A DNA stretch of 52,239 nucleotides from Girardia tigrina (Eukaryota). Every line of letters starts with the position of its first letter. Within the stretch, counting starts at the first letter, position 1. Made by a program: the position numbers and the translations under genes. Under the pieces are notes generated by a model. That model saw nothing but the letters and a program-made list of their open reading frames with translations, was not told where the DNA came from and did not search any database. Positions 1 through 52,239 of this stretch are shown here, piece by piece. The DNA lies in assembly GCA_001938485.1 (NCBI GenBank), contig MQRK01226661.1, positions 1 through 52,239 on the forward strand. The letters are read 5' to 3'.

Positions 1-398
1 TAAAACTGATACTGGCTATGCATTTTTTGTAAATATATCATTCGTTTAAAAATTCTCATAATCTCTCATTACTGCGAACACACCGGTGGTCGGTGACTTT
101 TGGTAGGGCGGTGTATATAAACGCAATGGAAAGTGCGTCCTCAACTTTCTAAATACGATTACTCGAGTTGTCGCCAAGACTCTCGAAGTTAAAGTATAAA
201 ATCGGCCAGGGGCCAAATAAACCTTAATCTTTTCAATATAAATTGTAATAAGCTGTATATATAAATAAATTTTGCAAATAATATTAGACTTTTTTCTTAA
301 ATAAATAAAAACACAATTAACACTCAACATACATAATCGGTACATTTTCCTCATTATTAATTATTAAGAGTTCTCCTGATTTATCCGATATCTTTTTA

Positions 399-880
399 AT
401 GAGAACCGTTCCAGTCGAAATCAGAAATGGAAATAAATCGATCAGAGTTATTGCGTTATTAGATGATGGTAGCAACACTAGCTATATCACAAAAGATAGC
501 GTAAAAGGATTAAATATTCAAGGTGAACCCGAAGAGATAAAGATTCATATGCTCAGTGACACAGAGAAAATATTACAAACGGAAAGAGTATCATTGTAAA
601 TCAGCGAAATTGGAGTCCGAGAAAATTGGAGTTTTAAACCATTGGTCGTAAAAACAGTTATAAACGGAATAACTATAATCAATTGGGAAAACATTTCAAA
701 AAATTGGAATCATTTAAAAGATATAAAGTTTCCGAAAATCAAAGAGATGAAACCGTGAAAGTTCTTGTAGGTCTGGATCATCCGGAGCTTCACCAGTCAC
801 TTGAAGAAAAAGTTGGAAACAAACGCGAGAAGAACACGATTGGGGTGGACAGTCGTTTGACAGGTATACGGAAAGATGAC
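399..880 (+). pseudogene. Pao-type aspartic protease (DUF1758-like), with stops and frameshifts
   Basis: ORF 399-599 reads VIALLDDGSNTSYI; homology continues past a TAA and frameshifts to LGWTVV. Confidence 0.75.
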
Positions 881-1907
881 GGAAAAAAGTATCACCAATT
901 TTGGAATATCTCAACCAATTAGCGATGAGATGATGAAAACAATGATCCCAAAATATTTTTGGGAGATAGAGGAATTTGGAAAAACTTCGACAATACCAAT
1001 AAAATTCGATAATAATATACTGGAAATGAAATTGGAAAAGAAAATTTCAGAAAAAGAAATCGGCATTCTAACAAATGAATTAGAATCGTCCATTGAAGAT
1101 TGTGTCAAAATATGCGAAGAGTTCGAGGAAACGAAAGTGCTTTGGGTGAATAGAGAAGAAACAATCAAACAAATGGGAAAAAGTTTGGAAGAAAAGGAAA
1201 GCAAAATTAAAAGGTTGAAAGAGGAGAAAATAGCGTTCAAAGTAAAAGAAATAGAATATGAAAAAATTAAAAATCAAAAGGTGAAGAAAAAACAATTTGA
1301 GATTTCACTGGAACGAACTTTGACAGAGGAGAAACTTGGTTCAGAAATAATTAAATATAGTACAATAAAAAGAGAAAAATGGGTTAAAAATGAAAGAACA
1401 AAAAGTTCAAAAAATGAATTAAGGATCTTTTCTGCAGAAGTAACAGTCAGCGACATGTCAAAAGAAGAACAAGAATCGATAAAAGAAGTTCAAAACGAAA
1501 TAATATGTGAAAAAAGACGTGAAACTTTTGGGAATAAAAATAAAAGAGAAATCGAAATTTCTCAATGCTTGGAAAGAGTTTTGATGTTAACTGTTCAAGG
1601 AGAGCCGCAGTTGAATCGATTCAAAAGGAATATTAAAGTTATCGAGCAAAATGAGAAAAGTATTAGTGTGAGGAGTGATATGATTTGTCGGAAAGACCAA
1701 GGCAGTTTTAAAGTGGAAGGTTATCAAAAGAGTTTGATTGATAGAGAACATTGCACAAAGGAGTTACAAATCAATTGGGTAAACCAATGGATCAAAATTG
1801 CTGAACTTGGAACTCCATCAGATGGATTGGAAAATTCAAAGTCAACTGTTAGTGGATTAAAACATTGGAAATCGAGAATGAAAAAAATCCAATGTTTCGA
1901 AGAATAG
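876..1907 (+). CDS. 343-aa Lys/Glu-rich ORF carrying scattered Pao pol landmarks
   Basis: Open frame containing FWEIEE, ELRIFSAE (similar to RNase H ELHIFSDAS), EQESIKEVQNE and WVNQW. No RT YxDD motif. Confidence 0.4.
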   Translation: MTEKSITNFGISQPISDEMMKTMIPKYFWEIEEFGKTSTIPIKFDNNILEMKLEKKISEKEIGILTNELESSIEDCVKICEEFEETKVLWVNREETIKQMGKSLEEKESKIKRLKEEKIAFKVKEIEYEKIKNQKVKKKQFEISLERTLTEEKLGSEIIKYSTIKREKWVKNERTKSSKNELRIFSAEVTVSDMSKEEQESIKEVQNEIICEKRRETFGNKNKREIEISQCLERVLMLTVQGEPQLNRFKRNIKVIEQNEKSISVRSDMICRKDQGSFKVEGYQKSLIDREHCTKELQINWVNQWIKIAELGTPSDGLENSKSTVSGLKHWKSRMKKIQCFEE

Positions 1908-3014
1908 AGAATTGGAAGAGGAGAAAGAAAAAGGATGAAGTGATCCAAATAATTGATAGTTGGAAAAAGAGAAAGAAAAATCAGGTCAATTCCACAAGAA
2001 GAACCACTCAATCTTAACAAAGTTCTTATGAATTGCCAAAGAAAAGAAACTGTAAATAAATTTGTAAAAAAATGTAAATAACAAGCTGGTTGTTAAAATT
2101 GGTCTTCCATAAATGATAGTTCTTTTGTGGCAAAATTTGGTTATAATCTTTTCATTTGTTAGTGAAGATTAAGAGGTTTCAATACAACCATATGATAAAA
2201 TAAAAGGCTAAATGTTCGGTCAAAGGGGGGGGGGAGAATTTGGAGCGGAGAATTGCCAATTTGACCGAACATTTTTGCCAGTTTCAGTATATAAATAAAA
2301 TATATAATTAAAATAATTAAATTAAATAAATAAAGTAATTAAAAAGAAATTAAATAAATAAAATCAAATAAATTAAAGAAATAAATTAAATTAAAATCAA
2401 AAGAATAAATAAAATTAATAATAAATGAATTAAAAATAATGTAACGTAAAAACTCTGGATAAAATAAACCAACATACGACAATGATGTCGAAGAATAGAA
2501 TCGGTTAAAACTTTAAAAAATGGTTGCATTTAGTAAGCCAAACTAAAACGATAATAAATTTTGATAGGTTTGTAGATTTATTCGAATTATATTCCATATA
2601 GCCTTCGTAATCGAATGTTTTTAATTTCGGTCAGATTGTGAGCCTCCTTTTTGAATGAATATACAAAAGGAGTGTGTGTTTTGTTTGTTTGATTGTTATC
2701 GAATGGTAATGGCTTGTGTGTTTTTTTGATGTGTGTTTTGTTTGATGTGAGTGTAAAAAAGAATCTGATTGGGTGTGTCGAGTTGTATGTGTGTGAATGC
2801 ATGTTAAATGTGAATTGTAATCACAATTAAAAGTTTTCAATTTTTTTAAAAATGTCAATTTAAGTGTTTTTTTGGCGAAAGAATAAATATTTGAAAACAA
2901 ATAAAAAAAATTTAAATAATTTAAATAAATTAATCTGTAAATCCACCAACAAAATCAAAGGATCTTTTTCGATTTCTGTAGTTTTAACACGAATTTTCTG
3001 ATTGATAATTGAGT

Positions 3015-3320
3015 ATGTATCACGGTGTGAATGTTCCCAAGAACAATACGAATAATGAAGTGATTAGTCGACAAGACGTTTTTAATTGGATCAATAAAAC
3101 TCTGAATTTCCAATACCATCGGATCGAGGATCTGGCATCGGAATCGGCCTATTGTCTCTTGATTGACATATTTTTCCCAGGAACTTTATCAATTCGTATA
3201 GTTAAAGTTGATGCTAAATTAGAGTACGAAATGTTGAATAATTATAAAATACTTCAAAATTTTCAAAATAAAAGTACAGTCACCCGAACACCGGGTGGCT
3301 TTGACTCGGGTCAGTTGTGA
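3015..3320 (+). pseudogene. MAPRE: EB1/MAPRE (BIM1-like) microtubule plus-end binding protein, N-terminal CH domain only, truncated
   Basis: ISRQDVFNWINKTLNFQYHRIEDLASESAYCLLIDIFFPGTLSIRIVKVDAKLEYEMLNNYKILQ matches the EB1 N-terminus (SRHDMLAWIN...IEQLCSGAAYC...FPG...VKFQAKLEHEY.QNFKILQ). Similarity ends near 3275, next to a Gypsy relic. Confidence 0.85.
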
Positions 3321-3392
3321 ATTGAAGGATGTTCGGGGAATCATAGTGAAAAACATTGCCAATGAAATTCAAAAAGAGAGATCTCTGAGTGC

Positions 3393-4307
3393 TTATGATA
3401 AATCGAGAAACATTTCTTCTCCTCCAAAAATATCATGGAGACACGACTTCCTGTCCATCGTGTTCTCTTTTGTTTTTGTCGTATATGTTTTATACTTTTG
3501 GCATGATTCACAACTGCGTATAATCTCTTTTATCTTACCTTTCAGCTTGTCAAAATCCTTAGAGTCTCTTAAATAGTACTCAACTTTTCTTGCACCCGCG
3601 TGTGCCAACATCCGATGGGTTTCCCAGATAATATCTTCGGGTGACTTTGTGGTTTCATCTTCTGATACAACATACAGTGCACGCGTCTTGATTTTTTCTT
3701 TCTTAGCTTCCTCATGTTGGATCAAACATTGAGTACACGTATCACAATTCATCCTTGAAAGCATATCAGCATTCGTGTGCAAAGATCCTTTTCGAAATTC
3801 TAACTTCATATCCAGACTGCTCAGATAGTTAATCCACGTTTGAAACTGCGATGTTATTGGTTTCTTAGTGTTCAGCATAAACGTGATTGCTTTATGGTCG
3901 GTACGTAAAGTAAACCGTTTACCATATAGAAAATGTCTAAAATGGTTACAAAAATAATACATGGCAAGCAATTCTTTTTTTGTAACACAATAGCCCTTCT
4001 CGTGGCTATTCATTGATCGCGACCCATAAGCTACAACTCTTTCTTTTCCTTGGTCGTCCCTCTGTGCTAACACGGCTCCAATCGTATCGAAACTAGCATC
4101 CGTATCTAGAATAAAATCTCTTTTCATGTCTGGAAGACACAATACCGGGCTTGTCATTAATACATTCTTCATCTCTTCGAATGCTAACTCTAACTCACTT
4201 GTCCAATTGAGTTTTTTATTGTAATTCGATCCGCATAGTTGTTCTAATACTCTGGCTTTCTTTGTATACTCTTTTATAAATCGTCGATAATAGTTACAAA
4301 TGCCCAA
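3393..4307 (-). pseudogene. RT connection, RNase H and integrase zinc-binding domain (truncated)
   Basis: GICNYYRRFI, DTDASFDTIGAVL, KELLA, TDHKA, NADMLSR, HRMLAHAG...CESCQK. Confidence 0.9.
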
Positions 4308-5141
4308 AAAACTGCATAAGTTTTTAACACACTTTGGCTTCCCAAACGTTCTTATTGCTTTAATCTTAGACGGGTCCGTTTTAACACCGTCTTCGTTAAC
4401 TATATGTCCAAGGAATTAGATTTTCCGTTTCAATAATTGACATTTTTCTGGGTTCACCCGCAATCCTGCTTTCCTAATATTATCTAAAACTTGATTCAAA
4501 ACAATACAGTGTTGCTCCCGATCTTTTGTGTATACCAAGATATCATCTAAGTATACAGTGGCACACTTGATTCCTCCGACTACCTTTGTCATCATCTCTT
4601 GGAAAGTTCCCGGTGCAGCCGCTATACCAAACGGCATACGAGTAAAACAATACTGTCCTTACTTTGTAGAAAAAGCCATTTTATCCTGAGATTCTTCGTC
4701 CAGCTCAACCTGATAATAAGCATTTCCAAGGTCAATAGAGCTAAAATACTTTGCACCTCCTAAAGCATCCAACATCTCATCAAGATTAGGCATCGGAAAA
4801 GCTTGTCTCTCTGTTATTGCATTTAAACGCCTAAAATCCAAACAGATACGAATATCTTTCTTCTCTTTTTTCCACACACAAATTAATGGTGTGTTCCAAG
4901 GTGAATTACACTTCCGAATGATATTATTATCATACAAATTTTTTATAGTCTCCATGATTTTTTCTTCGAGATGCATTGGTTGACGAAAAGGTTTTAAATT
5001 AATGGGGTCTCCATTCGTCTTAATATGATGTTTTGCTAAGCTTGTACATCCGATATCCCATTTGTCAGCCATGAATACTTCTGCCTGATTCTGAATGACC
5101 TCTAACAGTTTTGAATCTACTTTACCTATGCAATCTAACAC
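4308..5141 (-). pseudogene. Gypsy reverse transcriptase with in-frame stop and frameshift
   Basis: SPWNTPL, CLDFRRLN, IDLGNAYYQ, MPFGI, VYLDDIL. Confidence 0.92.
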
Positions 5142-5715
5142 TCTTTAATCTCTCTCCTGGCCTTATCACCCTGCCGAATTTTGCCTCGATGTTACACACA
5201 CTTCCACGTGCTTCCCATGATACATTATTGACTTGAGATTCGTTCCTTTGTATGTAATAACCGAAAATTTTCATGAATACTATGCCTCCTATCAGTTCCG
5301 GAACCACACTATCCACAACAATAAATGGTACTGCTTTCCTTGTTTGACATATATCTTCTTCTACCTCTATTTTACCCAATACTTTCAATTTTCCATCGGT
5401 GGCACCTCTCAAATTGATATCGCATTTTTCTAACACCAAATTATTCAAATCTTGATAATACTTCTTACTCATAACATTAACACCTGCTCCTGTATCCAAC
5501 AAACACTCCCACTGTTTCCCCTGAATTTCCACTGTAACGCTCGGACGCCCCTGCATTTTACTATAACATATCTCTGATTTCTGATCCTCAATCAACGCGT
5601 TAACATAAAATACTTGCTCAAAATTCTTTTTCACAAATCCATAGACCTTATTCATCGTTCGCACATCCAGCTCGCATCCGAATCCGTGGGAATTATCTTC
5701 TAAGATCAGTGGCAT
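5122..5715 (-). CDS. Retroviral-type aspartic protease
   Basis: ECLLDTGAGVNVM and LIGGIVFM motifs. Confidence 0.85.
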   Translation of the reverse strand: MPLILEDNSHGFGCELDVRTMNKVYGFVKKNFEQVFYVNALIEDQKSEICYSKMQGRPSVTVEIQGKQWECLLDTGAGVNVMSKKYYQDLNNLVLEKCDINLRGATDGKLKVLGKIEVEEDICQTRKAVPFIVVDSVVPELIGGIVFMKIFGYYIQRNESQVNNVSWEARGSVCNIEAKFGRVIRPGERLKSVRLHR

Positions 5716-6795
5716 TTGGCTCCCACCAACTCCCCAATTGGCGGAGCCCAGTCGTTTGGGTACGTCTTATTGTTTTTTTCTTCATTATCCTCAAATACGC
5801 GTTCTTCATCTTCGTTCATTGTGTTGATTTTAAATTTCCGATCATTATACTGCATTCCCGCTCTTCCATTGCCGTAACCATTATTCTGTCTGCCAGAGTT
5901 CACTAAATATGCCGCTGCTAGATGCCCATTCCGGCCACATTTTTCACAGCGTATCTCTGGACATTGAGTTCGCCTATGTTCCTTTTTTCTGTACAAGAAA
6001 CAAACCAATGGCTGTCTGTTAGGACAGTTTCGACTGATGTGCCCAGTCTCTTTACAATTCCAACACTGCACAGGTCTTCTTTGTTGGCAGTTTCGGCTGA
6101 AATGTCCTGGTTGATGACAAGTATAACATTTGAACTCGGTTGATTCCTCTATTGGGAGTTGTTTTCTCGGCTGACTCTGATTTACCCATTTTTTAGTTAC
6201 CTCAGGAGCCCTGTTGTTTTGAACAACCTCTCGATAACTTCGGACAGCATTGATCCTGTTTTTCTTTTCGTGGTTTATTTCGTCTACGAGTGCAACGAAC
6301 TCAGATATTTCCTTGACACTCTTTAATTTCCGTAATTTAATTTCACGAACAACATCTTCATCATCAATGCAATGAATTAACATTTGAGCTTTTATCTCTT
6401 CTTCCTCGAGTCTATGCAACAACGCATTTTTTACCAACCGGTCTACCTTTTTGAAAAAGGTCTGTGCGTTATTAGCACCTTTGCGATAACTCAACAGTTT
6501 TTTCCCAATCCGTCGCGGCTGCTCTCGGCTTCTCAAACGCTAGTCTTAGCTGATCCTCAAAATTATCAGCTTTACCAGCTGTGTTCTCATATGCTTCCAA
6601 GAGATCTTCATGTATCATAGAGTAAATACATGTTTGCCATTTCTTTTGATTAATTTCCGCTGCTTCAAAATATCTTCTGCAGCAAGAAATAAATTTCTCA
6701 AGGTCTTCTCTGATCTGGAACATGTCGGGAATCAGTCGGTTCGTGATTGAATCCGCTAGCGCTGCCACCATGTTAGGTTGGGAATTATCTTCCAT
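5706..6795 (-). pseudogene. gag: Gag with two intact and two degenerate CCHC zinc knuckles; frameshift near 6500
   Basis: ORFs 6472-6795 and 5706-6536. Knuckles CYTCHQPGHFSRNC, CWNCKETGHISRNC, CFLYRKKEHRRTQC, CEKCGRNGHLAAAY. Confidence 0.9.
5718..5760 (-). promoter_or_regulatory. -1 programmed ribosomal frameshift signal (C CCA AAC plus stem-loop)
   Basis: Heptamer CCCAAAC in gag frame at 5754-5760, 5-nt spacer, stem ggctcc-gccaa/ttggt-g-ggagcc. The -1 frame is open straight into the protease ORF. Confidence 0.8.
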
Positions 6796-6972
6796 TCTAA
6801 ATCAAAACAAATTAAAAACTTGCAAAATTTATTAATCTACAACAGTTTAAATTTGTTATTTAAACAAATTTAATTTTTTTATTTTCTTTTTTTTATTTCT
6901 ATTTTCTATTATTTTTTTTAATTTCTATTATAATTCGAAATTTTTAAAAACCAAAATTCTTATTTCTGAAAA

Positions 6973-7900
6973 TTAAAAAATTAACAACAACACTCTCTTA
7001 CAATCTTTATCTGTGACATTAATATTTTCAATTTTGCAAAGGAACTTCATTCTTTTTGCTTCCAAGTGGCACTTCAAATGAAGATCGTTCAGTCTTTCAA
7101 TTTCTCTCACCAAAGCGACACCGCATACACTTTTAGTCAGCTCCTTCGGAATTCTCGTCATTACATCTGCTTTATTCAGCTTGCTCGGCACAAACTCTAT
7201 ACTAATAGTTAAATTAAAATCATTGCAAATTTCTTTAATAATAGATAACCGCCGTCTGATGAGCAATTCTGAAAAAGCACTCGTGTTTAGTCGAGACTTA
7301 CTTGTTAACACGTCATTCACCCAGGCAACCACAAATTTGTTATCACACTTCACTGTGATGTCTGTCATTCCCAATTTCACGCATAAATTCAACCCCCTAA
7401 CAACCGCTTCCAACTCCACTATATTGATGTGCCGTGAATCATCCTTTTTCCTTAACCAAGATCCATCCTCGATGATTTTACCATTAACTTCCAGCAAAAC
7501 CCCCAACGCGATTAAATTAGCATCGAACCACAGAGTACACGTTTTGCATTCTCCAATGCTCCAGATGCCTCGACAACGGTCATTTTCTGCAACTCTTTCC
7601 AAGATCCATTTCATCTTCTCCATCACCGACATGTCCACTGGTGAGTCCCAATCACCCTCCGATGCTCGTTTGAGATGAGAACATGCCAATCGTAACCATG
7701 ACGCCATAGGGTAGATGCCAGTAAGTTGTCCGCATAAAGAATAAAGCTCTTGCCGTGACATCGGTTCAGATAAATCTTCGACGCGAATCCGATTCGCTCG
7801 GTTCCACACCATGCTCCCGTTGATGTTGTTGACTTCCAATCCAAGCACTCTTACTTTTGTGTCACGATTAACACGCTCAGATTGTTTGCACTCTAACCCT
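6973..7900 (-). mobile_element. Gypsy-like pol fragment (RT C-terminus, RNase H, start of integrase zinc finger); same family as the 17-20 kb element
   Basis: SRQELYSLCGQLTGIYP, LWFDAN, IIEDGSWLRKKDDSRHINIVELEAV, NKADVMTR; homologous to ORFs 18330-18872 and 17186-18217. Confidence 0.85.
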
Positions 7901-7914
7901 GGATAATTCTATGC

Positions 7915-8073
7915 CGAACATCGTAATCTTGATTCTTTCTGACAATTTGGGTAAGTGTGGCAACATGTGAGGAAAGTTTTTCGAAGCTCAAATTGATAAA
8001 AAACTATTTGAGATCAACAATGACTAATTTATAGCTCACTAATCTTGCAATTTTGTCCATTGAACATGAGCTA
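7915..8073 (+). mobile_element. hAT transposase C-terminal dimerisation-domain fragment
   Basis: Translates as VSVATCEESFSKLKLIKNYLRSTMTNL*LTNLAILSIEHEL. Confidence 0.85.
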
Positions 8074-11000
8074 GTGTAAACAATATAAGAAATATAGGGA
8101 GGCGGAAACGACCACCCAATCTAGTGGTACCGGTAGAGGCCGAATGAAAAGAACCCCGGTAAAAACCATGACACGGTTCACCAGCCATACAAATTTATGT
8201 AGGACCAAACGGGTAATTTTGCCAACTGATAATAAAAATTAACTATTGTTATCAAATTTCATTGGTCCTGTACGCATAATATAAATACATAAAACATATC
8301 AGTTATAATTATCACCCGTTTTTTTATTAACAAAAATATATGTCTTCTAACAATTCCAAAGAGCGGAAATAATAAAAATAATATATTCATAAAATATTAT
8401 TTGATAATAATATTAATTAACTAAATAATAAATAATACCTATATTAATAAAAATAATATATTCTGTAATCTATGTTAATATATTTTATTTTATATAACGA
8501 AAGTAACATTGTAAATAATAAAATTTTTATAACTATTTTTGTTTAAAAGCAACAAATGTTGACAAATATTAAATAAAATCACCTTTTATGTTCTTTTTAA
8601 TTATGTTTGAATGATTTGGCTTTTATTATTATTTATTATAAAAGGAAAACATTTGCAGATGCGTGAAAGTCAAATGGTAAATATTATATTATTTATATTT
8701 TAGCAGTATTATTTTAGAATATTATTTTGAACACCGATTTGCATCATGCGTGACATGAGGGCTTTGAGGGCTGCACGAAACGATTTATCAAGAAATATTC
8801 TATATGAGCATATTATCATAATATATGACGTTTAAAAATAAATTGTGAAAAATGGCGTTCACTTTTTAATAACAAATTTTATTGGTAAAAATTAAAATGA
8901 TTATTAATTATTTAAAAATTATTTAATTATTAGTAAAATCATTTAAAATTTGCAATCATAATTAACTAAAAATAAATTCCAATATTAAATTTTAATTTTA
9001 ATTAAATTAATTTTAGATAACAAGAATTAAAGTACAAATCGGCTGTCTGAGTGGGAGTGACACACTGCCCAATCAAAACACAACATTCAAACACAAATCA
9101 TCAAACATTCTTCACCATTCCCAAATCTTTAAAATATTAAATTTTAAATCTTTTAAAATAATATCAATTATTTAGAACCTCAATAATTCAAAATCTTTAT
9201 ATTGCTTTTAAAAAAATTCATTTTAGAAATTATTATTTATTTCAATATTATTTATTTCAAAATTTAATTTTTCTTATAGAAAATTTATAATTAAAAATTA
9301 TTTAAATTTCGATCAGCAAAACGATAATTCACGAACTTCTTTTCAATTGTTTCCGAAAATTTACCGGAAAAGATCAATTTTCAATCAAGTCAATATATAA
9401 AGTCACTAAGGTCTTTTTACAATAAGTAAATTGGTGCAATTGAATTATGAACGGATCAAACATTCATCATTAACATTCTTCATCATCAATGAAGAATTTC
9501 TTTGGAAATTTCATAATTTTCGAATTATGAAAATTATTGAAATTATGATTAATTATCGAAAATTATGAGTAGATTTAAATTGTATTTAAATTGAATTTGT
9601 TTAACTGAATAAATATTAAAATAATCTGTTTCAAATTTCTGATCACAAATTATTATAAAAAAAAATTATCGGTGTTGCATAATAATGGATAACTTCGATT
9701 CATTTATTGAAATGGAATTCGTAGTACAATTTTCAACAAATGAAGTATTTCCGCTTGATTTAAATATATTTAAATACACTTCATTTATCAATAACTTCTA
9801 GAACTCGCCTTTCTCCAATTCTTCGAAGAATTTCCGGGCCAGGTCATTGTTCGGAACATCGAGATTCTTGGACTATGTTCCATCGTGTCGAAGGAACGAT
9901 TACATTGTGTGGAACATAAAGTGACCAGAGAGATCCGGGAGGAAAATGGTCCTTGGAAATTCAAAATAAACCGAAAGACATGAAAATGACGTTTGTTCAT
10001 TTGTTCTATCAGTTCTAACAATATACTTTGAGTAGATTTTCAATCAACGTTATCAAAACAGAGGGAACCAACAAACTGGATTTAGTAAAGCCTAAACCCC
10101 TTACAGATCTATTGCGAAAAATGATTAAGCCAGATTTTATCAATAATGTGACCGATATTATCATTATTCAACTGACGAAATATATGACGGTAAATTGATC
10201 AATCGTTTAATCTAAGATTCCAATGAATGCCTCACGATTTAGGGCTGTATGCACAGTTATAAAGAATTTCAGTTAGACCTCGGTAAAAGAAACAGAATCT
10301 TCCAACAATATTCCCAAGATTTGTTACTTACTGTCATTAATGGCTTCCAAAATTTCTATGTCCTCAAGCCACTAAACGCAAATGTCAGTGAATATTGATG
10401 TTAAGTGTTTTTTGATCATATAATTTACAGAAGCCACTCACTCCTACAAAACGGCGTAGGACTAGAAGTCAAGCAGAGATGGTTGAAACAAGTAAGGATA
10501 AAGTTTTGAACTTTATTCTACAGAGTCACCATCTCGGGAGAAGCTATCGACAATTAGAAGTAAGTTGATGTTTGCGATTTCAAGTATCAGTTTTTATTTT
10601 TTTAATTATTTACTACAAGTAATATAAAATAATTAGCTATTATAAAATATAAAATAATAGCCATTATAAAATAATAAATACTGATAATTGTTAATAATAA
10701 ATAATATAATTAAAAACCAATCAAACTGTGCATTGTCATAGTACATATTATAAACTATACAAATTATACGCCTGCAAAATTGAATTGAAACGAAAAATAT
10801 TTTAATTTCAAGCAGACTAAATATTGGAATGGCTATAATTTTCTTGAGGCAGAAAATCTTCTATGTCAATACACGATCGTTGTTGGAACAATTCTGCGCC
10901 ATGGTTTGAATGATCCTTATTAAGACTGCTTGCAAAATAACCCTACTGCATCATTTGGATGAAATACGCTTTCATCAAAGGATTTTTTTTCAGGTTTCGG

Positions 11001-11254
11001 AAAAGATTGTGATCAGGAGCTAAATATGGTCGTTGGTGTAGGAATTCTTATTTCGATTTTTGCCATGATCAAAATACTTTTTCGCTGTCATTTCTTGTAT
11101 TTATTATTTGTTTTCTTTTTTACATACTTGCTAAGACATTCGAATATATTGGACAATTATATTTCAATTTCCTATTATAACTTGTCAAACCCAAGAAACT
11201 AACTAAAAACTCCTTTCGATACAATCTTTACTGATTGCATATCAAAAAAACTAA

Positions 11255-11700
11255 AGTACATTCTTTATTCTTTGAAAATGTTTTTTCTTGTTTCATTGCT
11301 GTGTTTACATGGAGGACAGAATGTAAATATGTGGAGAAAATTTAGCTTCGCTTCACCATTCTGAATACCACGTTTTTCAGAAATAGATGTTAGTTGCTAA
11401 GATGTGCTTAAGATTTTATAAAAAAAAATAAAATAAAATTTTTGTCCAAATTTATAGCAAAAATTGTCATAGATTTAACAAATTGAAGTAAAATTCATGA
11501 GAAAATTATAATAATTATAAAAAGTTTATAAGATTAAACAAACTGACCTGGACAAGCTGTGTAACGGCATCATTATCGAGCATCTTGGACAACATGCTCA
11601 TTATACCCTTCAAAGATAATCCCGATACATCATGAAAATGAAACCAGCTGATCATTTCCAAATACGTTGTGTAGTAGAACCCTTCAGTTTTATTTCCAAA
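11255..11700 (-). other. Possible spliced host-gene fragment of unknown function
   Basis: Open exon ...FYYTTYLEMISWFHFHDVSGLSLKGIMSMLSKMLDNDAVTQLVQ, then a GTCAGT donor, an AT-rich intron, a TTAG acceptor and an in-frame exon QLTSISEKRG... Confidence 0.3.
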
Positions 11701-12599
11701 AAATTCAGGTAGGAAGTACAGTTTTTCATCATTAAATAATAACGGTTTCTGCCTGCATTATTCAACATATGAAAAACACTGATAATGATATTTCGATTTA
11801 CATTTCAATATATATCGATTCTTTGGGCAATTTGATGAGCCAAGATATGATAAATTCATGCGACACAAAATGAAAATTGTTAAAGCCAACCAAATAAATC
11901 TATTAGACGATTTACAGACGATAATTATTCATTTATAATTACTTTTTTGTCTTCTATTAATAGTTTTACGTCTTCCAAAAGTGAATATATTGTGATATTG
12001 GAGAATTTGACCTGTAATTTATAATTATAATGAGTCCATAAACAAATTATTTTGAATTATATGAATATAATCGGAAGGAATTCAATTTATTACTTGTTCG
12101 ACCTCGAATACAATCAATAATACCTCTAAAAATTCTATAGAAGGTGTAAAAATTATGTTTCATTAGAAATTGATTAGTTTCCAGTCTCCCTATTTCACTC
12201 ACCACAACAATTGAAGACATCTTCCATCTTTCACATAACTTACGATGACAGTATGAAAATTCATTAGAGCCACATGCAGTATTCAGAATAGTGAAGCGAA
12301 GCTAAATTTTCTCCACATATTTACATTCTGTCCTCCATGTAAACACAGCAAAGAAACAAGAAAAAACATTTTCAAAGAATAAAGAATGTACTTTAGTTTT
12401 TTTGATATGCAATCAGTAAAGATTGTATCGAAAGGAGGTTTTAGTTAGTTTCTTGGGTTTGACAAGTTATAATAGGAAATTTAAATATAATTGTCCAATA
12501 TATTCGAATGTCTTAGCAAGTATGTAAAAAAGAAAACAAATAATAAATACAAGAAATGACAGCGAAAAAGTACTGTGATCATGGCAAAATCGAAATAAG

Positions 12600-12810
12600 A
12601 ATTCCTACACCAACGACCATATTTAGCTCCTGATCACAATCTTTTCCGAAACCTGAAAAAAAATCCTTTGATGAAAGCGTATTTCATCCAAATGATGCAG
12701 TAGGGTTATTTTGCAAGCAGTCTTAATAAGGATCATTCAAACCATGGCGCAGAATTGTTCCAACAACGATCGTGTATTGACATAGAAGATTTTCTGCCTC
12801 AAGAAAATTA
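12600..12810 (+). mobile_element. Mariner transposase C-terminal relic (mirror copy at about 10835-11045 on the minus strand)
   Basis: PYLAPDHNLFRNLKK ... FHPNDAV ... YFAS ... RSCIDIE, similar to mariner PDLAPSDYHLF.NLKK ... RW.KCI. Confidence 0.6.
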
Positions 12811-14480
12811 TAGCCATTCCAATATTTAGTCTGCTTGAAATTAAAATATTTTTCGTTTCAATTCAATTTTGCAGGCGTATAATTTGTATAGTTTATAATA
12901 TGTACTATGACAATGCACAGTTTGATTGGTTTTTAATTATATTATTTATTATTAACAATTATCAGTATTTATTATTTTATAATGGCTATTATTTTATATT
13001 TTATAATAGCTAATTATTTTATATTACTTGTAGTAAATAATTAAAAAAATAAAAACTGATACTTGAAATCGCAAACATCAACTTACTTCTAATTGTCGAT
13101 AGCTTCTCCCGAGATGGTGACTCTGTAGAATAAAGTTCAAAACTTTATCCTTACTTGTTTCAACCATCTCTGCTTGACTTCTAGTCCTACGCCGTTTTGT
13201 AGGAGTGAGTGGCTTCTATAAATTATATGATTAAAAAACACTTAACATCAATATTCACTGACATTTGCGTTTAGTGGTTCGAGGGCATAGAAATTTTGGA
13301 AGCCATTAATGACAGTAAGTAACAAATCTTGGGAATATTGTTGGAAGATTCTGTTTCTTTTTCCGAGGTCTAACTGAAATTCTTTATAACTGTGCATACA
13401 GCCCTAAATTGTGAGGCATTCATTGGAATCTTAGATTAAACGATTGATCAATTTACCGTCATATATTTCGTCAGTTGAATAATGATAATATCGGTCACAT
13501 TATTGATAAAATATGGCTTAATCATTTTTCGTAATACATCTGTAAGGGGTTTAGGCTTTACTAAATCCAGTTTGTTGGTTCCCTCTGTTTTGATATCGTT
13601 GATTGAAAATCTACTCAAAGTATATTGTTAGAACTGATAGAACAAACATATTTTTTATTAATAATATTATTTAACTATTTTTAGTTATCATTTAGGAATT
13701 CAAATCTTTCGATTGATTTCGAATAACAGAAATGATAATAAAACCAAAATAACAAAGTTTTATTTTAATACAAGCAAGTTTTATTTCAAAATAATTTTTA
13801 AACGTAATTTTAATACTTCTACACTTAATTATCGCTTGATTTTCACAATATTTGTTCAATTTATTAATTTTTTTCGTACATCAGTAAAGTAAATGTTTTA
13901 AAATATTGTATTGTCATCGGAAGCAAGCCTGTATAAAAAATTCAGCTCAATTGGATGATTGAAAGTGGTCGAAAAATCAATCACAAGATTTGTTCCAGAC
14001 AGACAGACAAGAAACCAAGCTAAGAAAAACGTGGTAAAAACAATTGAAACTGAATGAATTGAATTGATGAATGAATTCATCAGATCTTGGCTCATAAAAT
14101 TGTCAACACAATCGACTTCTAAATAAATAAATATCGAAAATATTGCTGCAAAATTTTATCCTCTATTCTATTTTTCGATGACAAAAATTGTCGATAGCTC
14201 ACAATTTAATTACCTCTTATATTAAAAGAATTTTTTTAATTTAAAATTGTTTAACAAATTAAAAATTTAATAAATATTATAATATAATATATTATATTTA
14301 ATATATTTTATTTTAATAATAGTAATAAATAATTTTTATTTTGTTACTATTTAAAATTATTTTTATGAACGTCATAGTTTTTTGACAGAACCCATTGTTC
14401 CAAATCATTTTGTCATAAAAATTTCATATTATTTTTTTGTTTTCTTCTTTTTTAATATATGCAGAAAAAATTTTTCCTCA

Positions 14481-14847
14481 AATCTGGGTTCGACTATATT
14501 AGACGTGAAATATTTTTTCATTTTCAAAAACAATTTTTGGATGTCTTATACCATTTTTTAAGAATCTAGAAATAATGGAGAAAGTATGACGATAATATAT
14601 CTCTAAAAACTAATAGAAAAATTTTAATCTTATCTTAAAAACATTATTTTTATAGAAATATTTCTTAAGAAGAATCAAAATAAACGCATATTTTTTATTT
14701 TTTCTAATCTGGGTTCGACTATATTAAACGTGAAATATTTTTTCATTTTCAAAAACAATTTAAAAAAATTAATTTTTAAAAAAAATTAAAAAAATTATTT
14801 TTATAGAAATATTTCTTAAGAAGAGTCAAAATAAACGCATATTTTTT
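14481..14847 (+). repeat. Tandem duplication with internal deletion (A-B-A-B)
   Basis: aatctgggttcgactatatt...aaaacaattt at about 14481 and 14706; attatttttatagaaatatttcttaagaag...acgcatatttttt at about 14643 and 14793. Confidence 0.85.
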
Positions 14848-15239
14848 TCTGTAAAAAATCATATCTAAATTACATAAACTCATGCAAAAGATGTAAACTA
14901 TCCAAGTTAGTCGAAACGACCAAAATGACTTAAAATCAAGCAATGTTGGAGAATCCTTGGTTTTTATTGTTGATGTAAAAATCACTCGGAACCAATGTAT
15001 CAAACTTCTTAATGTACCATGAATATACTCCCTTTCCGCAGGAAATTCTGTTGACATTTGTTGAGGATCTTCCGGAATAACTGATTTAGCGATTCTTACC
15101 ACAATCTAATGGATATTCAGATAGAACTTTGTTTCATTTTTGATTTTCAAAAACAGATACCGAGTTTCAAGGTATATTTATTTATTTTATATCTTCAAGG
15201 TATATTTCTTCTTTTAGTTACGAAAATAAATTCTTACAA

Positions 15240-15480
15240 CTTTTGTTTTTCAATGGCATCTTTAAGTTGCTGCAATGCATTTGGCCTCTCTGTATATACT
15301 AGATCCTTCAAAAGGCCTCATTGAAAGAAATTCATGGGGCTAAGATCTGGAGACCTGGAAGAACAAGCTATTGTCCGCATCTTCCAACCCTATGATGTGG
15401 CAAATTTCGATCCAAAAATGTTCTCACCGCTTTGAGTAATGCGCTGGGGCTGCATCTTGCTAAAATGTTGTTCTTGAATA
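15240..15480 (-). mobile_element. DD41D (rosa-like) Tc1/mariner transposase C-terminal fragment
   Basis: F*QDAAPAHY...FLDRNLPHHRVGRCG...SRSPDLSPMNFFQ*GLLKDLVY. Confidence 0.8.
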
Positions 15481-16331
15481 ACAAAAAGATTTAGGAACTA
15501 CAGACTGAGAAATACTTTCTGAAATTGAACAACTTAAAAATAAAGCAAAACAGAAGAAAAAGTAAAACAAAGAAATCTAACACCAAAGCAGTCTTCAACA
15601 TAGCTGTAGTAACGAAATAATATTTTAATATTTTGTTCAAATAAGTCTTTTTCAGTTTCTTTTTAACTAAGTATTTAGCGACTGATTTCTTAATTAAATA
15701 TTCTCAGGTCCATCGAATAGAGATATTTTCCATTTCATTTCTCTACACATTCTAATAAAATACTATTTATCAGCATCTATTATTCAGTCTAATCTTATTT
15801 TTCCCTTCTTTATATGTTCTTGCTTTTGTGTCATAATGTACCGTGTCCAGTATAATTTTGCAATTTTAACCCACTTTCCATGATGCTATGGAGCTGAACT
15901 TTTATGGTAGTTGTATTTTGCTCTAACGTATCGATTGAACAAATCAAATGCATTCAATAAGAAGGGGTTTTTAAATTCTTTTTAATGTTTTATATTATTA
16001 CAGTTTTTTTAAACATTTGCTTTTGGTTAATGAAATAATTGTCATTGAAAAAAATGTTGACTTGATTCCTGTAGATACTCAGGAAACATAAAGTACTTGA
16101 GGTGATTACTTACAAAGCAACCGCGAGAATAATTCTGTCCAAGGAGATAATAACATATGAAGCTTACGGTAAAATTAAATAAATGTGCATTGATGATCGC
16201 ATTTAACCCGTAATCCAGATTACACTCCAAATGATGATCCTTATTTAACGGTAATCACTGTCAAACCTTACGAAAAAATCAACATGTACGAGCTAATCGA
16301 TGATCTAATCGATGAGTTCCGGTTTCAGTGC

Positions 16332-16886
16332 TTATCTAAAATGAAAGAGATTTCCTTTGAAATGACTAAATGAAAGAGATTTCCTTTGTATTTTGATGGA
16401 ATTCTCTAATATATTGAAATTAATATGTAAAAAGCATAATTTATTCGTGGTCTCTGTCTTAAACTTTTTCATTTCTGTAATTTTTTGTTTCTCACTAAAA
16501 GATAATAAGTAATTAATTTCAAACGTTCCCGTGTCCTCTAATAACCACTTAAGGTCAAACAAAATATTTCTAGAATTCCTAATTATGGAAATGAGTGTGG
16601 ACCATGTTCTTTGTGAATACTTTTTAAATAATTGTTCATGGAAAAAGACTTTAGTACTTTCAGTCTCTAAATTTAAAAATAAAGCATTAAATGAAAAACT
16701 GTAATGAGGAAAAGATGGAAAATGGATTTGACGAGAATCAAATGAATTTTGGTTAAAAACTTTAACAAAATTCTTATTTACAAAATCAATACATTCACAA
16801 AATGTAGAGATAATTTTTTTGAAAATAAATTGGTATTGATCGAATATCATTTCCTCGACATTCGTGATATAAAGATGTTCTTTCAT
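16332..16886 (-). CDS. Hypothetical 184-aa protein or exon
   Basis: ATG-initiated ORF that is long for such AT-rich DNA; no recognisable motif. Confidence 0.35.
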   Translation of the reverse strand: MKEHLYITNVEEMIFDQYQFIFKKIISTFCECIDFVNKNFVKVFNQNSFDSRQIHFPSFPHYSFSFNALFLNLETESTKVFFHEQLFKKYSQRTWSTLISIIRNSRNILFDLKWLLEDTGTFEINYLLSFSEKQKITEMKKFKTETTNKLCFLHINFNILENSIKIQRKSLSFSHFKGNLFHFR

Positions 16887-16892
16887 GAGACC

Positions 16893-17030
16893 TGTAACAA
16901 CGAATCACAAATCTATAAAATTTAATTTTCACTAACAAATACTTTTTCAATAGATATTATTTAAACAAATAATTATCCATATTTTTTCATGTTAAATATT
17001 TCATTTAAGAAATAAATTTAACATGTAACA
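16893..17030 (-). repeat. Short (138 bp) 3' LTR of the Gypsy-like element
   Basis: On the minus strand, PPT GGGGGGAG (17031-17038) is immediately followed by TGTTACA...; the LTR ends ...GTTACA (TG...CA). Confidence 0.65.
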
Positions 17031-17185
17031 CTCCCCCCAGATTCTTCGTCACAAGAATCTATATCTACTACATACTCGTTCAAATAATTCGGTTTTCGTC
17101 TTTCTCTTTGGGGTCTGTTGCTGATTCCGGATTCACTTTGCTTAACACTCGGAGCTGATTCGTTGTTATTTTCCAACATGTAATC

Positions 17186-18217
17186 CTAATAAGAGTTTTG
17201 CTGCAGGTCTGGTTGTCTTGGTCGAATATCTGCTATATGCCGTAGACCGCAAAAACCATTACAATTTATTAAGTACTTTCTTTGATCCAATTTTCTAACG
17301 ACAACGCCTCTTCTCCATTGCTTTGTACATAGCATATTATTTTCAGACTTTACCCAGACTAACTGTTGCTCTATGAAGTCTGTCTTTTCCTTAATGTAAA
17401 CCGGCTCCTTTTCAATTCTTTCGATTATCTCCAAACTGACTGGAATGTACTTGTAAAGTGCTGAACCAGGTGTCTCGTTTCCGTCGGACGGTGTATTGTT
17501 ATACCACCATAAGGCTTCCATGATACTGATATTCGATCGAGACGCAATTCTCTTGATTGTCTTATGATTTCTCTCTATTATTCCGTTGCAATTTGGTCGA
17601 TTAATAGCGCGGTATANNNNNNNNNNNNNNNNNNNNNNNNNNNNNNNNNNNNNNNNNNNNNNNNNNNNNNNNNNNNNNNNNNNNNNNNNNNNNNNNNNNN
17701 NNNNNNNNNNNNNGCAGAACAAATTTGAAAACTCTGTAACAATCGACTTGACATCCTCAGCTTTGATTAGTTTCCATACTGCAAATCGAGAGGGTCCACA
17801 ATCAATGATACTTAAGAATTTTGGTTGATCAAATTTTGTGACATCCGCTGCAAGTCTTGTCCAGTTTTCATTGACAGTTAATTTTCCAGTTTCCCATTTT
17901 ATTGGTGCCGGATCAATAGATTGACAACTTTGACACTTCGAGATCAAATCCTTTATATCCGCATGTGACACATTTATTTCCAACTTATCGCACAGATATC
18001 GCATTCCCTTTGCACCTAAGTGACATCTGTCATGAAGTTTCTGTAGTTTGAATATGTCATCTATTACAGACAAAAGGCATCTGCTTCGTTTTAATTGTTT
18101 GGGTATTCTTGTCAGTTCATCAGCCTTATTGTCTTCACTATTAACAAACTCAATTTTCAAAGTTATTTCGTATTCCTGGCACAACTCCTTAATCATTGAC
18201 AATCGGCGCTTTATCAA
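17186..18217 (-). CDS. End of RNase H plus integrase (spans an N-gap)
   Basis: HHCC motif, DDE core and C-terminal GPY/F-like region (WRRGVV...RHIADIRP). Confidence 0.85.
   Translation of the reverse strand: MIKRRLSMIKELCQEYEITLKIEFVNSEDNKADELTRIPKQLKRSRCLLSVIDDIFKLQKLHDRCHLGAKGMRYLCDKLEINVSHADIKDLISKCQSCQSIDPAPIKWETGKLTVNENWTRLAADVTKFDQPKFLSIIDCGPSRFAVWKLIKAEDVKSIVTEFSNLFCXXXXXXXXXXXXXXXXXXXXXXXXXXXXXXXXXYRAINRPNCNGIIERNHKTIKRIASRSNISIMEALWWYNNTPSDGNETPGSALYKYIPVSLEIIERIEKEPVYIKEKTDFIEQQLVWVKSENNMLCTKQWRRGVVVRKLDQRKYLINCNGFCGLRHIADIRPRQPDLQQNSY
17617..17713. other. Assembly gap (N run)
   Basis: Run of n. Confidence 1.
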
Positions 18218-18361
18218 AAGCTCGAAAAAGGCTTTCGTGTGAAATTTATTTCGCTCTGATAGTGCCTCAGTTATCCAAGAAACAACTGATTTGTTATCTG
18301 ATTTTACTACAACATTCGTTAGTCCCCATTTAATACACAGATTTAGACCCTTTACAACTGC

Positions 18362-18400
18362 NNNNNNNNNNNNNNNNNNNNNNNNNNNNNNNNNNNNNNN
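18362..18400. other. Assembly gap (N run)
   Basis: Run of n. Confidence 1.
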
Positions 18401-19862
18401 TTTTCCTTAACCACGATGCGTCTTCTATAATATTTCCTTTAACTTCCAATGCTGCCCCAATGGCTATCGAACTGGCATCACACCATATGATGCCGTCTTT
18501 ACAATCATCAATACTCCATTTTTCTCTACAAGGATCTTCCTCCTTAACTTTTTTCAAAACAAATTTGATTTTCTCGAATAATTCGACATCTATTTTCACA
18601 TCCCATTTTCCTTCACTGAGCCTTTTCATGTAGGAGCATGATGGACGTAGCCAACCTGCAACAGGGTGGATTCCTACTAATTGGCCACACAGCGAATATA
18701 ACTCGCGACGCGATATTGATTCGGCAACTATCTCGTCCATGAAATGATTATCTCTCATCCATCTCACCGAATTCTTATCCTTAAAGACTTTAACTCCCAA
18801 CACTCGCACCTCTTTATCCATTGAGAGATTTTCTGGTTTTTTACATTTAAGACTAAATTTCTCGAACAGCATTCTAATTTCGTCAACTGTGATTGTAGAT
18901 CAGTTGTAGATTGTGCTCTAGGATCAGAATTTAAAATCCACTTGACAATTTCAGTCATAATGGTCGGAGCGATATTTAAACCAAAGCCCATCCTGGTTAG
19001 AGCGTACTTTTTTTCCATTAATGACACGTGATTGATAACGCCACATTTCCTTGTGAACGCGAATCTGCATATACGCCTCTGATAAATCAAGCATGGAAAA
19101 TTTTGATCCTTTTCGCCGCCAGGTGCGAAGTTTTTCCAAACATATATCTGCTGAGCCACTGTACACGTCTACATAATTGTTTAATTTCTTAAAATCAAAG
19201 ATCGGTCTTATCTTTGATTTGTTAACTTGCAATATTCCAAATATGGCTATAGATCCTATCGATTTACCCATTTCCTGCTCGTCATAATCCATTAAATAAC
19301 CCTTCTTCATGCACTCCTCAAGGATTTTCATTGTAGCTATGTCTTTCGATTTGTCATCCTTAAAGATCGAATGTCGAATTGGTAGATAAATAGGCTATTC
19401 ATCTTTCCACTTTCATTTAACCGTCCAATTATCCTTAAATTCAATCTCATAATTGTGTTTGTCCAGGCTAACTCTTGCACAACACCCGTGACACAACTCA
19501 TATTGTCACCAGCCTTCTTTAGTCCTTCTCCTACACACACACCAAATTCGATAACACCCTTATTAATTTTCACACCCCCAAGTTCACTTATAACATCCAT
19601 ACCAATTAAAATTCCCAAATTAAGTATTTCATGACAGCACATTCTACTTTCATATTTCTATTGTCTATAGTCAATTCACATCACTAATCCCCACACATAT
19701 ATCATCGCCATTAGTCAAAACAATTCTTTGCTCATTTGACTGTAACAAGTTTCCCTTGATCAACCCTTTCAAAACAGCAGCTTTTGAGCAACCCGAATCT
19801 ATCAACGCTGTAACCGACTTTTTGTTAACAATGACAGTCATGGTTGGCAGCGCCGGAAATGT

Positions 19863-19907
19863 CAGAGGGAGAGAGCCGGCGCCTACAAACTCCCCTGTCC
19901 GTTTCCC
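19863..19907 (-). promoter_or_regulatory. -1 frameshift signal (G GGA AAC plus stem-loop) between gag and protease
   Basis: GGGAAAC at 19901-19907 in gag frame (S-G-N). The -1 frame reads VGKRTGEF into LIDSGC. Downstream stem caggggag/ctccctctg. Confidence 0.8.
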
Positions 19908-20401
19908 GACTTGCAATATTTTGCAATATGTCCAACTTGCTTACATTTATAGCAAATTATTTGTCCATTAGATTGCCGCTGAGAATTTTCATAACGGTTT
20001 ACCCTTGTTTGTACCAGATTTCCGTCATGTGGCATACGGGGTTTTGTAAAGGAACTCCTTCTACCACCACTGACCTCACCTCGTTCTTTAGAAACGATCT
20101 TGCCATCACCAACGTTTTGTACCACTGACATTGAACTTTGTGTGACGCATTTTTTAATTCCTAAATACCTGCGACTATATTCAACCATTTCGGTTAAATC
20201 TTGATCGCCGGCCTGCTCTAAATTCAATTGCAACTCGAACGGCAATCCAGCCATAAAGGCCGCCTTGGTCAGATCGTCGATTTTTGATGCCAACATCTTT
20301 ACTTGAGAAACGTAATCGTCAATAGTTTGTCCTTCGTAATATTTCAAATTAATCAGTTGACTGTATGCAGATCGTCTGGTTAATCCGAATGAATTGTCCA
20401 A
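19883..20401 (-). CDS. gag: Gag C-terminal part with CCHC knuckle
   Basis: AFMAGLP and CYKCKQVGHIAKYC. Confidence 0.85.
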   Translation of the reverse strand: MDNSFGLTRRSAYSQLINLKYYEGQTIDDYVSQVKMLASKIDDLTKAAFMAGLPFELQLNLEQAGDQDLTEMVEYSRRYLGIKKCVTQSSMSVVQNVGDGKIVSKERGEVSGGRRSSFTKPRMPHDGNLVQTRVNRYENSQRQSNGQIICYKCKQVGHIAKYCKSGNGQGSL

Positions 20402-20499
20402 GATTTACAGTACTTCTTCACAGTTGCTCTGTTTCTTTTCATCCAATTCCATGTATATATTTAACGGAACATCAGTGAACAAAAAAGGAAGATATGGGG

Positions 20500-21385
20500 C
20501 CGGATCCAAAAACATCATTGTCTTCTGTCATCACTGTCGCTAAATTGTCGTTGGTTGTAAACGTTTCCTCGGTAATTATTATTTACCATCCTTTGCTGGT
20601 CAAGCCTTTTATACAATCTAATCATCATTATGTCCTCTACTTTGACACATTTTTCAAAAAATGTTCGGACAGATTTTTCATACATAATCTTGCTGTCAAC
20701 AACCATTACATCTGGTTAGTTTTCTTTTCGCACAGTCTCGTATAAAGTAACCCTCTTTTCCACATCCGAAACATCTTCTTGGTTCTCGTTGTATATTCAG
20801 CTCCTCTGTATCACTTTTCCAGTTTTGACTTCTGTCCACTTTATCAGGAATATATCTGTTGGTATGTGCGCCACCAACTCTTATTGGATGTTGTTATCAG
20901 TTACATCTTCTTTATAACTTGTAGTTCCACTGCTCATTCTGTAATCTCTTACTGTGTTTATCTATTTTACCACATTTTTAACATCGTGTACAGTTTTAAT
21001 CTGCTCTTTTATTTCCTTAACTCTCTTTATCGATGTCATCACAATAGTTCATAAATAATCTTTCCATTATATTCTCTTTTGGTATACTATGCTGCATGAT
21101 TCTTTCTGCGAACTTTTCCATTTCGTAATACCGTCCTTCATTCTATACCGGCACGCTTCTGACCAATCCTCAAATTGGGAGGATGTCTGCTCAAAGGCTT
21201 TTTGTAATCGGTTTTTAAAATCTGTTACAGACTTGTTCACGGCCCTAAACTTTTCTTTCGCGTCTCTGTCCAACAGACATAAGGCAATGATCTCCTGGTT
21301 CTGCTTTGTAACTCCCGCCAATTGGAAGAACGTTTCACATTCCACTATGAACGTTTTCACATTGTCACCTTTCTTGAATTTTTAG
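20500..21385 (-). mobile_element. Gag fragment related to the 5.7-6.8 kb Gypsy gag
   Basis: FIVECETFFQLAGV...FKNRLQKAFEQ...EDW aligns with FISCCRRYFEAAEI...FEDQLRLAFEK...TDW; degenerate knuckle CFGCGKEGYFIRDC near 20730-20775. Confidence 0.75.
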
Positions 21386-22513
21386 GGAAGCTATTGATTG
21401 TTATTTTAATTGCGAAGCATGAGTCAGTGATTTTAGTAAGAAGAGAACATTAAAGACTTAAATGGAAAAATATTCCAACCGAAAAAAAGTATTAGAAGCA
21501 TCTTCAAAAAGTTTGAAGAAACAGGAAGCGTTCTAAATGCCCCAAAATCTGGAAGACCACAAATTGACGATGAAAAGAAAAATGAGATAGCAGAACATTT
21601 TAAGCAAGAACCCCAGTATTCTATCAGGAAATCGTTGTCAACTCTGAATTGCTCTTATGGAACTGTTCAAAAAGTATTACGAAACGACTTTAAAATGTAC
21701 CGCTACAGAATTCAAGCCACGCAATTTTTGTATGAAGAAGATTGCGCTCTTAGACGTCTTATGTGTGAAACGTTAATTCAGTAGATAGATGCAGATGAAA
21801 ATTTTCTTAGTAACCTGATATTCTCTGATGAGTCAACTTTCCATCTTAAAGGCATTGTAAACGGACATAACTGTCGCATTTGGGGCACTGAAACACCAAC
21901 TAAAACATATCAGATGTCACAGGCTAGTGAAAAAGTTAATGTTTGGATGGGGTTGTCTTTAACTCTTGTTTATGAGCCCTTTTTATTGAAGAAAACATAA
22001 CAGCGGCGCTTTACCTGGATATGTTAAAAAGTTGCTTTATGTCATTGTTATCAAGAACATGCAAACGGAAAGCTGTGTTCCAGCAAGATGGAGTATCTGC
22101 TCATTATTCACTGATTGTGCGTCAATTTCTGGATGAAGCGTTTCCAAAACTTTGGCTCGGACGATGTGGTCCATATGTATGGCCGGCCACGTCATCTGAT
22201 TTGACACCACTCGATTTTTTTGTGTGGGGGTATTTGAAAAAGGAAGTTTATAAGAGAAAACCAGAAACAATTCAGTAACTTAAATATTTTATTTGTCAAG
22301 AAGCGGCAAAAATAGATGGTGAAATGTGCAAAAATGCCATTAAGTCTTTTCATGGATGTCTTAAACATTATATTGATGTTGATGGTTATTCTATTGAATA
22401 TTATTAAATTTTAATAAATGCTTTTTTGTTATTTAAAACCATTTTTTTCATAATGTTTTGCCAAAAAAAGTTAATGCGGTTTAAAACCTGGTAGTTACTT
22501 TATGATCACTCTG
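21386..22513 (+). mobile_element. DD41D (rosa/Visitor) Tc1/mariner transposon, 5'-truncated pseudogene
   Basis: KKFEETGSV, IFSDESTFHL..VNGHNCRIWG, FQQDG-(41 aa)-TPLDFFVWGYLK. The 3' TIR ends ...atcactctg followed by TA. Confidence 0.9.
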
Positions 22514-22519
22514 TATTTA

Positions 22520-23159
22520 CGGGCGTCTGCGGGCTGCATTCTTTTTGTCAAAAATAGTGACCCTAAAACTATTCACGTCGATTGATGATTATGTTGCCAT
22601 TGTGAAACCTCCGAGGTACACTGACATCATCGAATCTCTGTTGCCACCAAATGATGAAACCGTGAATGACCTTTCTGATGATCTCAGTTCCTGTGATGCA
22701 AATGAACAAATACCATCACACACTGAAACTCTTAAAATGCTACATAAAGTCCGCCTCTACCTGTTAATGCATTCATCCTCCGCATATGATTTCCGAAATT
22801 TAGACAATTTACTATTTTCTGTCATCACCGCGGCATTCAACAGTAAAACGTAAACTACACTCGATAGTTTTGTAACACACCACAAATTTACACTTTTCTT
22901 TACTCAATGTTGTGTTATATCTAAGCGTTGTCCTCTAACTTTTATAAATAAAATGTTCGGTATGCCGCTTAGTGTTTTGGTTTGATTGATTGAGGCGATT
23001 CCTATAATGAGAACTGCTAGTCGATATAGCTGCATGTTTAAATATTATTTTAGATAGTTACACTTGTACGTTCCATTTTCGGGAAATTGGATATTATGAA
23101 ATTCGGTTATAATAATTGTTTTCTGACAAAAGGCGTTTTATTATATCCAGAAGTTACTG
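22520..23159 (+). mobile_element. Pogo/Tigger-like transposon 3' fragment
   Basis: Acidic C-terminal tail (IDDYV...TDIIESL...PSHTETLKMLHKVRLYL) and terminus ...ttattatatccagaagttactg followed by TA. Confidence 0.6.
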
Positions 23160-24319
23160 TAATTTAATCGTCACAATAACCAAAAATATTTAAAAAAATT
23201 ACAGTCATTTTATTGTCATAGGAAAAATATATTATCGAAACAATTTTATTAAATATTACGATTGAATCAATTAAAGAAAGAAATGTTTTTATCAGAAATA
23301 TTTACAAATATATTCGAGTTCTTTCTATGGTGACTTTAAGTTATTTTGATCTTGGTTTAAAACATTTGAAATTTGCTATAGTTGAATTGTTAAATTGATG
23401 TTTTATGATTAAATTTTTGTGATCGATTCTTAACTCCTTAACCCACTAACAACAACAACACTAATAAAAATACATAATTTCTTTCTCTTTAATTTCGACA
23501 ATTAATAAAAATTAAATTAATGATATAAATATTTTTATTCACGTTGATTTCATGAATAGACTTGTCAATTAATTTTTATGTAAAAAAAAATCTCAAAAAT
23601 AAACTGGCGAATCACCGGCTTAATGGCTTAGTGCAAAAATGAAATTGACCGGAGTTTTGCCGGCTTTGTGTTGCGATACGTTAATGCACAGTTCTATATT
23701 ATACGCTCGAGTTAACTCAAACGTGAGAGTTAGGGATTAATGAAAAAAATGAATTTTCTGATTGAATGAAATATGTTAAAATTTGAAATTTTTGTTTTGC
23801 CTTTTAATTGAGGTGATTTTTGTCCATGAAATTTAAAAGTTTAAAGTTTTCATGTTAAAAAGTAAAAGATTTTCGATTTTTAATTGTTATACGAATATTT
23901 TTTTCAAATACGAAAGTTATGATCATTACAGTCAATGATACAGATGACACCTAAGGAATCTTGAAAAAAGATATTAAAACAAAAGTACAAAAGCGAAGTG
24001 TGGGCAATTTTTTTGAATGGTGTTTATTGTATGTTGTTTGGTATGTTATTTTAGGATTGTGTTTCTCCCACCTAGATAGAAAATTAATATTTTAAATTTT
24101 TAAAATGTCGGATTATTTAATCAATTTTAAAATTTAAACAATTAACTTTAAAAATAAATTAATATGTATCATAAATAATATATTTAAAATAAATAAAAAT
24201 AATTTTTTATTTAAATTATAAATTATTTTGTAATCGAATTGTAAATTAAATTGCAATTTAAATTTGTTTGAATGATAAGATGTTAAGAAAGATTATTAAA
24301 AAATTATCAATCAAGAACG

Positions 24320-24700
24320 ATGACTAGCTTCGCAAGTTTTGTTGAGAATTGTCCTAGTGGCAATTCAAGTTGTGATACCAATAAAGACATTGAAAATTCA
24401 ATTAGTGTTCTTAATACAAAGTTTGAACGATCCAATTAGATTTTGGATTCACAACCGAACAATGACTAAGAAAAAAATTGAAAATGGCAAAACGAATGAT
24501 TATTACCGATTTCAGTTGACACATTTCTTGAGAAGTTTAGCTATCGAGATTCGAAATCAATCTTCTATTAAGACTCTGATAATCAAAAATAAATATTTTT
24601 GAATCACTATCGCATGAAATTTGTCATGTTTTTGGTCTCTTCATTGATTCTGATGACCGAGATGGAAGTCCCGGAATGACCTCTTCATATGGTAAGATAA
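24320..24700 (+). pseudogene. Degraded zinc metalloprotease (metzincin, possibly M43/pappalysin-like)
   Basis: ESLSHEICHVFGL at 24601-24639; a one-base shift restores HExxHxxGxxH. Upstream IENSISVLNTKF / PIRFWIHN resembles the M43 'I..LN..F...I.F' segment. Confidence 0.45.
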
Positions 24701-27039
24701 AGATTATGGTCCCTTGAGTCTTTTACACACTGCCTCTACTATCAGTCTCTTACATCTTCATTCATTATCAGTATTCAGCAATATAGCTAAATTGAATTCA
24801 AATTCAAGTGTTACTTGACTTTTGACTTTTTTTTTGACTTCCAGAGCCAAAGTTTTAATAGAATTGACTTGAAACACATTTGCATTATGTATTTATCCTG
24901 TTTCGGAATAAGTTTAGGTACAATAAAACACAATTTGATAAATTATCAATAGCACTCTTTTATTTGAAAATAGTCTTTAATTTCTTTATAACAAATAGTG
25001 ATTTTATTTGACAAAATTATCGACACAATTTTATTTTATATTAAACATTATTATCATTGGTTTTTGGGTTAAAATATTCAGTTTCCATGAAAATCTCAAT
25101 CTACTTTTATTTTTATGCTCTTGCTCAGCGCATATTTTAAGAAATATTCACTGGTGGGTACAAGTAATCTGGAAATGGTTATGTACCGAAATACAGTAAC
25201 TGATCAATTTTAATTAAAAATTGGTTATTCTCATCAAGTTTCGTATAAGGTAAAACTTCCGATCCACAATGGGTTAAAAATATTTTAATACTTTATTCTA
25301 TATGAAAATTTTTCTTGAACAAAATTTCGATTTCATATTTCCATTCACATGTGATTTTCAAAAGGTTTATATTTTTAAAATAATATACCTAATTAAAATT
25401 CCACTAGTTAATAATTCTTTCCGAATTCTTCGCATTTCAATAAAAAGAAAAGAATCTGAAAAATCAACCGTAATTTTGTATCAAAATTCATCTGTAATTC
25501 CAAAAAAAAGAACAAACAAATTGCATAATCACAAAAAACAACCAAATAAAATCCGGATTAGTGAATTCTCCATTTTAATCAAGTTACCCTAGAAAAGAGA
25601 TAATATTCTTAATCTAACGAAATTGATAATTTTGATTTATAATCTAACACACTGGCATTATGTATCAAAATTATTCCAAATAAAGAAAAATCTTCAATCA
25701 ATAAAAAACGATTATAACAATTTCAAACCAGAGTAATTCGTGAATTATGTAAAAATTTAATGGATACAAAAATTAACTGTCCAATTTTAAGATCAATTTT
25801 CTATCATTATTAATCAACTGATAGTTTTTAATAAATTTAGTCAAAGTAAAAGTAGTTTGATAATACAGAAAGTTGTACTGGTTAATAGACAATTCTGTAA
25901 ATTATGCTAAATGAAATATTTGTACTTGACCCAATTAATTATTTCTATTAATAATGTGTCTGTTAGTTTGTATGTATAAAATTATATTATTATGATTCGA
26001 TAATTTCTATTGGTTGAATTCTATATACGAGTCATTAAACGTTCTCAGTTTTTTTTCGAACATTGTTCTTCTATAAATTACTTCATTTTCTACTAACTGG
26101 CACCTTTTTGTCGCAGAACACTTTCTATTGTTTTCCGAAATATGCAAGACAAACAAAACGAAGCCCGCCAACAGAAAGCCAGTAAAAGAATCCGTACGAA
26201 AAGTTGTAATGTAAAATTTTACTTTTAATAATAAAACAAAAAACAAACGGTTTTGTTTGCTAAATGAAAGAAAAACATTTTTTGTTGTTTTTTTTCAGAA
26301 AAAAATTCCATCGTCAAATTGCGAAAATAAAGATTCGACTTCGAAGAAAATGAAATCAACTTCTCCGGAACTCCATCATCAAACTGTTATAAATTTTTAT
26401 GATCATATTAAATTAAAAAGGTGAGGGTTCGAATACTTGATATTTTTATCATTAATATTTGTCACAAGTTTATGATTGAAATTTTTATTCTATACAAAAA
26501 AATATATAATAAATAGAACATTATAAATAATACAATATATAATATAAAATATACTAAAATAATTTTTGTAGAATGAAATTTGTTGGCATGATTACAATAA
26601 ATTTATATAGTTATAATTTAACAATGACTTAACATTTTATTACTCACTTTTCTTTCGTTTTACATATTTTTGCTATTGCATATATCACTAAAAAAATAAT
26701 TAAGATTACATGATAATTTGTTTTAATAATCAGTATTTTAGGAAAAATGTAAAAGACAGAAATTAGATCTATTATGAATTATGAGTTCCTTTGTGACCCT
26801 CAGCATCAAAAACCACGCGAGACATTATTAGTGTATTCGGATACAATGCTATTACGCAATAGGCAGTCCCGAATTGATTCAAGAAATTCGTGAAAGGTAT
26901 TTTTAGTCTCAATAAGGAGTCTGAGGGTCGTCAAGAAACGCAGATAGACTATGACGAACTGAATGTAACCATAGATTCGGATCAATCACATAGTGCTCAT
27001 AATTTATCAGTTTTCTTTTTCATAATTTATTAGTGAAAA

Positions 27040-27500
27040 GGTTGAATAAGTGGATTTTGCTTGCGATATGCGATCGAGTGTTAATCGTGGATTAGTAGAA
27101 TCCCTTTTCTATTTGCATACAGAGCTCAGGTTTCTATCAATTTGTGGTGAACTATAGTAAACTAAATACAATATACACCAGCAGAAATTGTATGGTCTCG
27201 GGAAAGACAATTCACATGGACAATGGCCCGTGAATTTCACCACGCTCACACCATAATCATTCTCGCAATTGTTCTTATAACTACCATGTACTAATTCTTG
27301 TAACTTGATTTTCAGATATTACCATAAGTAACCAATATGTGTGAAAGCCATTGTTAAATCCTTGGTGTAAAACCAATAGCATGAAAATATTTCGTGTTGC
27401 TCAAGTCATCCAATTTTAATACTTTCCAAATTTAATTACATGTATCACGTGGATTTTCTTCGTCTTCAAATGCCAATGGACCCACTGAGCGTGATTCATC
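27040..27500 (-). mobile_element. Highly degraded mariner transposase
   Basis: RMIMV*AW*NSRAIVHVNCLSRDHTISAGVYC ... ANRKGILLIHD. Confidence 0.7.
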
Positions 27501-28229
27501 TTCATGGTTTTTTTTTAGATTTAAAGTTACTATAGCAAAAATCTATAACTTGATCTGTTACAGTCTTCATTAAAACCATTTCAGTTTTCCTTTCAGCTTG
27601 GAATGTCTTAAAACTATTTTGTATTCATAAAGTAAAACTGTACGAATTTGAAAAATTTAATTCACTATTTGAAGTGAAACACAATCAATTATGAAATTGC
27701 TATTTAATTTGAACCTTTTACTCTAAAACAAGCAAAGTAAAAGCTTTCAAAAACTAATTAAAGTTTACAACAAATTAGTATAACTCCTTATAATTTCATA
27801 ACACAAAAACCGTTAATTACTTTTTCGGTACATAATATTTTGGTCAAAATAGAAAAAAATAAAGAACATCTAGTTTTAATTTCTTTTTTTCATTGTCTCT
27901 ATTATGATATTTATTGATAATGAAACTGATATTAATCAATATTAATATTCAATTTTTTTATGAATTGAGATTTCAATTCTTTCTCAAAAGTTGTTAAAGA
28001 AAAGTTAAAAATTAAACAAATTGAAATAAAATTTTTTATCAAAAAAATAAATTTTAAATGAAAATTCCTTTCTCATTTTAAATGATTATTGTTCAGTTGA
28101 ATATTTAATACCATTTTCTAAATTATAGAAAATGTTAATACTTTCAAAATTTAATAAAAATACAAAATGTAAAATTTTTTAAATTAAATAAATTTTCTTT
28201 TTTTTATTTTAAATGTTTTTTCGCATATA

Positions 28230-28470
28230 CAGTAGATTTCGCTTATAGAGAACTTGCTTAAAGAGAATAAAATCGGTTAAAGAGAACTTTTTGGTAAAAA
28301 AAAAAAAATCACATCAAAATCACATCAAAATAAATGTGTTGATTAGTAAAGTTTTTTTTGATATTTTTTTAAAAATTATCCTTATAAAAAGTATCTGTTA
28401 AAGAGAAATATCGGTTATAGAGAACATTTTTTCAAGTCCCTAAAATATTCTCTTTAAGCGGTATCTACTG
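28230..28470. mobile_element. Tigger/pogo-type MITE (241 bp)
   Basis: 23-bp TIRs CAGTAGATTTCGCTTATAGAGAA / TTCTCTTTAAGCGGTATCTACTG, TA target duplication, internal TTA(A/T)AGAGAA repeats. Confidence 0.9.
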
Positions 28471-29510
28471 TATATATATATATATATATATAAAATGTCG
28501 ATTATATATAATTTGAAATTTTAAATATGTAAATTTCTATGAATAACTTTTTTGAAAATTGACAAATTATCAACAACACTCTTACAATTATGATAATAAT
28601 TTTGAATTTAAACATTATTACATTATTGATGTTTTGGATCAGAATACTTTGAAAAGATTTTCCTTTTTATTCATACTTTTAAAACAATTAATATCCGTAA
28701 CTTTATGTGATTAACTATTTTTAATTATGTATGTTTATGAATTCTGATTAATTTGATTTCAGACATACGTAATGATTTGTCTCTCAAAAACAATGTTGAA
28801 ACATTTGTTTTAAGTATAGTCAATAATAAAAGGTTATATTTATTACCTAACAGTGGACAAGACTAAAATCATAAAAATCGTTTGAATTCAAAAGATTTTG
28901 AGAAAATTATAAAAAACACTTAAAGCTATACACATCCTACTTCGTTGATAAAGCATTACAAGTTTCGTATGTCTTTAAATTTTGGTATTTGATACTGTTA
29001 CAGATCCAGTGACTACAGTACACAAAAATGTATATTCATGACATGTAAAATGTTACATTAATTTTGCATATAGTCTCTTATTTTGTAAATTAGCTAAAAT
29101 AATTCATTTCAATTAAATTCTAAAATATAAACTCATATACAACCCGCGGATGATTTTATTGAAAATTTTATTTCTCCTCTGGAATTGAAATTAAATCTTT
29201 ATTATTTGAAATTATCATTTATTTTGTATTACGTGAGAGTGAAATCGATACTGGAGAGAACACGAAATATTTAAATAATTAACCATTCGATAATCCATAT
29301 TTCTGTACGAGTTGTTTGTAATTTAAAATATTATTTTTTTTGAATTTTCTTGTCAATTGAATCAGAGTTTTTTGGCGCCAATTTATTCAAGCATACATTA
29401 AATATAAATTTCAAATTTTCTTTTCTAAACAATTTATTTTTATTTTAAACCACTGTAAAAATGAATACAAAAAAATACGAAAACTTTTAAATTGATTTTT
29501 TATATTTATA

Positions 29511-31357
29511 GAGTCCGTAAAAAGTAACCGTAACACCGATAGAAAACATAATTTCCAACATAAATGAACATTTTACGCTAAACTATGACTTTTATTAGTG
29601 TTATGTATGATAATATACTTGTGAATCAAGTAATAAAATAAACTATGATTTTTGATGACATGTGATACACGGATTCGATATTCTAGTAATAATTTTATTG
29701 ATTATATCTATGTCTTTAGCCATCCACACTCCTTTCCATGGATATCTTCTATTTCCAAACGATCATTTAGTACTGACAAAGCGTTTTCTATAGGGTTGAG
29801 GTCATGACTTTGAGATGGCCATAGTTTGACTTTTACTTCAAACAATTGACGTGTAAGTCTGCTCTTATATCCGGGTGCAGTGTCCCGCTGAAAAATGAAG
29901 CCAGGATGATACTGTTTAATCGGAAGAACTCTGTTGTGTAGAATTGAGCAATATTATTGTGAAGGATAATTTGGAATGTTGTAAGTTTGTTGTTTGTATG
30001 CTGTTTAGATTTGTGACTCTCCTACTCAGATGGGATTGATATGTTTATTGATTGATTATTTGAATCTAATGAAATTAATTTAATGATATTAATTTTAAGT
30101 ACTAATTAATTAAAGTTTGATAATTATGAATTTTAATAATATTTTCTGTAAATGATTTTAACTTATTAAATGTAACATATTTTAAAAATTAATGTTTATT
30201 TAAAAAATTATGTAATGACTTTTATCCAATAAAAATTATGAGAAATTAAAATTTATTATTAATCTTTCCCATTTGTTGATTTTTAGATTTGAATATATTA
30301 ATCAAAAACTATATTAATCAAAGAAAGATGACCACTGAAAATTATTGTGAATAATCTGTTTGTGTTGTAAATAAATGTTTGCATTCAAATTGTGATGTTG
30401 TTAATAATTATGAAGTGTTCAGCGACTGTACGACTCGTCGAAGCTACACAATTCTAGCATGACTAAAATCAATCCACACCATTACATGAGCTTCACCTGA
30501 TTGAACAGTAGGTCCTTCTGTCACTATGTTTAAGCTAGAATGACTGGATGAAGAGTGATTACGTTAGAAGTGTCTCAGCGTGCTTTGGATTAGGTAAAGT
30601 GGAATTTCGTCGCTGAAGGATAAATTATTCCAGTCAGCAATGGAATCCTGACAAGCCCAATGAAAAAGTTTTCAATGATTAATCAATTAAAGCGCATTTT
30701 TTTCTATTAGACATATGATTTTACACCACTTGAACAAAGTTTCGTCTCTACTACGCGATTTGAAATTCTTTCCTATCAATTATTCCCTTCGGCATTTTAA
30801 TTCACGACTTCCAGGTTATGGGACCTGATAACATCTATCACAAGACTTATGTCATCACGTATTGTTGTCGTTTGGGTCCTTCATTTACGACTCTTGTCAT
30901 CCACACATCCAATTGTGTGATGCTTCTTAATCAGATCACTTCTTGTGGTTGGTCGTACATTTAACTTCATTGCTAAGTTAAAATAAGACCATTCTTCTTC
31001 GACTAAGATCACGATTTGACTTAATTTATGCATGACAAATAATGAATTGGCAATGCAGAACTCCAAGAAACGTTGCTAAAAATAGAATTTTACATTTAAC
31101 GTCAGTTTATTCTATCATAAGATTGGACAATACACATAACAATTTCTATACTGTGAAATATCATCCAAGCATTACATATATTGACATAACGCACACGAAT
31201 AAAACATTGTATATGTGTTTGGGTTGCTTCATAATTAGATCACTAATTGTGGCTGGTCGTACATTGAACATCATTGAAAAGTAAGTGTTGTATCAAATTT
31301 CTATATATGTTGAAAAAACTGTTTTCTATCGGTGTTACGGTTACTCTTATTGGCCTG
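29511..31357 (-). mobile_element. Tc1-like (DD34E-type) transposon with both TIRs, degraded and interrupted
   Basis: TIR core gtaaccgtaacaccgatagaaaac at both ends, TA-flanked. HTH ORF 30881-31066; WNNLSFSDE; FIFQRDTAP...WPSQSHDLNPIEN. Confidence 0.9.
29965..30410. mobile_element. Unclassified ~446-bp AT-rich insertion inside the Tc1 transposase
   Basis: It splits the transposase homology and is flanked by TGAAG on both sides (29960-29964, 30411-30415). Confidence 0.55.
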
Positions 31358-32089
31358 TATATTAGTAATACATGTATAAGTTTCATGGTTTTAATCACGA
31401 GATTAGCCCTCTTCCATAACCCTAACTAGTAATAATGTAATAAAAAGGTATATTAATAATTAGTTTTTAATTAATTCGTTGGAATACTTTGTTAAGATAA
31501 GGGCTGCAGATAAATGGTTCACTAAAACTGAATTTTATTTAATATGTAAATTTTATATTCTACTGCAGAAATTGGAAGAATATAGAATCATCAATGGATC
31601 ACTGGCTTCAAAATGAATCTTTTTCAATGAATGGGAAAATTCTTGACCAGAAAGAAACGAACGAACGTTTTCAGGAAGATGGTGCAGATCAAAAAGAAGA
31701 GCAAGTTTATTAAATCCTCCCAGACAGTTGAAAATGGTAAAGTGTAATAAAGTGCCAAAAAACGGAAATAAACTAAAAAGAGTGGTGAAAAAATAAGATT
31801 AAAAATATTTTCAACATATATGGGTTCACTTGCACAGACGGTTAAACAAGCCATTTTATTCTATGAATCTTTTAATTAAATATATGAAATTTTTAGAATG
31901 AAGATGTTATACACAGAAAACACATAGGGTTATACAAAACAAATTACGAGATTATTTCCTTTATAAGTTGACTACATTGAAAAACGCTAAACAAAATTAT
32001 TAAAAAGGATGCAGATGGCAATGGGAAAACCTTTGAAGGATCTTACATGTTTAGTAATCGTATTACAAAAGCTGGTAATCTACACACCA

Positions 32090-32510
32090 GTAGAAAAGAG
32101 TTAATATTACTTGTCCAGACTAATGTTCTCTTGTATGTCAAATACACTTAGAACGAGAGCATGTTAGGATCACTACTTTTTGTCGTCTATTTCCATCAGC
32201 CACAGCCACATAATGTTGGATGAATTATCCTCACTCTTCAATAAGAGTAAAATACATCAGGAAAAATATACTGGAATATACACTGATGGTACTAGTACCA
32301 ATAAACTCTGAGCTGATTGCTAAAGTGAAACGATTTGCACCAGATTTTGTTGGAATCAACTGCGTCTTCTATTGAGCAGTTTTAGCAAGACATTAATTAC
32401 TACCATGATTCAAGAATGACTTGGACATTACAATGAATGTTGTGAATTGCATGAAGGCTCATCCGACTCAATCCGGAATATTTCATATCATTTGCGAGAG
32501 AAAGGACTCA
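32090..32510 (+). mobile_element. hAT (Charlie/ZBED5-8/FAM200-like) transposase fragment
   Basis: TGIYTDGTS...LIAKVKRFAPDFVGINCVFY*AVLA...VVNCMKAHPTQSGIFHIICE. Confidence 0.75.
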
Positions 32511-32894
32511 CTTACAATTAAGGAAACGCATTTGTAAAGAAACAGGCACACCCAATACTTGAATTATATCTGACATTCCAACCCCTAGTGATTACCATTT
32601 CTATTTTAGTATTAGTATACAATTAGTTCAAATTTTAGAGATTTGGTTGTTTGTTTGAATAAAAGTTGTCTATTTCTTTTGTCTGAGAACAATTAAAAAA
32701 GAAACAATAGACCCAAGGAAATAGTAATCATATAAAATTACTTTTCAAACAGCTGATTGTCTACATTCATAAAAAGTTTAATGGCCACTCAACCTTTTTG
32801 TTAATAAGATACACCTTGGTTGGAATGAATCAAAGAAAGAAATAGGAGTAATACAAAAATGTAGGTTTTCAAAATTTCCCAATTTTATTGAAAT

Positions 32895-34203
32895 TAGGGA
32901 TGTGACGGAATCCGGCTCAAATCCGGCCGGAGCCGGTTTTCGGGCCTTTTTACAAATCCGGCTTCGGCTCCAGCTCCGGCTATAATTTGGCCGGTTTTGT
33001 GCCGGATTTTGTAAGGGTATACAGATGTACAAATAAAAAAACGGAAAATTCGAAATTCCCGAACAATATTATTTGCAAGATATCTACTTTTAAATTATAA
33101 GTAGTTTATATAAATTTATAAAAATTAAAAATTTTTATGTTTTAAAAACTTTGTTGACAAAGTAGAGTTCTGTCTGCACAAAGAATGGTTATAAAAAATT
33201 TAATTTTTTCGTTTACTAGTTCTAATATTTACTGGAATTTTAGTTTTCTCTAAATTTTACTTCAATTTTTTGAGTCATAAGACATCTACATATATTTCCT
33301 AAATTTAGTCAACGTTAATAAAGAAATAAAAAATTCAGGTACATCGATTAATTTTTTTCAATAAACCTTATTGTATTTCAAAGAAGAACAATTGAATTTT
33401 TAAATCGTAAATTGCATTTTGTCCAATATTACGACTGTAAGTGCCAGTGTACTACTGTCTTTTAATACTATAACGAATTTTCATTCAACAAGTTCTACGT
33501 TGATTTCCTCCTCTAACACCACATCAACGGAGTCTCTTAAACCACCAACTAAGAAATCACGAGTAGAGAGCTCTATACTTTGGGACTGTGTTGATGAGAT
33601 CGTCCAGTCAACACCCACTGAGCAACAGCACATATCTGCAGGCATCGAGTTAGAATTATATCAGTACCTGTTTAAACCCGTGGTCTCAAGGACAGAAGAT
33701 CCACTGAAATGGTGGAAATAAAATAAAGAGAGATTTTCTAGTTTAGTTAAAATAGCTCAAATGTACCTTGGATCAACTCCGACTAGTGTACCATCTGAAC
33801 GATTATTTAATATACAGGGGAAGTAATAAGTGATTACTGGAGTACACTCTTTCCAGAAAATGCTTCAAGACTACTTTTTTTGAATTACAATTTTGATTTA
33901 ATAAAAAATTTAAAAAATATTTTTTTTTCATTTATTTTTGTATTTATATGTTTATTTATTCAAATTTAAATAAAATATTTCAAATAATTATTAGTAGTTA
34001 TTTATTATTTGCAATTCATTTTTCTAATTGGTACAATTTTCGGCAATTCTTAAAATTTTTCTTTAATTTAGCATAAGTAGCTATTTACTTAAACTCGTCA
34101 CAAATCCGGTTCCGGCTTCGGCCGGAGCCGGATTTTATTTTCTTAAAACCGGTCAAATCCAGCGCCGGCCGGATTTCAAAAAATCAAATCCGGTACATCC
34201 CTA
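32895..34203 (+). mobile_element. Non-autonomous hAT element with TIRs and 8-bp TSD
   Basis: TIRs TAGGGATGT/ACATCCCTA; TSD ATTGAAAT/ATTGGAAT; subterminal CCGG repeats; internal dimerisation domain ELELY...DPLKWWK*...TPTSVPSERLF. Confidence 0.92.
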
Positions 34204-34225
34204 ATTGGAATTCAATCTTACTTAA

Positions 34226-34296
34226 CACGTTCGCAGATACACGAAAACGTCAGCATAAGTTCTTAGACGGCTATAACCGTTTCGTCCGCGAACGTG
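34226..34296. mobile_element. 71-bp piggyBac-like mini-element
   Basis: TTAA|CACGTTCGC ... GCGAACGTG|TTCA. Confidence 0.5.
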
Positions 34297-37200
34297 TTCA
34301 ATACATGATATTAAGATAATTTTGTTTAGCGCGTTCTAGATAAATAATTAAGTTAGTTTTTGAATCACAAACTGAAACAAGACGAAAAAGGTTGTTTTCC
34401 ATTAATAATTCTCAGAAAAAAAGCTTTCTAGAAACACCTCAACCTATTTCGATGAAGAATCGATATCCAAAAATTCCATTGCTTTAAGAATAGTAGAGTA
34501 TTATAAACTTTTTTCAGCTCAGCAATATACGTTTTGATATATAATGTCAACAATGAAAATGATGTCACGAACATTTGGCGATAAAATTTGTATATAGAAA
34601 CAGAATTGTGTTTTGGCAAGACAATGTTGAACTGTATGAACATCCAAACTAGTCCCTGATTTTTAGCAATCAATGTTCTAAATAAATCTGCGTGATAAGT
34701 TGTTTTAGTAAATAAGAATTTAAATTAGGAAATTATTGACAACATCCAACACTGTTGTAATTTAATACAATTGGGTTATCAACTTTGGAAGTCTTGGTAA
34801 TATTTTGAATTGAAAAATCTTTAAAAACTACCAAAGAAAAAGCTATTTTTTAGAATGTTTTTAGTCTTATAAAGTTAAATATTTTAAGATAATATGGCAA
34901 TATATTTAATCATAAATATTTTTTAAAAAAATTTTCAACTGAGTAAAATCAAAAGAATTAAGATAATTAAATTTTTTTTAATAATTAATATTTAATTATG
35001 TATTTAAATTCAATTTTAAAATTATTCATGTTAAATTAAAAATTTTGATTTTAATTATTTTCAAATTGATTTTTGCTCATCTCAATTTAAATATGAAATA
35101 ATGTTCAAATCTATTTTAGAAAATGTATTTGAAGTGAAGTATAAAACGTCGATGAAAATGATTTGTAATCACTTTGAAATTTTAATCAGAAATGGAAAAT
35201 ATTATTATTCGGAATTATTTATAATATTAAAAAAATCATTATTCAGAGTTATAACATCTCGTTTATATTTTTAATGCCTCGTGCGAATTATTTTGCCAAT
35301 AAATAGCTGTTACTAAAATTAAAATTGATAAAGCCTTCATTGTCTAGTCTAATAAACAAAAATGTTTTCGAACATATAATAACATAATTCTTGTACATTA
35401 TTAATAATATGCGTTTAAACGATTTAATCTTTTATTCATAAATTTCGGACAATTGAGTATCATAAATTTGATTGATTACTTTTATATTTGTATTTTAAAA
35501 TATCTTAAATCACGTTTATTGCAAGAATTTATAATAATAATAATTATGTAAAAATTTAATAATTTTTATTCTAGGATTTATGATATAAAATAATCATAAT
35601 ATTTTACAATACCATCATTAAAAAAAGTTACATCGAGTTCAAATCTAATAACCTCAAATGACATTATATAAAAATTTGTTTTAATCATGAAAGGCAACAT
35701 TATGAAATTAAGTATATGTATTATTATTTATATAATTTAAAATAATTTTAATTATTTATAATTTAAATAATTTTAAAAAATATGTATTATTAAAATAATT
35801 TAAATAATTCAGGTTAATATTTCAAATTGAATTAATCCATTAAATACCGTATTTATTTTTTGAAATATTTTAACTTATATCTATAAATTTGTACTAAAAA
35901 CATTTAAAAGTAAGTTTTTTAGACAATAGAAGCAAAATATCAACAAAAAACATTTTTTTACAATACTCAATTGGGGATCATGGGAGGAAAAATAAAAAAT
36001 ACTAACAAAAACTAAAAATACCCGAATGGGGCTTGTGGCGCCAAATGAGTAAATACATGCTAAGTTCAAGTAATTGAAAAAAAGTTTCTTAGAATTCAAT
36101 TGACTTAATAATTATTTCTAACCTTTCAAAACAATTGATAAACTAAAACATTTATGGGTATTGTTATGTGTATTCAGCAACTAATAATTATATTATTTAC
36201 ACAAAAAAATAAAACATAAAATAATGTAATACAAACGCCTTAAATATGATAATTATTGTTGGTATTCTAATTATCCATAAAAGTCTTATTGAATGTTGAT
36301 ATTTTTCCCGACAAGGGTTCTTGAAAGGTTGTAATGTCATCAACTTGAAAATTGTTTACAGTAAATTTATGAGCATCTTGAATAAGTTAATTTAACATTT
36401 CAAAGTTTGTTTTGATAATAATTCTTACAAGCAAGTTAACCTAACAATGTAATAATTTTGATTTTTAGTTAATTTATTTTGTAAACATTGAATGAAAAAT
36501 ATCGAGTGCACTTTGTTTTTAATAATTTATATTAAGAGGAAATGAAACAAAACATCGTAAATACATCAATTCTAAACTAAATTTTCAATGTTACAAACGA
36601 AATAACGATCAAATTATCCAATTGTTGGACAACTTATCTCGAATGTCGCACCATTGTCTGAGTATACTTAATGGGCTGTCGACAAAGCACACGAATTATA
36701 ATGATATAAATGTATAAGAATTTATTTTACAAATGATTACATTAAGGTAGAGAATCTTGCTCGTTGATTATTAACAGAACCCATTTCAAGACAATGAGTC
36801 ATCTTAAATTGCATAGAAGTTTCTCATTAATTTTCTGTATAAAATTGTTACATCTTATCAATTATGCATTTGTATATTTTACGATGATGCAAAAGTAAAC
36901 TATTTTCTAATTATTATTAATTATTATGGATAAAATGGATATTATATTTTAAATAATAATTTTGAAATTTTATTCATATTCAATCGATACAATGGAACGT
37001 ACAAAATTCATTTTACAATTAAAACTTATTACTGGAAATTACGATTGTGATTTTCATCCTTTGTCTCATTCGTATGTTCACGTGACCCTAGTGAGCCTCA
37101 TATCATATGTTTCATGTAGCCACATCGATAACCAATCAATAGAAAGTTATAACTTAATAGTTTAATTGTTTTAATATATTTTTTTAAAATATCAATGTTT

Positions 37201-39066
37201 TCAAAGCGGTAGCTAGATAAAGGGAAAAAATTATAAAAATCCCAACGCATATTTTATATACTTATTTCAAAAATCCTGTATCAAATTTGATATTCAGGGC
37301 ATTTGAGGGTTGATGAATTATCAAAATAAGAGTCGAAATGGTTCCAAAATAGTAAAAATATACATAATTCGAAATACTATTAGATAAGTTATATTAAATA
37401 CTTGTCTTATTAAATCAAGAAAAAATGTGTCTCTCAATAGAATATTATAATTGGTATTGACAAAATTTTTTTTCATAAAACTTATTATTTGCCCAGTTAA
37501 TTAAACTGATTGCAAGACTGCCAATGAACAATATAGAATAATTATGCATGCGTGGTATTAAATACCCAATTATGTGTACTCTAACACTTTTTCATTGTGC
37601 ACTAGATACAGGACGACAGTAGGGTGTCTGGTGTTGTAACATTAGTTGAAATATTCATCAAGTAATACACTGTAGGATGGTTAGTTGTCAAGTAGATAAG
37701 ACACACTCATTCATACCCGCATGATGCGACATGATGCATTTTGTTGATCAATTTCTTACTCATTATTCGTGTCTGTCTGACTGTCTTTCTATAGTTTGGA
37801 TCAACTGCTAGAGGCGTCCGACACCGAGCTGGATTCCTTATTCATTTCCTATTTTGGGGAACTGCCAGACTATCGTTAGTCGGATTTCCGTTTTTATCAT
37901 GTTTCACATCATCGTTTTTTTTATTTTCAGTTGATGCAAAAACTTCATGTGAAAATCAGTAGAATTAACATTTTCGGTTAATTTGAAGTAAAAAAATGTG
38001 AAAATTTAGAATTCATTGTAAATATGTAAAGAATAGTAAATTTTTGTCCACATTCAGTGTCTGTGTGAAACTAGATTGTTTAGTTTTTTTTGTTATGTTC
38101 AATTATAAAATAATTTGAATTTATGAATTTTTGATTTATTTTTTTTACGTTGGTAAAGATTTTAATGAATAAAAATATTTTGTCGTTGTAAAATGTGATT
38201 GAAAATTTGCATGAAACTGAGTTTTAAGTCAAAATGGGAATTATCGGAAAATAAATCGTTTTATCCTCTTTGAAAATTTATGATCCAATATTTTAATTTT
38301 TTACTCAGGTTACTCAACCTAAACTATTTTACGGACTTTTTTTTTGAACAATTGGCAGACCGATGAGCCGAAGTTCTTTGAAGCGTTATTTTGATAATGC
38401 TTTTATACAAAAAAATTATATTTTAATGGATTAATTATTTTTTGTATTAAACTTCTCCATAACTTCGGTATCAAATAAAATAAACCCCCACCACTATTTC
38501 GATAAAATACTTTTTAGGAATAATTTTAATATGCAGTTGCATAGAAGTTTTACAGTCAAAGAGGTAGACTTGAAATTTATACAGACTATAGATTGTGTTA
38601 AGAATATTCCAAACAAATTTAAAATGGATAAGACATGATTGTCTGTCTCTAGAATCTATACATTTTATTAGTTGAAAAGTTAATGTGTCACTATTACGAA
38701 GTATTATAATATTTTACAACCTAAAAAACACGAAGTTCTGTCCATCTTTCTAAGTTGCAAAGTTAAAAAAACATAAACCGAGGATGTAATTATATTTGCT
38801 CAGATTAATCAATCATATTTTTTGCATTATGTATCACTATGTCCGGAATTTCAGACAGACACGTTTTAGATAGTTTGTCTTTCATTAATATATAATATTA
38901 GTAATTAGTGCTTCTGTTTATAGCGTGTACGAAAATTTATACAAAGACTGATTATAATTCAATGTGATTAAATGTTTGTTGAATTTTAAATCGTAAATAA
39001 GAAAATTTATTTATTAAATTGGTTAGAATTACTTGGAATGTAATTACAAATTAGATATAACATTTA

Positions 39067-40598
39067 TTAGGTTGATGCAAAAGAAATGTCGTCTTTAATG
39101 TATTTAATATTCATTGTTTGAAATATTTAGAAAATCAATAATAAATAGATTCATATTTAAATTTACTTTAAAGCTTAAACTTTACTCTATATTTTGATAC
39201 CAAGTATGACATTATTGTTGTTAATTTAAGGTGTATTTATTTTATTTTAGAAATGTTGGAAAAGAAGGAAATAAGAACAATTTTATTCTACGATTTCAAA
39301 CTAGGTCGAAAAGCGACAGAAACGACTCGGAATATTAACAATGTATTTGGACAGCATGCCATTAATTTACGAACAGTACAACGTTGGTTTGCAACGAGAG
39401 CCTTGAAGATAACGAACACGGTAGTCGACCATCACAAGTTGCCGATGACCATTTAAAGAAGTTAATCAATGCCGACCCGTATAAAAATTCACGGGAAGTC
39501 GCTCAAGAATTCAACGTTCACCAATCAACAGTTGTTCGCCATCTGAAGAAAATCTGAAAAGTGAAAAAGTTGGACAAGTGGGTTCCGCATGAATTAAACG
39601 AAAATCAAAAAAATCGTCGTTTTATCGAGTGTTCTTCTCTGCTTTTGCATAATCAAAGCGACACGTTTCTGGATCGAATTGTAACATGCCATGAAAAATG
39701 GATCCTATACGACAACCGGCGACGTTCAGAAAATATCGCAGATTTTGCAATGCGTGGTTCGTGTAAAAGAAAGATCGCTTAAAAAGAAATAGAATATGCG
39801 GCCACCGCAAAAATAAGGACGTAACAAAAACGCATAGTGCGTTAATATAATAATAATAAATTAGATTTTATTTAAATAATATAAATAAATAACATATATA
39901 AAATTAATTTATTTTAAATAAAATTATAGATAATAAATATAAATAAAATTTACAACAAAGACGATTATAATAAATAATAACCAATAAATAATAACGTCGT
40001 ATTATTTAACACAACAAAAAAATAAACTTCAATTGTTTATTAACAATAATAAAATAGACAAAAAAATAAAAATAAATTGTTTTTATTTACCTTCCCCAAC
40101 ACATTACAGCTTCCCAAAACAAGGCGAAACAATTACAGCGGAAAAATATTGTCAGCAAATTGACAAAATGCACTAAGAACTACAAAAAAGCAACCGGGAT
40201 TACTCAATAGAATGGAGCCAATTCTTTTGCATGACAGCTCTCATACACATGTTGCTAGAAAGGCCATGCTAGAGATAAACGAACTGGGATAGGCAACTTT
40301 GCTTCATCCACCGTACTCACCAGACCTTTCTTCTAAAGTCTATCACCTTTTCATACATTTCAACCAGTTCCTTTGTAAAACATGCTCCAGAAACCAAGGA
40401 GATTCTAAAAGAACCTTGGACGACTTGTTCGTCTCCAGAACTCCAGAATTTTATGAAACTAGGATAGAAAACTTGTTACCCGTTGGCAACAGTGTGTTCA
40501 ATGTAATGCTTTTTATTCTGCTAATAAAGTTAATTCTAAAGAAAGTTATGTTCATTTAAAGTTGACGGTTAAAAAACATTTCTTTTGCATCAACCTAA
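39067..40598 (+). mobile_element. Mariner transposon (cecropia/Hsmar1-like) with both TIRs, pseudogenised
   Basis: TIRs ttaggttgatgcaaaagaaatg / catttcttttgcatcaacctaa; YDFKLGRKA, WVPHELNENQK, IVTCHEKW, LLHDS, HPPYSPDLS. Confidence 0.95.
39730..40101 (+). mobile_element. Partial LTR-like AT-rich insertion replacing part of the mariner catalytic domain
   Basis: Mariner homology stops at DNRRRS and resumes at HYSF; the insert has AATAAA upstream of a ...CCCCAACA end. Confidence 0.45.
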
Positions 40599-40739
40599 CA
40601 CCTTACTCGAAAAATTACATCTTTACAACGTAATTTCTATTTACTTTAATGGACTTTTTACGTTTTATTTTTTTCATTTTTCATTCGTGAACAGTGTTGA
40701 AATGACGACACCAATATTAAAGAAAGCTATTTACGATCA

Positions 40740-41330
40740 CGTGGAATAATGGAGCTTATTAGAAAATGTTAGACCACCCATAGACTTGTAAAGGATGATG
40801 TTGGGTACTACTTTCCTTAGACGAACCTGGCCCTTAAAATTTGGACTAAATTTTTTTAGTGTTTTCGTTTCTTTGTCTCGATGGTAAATAAGAGTGGTAA
40901 AAATTTTTAAAAATGTCAAAACAATATTGAAGAAGATATTTTAGATCAAACTTCACTGTTCAAGTTCGAATTTTTGACTTGAAAAGACCAAAAACAAATT
41001 AGAATTTAGAATTAGAAATAAATTCGATGTGTGCAATACGAACCATGAGTGTTTGGAGAATATTAGGTGGTCTAATGAGATTCATTTGTATTTAAATTTT
41101 AAATGGACAAGTCACTAATTTGTGATTCGATTTCAGGATAATTTATAAAAATGTCGTAGAAAAACAGTTAACTTGTTCAAAAACAATTTTTTGATATTGA
41201 TTTACTTCAAAATTCAAAATCTGACTTATATACATGAACTTGAATTTTAAAGACATCGTGTTTCGAAAAATATGTGATCTAATCATCTGGTCAATGTACA
41301 TTTCAATTTTGTGAACATAAGGAAACTTTT
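40740..41330 (+). mobile_element. Very old DD41D-like transposase relic
   Basis: LENIRWSNEIHLYL..NGQVT (similar to IWFSDEAHFHLNG.VN) and VEKQLTCSK. Confidence 0.5.
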
Positions 41331-41398
41331 AGGCATTAGTTTTCGGTTTGAATAAAATATATCTAGAACTTTAAATTAACATGTATTTTAATGAAAAT

Positions 41399-41403
<5 letters not shown>

Positions 41404-41440
<37 letters not shown>
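41404..41440. repeat. (TA)n microsatellite
   Basis: Perfect TA run; another lies at 28471-28492. Confidence 0.95.
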
Positions 41441-41443
<3 letters not shown>

Positions 41444-41979
41444 ATATTTTTTATTATTTATCCTTTTAACCATCACTCTAGGACCATTATTAGTCGGTTA
41501 CTTCAGTAATTAGAAAAAAAAATAATTATATTTTTAAATAACTCTTATTACATAAATTAGTAAATCAAAAAAAATTATATCCATGATTTATTCGGACAGA
41601 ACTCAACTTGGTCAACAGAATTTTTTGTTATCTTTTGTAGAAGTTAAAATTGCAATTACATTTTTGTAAATAAATTTATAATTTTATTAGTAATTATTTA
41701 AATCTTTTGTATAAAGGAAAATTTCATACAAAACTTTTTACAACTCCATTTTGCAATTAAATAGTGACTGTTAGGATTTGGCCGACATTAAACTAAATCG
41801 TCCGATCAACTAAGTGAAGCGACTAGTGTTATATGACTAGATAAAAATTGCGGTAATTAAACTTCTCTCGCAATAAATGTGTTTGGCTAAAGAGCACTTT
41901 TATTAACTAAATTAACCAAAGGCAGTAATCCACTTTGATGAACCTATTTATTTAGCCAATAATAATTAAATAACTGATT

Positions 41980-43300
41980 AGTAGGGGGGAAATGTATGTT
42001 CTTCCCACATCACCCCCCCGGGGGTAGCCCGTTGCCATGACAACTTTACCGGTTACCATAGCAACGCTCGCGGTTACCTTAGCAACGGTCGTGATCACTC
42101 TAGCAACGATTCCGATTGGTCCCCGGTACATTGGAAACACTTCTGATTGGTTCCCGGGTCCCTAGCAACGGTTTCGGTTCTCATAGCAACGGTAACCAAG
42201 GACGTTTTTCATTAGCAACGGATACAGTGATTCAAGGCGGTTGTAACCATGGTAACGGTTACCGTATCCATAGCAACCATGACCCTTTCCTTAGCAACCG
42301 AAGAAAAAAGTGCTAATCGATCACTACATAGTGCCCAGATGTGCTAATCCATAGTGCACATTGTGCCGCACATTTCTAATGTGCTAGCACAGTGCTTTTT
42401 AAGTTGCACATGTGCAAAAGTGCAAAAGTCAATACATCAAATTTTTTTAAAAGTACTAGTGTCAAAAATCGATATCATGTGTTTGATGCACATTTTAATT
42501 CTTTATCTGAATGTGCAATTAGAAATTTCATATATTGATTAGGTTTTCCTATAATTAGCATAATGTGCAAATTTGCACAAAATGCACATTGATTTTAAAG
42601 ACAGAAGAAAGTAGAATATCAAAAAAGTGTTGATGCACTTGAATAGAAATCCATATACGTACATTTAGATTCCATGTCAACATTTTCAAAACAGTGCTGA
42701 TAAATTGATTTTTTCGAACATTTCTGAAATTCTTAAAAAAGTGCTCAAAAATCTATTTTTTCGTACATATCTGAAACCTATATGATATATGTATGTTATT
42801 AACCATCATATAATACTTCATGAATTGCTCAATGTACCTTATCATCAATCACAAATACCATCGAACATTTCTGAAATTCTTAAAAAAGTGCTCAAAAATC
42901 AATTTTTCGTATATATCTGAAACCCTTATGATATATGTATGTTGTTTACCATCAAACAATACCTCATGAATCTCCTAATATACACAAGTAAAATCACAAG
43001 TACCATGGTTATCGTAACCAAGAAACATAACATTTTATTTTACATGTAAAATCTACATGTATAAAACTCCTGTTGTACTTAAAACGTGCATAGACATTAT
43101 ACATACCACCTACACAATCACCAAAAGTACCTGAGCCTAGGCATCAACCATCAAAAGTATCTAGGTTACCGTAACCATGATACATAACCTTTTAAGATTA
43201 TATATAAAAACAATCGAAAACACCTTAGAAACCATCACTGTTATCTTTAAACTATGAAAAACACCTTAAAAATCATCGAAAACTACACAGTGCCCAGATT
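41980..43300 (+). mobile_element. Putative Polinton/Maverick-like terminal region
   Basis: Abrupt start AGTAGGGGGGAAATG followed by a C7G5 palindrome, shared with 52176. Internal ~110-bp tandem duplication (42714 and 42861). pPolB lies downstream. Confidence 0.5.
42031..42298. promoter_or_regulatory. Cluster of RFX X-box-like motifs plus two inverted CCAAT boxes
   Basis: GTTGCCATGACAAC, GTTACCATAGCAAC, GTTACCTTAGCAAC, GTAACCATGGTAAC, GTATCCATAGCAAC; TAGCAAC occurs 8 times; GATTGG twice. Confidence 0.7.
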
Positions 43301-43738
43301 CTTCAAATAAAGAACTAAGGTTGGAATTTGAATTGCTAATTCTCTAAATATAGTCGATAAAAATCATGTCAATATGTATTACACTTTCCTGACTAGCCTA
43401 GGCTAGTCCTGGCTATCTTAGGATAGGCTAGAGTACTCCGCTGTATTCTTTCTCAATGGAAAATGTTGAATAATGTGCTGTAAAGAGCATAGGTTAACCC
43501 TTGATCCATCCAGTTTACCTACCATATCATCAATATTAGTATACAATCATTTGAAGCCATAAATGATTATGGTCAACATATTAATACTATGGATATATAT
43601 GAATATGAGCGATATATGGTATGTTATGTAATAGAAAGATGAACAATTGCTCAATTATTCAACCTTTTCGTTGACTGTTATGCTTTATGTTATGTATATC
43701 AATATATGACTAGAGGAAATTATACTATAAGACATGTA

Positions 43739-44045
43739 TTACATATTTCTTCTCATTGAAAAAATGCATATATTACATGATTTTGTATTAATCGCTTGTA
43801 CAGTCGCTTGTATTAATCTGAATTGTGTCTTGTCTTCCATATATTGATATAAATGTGGTTGGAGTTCTAGATCTATCGGTAAGTTGTATTCTCGTCCGAA
43901 CATAGCTTTGTAGGGTGATATTTCCGTCGCTTCATGAGGAGTCGCTCGTATTGCCATCATTATTAAATTTAACATGACATCCCAGTTCGTCGTATATCTA
44001 TTCGTATAGCATGATAATATGCTTAGTCTGTCGCAAAAGTCCTCA
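43739..44045 (-). pseudogene. Gypsy-type integrase C-terminal core fragment
   Basis: EDFCDRLSI/LSCYTNRYTTNWDVMLNLIMMAIRATPHEATEISPYKAMFGREYNLPIDL. Confidence 0.85.
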
Positions 44046-44178
44046 GGTGGCCTTCAAAAACACACTAATATTTTACCAAATTTAACCAAATTTGGACTGA
44101 ATATTATTCAGACTTTCATAAGTACTGTGTTAAAATTTCACACCATAAAATTAAAAAAAAGTAAAATTTTGTTTTATT

Positions 44179-45200
44179 GGAGCAGGTCATGTTTATCGGT
44201 ACGATTTCTACTGGTAATATTAATCTTGTTACTGGCTGTAAATATCTTGTTGCATTGTTATGTCGTACTGGCAGTTCTTTATAACATATCCCTCTCATAG
44301 GCTGCATCTCGACGTCCACCTGGACACATTGATAAACGTACATTACTTCACCGAGGATTCTTCCAAATTGTCCTGTAGGTAGCGGTAGTAATGGGACTAG
44401 TGAGTCCGTATTTACTGTAGCAACACCCAACTTTAGCCTCAGTATTTTTTTGTTTAATTTACAGTCATTTGTCACCATGTCGAGGTATATTTTCTCCATT
44501 TTTTATTCTTGTCTATTGAATAGAAACGCCAATTTATTGTTCACATAAGCCTCTCATTTCATGTCCGTAGGTTCCACTCTAGTCCTTGTCACTCTTGTTT
44601 TGCTTAAATAAAAGCCTTTGTAGTTTGTTGCAAACATTTTCGTGTTGCATCTTGAGACGGTTTCCTTTTTAATGAATTCTATACCAACCTTTTCATTCCT
44701 TGAAATGACTGCTATTGGTGTATCTTCTAAATCTAACTGAACTTTGGCTTGGGCTTCATCTTTTAACAGGCATGTCATGTACTAATCTCGCTCCTCCTTG
44801 CTGAATCGGTTTGCCAGGATATTTATCGAAATAACCTTCCTTTAAAAATGTCAACTGACATCGTTCATGGAGTAGATTGTAGGCTAGCGTCGATAATCCG
44901 GCATCACAATATCTCTCTTTTATTTTACAATTCAACCACTGTTTCACGCAACCAGAACTGGTATCGTACCAACCGTCATACTCTTTTAATTCTAGCTCAT
45001 ACATGTCTCGCACCATCACATTGTGTCTATCTCCCAATTTTCCGCCTTGACTTGATTCGTCGGTCATAGTAAATGCTCCTGTGTCTAATGACGAATATTA
45101 TTGTTTATCAATTTTCATATTGTCGCAGTTCCAACCGAGTATAGCGTGGCTCATTGGAATTTGTGTTAGGAACACTAGTAATATGATGATCAATTGTAAG
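44179..45200 (-). pseudogene. env: Chuvirus-like (class III, gB-type) envelope glycoprotein, fragmented and C-terminally truncated
   Basis: Signal peptide LIIILLVFLTQIPMSHA|ILGWNCD; CNTKMFATNYKGFYL; AYVNNKLAFL; IYLDMVTNDC; LGEVMYVYQCVQVDVEMQPMRGICYKELPVRHNNATRYLQPVTRLIL, matching the chuviral GEVxYxxxCxxVxV...CYxELPV...FLxPxTRIL pattern. Confidence 0.8.
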
Positions 45201-46222
45201 GCTTTTTGAACTTGTGGTAGTCTTTGTGTGGTTCTTGTTCGTATCAATTTTTAACATAATTCCTTCATCTGTTCAATTGTCGTTTCTTGTAGTACTTCGA
45301 AATCATCACTTTCTTGTTGTAATCCGTCTTCAATGAAACTGTCCCATCCTCCTAAGTCTTGTTTACTCGGTTCGATATGTTTCTTGACTATTTCTGTTAG
45401 AGCTTTTATTAGTTTCTCACATTTTTGGCAGTCCTGGTCGAGTTTATTGGCATAGAATGATATTACACATGCTAGTGCAACTTGTAGTCTCAGTTTTCTT
45501 TTCCTTTTGCTAAATAATTCTTCACCGCGTTCTCTACGTCCTTAAGCGTCCGATTTTTGATTTTTCTATCGACTTCTCTGATTATTGCCGTTAATACTTC
45601 ATTTATAGGGTAACTTTTCGACGGTAATTTGATTGTTCTGACGTTCCATGTTTGTCCCGTCACCCATCTCATATATATAGTCTTACTTCATCGGCCAATA
45701 TCATCTCAGTCATGTCATTTCCTATCGGCACGTCGGTACACTGATTTCTCAGTATTTTCAATCCTTCCAGTGATCTCTGTTTCGGCGTTAATCTCGAAAC
45801 AGTTTGTCCAGATGTACCTGGTACATTATCAACATTTATCGCATTCTTTTTGCTTTTAATTTGCGCTGGTTTCCATGATTTTGTCGTTTGTGCTCCTTGT
45901 TCCGTTGTCTCCAGGTGATTACCTGTTTTTCGATCTGCATACTAATCCATGTAGGTTTGTTTCAATATTGGTCTTGTTGGTTCGATAACTGGGAGGTTTG
46001 ATATTATTTCTTGCAATGAATCGTCTATATCCACTCCGAATGGTCTGACTGGCCTTTGATAGGTTTTCCCTGTTGACGACTGTGAACTGATTGAGAGGTT
46101 CGTATCTTTGCTCTACACGATATATGGTAACTGCCCAACGGTCGGTTATATTTTTGGTGTCTCATCCCAGTTTTGAACCCGAAGGCGCTCACTGTATTTT
46201 TAATTTTACCTTTAGGATTCAC
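45201..46222 (-). pseudogene. Broken ~330-aa leader ORF of unknown function, running into the glycoprotein frame
   Basis: Near-continuous coding frame with a few stops and frameshifts; the last segment (RLQVALACVISF...QKALQLIIILL) is in frame with the signal peptide. Confidence 0.45.
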
Positions 46223-46342
46223 ACTTAATATTTACATTTATCCCCTTATCCAAGCATTATTTCTCATTTAAAGATTATATACATACATACTTTTATTACC
46301 ATAAAACATTTATTATACATATATCATACTTCTATTATACAT

Positions 46343-46672
46343 CTATACAACACTTTCTAAATAGTCTTTTATCTCTATATTTTCTTTATTTTCGGCATCC
46401 AAGGCCTTTCGATAGGCAGTTATTCGCTTCTTTAATCTCTCTATTTTGGTTCTCTTCCTTCTGATTTTCGCATTGATTTCATGTATACGATTTTTGATTT
46501 CGTCCACTACTTCTGAGGTTGTTTCTTCCCAGTAATAGGTATCGTCTAATCTTTCATATACGTTTTTCATACTTTCCAATTTATTCAAATATCTTTTCTC
46601 CAATATGCGAAGGTCTATCAAAACTCCGACTTTATTTTCTACTCTATCCAATATACTTTCCAATATCCTCAA
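46343..46672 (-). CDS. Basic, coiled-coil-like hypothetical protein; first ORF after the PBS
   Basis: 109-aa ORF with heptad-like IKNRIHEINAKIRRKRTKIERLKKRI. Confidence 0.45.
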   Translation of the reverse strand: MRILESILDRVENKVGVLIDLRILEKRYLNKLESMKNVYERLDDTYYWEETTSEVVDEIKNRIHEINAKIRRKRTKIERLKKRITAYRKALDAENKENIEIKDYLESVV

Positions 46673-47403
46673 GGTAAGATGTCTTGGTATTTCTCGGTCA
46701 TTGTCTCTCGTTTGTTTGTGTTTCTACAGTCAATATTTCTTCTATTATTCCTGCATTTGAGGTTCCGGTCTCTCATGGTCATTAATTATACTGAAAATAT
46801 TATCCATTAAATCATTTTCATTTATCAATTCTCATCATTTATTTCATCATTATTTATATCTTTTCTATTTCTCATATTTCTCATATTTCATCAATCAATT
46901 ATTTATCTCCATTATCGCTTCATTTTCATTTTAATATTCTTCTGATTTTATCAATTACATATCACTTATCGTTAATCTCTTTCTCATTTCGTTTTTAACA
47001 TATATTTCATTTCTTTATCATCCGAAGTCGATTTTTCTTTTTAATTCAAATACATTGTACTCCATTTTTTCTATCTTTATCGTTGTGCGCCATTATTTTT
47101 GTCCTTGTAATCTAATGTCTTTCATAAAATTCACAAATTTCTGTCTCGATTGGAGTTCATAAATCTACAATATCAATTATAACATAAATTCATTAAATTT
47201 TCAAATATTTATCTGTTCAAATCATTATTAATATACACATTAAAAACTCCATTAAACTTCATCATCCCGGGGATAGTATTATTATTTCATATTTTCCGTC
47301 CCAGCTCAAGGCGTTTCATTGTGAACCATTTATTCTAAATCGTAACATCGATCCTCAAAATCTCTTTCCTTTAATCATGGATCGAAGGCAAACACGTGAT
47401 TCC

Positions 47404-47419
47404 TCCTGATCACGGACCA
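47404..47419 (-). promoter_or_regulatory. Putative primer-binding site, tRNA-His-like
   Basis: TGGTCCGTGATCAGGA versus the His-type PBS TGGTGCCGTGACCAGGA (one deletion, one mismatch). Confidence 0.55.
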
Positions 47420-47420
47420 A

Positions 47421-47845
47421 ATTTTTCTCTCAGTTCACGGAAGTTTCAGTTCTCTGGGTGGGAGGATTCATTTGCCGGCTAAATATATTATCGTCTTCTC
47501 CTCACCTACTAACCTTCACCCAGCCGCGATGCTCAAAAGCACGTCTTTACCTCCGCGAGGTTTATTGGCTACAACAATCTTTAGAGAGGCTGCTTCCTCT
47601 GGTCCCTATATATGCGCCCGTTGTTAACGAACACTCACCTCGGTTTTCTTTAGGTGTTTTCTCACCCCTTTTGATTACGGTGTCTAGTCACCGGGCACTC
47701 ACTGGCCATGTTTAATGGTCACATAGGGTGTTGCCGCTGAGATCGACTCTCGTGAGCAGTCCTTTCCGCTTGATTCCGTACTCACTCAATCCTCAGTTCA
47801 TCAGGGAGTACGTGTCCACTGATCGAGCAGGGCTCGACACGGATC
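47421..47845 (-). repeat. Putative 5' LTR (upstream-truncated)
   Basis: GC-richer non-coding block. On the minus strand: TATATA near 47610, then AATAAA at 47561-47566, then the PBS. Confidence 0.5.
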
Positions 47846-47858
47846 TTTAGAAGATTGA

Positions 47859-49570
47859 GTGTCTTCGAGGTCAAAAGAAAATTTCCATCGTGCACGAACT
47901 GTTCTGGATAACGAATTCTTTAATATATTAACAAATTCAAATATTTCCTCGGAAGAATATAAAGTTTCACAAAAAAATTGGATCGATTTAGGATGTAATA
48001 ATATAAAAGATTACGTCTCACAATACATGAAAACGGATGTATTGTTACTAGTAGAATTTTTTGAAAATCTAAGAAAAAAAATGTCTAGAATACTATGAAA
48101 TAGATTCATGTCACTGTTTTTCAGCACCAGGATTAACATGGCAAGCTGGAAGGAAATTTACTGGTCAAAAACTCAAATATTTTAAAGGAGAAACATATGA
48201 TATGCTTCTCTTTCTTGAAGCAGGAGTAATATGAGTTGCAACCGTATTGAGAAATAGATATATTGTTCCTCGTAATAAACATACTGAAGAAGATATCAAT
48301 AAAAATATTAGAATAACAGAATATGAATTTGATCTTATGTTAGAAGACTTTGAAAGATCAAAAGATAAAGCGAATTATGATTTTGATAAATTCTTCAGGG
48401 AAAATTATATTGTTTATTTTGATACAAACTCCTTATATTTTTCATCAATGTGTAAATTTTTACCAAAAGGAGAAATGGAATGGTGCGAAGATTTAACATA
48501 GGAAAAATCAATCAGGTTATGTATTTGAAGTTGATCTTGAATACCCTGATGAAATTAAGAAATATCATTTTATTATCCATTTTTCTCGAAAGATTAGTTC
48601 CTGATACTTCCTTTAAAGAGTTATCATCTTACGAAAAAATCTGTTTATACTGGGAGAAAGGATAAAACTGAAAAACCTGTGCAGACATATCTTGATAAAA
48701 ATAAATATATTGTTGAGGGGAAAACATTAGATTTTTATCTAAATGAAGAAATGATCTTGAAAAAAACCCATAGAAAATTAGTATATAAAAAATCTCCTTG
48801 GCTTAAACCATATATTGAATTTAATATTAAAAAACGAAAAGAAGCGAAACAAAAAGGAGATTCATTTGGGGATTTCTTTTTCAAATTATTATATAACGTA
48901 TTCTATGGTAAAACCCTAGAAAATATTAGAAATCACTCTAACATTAAAATAGTAAATAATGGAAAAACATTTGAAAAACTAGCTGGGAAACCAGAATATA
49001 AATCAATAACTCCCTTTAATAACAAACTTTGTGCTCTGGAAATGAGAAAAACTTCAATAAAATTTAATAAATTTAATTATATAGGGTTAACTGTTTTACA
49101 ACTCTCAAAATGTTTAATGTTTGAATTCGCATACAAGGGATTACATAGAACATGGGACTTTGAGTCTGGAAATATATTACTTCAGTATACTGATACAGAC
49201 TCTTTCTTTGTTCAAATATATGATAATTTTGAAAATATTTATGATAAACTAAATAATTGGTTACATCCAACTGAAAAAATTATTGAAGAAATGGTGAATA
49301 TTAAATCCAAAGATTATAGTTTTAAACATATTTTACTTGATAAAAATCTAAAGGGGAAACTTGTAGAAACAGGGGATTAAAGGATGTAATTTTTGCAAAT
49401 AGAGTTAATATTTTATTTAATAATGATTTAATCTTGAAAGAAGAAAAACATATTGTTTCTAAAAACCATGAAATAAATATAGTATCAAGAACTAAACAGG
49501 CATCCTTAGGATATGATAATAAAAGAAGAAGATATCCTCTAAATAACATTATGTCTTTCCCCATAGGTTT
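47859..49570 (+). pseudogene. Protein-primed family B DNA polymerase (Polinton/Maverick/adintovirus type), frameshifted
   Basis: YMKTDVLLL, FSAPGLTW, YFDTNSLY (motif A), FEVDLEYP, FFKLLYNVFYGK (motif B), YTDTDSFF (motif C). Confidence 0.92.
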
Positions 49571-51792
49571 TAATAAAGAAGAATTGACCTCCAAATATAT
49601 TTTATTTTAAAAAATGACTTGTGAAAATTCAAAAAAAAATTTTACTCTTAAAAAATATAATAAAGTATATAATAACGTTATTTTTTTAAATACGCAGCAA
49701 ATATTAGAAGATTTTAATAATGATTATGAAGATAGTGATTTTGAAAATAATTATGAAAGTAAGAGTTATAATATCAATGATAATATTGAAAGTGAAAGTT
49801 ATAATATAAATCAAAATGAATTTAATTTTCATTATGAAGGTATAGTTTATGCTAATACTCTTATTTATAGTGATTATTTTTTTTATCTTAACAATTGATT
49901 TTAATTTAGATTAAAAATATTAACCATACTTCCGTATGGCTTTTTCGTATCCGATTTTTTCGATTCCCATTTCCATTTTCTTTATTAAAAATATGAATTT
50001 TGAAAATTTTTGATAATAAATCTAGATTTTTTGATACTAAATCGATAATTTCTGTTGAATTTTGACTAATTTCTAATATTTTTAATAGAAAATCGATCAA
50101 AATTATTGATTTATTGCTATTTTCAAAAAGCCTCAAAAAGGCCCTTTTTGAAGGGTATGGGGTATTACCCCCATAATTACATTACTTCTGGGCTTTTATT
50201 TACTATATAATAAAATGCCTAACAAATAACTATTTGAAAACTTTACTTAACTTTTATTCATAATGTTTAAAAATTTTCCTTTCATAAATTATTTATGATA
50301 ACAATTATTATAACTGGAATTATTTGGATTGTAACATTTCATAAAAGTTAATTTATGATTTTCTTACAATTTTGAAGTAATTAAGTTTGTTGAAGGATTT
50401 ATTGTTGGTCAATTCGATGGAATAGATTAGCAAAAAAATCAAGACATGAAAGTATACCCAATTAAAGTATTTTTACTATTTTGTACCTTCTCTTCATATA
50501 CTGATTCAGTTTCATTTTTAGCTCAACTTTCGAAAGATTTAAAAGATTCCCAAACTCTTAATTACTTGCAAATATATTTGAATATAAAGGTAATCAAAAT
50601 TTATTTAAGATAAAAATTTACATTCGAAACAATAACAACAGTTGAATCTTTTCAGATTTATTTTTGTCCACAAGGTATAAGATTTCATCATGACCATAAA
50701 TCACATTGAAATCTGGAGTTATTTTTATTTTTGTTGCTATCCTCCTTGTGCCCATAATTGTTTCAATAATGTTAAACAGACCTATATTAAAGCCGGTAAT
50801 ATTGTCTTTGTGAATTTATCTCAGTTCTACTTCTAATTAAGCAAAAAATCTGGTCTTATCATATTTATAATTTCGTCTCATTTATTCAAGTAATTAAATA
50901 ATAGTCGCAATTTAATTTTAAAAGCATAAAAACGCCATTTATAAAAATTATATTTTCAAGGACAATTAAATTCGACGGTTTAACCATCATCGTCAGGTAA
51001 TCAAGAAAGTATGAATTTTATATCTGCTTATATAGGCAAGCAGTAATTATGCAACCAATTATAATAATTATGTCATCTAAACGTACTCAATAAAGTTTTC
51101 TTATGATCTTAAGACCTGAAATATAGTGCTTCACAAAAAAATGCTCCCGATAATTATTAAAACGAACACATTTAATTTTTAAATTATTTATATTTATGTT
51201 TACATTTGAATTAACAAAATTTATGTGTCGAACACTTTTACATCCACGCTTAAATTATGAAAATGCTCTTAAATTCTTTTACAGGGAGGACGAAACATCT
51301 CTCCAATGATTATGATATTAAACCCATTACATATAAATTGATATACGCGATTCGAATACAATCCAAGGGGGTTGGAGATTTATTGCACAATATATTTTTG
51401 ATTTTTTAAGTTTACTATTATTCTTAAAAATTAAAAGAATTATTTATACATTTTTAAATTGAACGTTTATGTGTGAATGTCTGATGATTCTGAAATTTGT
51501 GCATTGATTTGGGATTACGAGTGTCCAACCCAGATGACAGATTAATATTTTAATTCTTAATAACTGAAGCTACTTTAATTTAATTTAAGCTTAATGTTTT
51601 AAATAGTTTGAATAATTTATGTTTATTTTTTAGATATATAAATCAATTTAATATTTGTTTTAATATTCAAGTATCGAATTGTGATTAAAATAATTTGAAA
51701 ATAGTACAAACCTTCCAAAGTTTTTAAAGTTCAATTCCAATTAAAGTCCAGGGGATAAATCAACTTATAATATTAGGTCGTCCAGGATGATA

Positions 51793-52170
51793 TTAGTGGG
51801 AATAAAGTCAACTTTTATTGATAATTTATCAATACAAATATTTATGTCATTCATCAAAGTATTCACCCATATTATCGACCCACTTTGCCACTTGACCGGG
51901 AGATTTTTGAAGCTATTTGAATAAAAATTTAGTGGGCGAGAATCTATAAATTTCTAGAAAGTCATTTTTACTACACCTTCGGAATTGATTTTTTTTCCTA
52001 TCAAAAAGTTGTTCAAATTGAGGAAGAAATGGTTGTCAGTTTGAGAATGAAGGACTATACAGAAGTTTCAACTCAAGTTTCGGTAGTTTAGTTACAGTCT
52101 TAAATGCAGTATGTTGTTGTTGAATCTGATTTCCGGAGACTGAGCTTGAGCACCTTCAAGCCAATAGGAA
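51793..52170 (-). mobile_element. Mariner 3' fragment with TIR, cut off by the element starting at 52176
   Basis: HFFLNLNNFLIGKK...FIDSRPLNFYSNSFKNLPVKWQ/WVDNMGEYFDE*; TIR ends ...tttattcccactaa followed by TA. Confidence 0.75.
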
Positions 52171-52175
52171 TGCAC

Positions 52176-52239
52176 AGTAGGGGAAAAATGGGGATTCTCC
52201 CTCAGACCCCCCCCCCGGGGGGGGTCGTTACTAGTTACC
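52176..52239 (+). mobile_element. Second putative Polinton-like terminus, running off the window
   Basis: AGTAGGGGAAAAATG...C-run/G-run palindrome...GTTACTAGTTACC, the same architecture as at 41980. Confidence 0.5.

Follow-up and report, generated by a model that had tools for sequence, protein, structure and literature searches.

The interval 41980-50186 of the window (the whole 52,239-nucleotide stretch of DNA that was analysed) very probably consists of broken pieces of three transposon families, which were likely united by chance through mutual insertion and deletions. One is an end of a family-B Polinton, another is a deletion-ridden Burro-like gypsy retroelement of the GAG-ENV-POL type, and the third is the right end of a family-A Polinton. 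The identity and family of each piece are shown directly, both the envelope gene (env) and the pPolB are broken, the TIRs and their flanks do not match, and neither an LTR nor a PBS is present. The gB-type gene is owned by the gypsy retroelement as part of its env, and the locus is likely ordinary transposon debris rather than a Polinton with an acquired fusion protein. An earlier sequence-only reading drew attention to three landmarks within 8 kb, namely a Polinton-like terminus, a gB-type glycoprotein and a pPolB; each of them is real, but they come from three different elements, and the terminus and the pPolB are not of one family. The features are as follows.

41980-43286 (+): one TIR of approximately 1.3 kb, Polinton family B; left flank CTGATT
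43296-43800 (no strand): high-copy repeat of approximately 500 bp, partly matching the family-B element interior
43807-44026 (-): C-terminal fragment of the retroelement integrase core; 88% amino acid identity to the C249044 copy
44019-44178 (no strand): unrelated 160-bp repeat at the retroelement deletion gap
44176-45208 (-): broken gB-type env (class III, PF24664) of the retroelement; PF24664 E 5e-19
45209-46088 (-): fragment of the long Gag-Env polyprotein insert; 55-60% amino acid identity
46343-47909 (-): pieces of the long 5' leader and upstream region of the retroelement; no LTR or PBS
47908-49604 (+): C-terminal part of the family-A pPolB, approximately residues 790-1408 of 1408; stops and frameshifts
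49880-50186 (-): right TIR of the family-A Polinton; AGTAATG inward from 50186, outer flank TCTGGG (+ strand)
52176-52239 (+): first bases of a second family-B TIR, reaching the contig end; flank ATGCAC

The best genomic matches of the repeat at 43296-43800 end short of the integrase fragment. ARAGORN finds no tRNA genes in the window.

The env gene and its parent retroelement

The gB-type glycoprotein fragments and the Gypsy-type integrase named in the sequence-only reading are both confirmed. From 43.8 to 47.9 kb, the window matches the retroelement family in collinear pieces at 68-87% nucleotide identity, and 43807-47909 (-) is what large deletions have left of a Ty3/gypsy element of at least 28 kb. 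Approximately 4.1 kb is gone at 44019-44178, comprising the rest of env including the transmembrane segment, together with PR, dUTPase, RT and RNase H, and approximately 6.6 kb including Gag is deleted between 46035 and 46378. The window env lies in several frames with stops and an internal deletion and breaks off before the transmembrane segment; this copy cannot make a membrane-anchored fusogen. For a better-preserved env relative, the top PDB matches in Foldseek are herpesvirus gB (E 4e-12), with TM-scores of approximately 0.2 and with a predicted model of mean pLDDT only 57 as the query. The env homolog search returned only four unnamed proteins, every one of which has PF24664.

In C249044, a single ORF of 4142 aa holds the gB-type protein in frame between Gag and Pol, with the domain order Ty3 capsid, CCHC, ubiquitin-like, PF24664, protease, dUTPase, RT, RNase H and integrase; the ubiquitin (E 0.002 and 7e-5) and dUTPase (E 0.002) matches are weaker than Pfam's own cut-offs. 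The order Gag-Env-PR-RT-RH-IN is whole in C249044 and C246636, and its Env-PR-RT(-RH-IN) part is found in C242717 and C241284. The last of these contigs has at least 28 kb between its LTRs, which are 98-100% identical over their readable parts. The family LTR ends GTCGTGACA and is followed by the PBS motif TGGGGGCTC, putatively of the tRNA-Pro type. A downstream ORF of approximately 1170 aa with hydrophobic segments is also observed in this family. In intact copies, cleavage of a single Gag-Env-Pol polyprotein would release env, and the free protein, judging from its fold and the literature, would act as a class III fusogen of retroviral-like particles.

The LTR and PBS that had been reported in the window are not there: the family LTR gives no blastn match to it, and two patterns for the PBS and LTR end give 0 matches at up to three mismatches. 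The stretch at 47421-47909, which is richer in GC, aligns with the long 5' leader at approximately 2.8 kb inward from the 5' LTR end of C243278. No TSD flanks the retroelement copy in the window, which is an internal remnant, and the locus is no clean nested insertion because LTR and PBS are absent.

Burro elements are giant gypsy-like LTR retrotransposons of planarians, and as described in PMC6431247 they share much with the present family, namely the giant size, a single huge ORF with Gag, a CCHC knuckle and a ubiquitin-like domain, an env in frame between gag and pol that is related to mononegavirus glycoproteins, and a dUTPase between PR and RT; the likeness to Burro is judged from layout and domains. 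However, the ORF is 4142 aa here versus 4873/5140 aa in Burro, the downstream ORF is present here, and the window copy is a deleted fossil. Additionally, Pfam (E≤0.01) detects no MATH, BIR, ankyrin or BCL2 domain in the Gag-Env inserts of four copies, and the family is therefore called Burro-like and not filed as Burro1-4. GAG-ENV-POL errantiviruses with an HSV/gB-type env are described from Platyhelminthes, Nematoda and Bryozoa in PMC13524379, and they share the Ty3/gypsy Pol, the gB-type env and the GAG-ENV-POL order; the env of Smed_errantivirus_1 in that source looks homologous to the env of the present family, as judged by eye only. A gB-type env in a Gag-Env-Pol ORF is the published layout of Burro and of these errantiviruses.

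The two Polinton families

The terminus noticed earlier does begin at 41980, with AGTAGGGGGG, and sister copies identify it as a true Polinton-type end. It is a high-copy repeat (best 40 of 6950 candidates scored), and sister copies with both TIRs and 6-bp target duplications are found in C249606 (TCCAAT) and C185736 (AATATT), the former TIR pair enclosing a pPolB. Among the sampled family-B copies, some are TIR-pPolB-TIR units of approximately 8 kb and others are shorter derivatives without coding sequence. Only pPolB markers, and no integrase or capsid genes, are found within the TIR pair of C249606 and in what can be read of C248193 and C246379. With TIRs and a 6-bp TSD, and without integrase or capsid in the copies examined, family B is best called a Polinton derivative. 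The window contains no family-B partner TIR in the opposite orientation: self-blast of 41900-52239 against the window returns nothing beyond a tandem repeat inside the TIR, and the AGTAG at 52176 is oriented as at 41980 and has a different flank.

The pPolB fragment at approximately 47908-49604 (+) likewise holds up, with 61% identity to the pPolB of family A, whose best database relatives carry PF03175, versus 39-40% to that of family B; 47908-50186 is the C-terminal 45% or so of pPolB with the right TIR of family A. Sequence searches of Pfam, PHROGs and PDB do not name the pPolB directly and return only Endonuclease_7 in two copies, and its identity follows from the polymerase motifs in the sequence and the PF03175-bearing relatives. 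C169815 is a complete family-A element with both TIRs and the TSD CCCGGT, and C170560 is near-complete; by Pfam, both carry A32 ATPase, PLA2-like, rve integrase and DJR capsid genes, and env is absent from them. The family-A protease and minor-capsid labels are read from position and size, without a profile match. Family A is a Polinton, with pPolB, rve integrase, A32 ATPase, DJR capsid, TIRs and a 6-bp TSD, and its size of approximately 17-18 kb, TIRs starting AGT, TSD length and core genes agree with Polintons/Mavericks as described in PMC6431247. In contrast to those elements, the window keeps only the right 2.3 kb of family A, and the family-B copies examined show only pPolB between their TIRs.

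The checks that had been proposed for a single element, a matching right TIR, a 6-bp TSD and further Polinton genes, speak against one. No significant similarity links the TIR at 41980 to the one that ends at 50186 (best E 0.19), their flanks differ (CTGATT versus TCTGGG), no capsid, ATPase or protease gene lies between them, and the family-A capsid, ATPase and integrase markers have no match anywhere in the window. The proposal of a retroelement nested in a dead Polinton keeps its retroelement but loses its one Polinton, as the left terminus is of family B and the pPolB and right TIR are of family A. The order of events cannot be read from the window because both retroelement ends are lost. 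Most economically, the retroelement would have inserted into or beside a family-A Polinton, and a later deletion may have joined its 5' leader to the middle of pPolB at 47908, taking out the 5' LTR and the remainder of the Polinton. The family-B element would have inserted on the opposite side and then have been truncated itself.

Linkage of env to Polintons and alternative origins of the locus

By tblastn, env is present in 0 of 34 other Polinton contigs (8 found via pPolB-A, 18 via TIR-B and 8 via pPolB-B), and an env profile of 19 natural segments, searched in six frames over the same loci, matched only the window itself. Gypsy Gag/Pol is found at 14/15 close and 16/20 divergent env loci, and the simplest view offered earlier, which assigns glycoprotein and integrase to a Gypsy retroelement and not to a Polinton, is borne out by these 30 of 35 loci. 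The four divergent loci without Gypsy Gag/Pol have no Polinton match either, and Polinton DNA lies near env at 3/15 close and 3/20 divergent loci. No contig is common to the match lists of env and of pPolB-A, pPolB-B or capsid (148 versus 146; 200 versus 69 and 125), a comparison of low power. What the sequence-only reading had named as evidence against stable linkage is what the sample contains, in that Polinton loci are env-free and env is mostly Gypsy-linked; with tens of copies sampled among thousands and only the top candidates scored, a rare env-bearing Polinton may exist elsewhere, and many of the Polinton stretches are partial, with 1.4-39 kb of readable bases.

The closeness of the parts within 8 kb is no strong evidence because the genome has thousands of candidates for each (env 2257, pPolB-A 3568, pPolB-B 6735, TIR-B 6950). 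A gB-type env and a pPolB can adjoin by accident where both have thousands of copies, and proximity alone is therefore a false lead. It is this proximity, with the modelled gB fold of the env family and the conserved fusogen of nematode Polintons described in two sources (10.1101/2022.07.12.499685; 10.1101/2023.08.22.554363), that would suggest a decayed Polinton which had stably captured a gB-type env, as nematode Mavericks have MFUS-1. Such a capture is extremely improbable: the two ends belong to different Polinton families with different flanks, the other Polinton loci lack env, the locus has no capsid, ATPase or protease genes, and the window env has no transmembrane segment and still sits among its retroelement neighbours in their original order, with the insert upstream and the integrase downstream. 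In the same sources, MFUS-1 is a conserved stand-alone core gene with a signal peptide and TM in TIR-bounded, capsid-bearing elements, with 85% median identity among C. briggsae Polintons. The window locus shares with these Mavericks a gB-like class III fold with pPolB and Polinton termini nearby, whereas its env is a damaged segment of a retroelement polyprotein and is missing from the sampled Polintons; a captured fusogen is already largely refuted in this sample. A listing-level literature search, patchy for subscription papers, returned no fusogen-bearing Polinton outside nematodes and no polymerase-only planarian Polinton. A second, non-nematode origin of such Polintons would bear on interspecies movement, and the window locus provides none.

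With a fragmented assembly of 255,254 contigs and each of the three parts present in many copies, the junctions could be an artefact of stitching such repeats together, which is very unlikely. The junction at 47908 is sharp, with an overlap of approximately 2 bases (47908/47909), and none of the 39 other scored matches (best 39 of 299 candidates) crosses it; genuine deletions typically show short microhomology too. Nearly identical contig pieces covering the degraded, locus-like interior (44.3-47.4 kb and 48.5-50.4 kb) are found in two public DNA runs from a single study, and the pieces themselves are therefore real; one run may be the window's own source. Among the contigs listed for the two DNA runs, none bridges 47908, a gap that proves nothing either way, and no RNA run among those listed contains window sequence. 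The conclusion on the fusogen is unchanged whether the junctions are real or artefact.

Chance union also has to be weighed against a preference of the retroelement family for Polinton DNA, by which piles of env beside pPolB would exceed chance and the window locus would be one of them. LTR U5 ends directly adjoin Polinton DNA at 5 of 44 usable ends (51 were listed; four followed by a PBS, one followed by internal leader, one without a flank and one with an unreadable flank were dropped), against 3.6% Polinton coverage in a control of 20 stretches with 113,412 readable bases (binomial p 0.02). However, the control figure comes mostly from one stretch (3590 of 4128 bases), 5/44 gives p 0.12 at a 6% background, and the set picked by LTR search alone gives 3/37 (p 0.15). 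Repeats tend to cluster in repeat-rich DNA anyway. A precedent is provided by Ngaro elements, which insert into EMALE virophages according to PMC8547959 and are likewise retroelements inside a Polinton-related DNA element; they are tyrosine-recombinase elements, with type 1 located 91% inside EMALEs, whereas 39 of the 44 ends of the present Gypsy family lie outside Polinton DNA. The LTR-end enrichment is suggestive only, a weak lead that is not decisive, and such a preference is improbable as the source of the window locus. It is similarly improbable that a giant Burro-like errantivirus homes to Polinton DNA in this genome and repeatedly parks its gB-type env both beside pPolB and within Polinton ends, with a rare env-bearing Polinton subfamily possibly present among the thousands of further copies; if it did, the genome would preserve, as a natural record, the stages of fusogen capture by a Polinton.

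Of side value are the Burro-like family with its 4142-aa open Gag-Env-Pol frame, the high-copy polymerase-only Polinton derivative and the testable hint of somewhat more retroelement insertions in Polinton DNA than expected. The five LTR-end sites lie in a family-A capsid gene (C186903), a family-A pPolB (C203138), a family-B pPolB (C253317) and family-B terminal or subterminal DNA (C226439 and C243102).

Fragments of three transposon families at one locus

The window is one contig in full (C226661) of a 1.43 Gb, AT-rich genome in 255,254 contigs. All three landmarks named in the sequence-only reading are present: a terminus with the start AGTAG at 41980, pieces of a glycoprotein at ~44.2-45.2 kb (-) and part of a polymerase (pPolB) at ~47.9-49.6 kb (+). 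The glycoprotein piece matches PF24664 (viral fusion glycoprotein) with an E value of 5e-19. A first look at the genome yields 6950 candidates for the terminus, 2257 for the glycoprotein and 3568 for the polymerase (40 to 150 scored per part), which indicates that each part is a high-copy repeat. The locus comprises three fragments from three transposon families, none of them intact: Polinton families A and B and an env-bearing retroelement family.

Features of the locus
41980-43286: terminal inverted repeat (TIR) of family B, ~1.3 kb, terminus AGTAG at 41980
43807-47909 (-): retroelement remnant, collinear nucleotide matches to the env-bearing family
47.4-47.9 kb: long 5' leader of the retroelement, matching copies of the env-bearing family
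ending at 50186: right TIR of family A, outer flank TCTGGG

The env-bearing retroelement

Where env copies have long open frames, the elements are giant members of the Ty3/gypsy group. In contig C249044, a single 4142-aa frame contains, in order, a Ty3 capsid, a CCHC knuckle, an insert of ~1600 aa that weakly matches a ubiquitin-like domain, PF24664, protease, a weakly matched dUTPase, RT, RNase H and integrase, and a second ORF of ~1170 aa lies downstream. The gene order recurs in C246636, and its Env-to-Pol portion in C242717 and C241284; the LTR pair of C241284 is ~28 kb apart. The LTRs end in GTCGTGACA, and their 5' copies are followed by TGGGGGCTC, a putative tRNA-Pro primer-binding site (PBS). 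The ORF after pol is conserved (stretch L003:4549-8064, C249044), with strongly hydrophobic segments and no Pfam match, and may encode an accessory membrane protein. Multiple env subfamilies exist in the genome (L091-L110), with about 94-99%, 58% and 30% amino acid identity to the C249044 env.

The ectodomain of one env copy, modelled from a 16-sequence alignment (mean pLDDT 57), has herpesvirus gB as its best PDB match (E 4e-12, with low TM-scores), and chuvirus-like glycoproteins rank top among viral models (E 5e-28). The label "gB-type" given to the glycoprotein is therefore upheld by these matches, and env is a gB-type glycoprotein as judged from its predicted fold.

The same Gag-Env-Pol layout is already published. 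Burro elements place env between gag and pol in the same frame, have a ubiquitin-like domain, and carry a dUTPase between PR and RT (PMC6431247); errantiviruses of flatworms, nematodes and bryozoans are GAG-ENV-POL with a gB-type env (PMC13524379). The env-bearing family is a Burro-like GAG-ENV-POL errantivirus and families A and B are Polintons; the nearest described match to the retroelement is planarian.

The window copy aligns with this family in collinear pieces of 68-87% nucleotide identity, but lacks ~4.1 kb of the stretch from env to integrase, as well as ~6.6 kb that includes Gag. Its env is spread over several frames, contains stops, and ends short of the hydrophobic segment. Searches of the window give zero matches to the family's LTR and none to PBS or LTR-end patterns, and 47.4-47.9 kb is 5' leader; the LTR/PBS previously claimed here is therefore unconfirmed.

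Polinton families and their linkage to env

The pPolB fragment in the window shares 61% identity with the protein of family A, against 39-40% with pieces from family B. Besides A32 ATPase, PLA2-like, rve integrase and DJR capsid genes, family-A copies have pPolB, which comes last; the complete element C169815 has TIRs that begin AGTAAT and the target-site duplication (TSD) CCCGGT. CCCGGG or CCCGGT flanks four of the seven other family-A right ends whose terminus region was examined (L024, L027, L029, L034, L055); the C231503 terminus was not found, and two other copies end differently. Together with the C169815 TSD, this suggests that family A prefers CCCGGG/CCCGGT-like target sites in an AT-rich genome.

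Family B is represented by C249606, in which a pair of TIRs and the TSD TCCAAT accompany a pPolB only 22-38% identical to that of family A, and by C185736, a 2.5-kb non-coding derivative (TSD AATATT). With thousands of candidates, the family looks like a TIR-pPolB-TIR type of Polinton without capsid and integrase, about 8 kb long, with TIRs of ~1.3 kb and TSDs of 6 bp (L038:762-8631 of C249606; L089/L090 of C248193; L079/L080 of C246379). Many GTTRCCATRGCAAC-like palindromes, presumably resembling RFX X-boxes, occur at window 42030-42310 in its TIR, and a second family-B TIR starts at 52176, 64 bases short of the contig end (52176-52239).

A single Polinton spanning the 41980 terminus and pPolB does not survive these comparisons: the terminus belongs to family B and pPolB to family A, the TIRs at 41980 and 50186 are unrelated, and their flanks are unequal. 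A search of the window for the left part of family A found nothing. Nor is a stable linkage seen in the sample: of 34 further Polinton contigs, many represented by partial stretches, none has an env match, either by tblastn or in a six-frame search with a profile built from 19 natural env sequences (8 contigs via family-A pPolB, 18 via family-B TIR, 8 via family-B pPolB). In nematode Polintons, by contrast, the fusogen is a conserved core gene (10.1101/2023.08.22.554363, 10.1101/2022.07.12.499685). The env match lists share no contig with the pPolB-A, pPolB-B or capsid lists, a comparison of low discriminating power. Leader and pPolB meet abruptly at 47908/47909, and not one of the 39 other scored matches crosses this junction; to the left, the best 39 other matches end before the integrase fragment.

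No fusogen-bearing Polinton is present at this locus. Gypsy Gag or Pol is present at 14/15 close and 16/20 divergent env loci, and the four divergent loci lacking both likewise have no Polinton match. The suggestion of a nested retroelement thus stands as to the ownership of env; clean nesting does not, as both retroelement ends are missing. One element would have inserted into another, and later deletions would have taken away the two ends of the retroelement together with the greater part of each Polinton. Less probably, an assembly join brought the landmarks together, which would leave the ownership of env unchanged. Polinton DNA lies near env at 3/15 close and 3/20 divergent loci, where partner gene, family and orientation vary by locus, as expected of independent nesting.

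Other composite loci were also observed. C253317 (L095:3055-8041) is a second pile with env near pPolB, combining a divergent env subfamily with a family-B pPolB abutted by an LTR end. In C186903 (L016:2141-2488, L057:1499), the 3' LTR of one retroelement copy adjoins a capsid gene of family A, and a TIR of family B begins in the 5' leader; nesting in this copy is in both directions. In C226016 (L053:1100-8600), a family-B TIR directly adjoins family-A capsid and integrase genes, which represents either Polinton-in-Polinton nesting or a chimeric element.

LTR ends at Polinton DNA and other window elements

Among 51 LTR U5 ends, 44 have usable outer flanks, and five of these directly abut Polinton DNA. 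Control stretches, taken from the opening 10 kb at most of 20 evenly numbered contigs, are 3.6% Polinton-like, the bulk from one stretch, which gives a binomial p of 0.02; the value is 0.12 with a 6% background and 0.15 for the 3/37 ends picked by LTR search alone. The excess is a weak lead against pure chance. The 91% targeting reported for Ngaro type 1 retrotransposons into EMALEs (PMC8547959) is far above 5/44.

Gypsy-type and other transposon remnants unrelated to the three landmarks lie at window 3-8 and 17-22 kb. They include two retroelement remnants, at 3393-7908 (-) and 17186-21381 (-), with Gag-PR-RT-RH plus a DUF7047/RNase H-like ORF and no kinship with the env-bearing family. Additionally, a large near-perfect inverted repeat at 10000-13646 (arms ~1370 bp, 98-99%; spacer 910 bp) is probably a foldback or TIR element of recent origin.

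What the first reader, a model, noticed from the sequence alone, without database searches (positions are those of the whole stretch)
43739..47845. LTR/PBS-led element with a chuvirus-like (gB-type) fusogen placed upstream of integrase and no gag in front of it
Seen, on the minus strand: LTR-like block, His-type PBS, long UTR, coiled-coil ORF, ~330-aa leader, signal peptide, glycoprotein with chuviral motifs, then a Gypsy integrase fragment. Known: chuvirus-like class III glycoproteins have been captured as env by some invertebrate LTR elements (e.g. mosquito BEL/Pao 'Anakin'), and env normally lies 3' of pol. Inference: this is a relic of an enveloped, potentially infectious retroelement with an env-first layout and novel accessory proteins. 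Caveat: the integrase follows a junction near 44050-44180 and may belong to a separate element.
Basis: partly seen in the sequence, partly recalled or inferred. Interest (0 to 1): 0.85.

Follow-up and report, generated by a model that had tools for sequence, protein, structure and literature searches.

The report
Broken relic of giant enveloped retrotransposon
This stretch is a truncated, internally deleted copy of a 29-kb retrotransposon, likely of the Burro type, whose fuller copies carry a herpes-gB-like fusion protein in frame between gag and pol, a layout already published; those copies also encode two predicted extra membrane proteins behind the integrase.

Summary
The gB/chuvirus-type glycoprotein is real (Pfam PF24664; the model of a natural relative matches chuvirus G and herpes gB), and it does lie upstream of an integrase of the same family. 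The window holds a relic that lacks its 5' end and has three internal deletions. Fuller natural copies in the same genome have gag: one open frame runs capsid, two zinc knuckles, unknown region, Bcl-2-fold domain, signal, env, transmembrane anchor, protease, dUTPase-like, RT, RNase H, integrase. One copy is 28.7 kb with paired 2.5-kb LTRs, a 4-bp target duplication and a tRNA-Pro primer site. The window's 'LTR/His-PBS' is internal leader, about 4 kb inside the element; its '330-aa leader' contains the Bcl-2-like domain. This matches the planarian Burro elements (PMC6431247) and the GAG-ENV-POL gB errantiviruses (PMC13524379), so the env-before-pol layout is known. Not found in the literature I could search: about 1,450 in-frame residues behind integrase, predicted to give two more type I membrane proteins, and eight short upstream ORFs; the parts tested are under purifying selection.

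The parts
46150..47909 (-). Internal 5' leader of the element, cut off at 47909; includes the block read as LTR/PBS
   Evidence: Matches C227859:53100-53554, 4.2 kb inside the 5' LTR end; no match to the LTRs; 77-90% identical to leaders of 7 close copies, 5 of which begin matching at 47908-47909 and continue upstream
46343..46723 (-). Last short upstream ORF before gag (coiled-coil-like, function not assigned)
   Evidence: 45% identical over 101 aa to the C227859 ORF at 52215-51877, E 2e-26; family dN/dS 0.05-0.24 in 8 of 9 pairs, one saturated; only weak coiled-coil Pfam hits below cut-off
46095..46149 (-). Deletion junction: gag and most of the unknown region are missing; a 35-50-base remnant is left
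   Evidence: 46100-46149 matches C215454:3126-3175 and 46098-46132 matches C218698:9575-9609, far from the flanking matches; protein match resumes at residue 1888 of the C249044 frame
45325..45720 (-).
   Evidence: Homologous region of a natural copy: profile hits Bcl-xL at E 7e-5; AlphaFold model pLDDT 75; Foldseek rows all Bcl-2 family, best E 4e-3; VIA-align ranks 1-35 all Bcl-2-fold, Z up to 11.2, rmsd 3.1 over 128 residues, next unrelated row Z 6.0. Ends approximate
45143..45199 (-). Predicted internal signal sequence of env
   Evidence: Sequence; hydropathy peak at the same place in natural copies and in distant relatives
44176..45142 (-). gB/chuvirus-type class III fusogen, N-terminal and middle parts, with an internal deletion near 45080 and no C-terminal part or anchor
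   Evidence: PF24664; model of an unbroken natural relative pLDDT 88 matches herpes gB at E 7e-14 and chu-like/mononegaviral G at E 2e-34, TM up to 0.69; extent
44027..44175 (.). Short interspersed repeat of about 155 bases, unrelated to the element, sitting at the junction where about 1,380 codons (env end to mid-integrase) are missing
   Evidence: 91-96% identical matches on many contigs, 1,279 candidates, 40 scored; size of the gap
43790..44026 (-). Integrase core fragment of the same family
   Evidence: 81-88% protein identity; inside the family's 11-row clade at 100/99 support in a 21-row tree

Best explanation
The stretch is a dead, 5'-truncated and three-times-deleted copy of a 29-kb Ty3/gypsy LTR retrotransposon, likely of the Burro type, whose fuller copies carry gag, a Bcl-2-fold domain, a gB-type env and pol in one reading frame, and which likely spread as an enveloped particle. 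Shown: gene order, single frame from capsid to integrase, LTR pair, target duplication, tRNA-Pro primer site, folds of env and the Bcl-2-like domain (predicted models), purifying selection. Inferred mechanism: one polyprotein of roughly 5,700 residues is threaded through the ER membrane. Gag, the unknown region and the Bcl-2-like domain stay in the cytosol; an internal signal sends env into the lumen and, once signal peptidase cuts, would remain as the tail anchor of the Gag-Bcl-2 part; env's anchor returns the chain to the cytosol, so protease, RT and integrase hang on env's tail until the element's protease frees them; two further signal/anchor pairs behind integrase would give two more surface proteins. 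Capsid, fusogen and enzymes would thus meet on one membrane at equal amounts, without frameshift or env splicing. The Bcl-2-like domain would hold off apoptosis in the producing cell.
For: C249044:17434-29859 is one open frame of 4,142 codons, free of gaps and stops from residue 162 to 3408, i.e. capsid to RT, with Ty3_capsid, zf-CCHC, ubiquitin-like, PF24664, protease, dUTPase-like, RT, RNase H and rve hits in that order. C227859:31463-60179 has LTRs of 2,473 and 2,528 bases (97% over 748 and 99.7% over 606 bases), TG...CA ends, a TAGT duplication and a PBS complementary to host tRNA-Pro. Window pieces map collinearly onto these copies. dN/dS for env 0.01-0.22 in 20 of 23 pairs (3 pairs with a distant family 0.36-0.42 at saturated dS); Bcl-2-like 0.09-0.24 in 13 of 13; post-integrase parts 0.08-0.23 in 9 of 11 and 0.08-0.14 in 6 of 8. 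Database relatives have env fused upstream of protease/RT. The same anatomy is described for Burro.
Against: No held copy is unbroken from start to end; the ~5,700-residue length is inferred from overlapping open frames in separate copies, and the 4,142-codon frame contains 183 unknown residues in 5 gaps. The middle 1.1 kb of both LTRs is N. Capsid, ubiquitin-like, dUTPase-like and protease Pfam hits are below curated cut-offs. MATH, BIR and ankyrin, named for Burro, gave no Pfam hit in this family. Membrane topology rests on hydropathy and flanking charge only; the third signal did not pass my 19-residue threshold. No Burro sequence was available for direct comparison. Particles, cleavage and anti-apoptotic activity are untested.
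Confidence: 0.88

Rival explanations
1. One reading: an LTR and His primer site lead directly to accessory ORFs and env, with no gag in front.
For: In the window alone the order is leader, short ORF, env, integrase, and CA-TGG stands at 47710; 2 of 9 held copies share that reading.
Against: The block is internal leader, the true LTR and Pro-type PBS lie 4 kb further upstream, and gag lies between the short ORF and env in every held copy that covers both. A remnant of the deleted region survives at the junction.
Confidence: 0.02
2. The integrase fragment comes from a second copy of the same family that came to lie next to the env relic, rather than from the same insertion.
For: A foreign 155-base repeat separates the two pieces; the window's closest env relatives held here do not cover integrase, so a same-subfamily test was not possible.
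Against: Same strand, same order as in full copies, same family in the tree; one deletion explains it, and the copy has two other deletions.
Confidence: 0.1
3. Same element, but env and the other membrane proteins serve budding into internal membranes or cell-to-cell passage inside one animal, with no free infectious particle.
For: No particle or expression data; RNA-run contigs were uninformative. A tethered polyprotein fits budding at the ER as well as at the cell surface.
Against: Env keeps a full class III fold and is as constrained as RT (dN/dS about 0.01-0.09 in most close pairs), which says fusion was needed; it does not say over what distance.
Confidence: 0.35

Closest known systems
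Burro / GYPSM1 giant gypsy-like LTR retrotransposons of dugesiid planarians (PMC6431247, section 7 read in full; figure not seen)
   Same: Size class; gag with two CCHC knuckles; ubiquitin-like domain; BCL2-like domain just before env; mononegavirus-like env in frame between gag and pol; dUTPase-like domain between protease and RT; upstream accessory ORFs; many decayed copies.
   Different: Total 28.7 kb against 'exceeds 30 kb'; inferred polyprotein about 5,700 against 4,873 and 5,140 residues; no Pfam sign of MATH, BIR or ankyrin; the section does not mention membrane proteins behind integrase or the primer tRNA.
GAG-ENV-POL HSV/gB-type errantiviruses of Platyhelminthes, Nematoda and Bryozoa (PMC13524379; abstract, section 5 part 1, section 14, passages, rows of supplements 1 and 2)
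   Same: Ty3/gypsy pol, gB-type env, gag-env-pol order, multicopy. Six Schmidtea elements span 14.5-18.0 kb, like this family's 17-kb coding span; their env domain rows resemble this env by eye (not computed).
   Different: That study lists no LTR or tRNA for the six Schmidtea elements, and its main text has no hit for Bcl, polyprotein, in-frame or accessory.
Mosquito BEL/Pao elements with chuvirus glycoprotein
   Same: Same glycoprotein family.
   Different: BEL/Pao rather than Ty3/gypsy backbone; nothing here points to BEL.

Membership tests
Burro | Giant size (internal region up to 25 kb, total above 30 kb) | tested here: met
   C227859 copy: 23.7 kb internal, 28.7 kb total; slightly under the quoted total
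Burro | N-terminal Gag with 2-3 CCHC knuckles | tested here: met
   Ty3_capsid E 5e-6 (below cut-off) and two knuckles
Burro | env in frame between gag and pol | tested here: met
   Gap-free, stop-free frame of 3,247 codons from capsid to RT in C249044
Burro | BCL2-like domain directly before env | tested here: met
   the alignment rows were picked for their GGW motif, so one search is not independent of that choice
Burro | Ubiquitin/SUMO-like domain upstream of BCL2; dUTPase-like domain between protease and RT | tested here: met
   PF00240 E 6e-5 to 4e-3, PF00692 E 0.0055, both below cut-off but at the expected places
Burro | MATH_TRAF_C, BIR, ankyrin or midasin-like domains | tested here: inconclusive
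   No Pfam hit in the polyprotein pieces or in 7 of 8 upstream ORFs scanned; the paper used more sensitive profile searches and says content differs between species
Burro | Sequence or RT-tree relationship to Burro1/GYPSM1; dugesiid host | not testable with these tools
   No named Burro sequence held; host not determined
GAG-ENV-POL gB-type errantivirus | Ty3/gypsy pol (PR-RT-RH-IN) | tested here: met
GAG-ENV-POL gB-type errantivirus | gB-type ectodomain between signal and transmembrane segment | tested here: met
   (natural relative; the window copy lacks the anchor)
GAG-ENV-POL gB-type errantivirus | LTRs, PBS, multiple copies | tested here: met
GAG-ENV-POL gB-type errantivirus | Position in the published POL tree and cysteine-bridge class | not tested
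   Published sequences seen only as supplement rows
BEL/Pao with chuvirus env (Anakin) | BEL/Pao gag and pol | tested here: not met
   Ty3_capsid, RT_RNaseH, Integrase_H2C2 and rve hits; no Pao-type family listed

The most novel reading that the evidence does not exclude
These giant retrotransposons build a multi-protein envelope: a gB fusogen plus two further type I surface proteins encoded in frame behind the integrase, all cut from one membrane-threaded polyprotein in the manner of a flavivirus, with env's signal doubling as the tail anchor of a captured Bcl-2. The post-integrase proteins would be the receptor-binding or triggering partners that herpes gB needs (gH/gL-like in role, not in sequence), a design not described for a retrotransposon in the papers I could search.
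Probability: 0.3. Interest if true: 0.72.

Novelty: new member of a known kind. Interest (0 to 1): 0.36.

Why it matters
The window itself is ordinary debris and the headline layout is published. The family still adds testable detail on how an env placed inside gag-pol can work: a hydropathy pattern that predicts five or six membrane crossings in one polyprotein, structural support for the Bcl-2 domain, a host-matched tRNA-Pro primer, and conserved proteins behind integrase with no family match. If those are envelope partners of gB, invertebrate retroelements would have assembled a multi-component entry machine like that of herpesviruses.

Tried and rejected
LTR/His-PBS in the window: rejected. 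tRNA genes in the window: none. Post-integrase region: no Pfam hit above noise, no ESM Atlas hit, no database homolog among proteins of 47-998 residues with a 6-row alignment (longer proteins not searched); it was not folded, both fold jobs being used. Bcl-2-like domain: no Atlas hit, no Pfam Bcl-2 hit in this family, single-sequence PDB hits only at E 0.14 or weaker; Foldseek E-values stayed above 0.001. Upstream ORFs: no assignable family; only one pair is directly similar at E 1e-4, with further weak cross-matches in other copies. Expression: contigs of three public runs (two leaf-litter RNA libraries of one study, one of uncertain type; word shares 0.10-0.15) cover 30 of 30 bins of a fuller copy, but contigs cannot show transcription, no silent control was laid, and no joint suggested splicing: inconclusive. 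The original Burro genome paper was not held, so its domain tables and supplements may already describe the post-integrase region. Earlier scan notes: none returned.

Full report
Observation. The minus strand of 43739-47909 holds broken coding pieces. Window 44116-44502 hits Pfam PF24664 Monjiviricetes_fusion at E 5e-19. A DNA search of the own genome (G000, 1.43 Gb) with the glycoprotein gave 246 candidates; the 40 scored gave 45 matches, those outside the window at 69-87% identity. The Pfam family gave 4,312 candidates, 68 scored. The stretch is thus one copy of an abundant repeat.

What fuller copies look like. I fetched natural stretches around these matches. C227859:31463-60179 (minus) is a 28,717-base element: LTRs of 2,473 and 2,528 bases, 97% alike over 748 and 99.7% over 606 bases with N in the middle of both, TG...CA ends and a 4-base target duplication TAGT. 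Directly after the 5' LTR stands a primer site; its complement occurs in the genome (18 matches, 0 for the reversed control), and the 7 genes that ARAGORN called in the 4 loci returned are all tRNA-Pro(TGG). A 6.3-kb leader with eight short ORFs of 98-157 codons follows (a ninth of 66 codons was set aside), then gag. C249044:17434-29859 is one open frame of 4,142 codons with 183 unknown residues in 5 gaps, none between residues 162 and 3408. Pfam order: Ty3 capsid, zinc knuckles, ubiquitin-like, PF24664, protease, dUTPase-like, RT, RNase H, integrase; capsid, ubiquitin-like, protease and dUTPase hits are under the curated cut-offs. Behind integrase the frame runs on for about 1,450 residues. 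Each junction is open in at least one copy, so a single polyprotein of about 5,700 residues is inferred; no held copy shows it whole.

What the window is. Mapped on these copies: 47909-46150 is internal leader with the last upstream ORF (46343-46723); gag and about 1,900 codons are missing near 46095; 46088-45080 covers the pre-env region, signal and first 21 env residues; about 104 codons are missing near 45080; 45079-44176 is the env middle; a foreign 155-base repeat follows; 44026-43790 is integrase. The six aligned pieces hold 6 stops and several frame changes. The window has no match to the LTRs, and the supposed His primer site lies about 4 kb inside the element and keeps CA-TGG in only 2 of 9 copies. 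The integrase piece falls in the family's clade of 11 of 21 rows at 100/99 support; whether it is the same insertion as the env piece is likely, not shown.

Folds. An unbroken natural env ectodomain (553 residues, 117-row alignment) folded at pLDDT 88. It matches herpes gB (best E 7e-14, TM about 0.4) and chu-like and mononegaviral glycoprotein models (best E 2e-34, TM up to 0.69); the sequence profile also finds gB weakly (E 0.003). The '330-aa leader' contains a Bcl-2 fold: profile E 7e-5 to Bcl-xL (rows chosen for their GGW motif), model pLDDT 75, Foldseek rows all Bcl-2 family but above E 0.001, VIA-align ranks 1-35 all Bcl-2-fold with Z up to 11.2 over 128 of 137 residues against 6.0 for the first unrelated row (Z under 13 for helical bundles needs this margin to be trusted). 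The same motif precedes env in 5 of 20 database relatives inspected.

Selection. Pairwise dN/dS against one reference copy (pairs not independent): env 0.01-0.22 in 20 of 23 pairs, capsid 0.06-0.25 in 12 of 12, Bcl-2-like 0.09-0.24 in 13 of 13, unknown region 0.14-0.40 in 12 of 12, first post-integrase part 0.08-0.23 in 9 of 11, second 0.08-0.14 in 6 of 8, two of the eight upstream ORFs 0.05-0.24 where dS is not saturated. All were maintained as protein while the family spread.

Post-integrase region. Three strong hydrophobic segments, the second and third followed by basic residues, and a weaker signal-like stretch after the second predict two type I membrane proteins of about 520 and 550 luminal residues. 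A sister family keeps the first signal, the first anchor and the second signal-like stretch at 21-30% identity. A third in-genome family and 4 of the 5 database relatives that reach past integrase also have a signal-like and an anchor-like segment there, without sequence similarity to this family. No family, Atlas or database match was found. This topology is predicted from hydropathy only.

Mechanism (inferred). One polyprotein threads the ER membrane: cytosolic Gag-unknown-Bcl-2, internal signal, luminal env, anchor, cytosolic protease-RT-integrase, then two more surface proteins. Signal peptidase and the element's protease would cut it. The env signal would stay as the tail anchor of the Bcl-2 part (Bcl-2 proteins are tail-anchored: own knowledge), and pol would be tethered to env until maturation, so that all parts meet on one membrane. 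Reverse transcription is primed by tRNA-Pro; integration leaves 4-base duplications (one copy seen).

Comparison with the literature. PMC6431247 section 7 (read in full) describes Burro: giant planarian gypsy-like elements, Gag with 2-3 knuckles, ubiquitin-like, BCL2-like, env with mononegavirus hits in frame between gag and pol, dUTPase-like, upstream accessory ORFs, and decayed fragments in one species. PMC13524379 (abstract, section 5 part 1, section 14, passages, rows of two supplements) reports GAG-ENV-POL gB-type elements in Platyhelminthes, Nematoda and Bryozoa. The host here is probably a planarian by this resemblance; I did not test it. Searches for a description of membrane proteins behind integrase or of the primer tRNA found none in listings or in the parts read, but the original Burro paper, its supplements and Repbase could not be seen.

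Verdict. A real feature, an ordinary broken copy of a known kind of element. Interest 0.36, carried by the family's post-integrase proteins and upstream ORFs, which lie mostly outside the window.

Noticed in passing
G000:C227859:51877-57604 (minus); L042: Eight short, mostly helical ORFs in the 6.3-kb leader, conserved across subfamilies; at least three look like paralogues. How gag is translated behind them is unexplained.
   Followed up: partly
G000:C227859:34240-38217 (minus); L040: About 1,450 in-frame residues behind integrase, predicted to give two type I membrane proteins with no family match.
   Followed up: partly
G000:C178456, C186892, C226414 (L078, L083-L087): A second, shorter (about 16 kb, 724-base LTR-like repeats) env-in-polyprotein family with a Bcl-2-type motif before env and ankyrin-like repeats (seen by eye, no Pfam hit) plus a signal/anchor pair behind integrase.
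   Followed up: partly
G000:C246636, C242717 (L075-L082): A sister family, 67% identical in pol and 36% upstream, with the same post-integrase layout.
   Followed up: partly
P0002, P0004, P0011: Post-integrase ectodomains of database relatives carry an L-x-P-x-T-x-Y motif recalled from fibronectin type III domains; several relatives have two or three aspartic protease domains.
   Followed up: no
window 47859-49610 (+): Decayed ORFs whose motifs recall a protein-primed B-family DNA polymerase (Polinton type; recalled, no Pfam hit); the relic's cut 5' end abuts them.
   Followed up: partly
window 3396-6539 (-), 6976-7908 (-), 17189-20404 (-): Other LTR-retrotransposon relics without env (RT, RNase H, zinc knuckles, DUF7047).
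   Followed up: no
window 10000-11368 and 12279-13646: Inverted repeat of about 1.37 kb per arm, 98-99% complementary, 910 bases apart: a young foldback-type element or an assembly feature.
   Followed up: no
window 21440-21781 and 39172-40559: DNA-transposon relics (helix-turn-helix hit; mariner-like motifs recalled from the translation).
   Followed up: no
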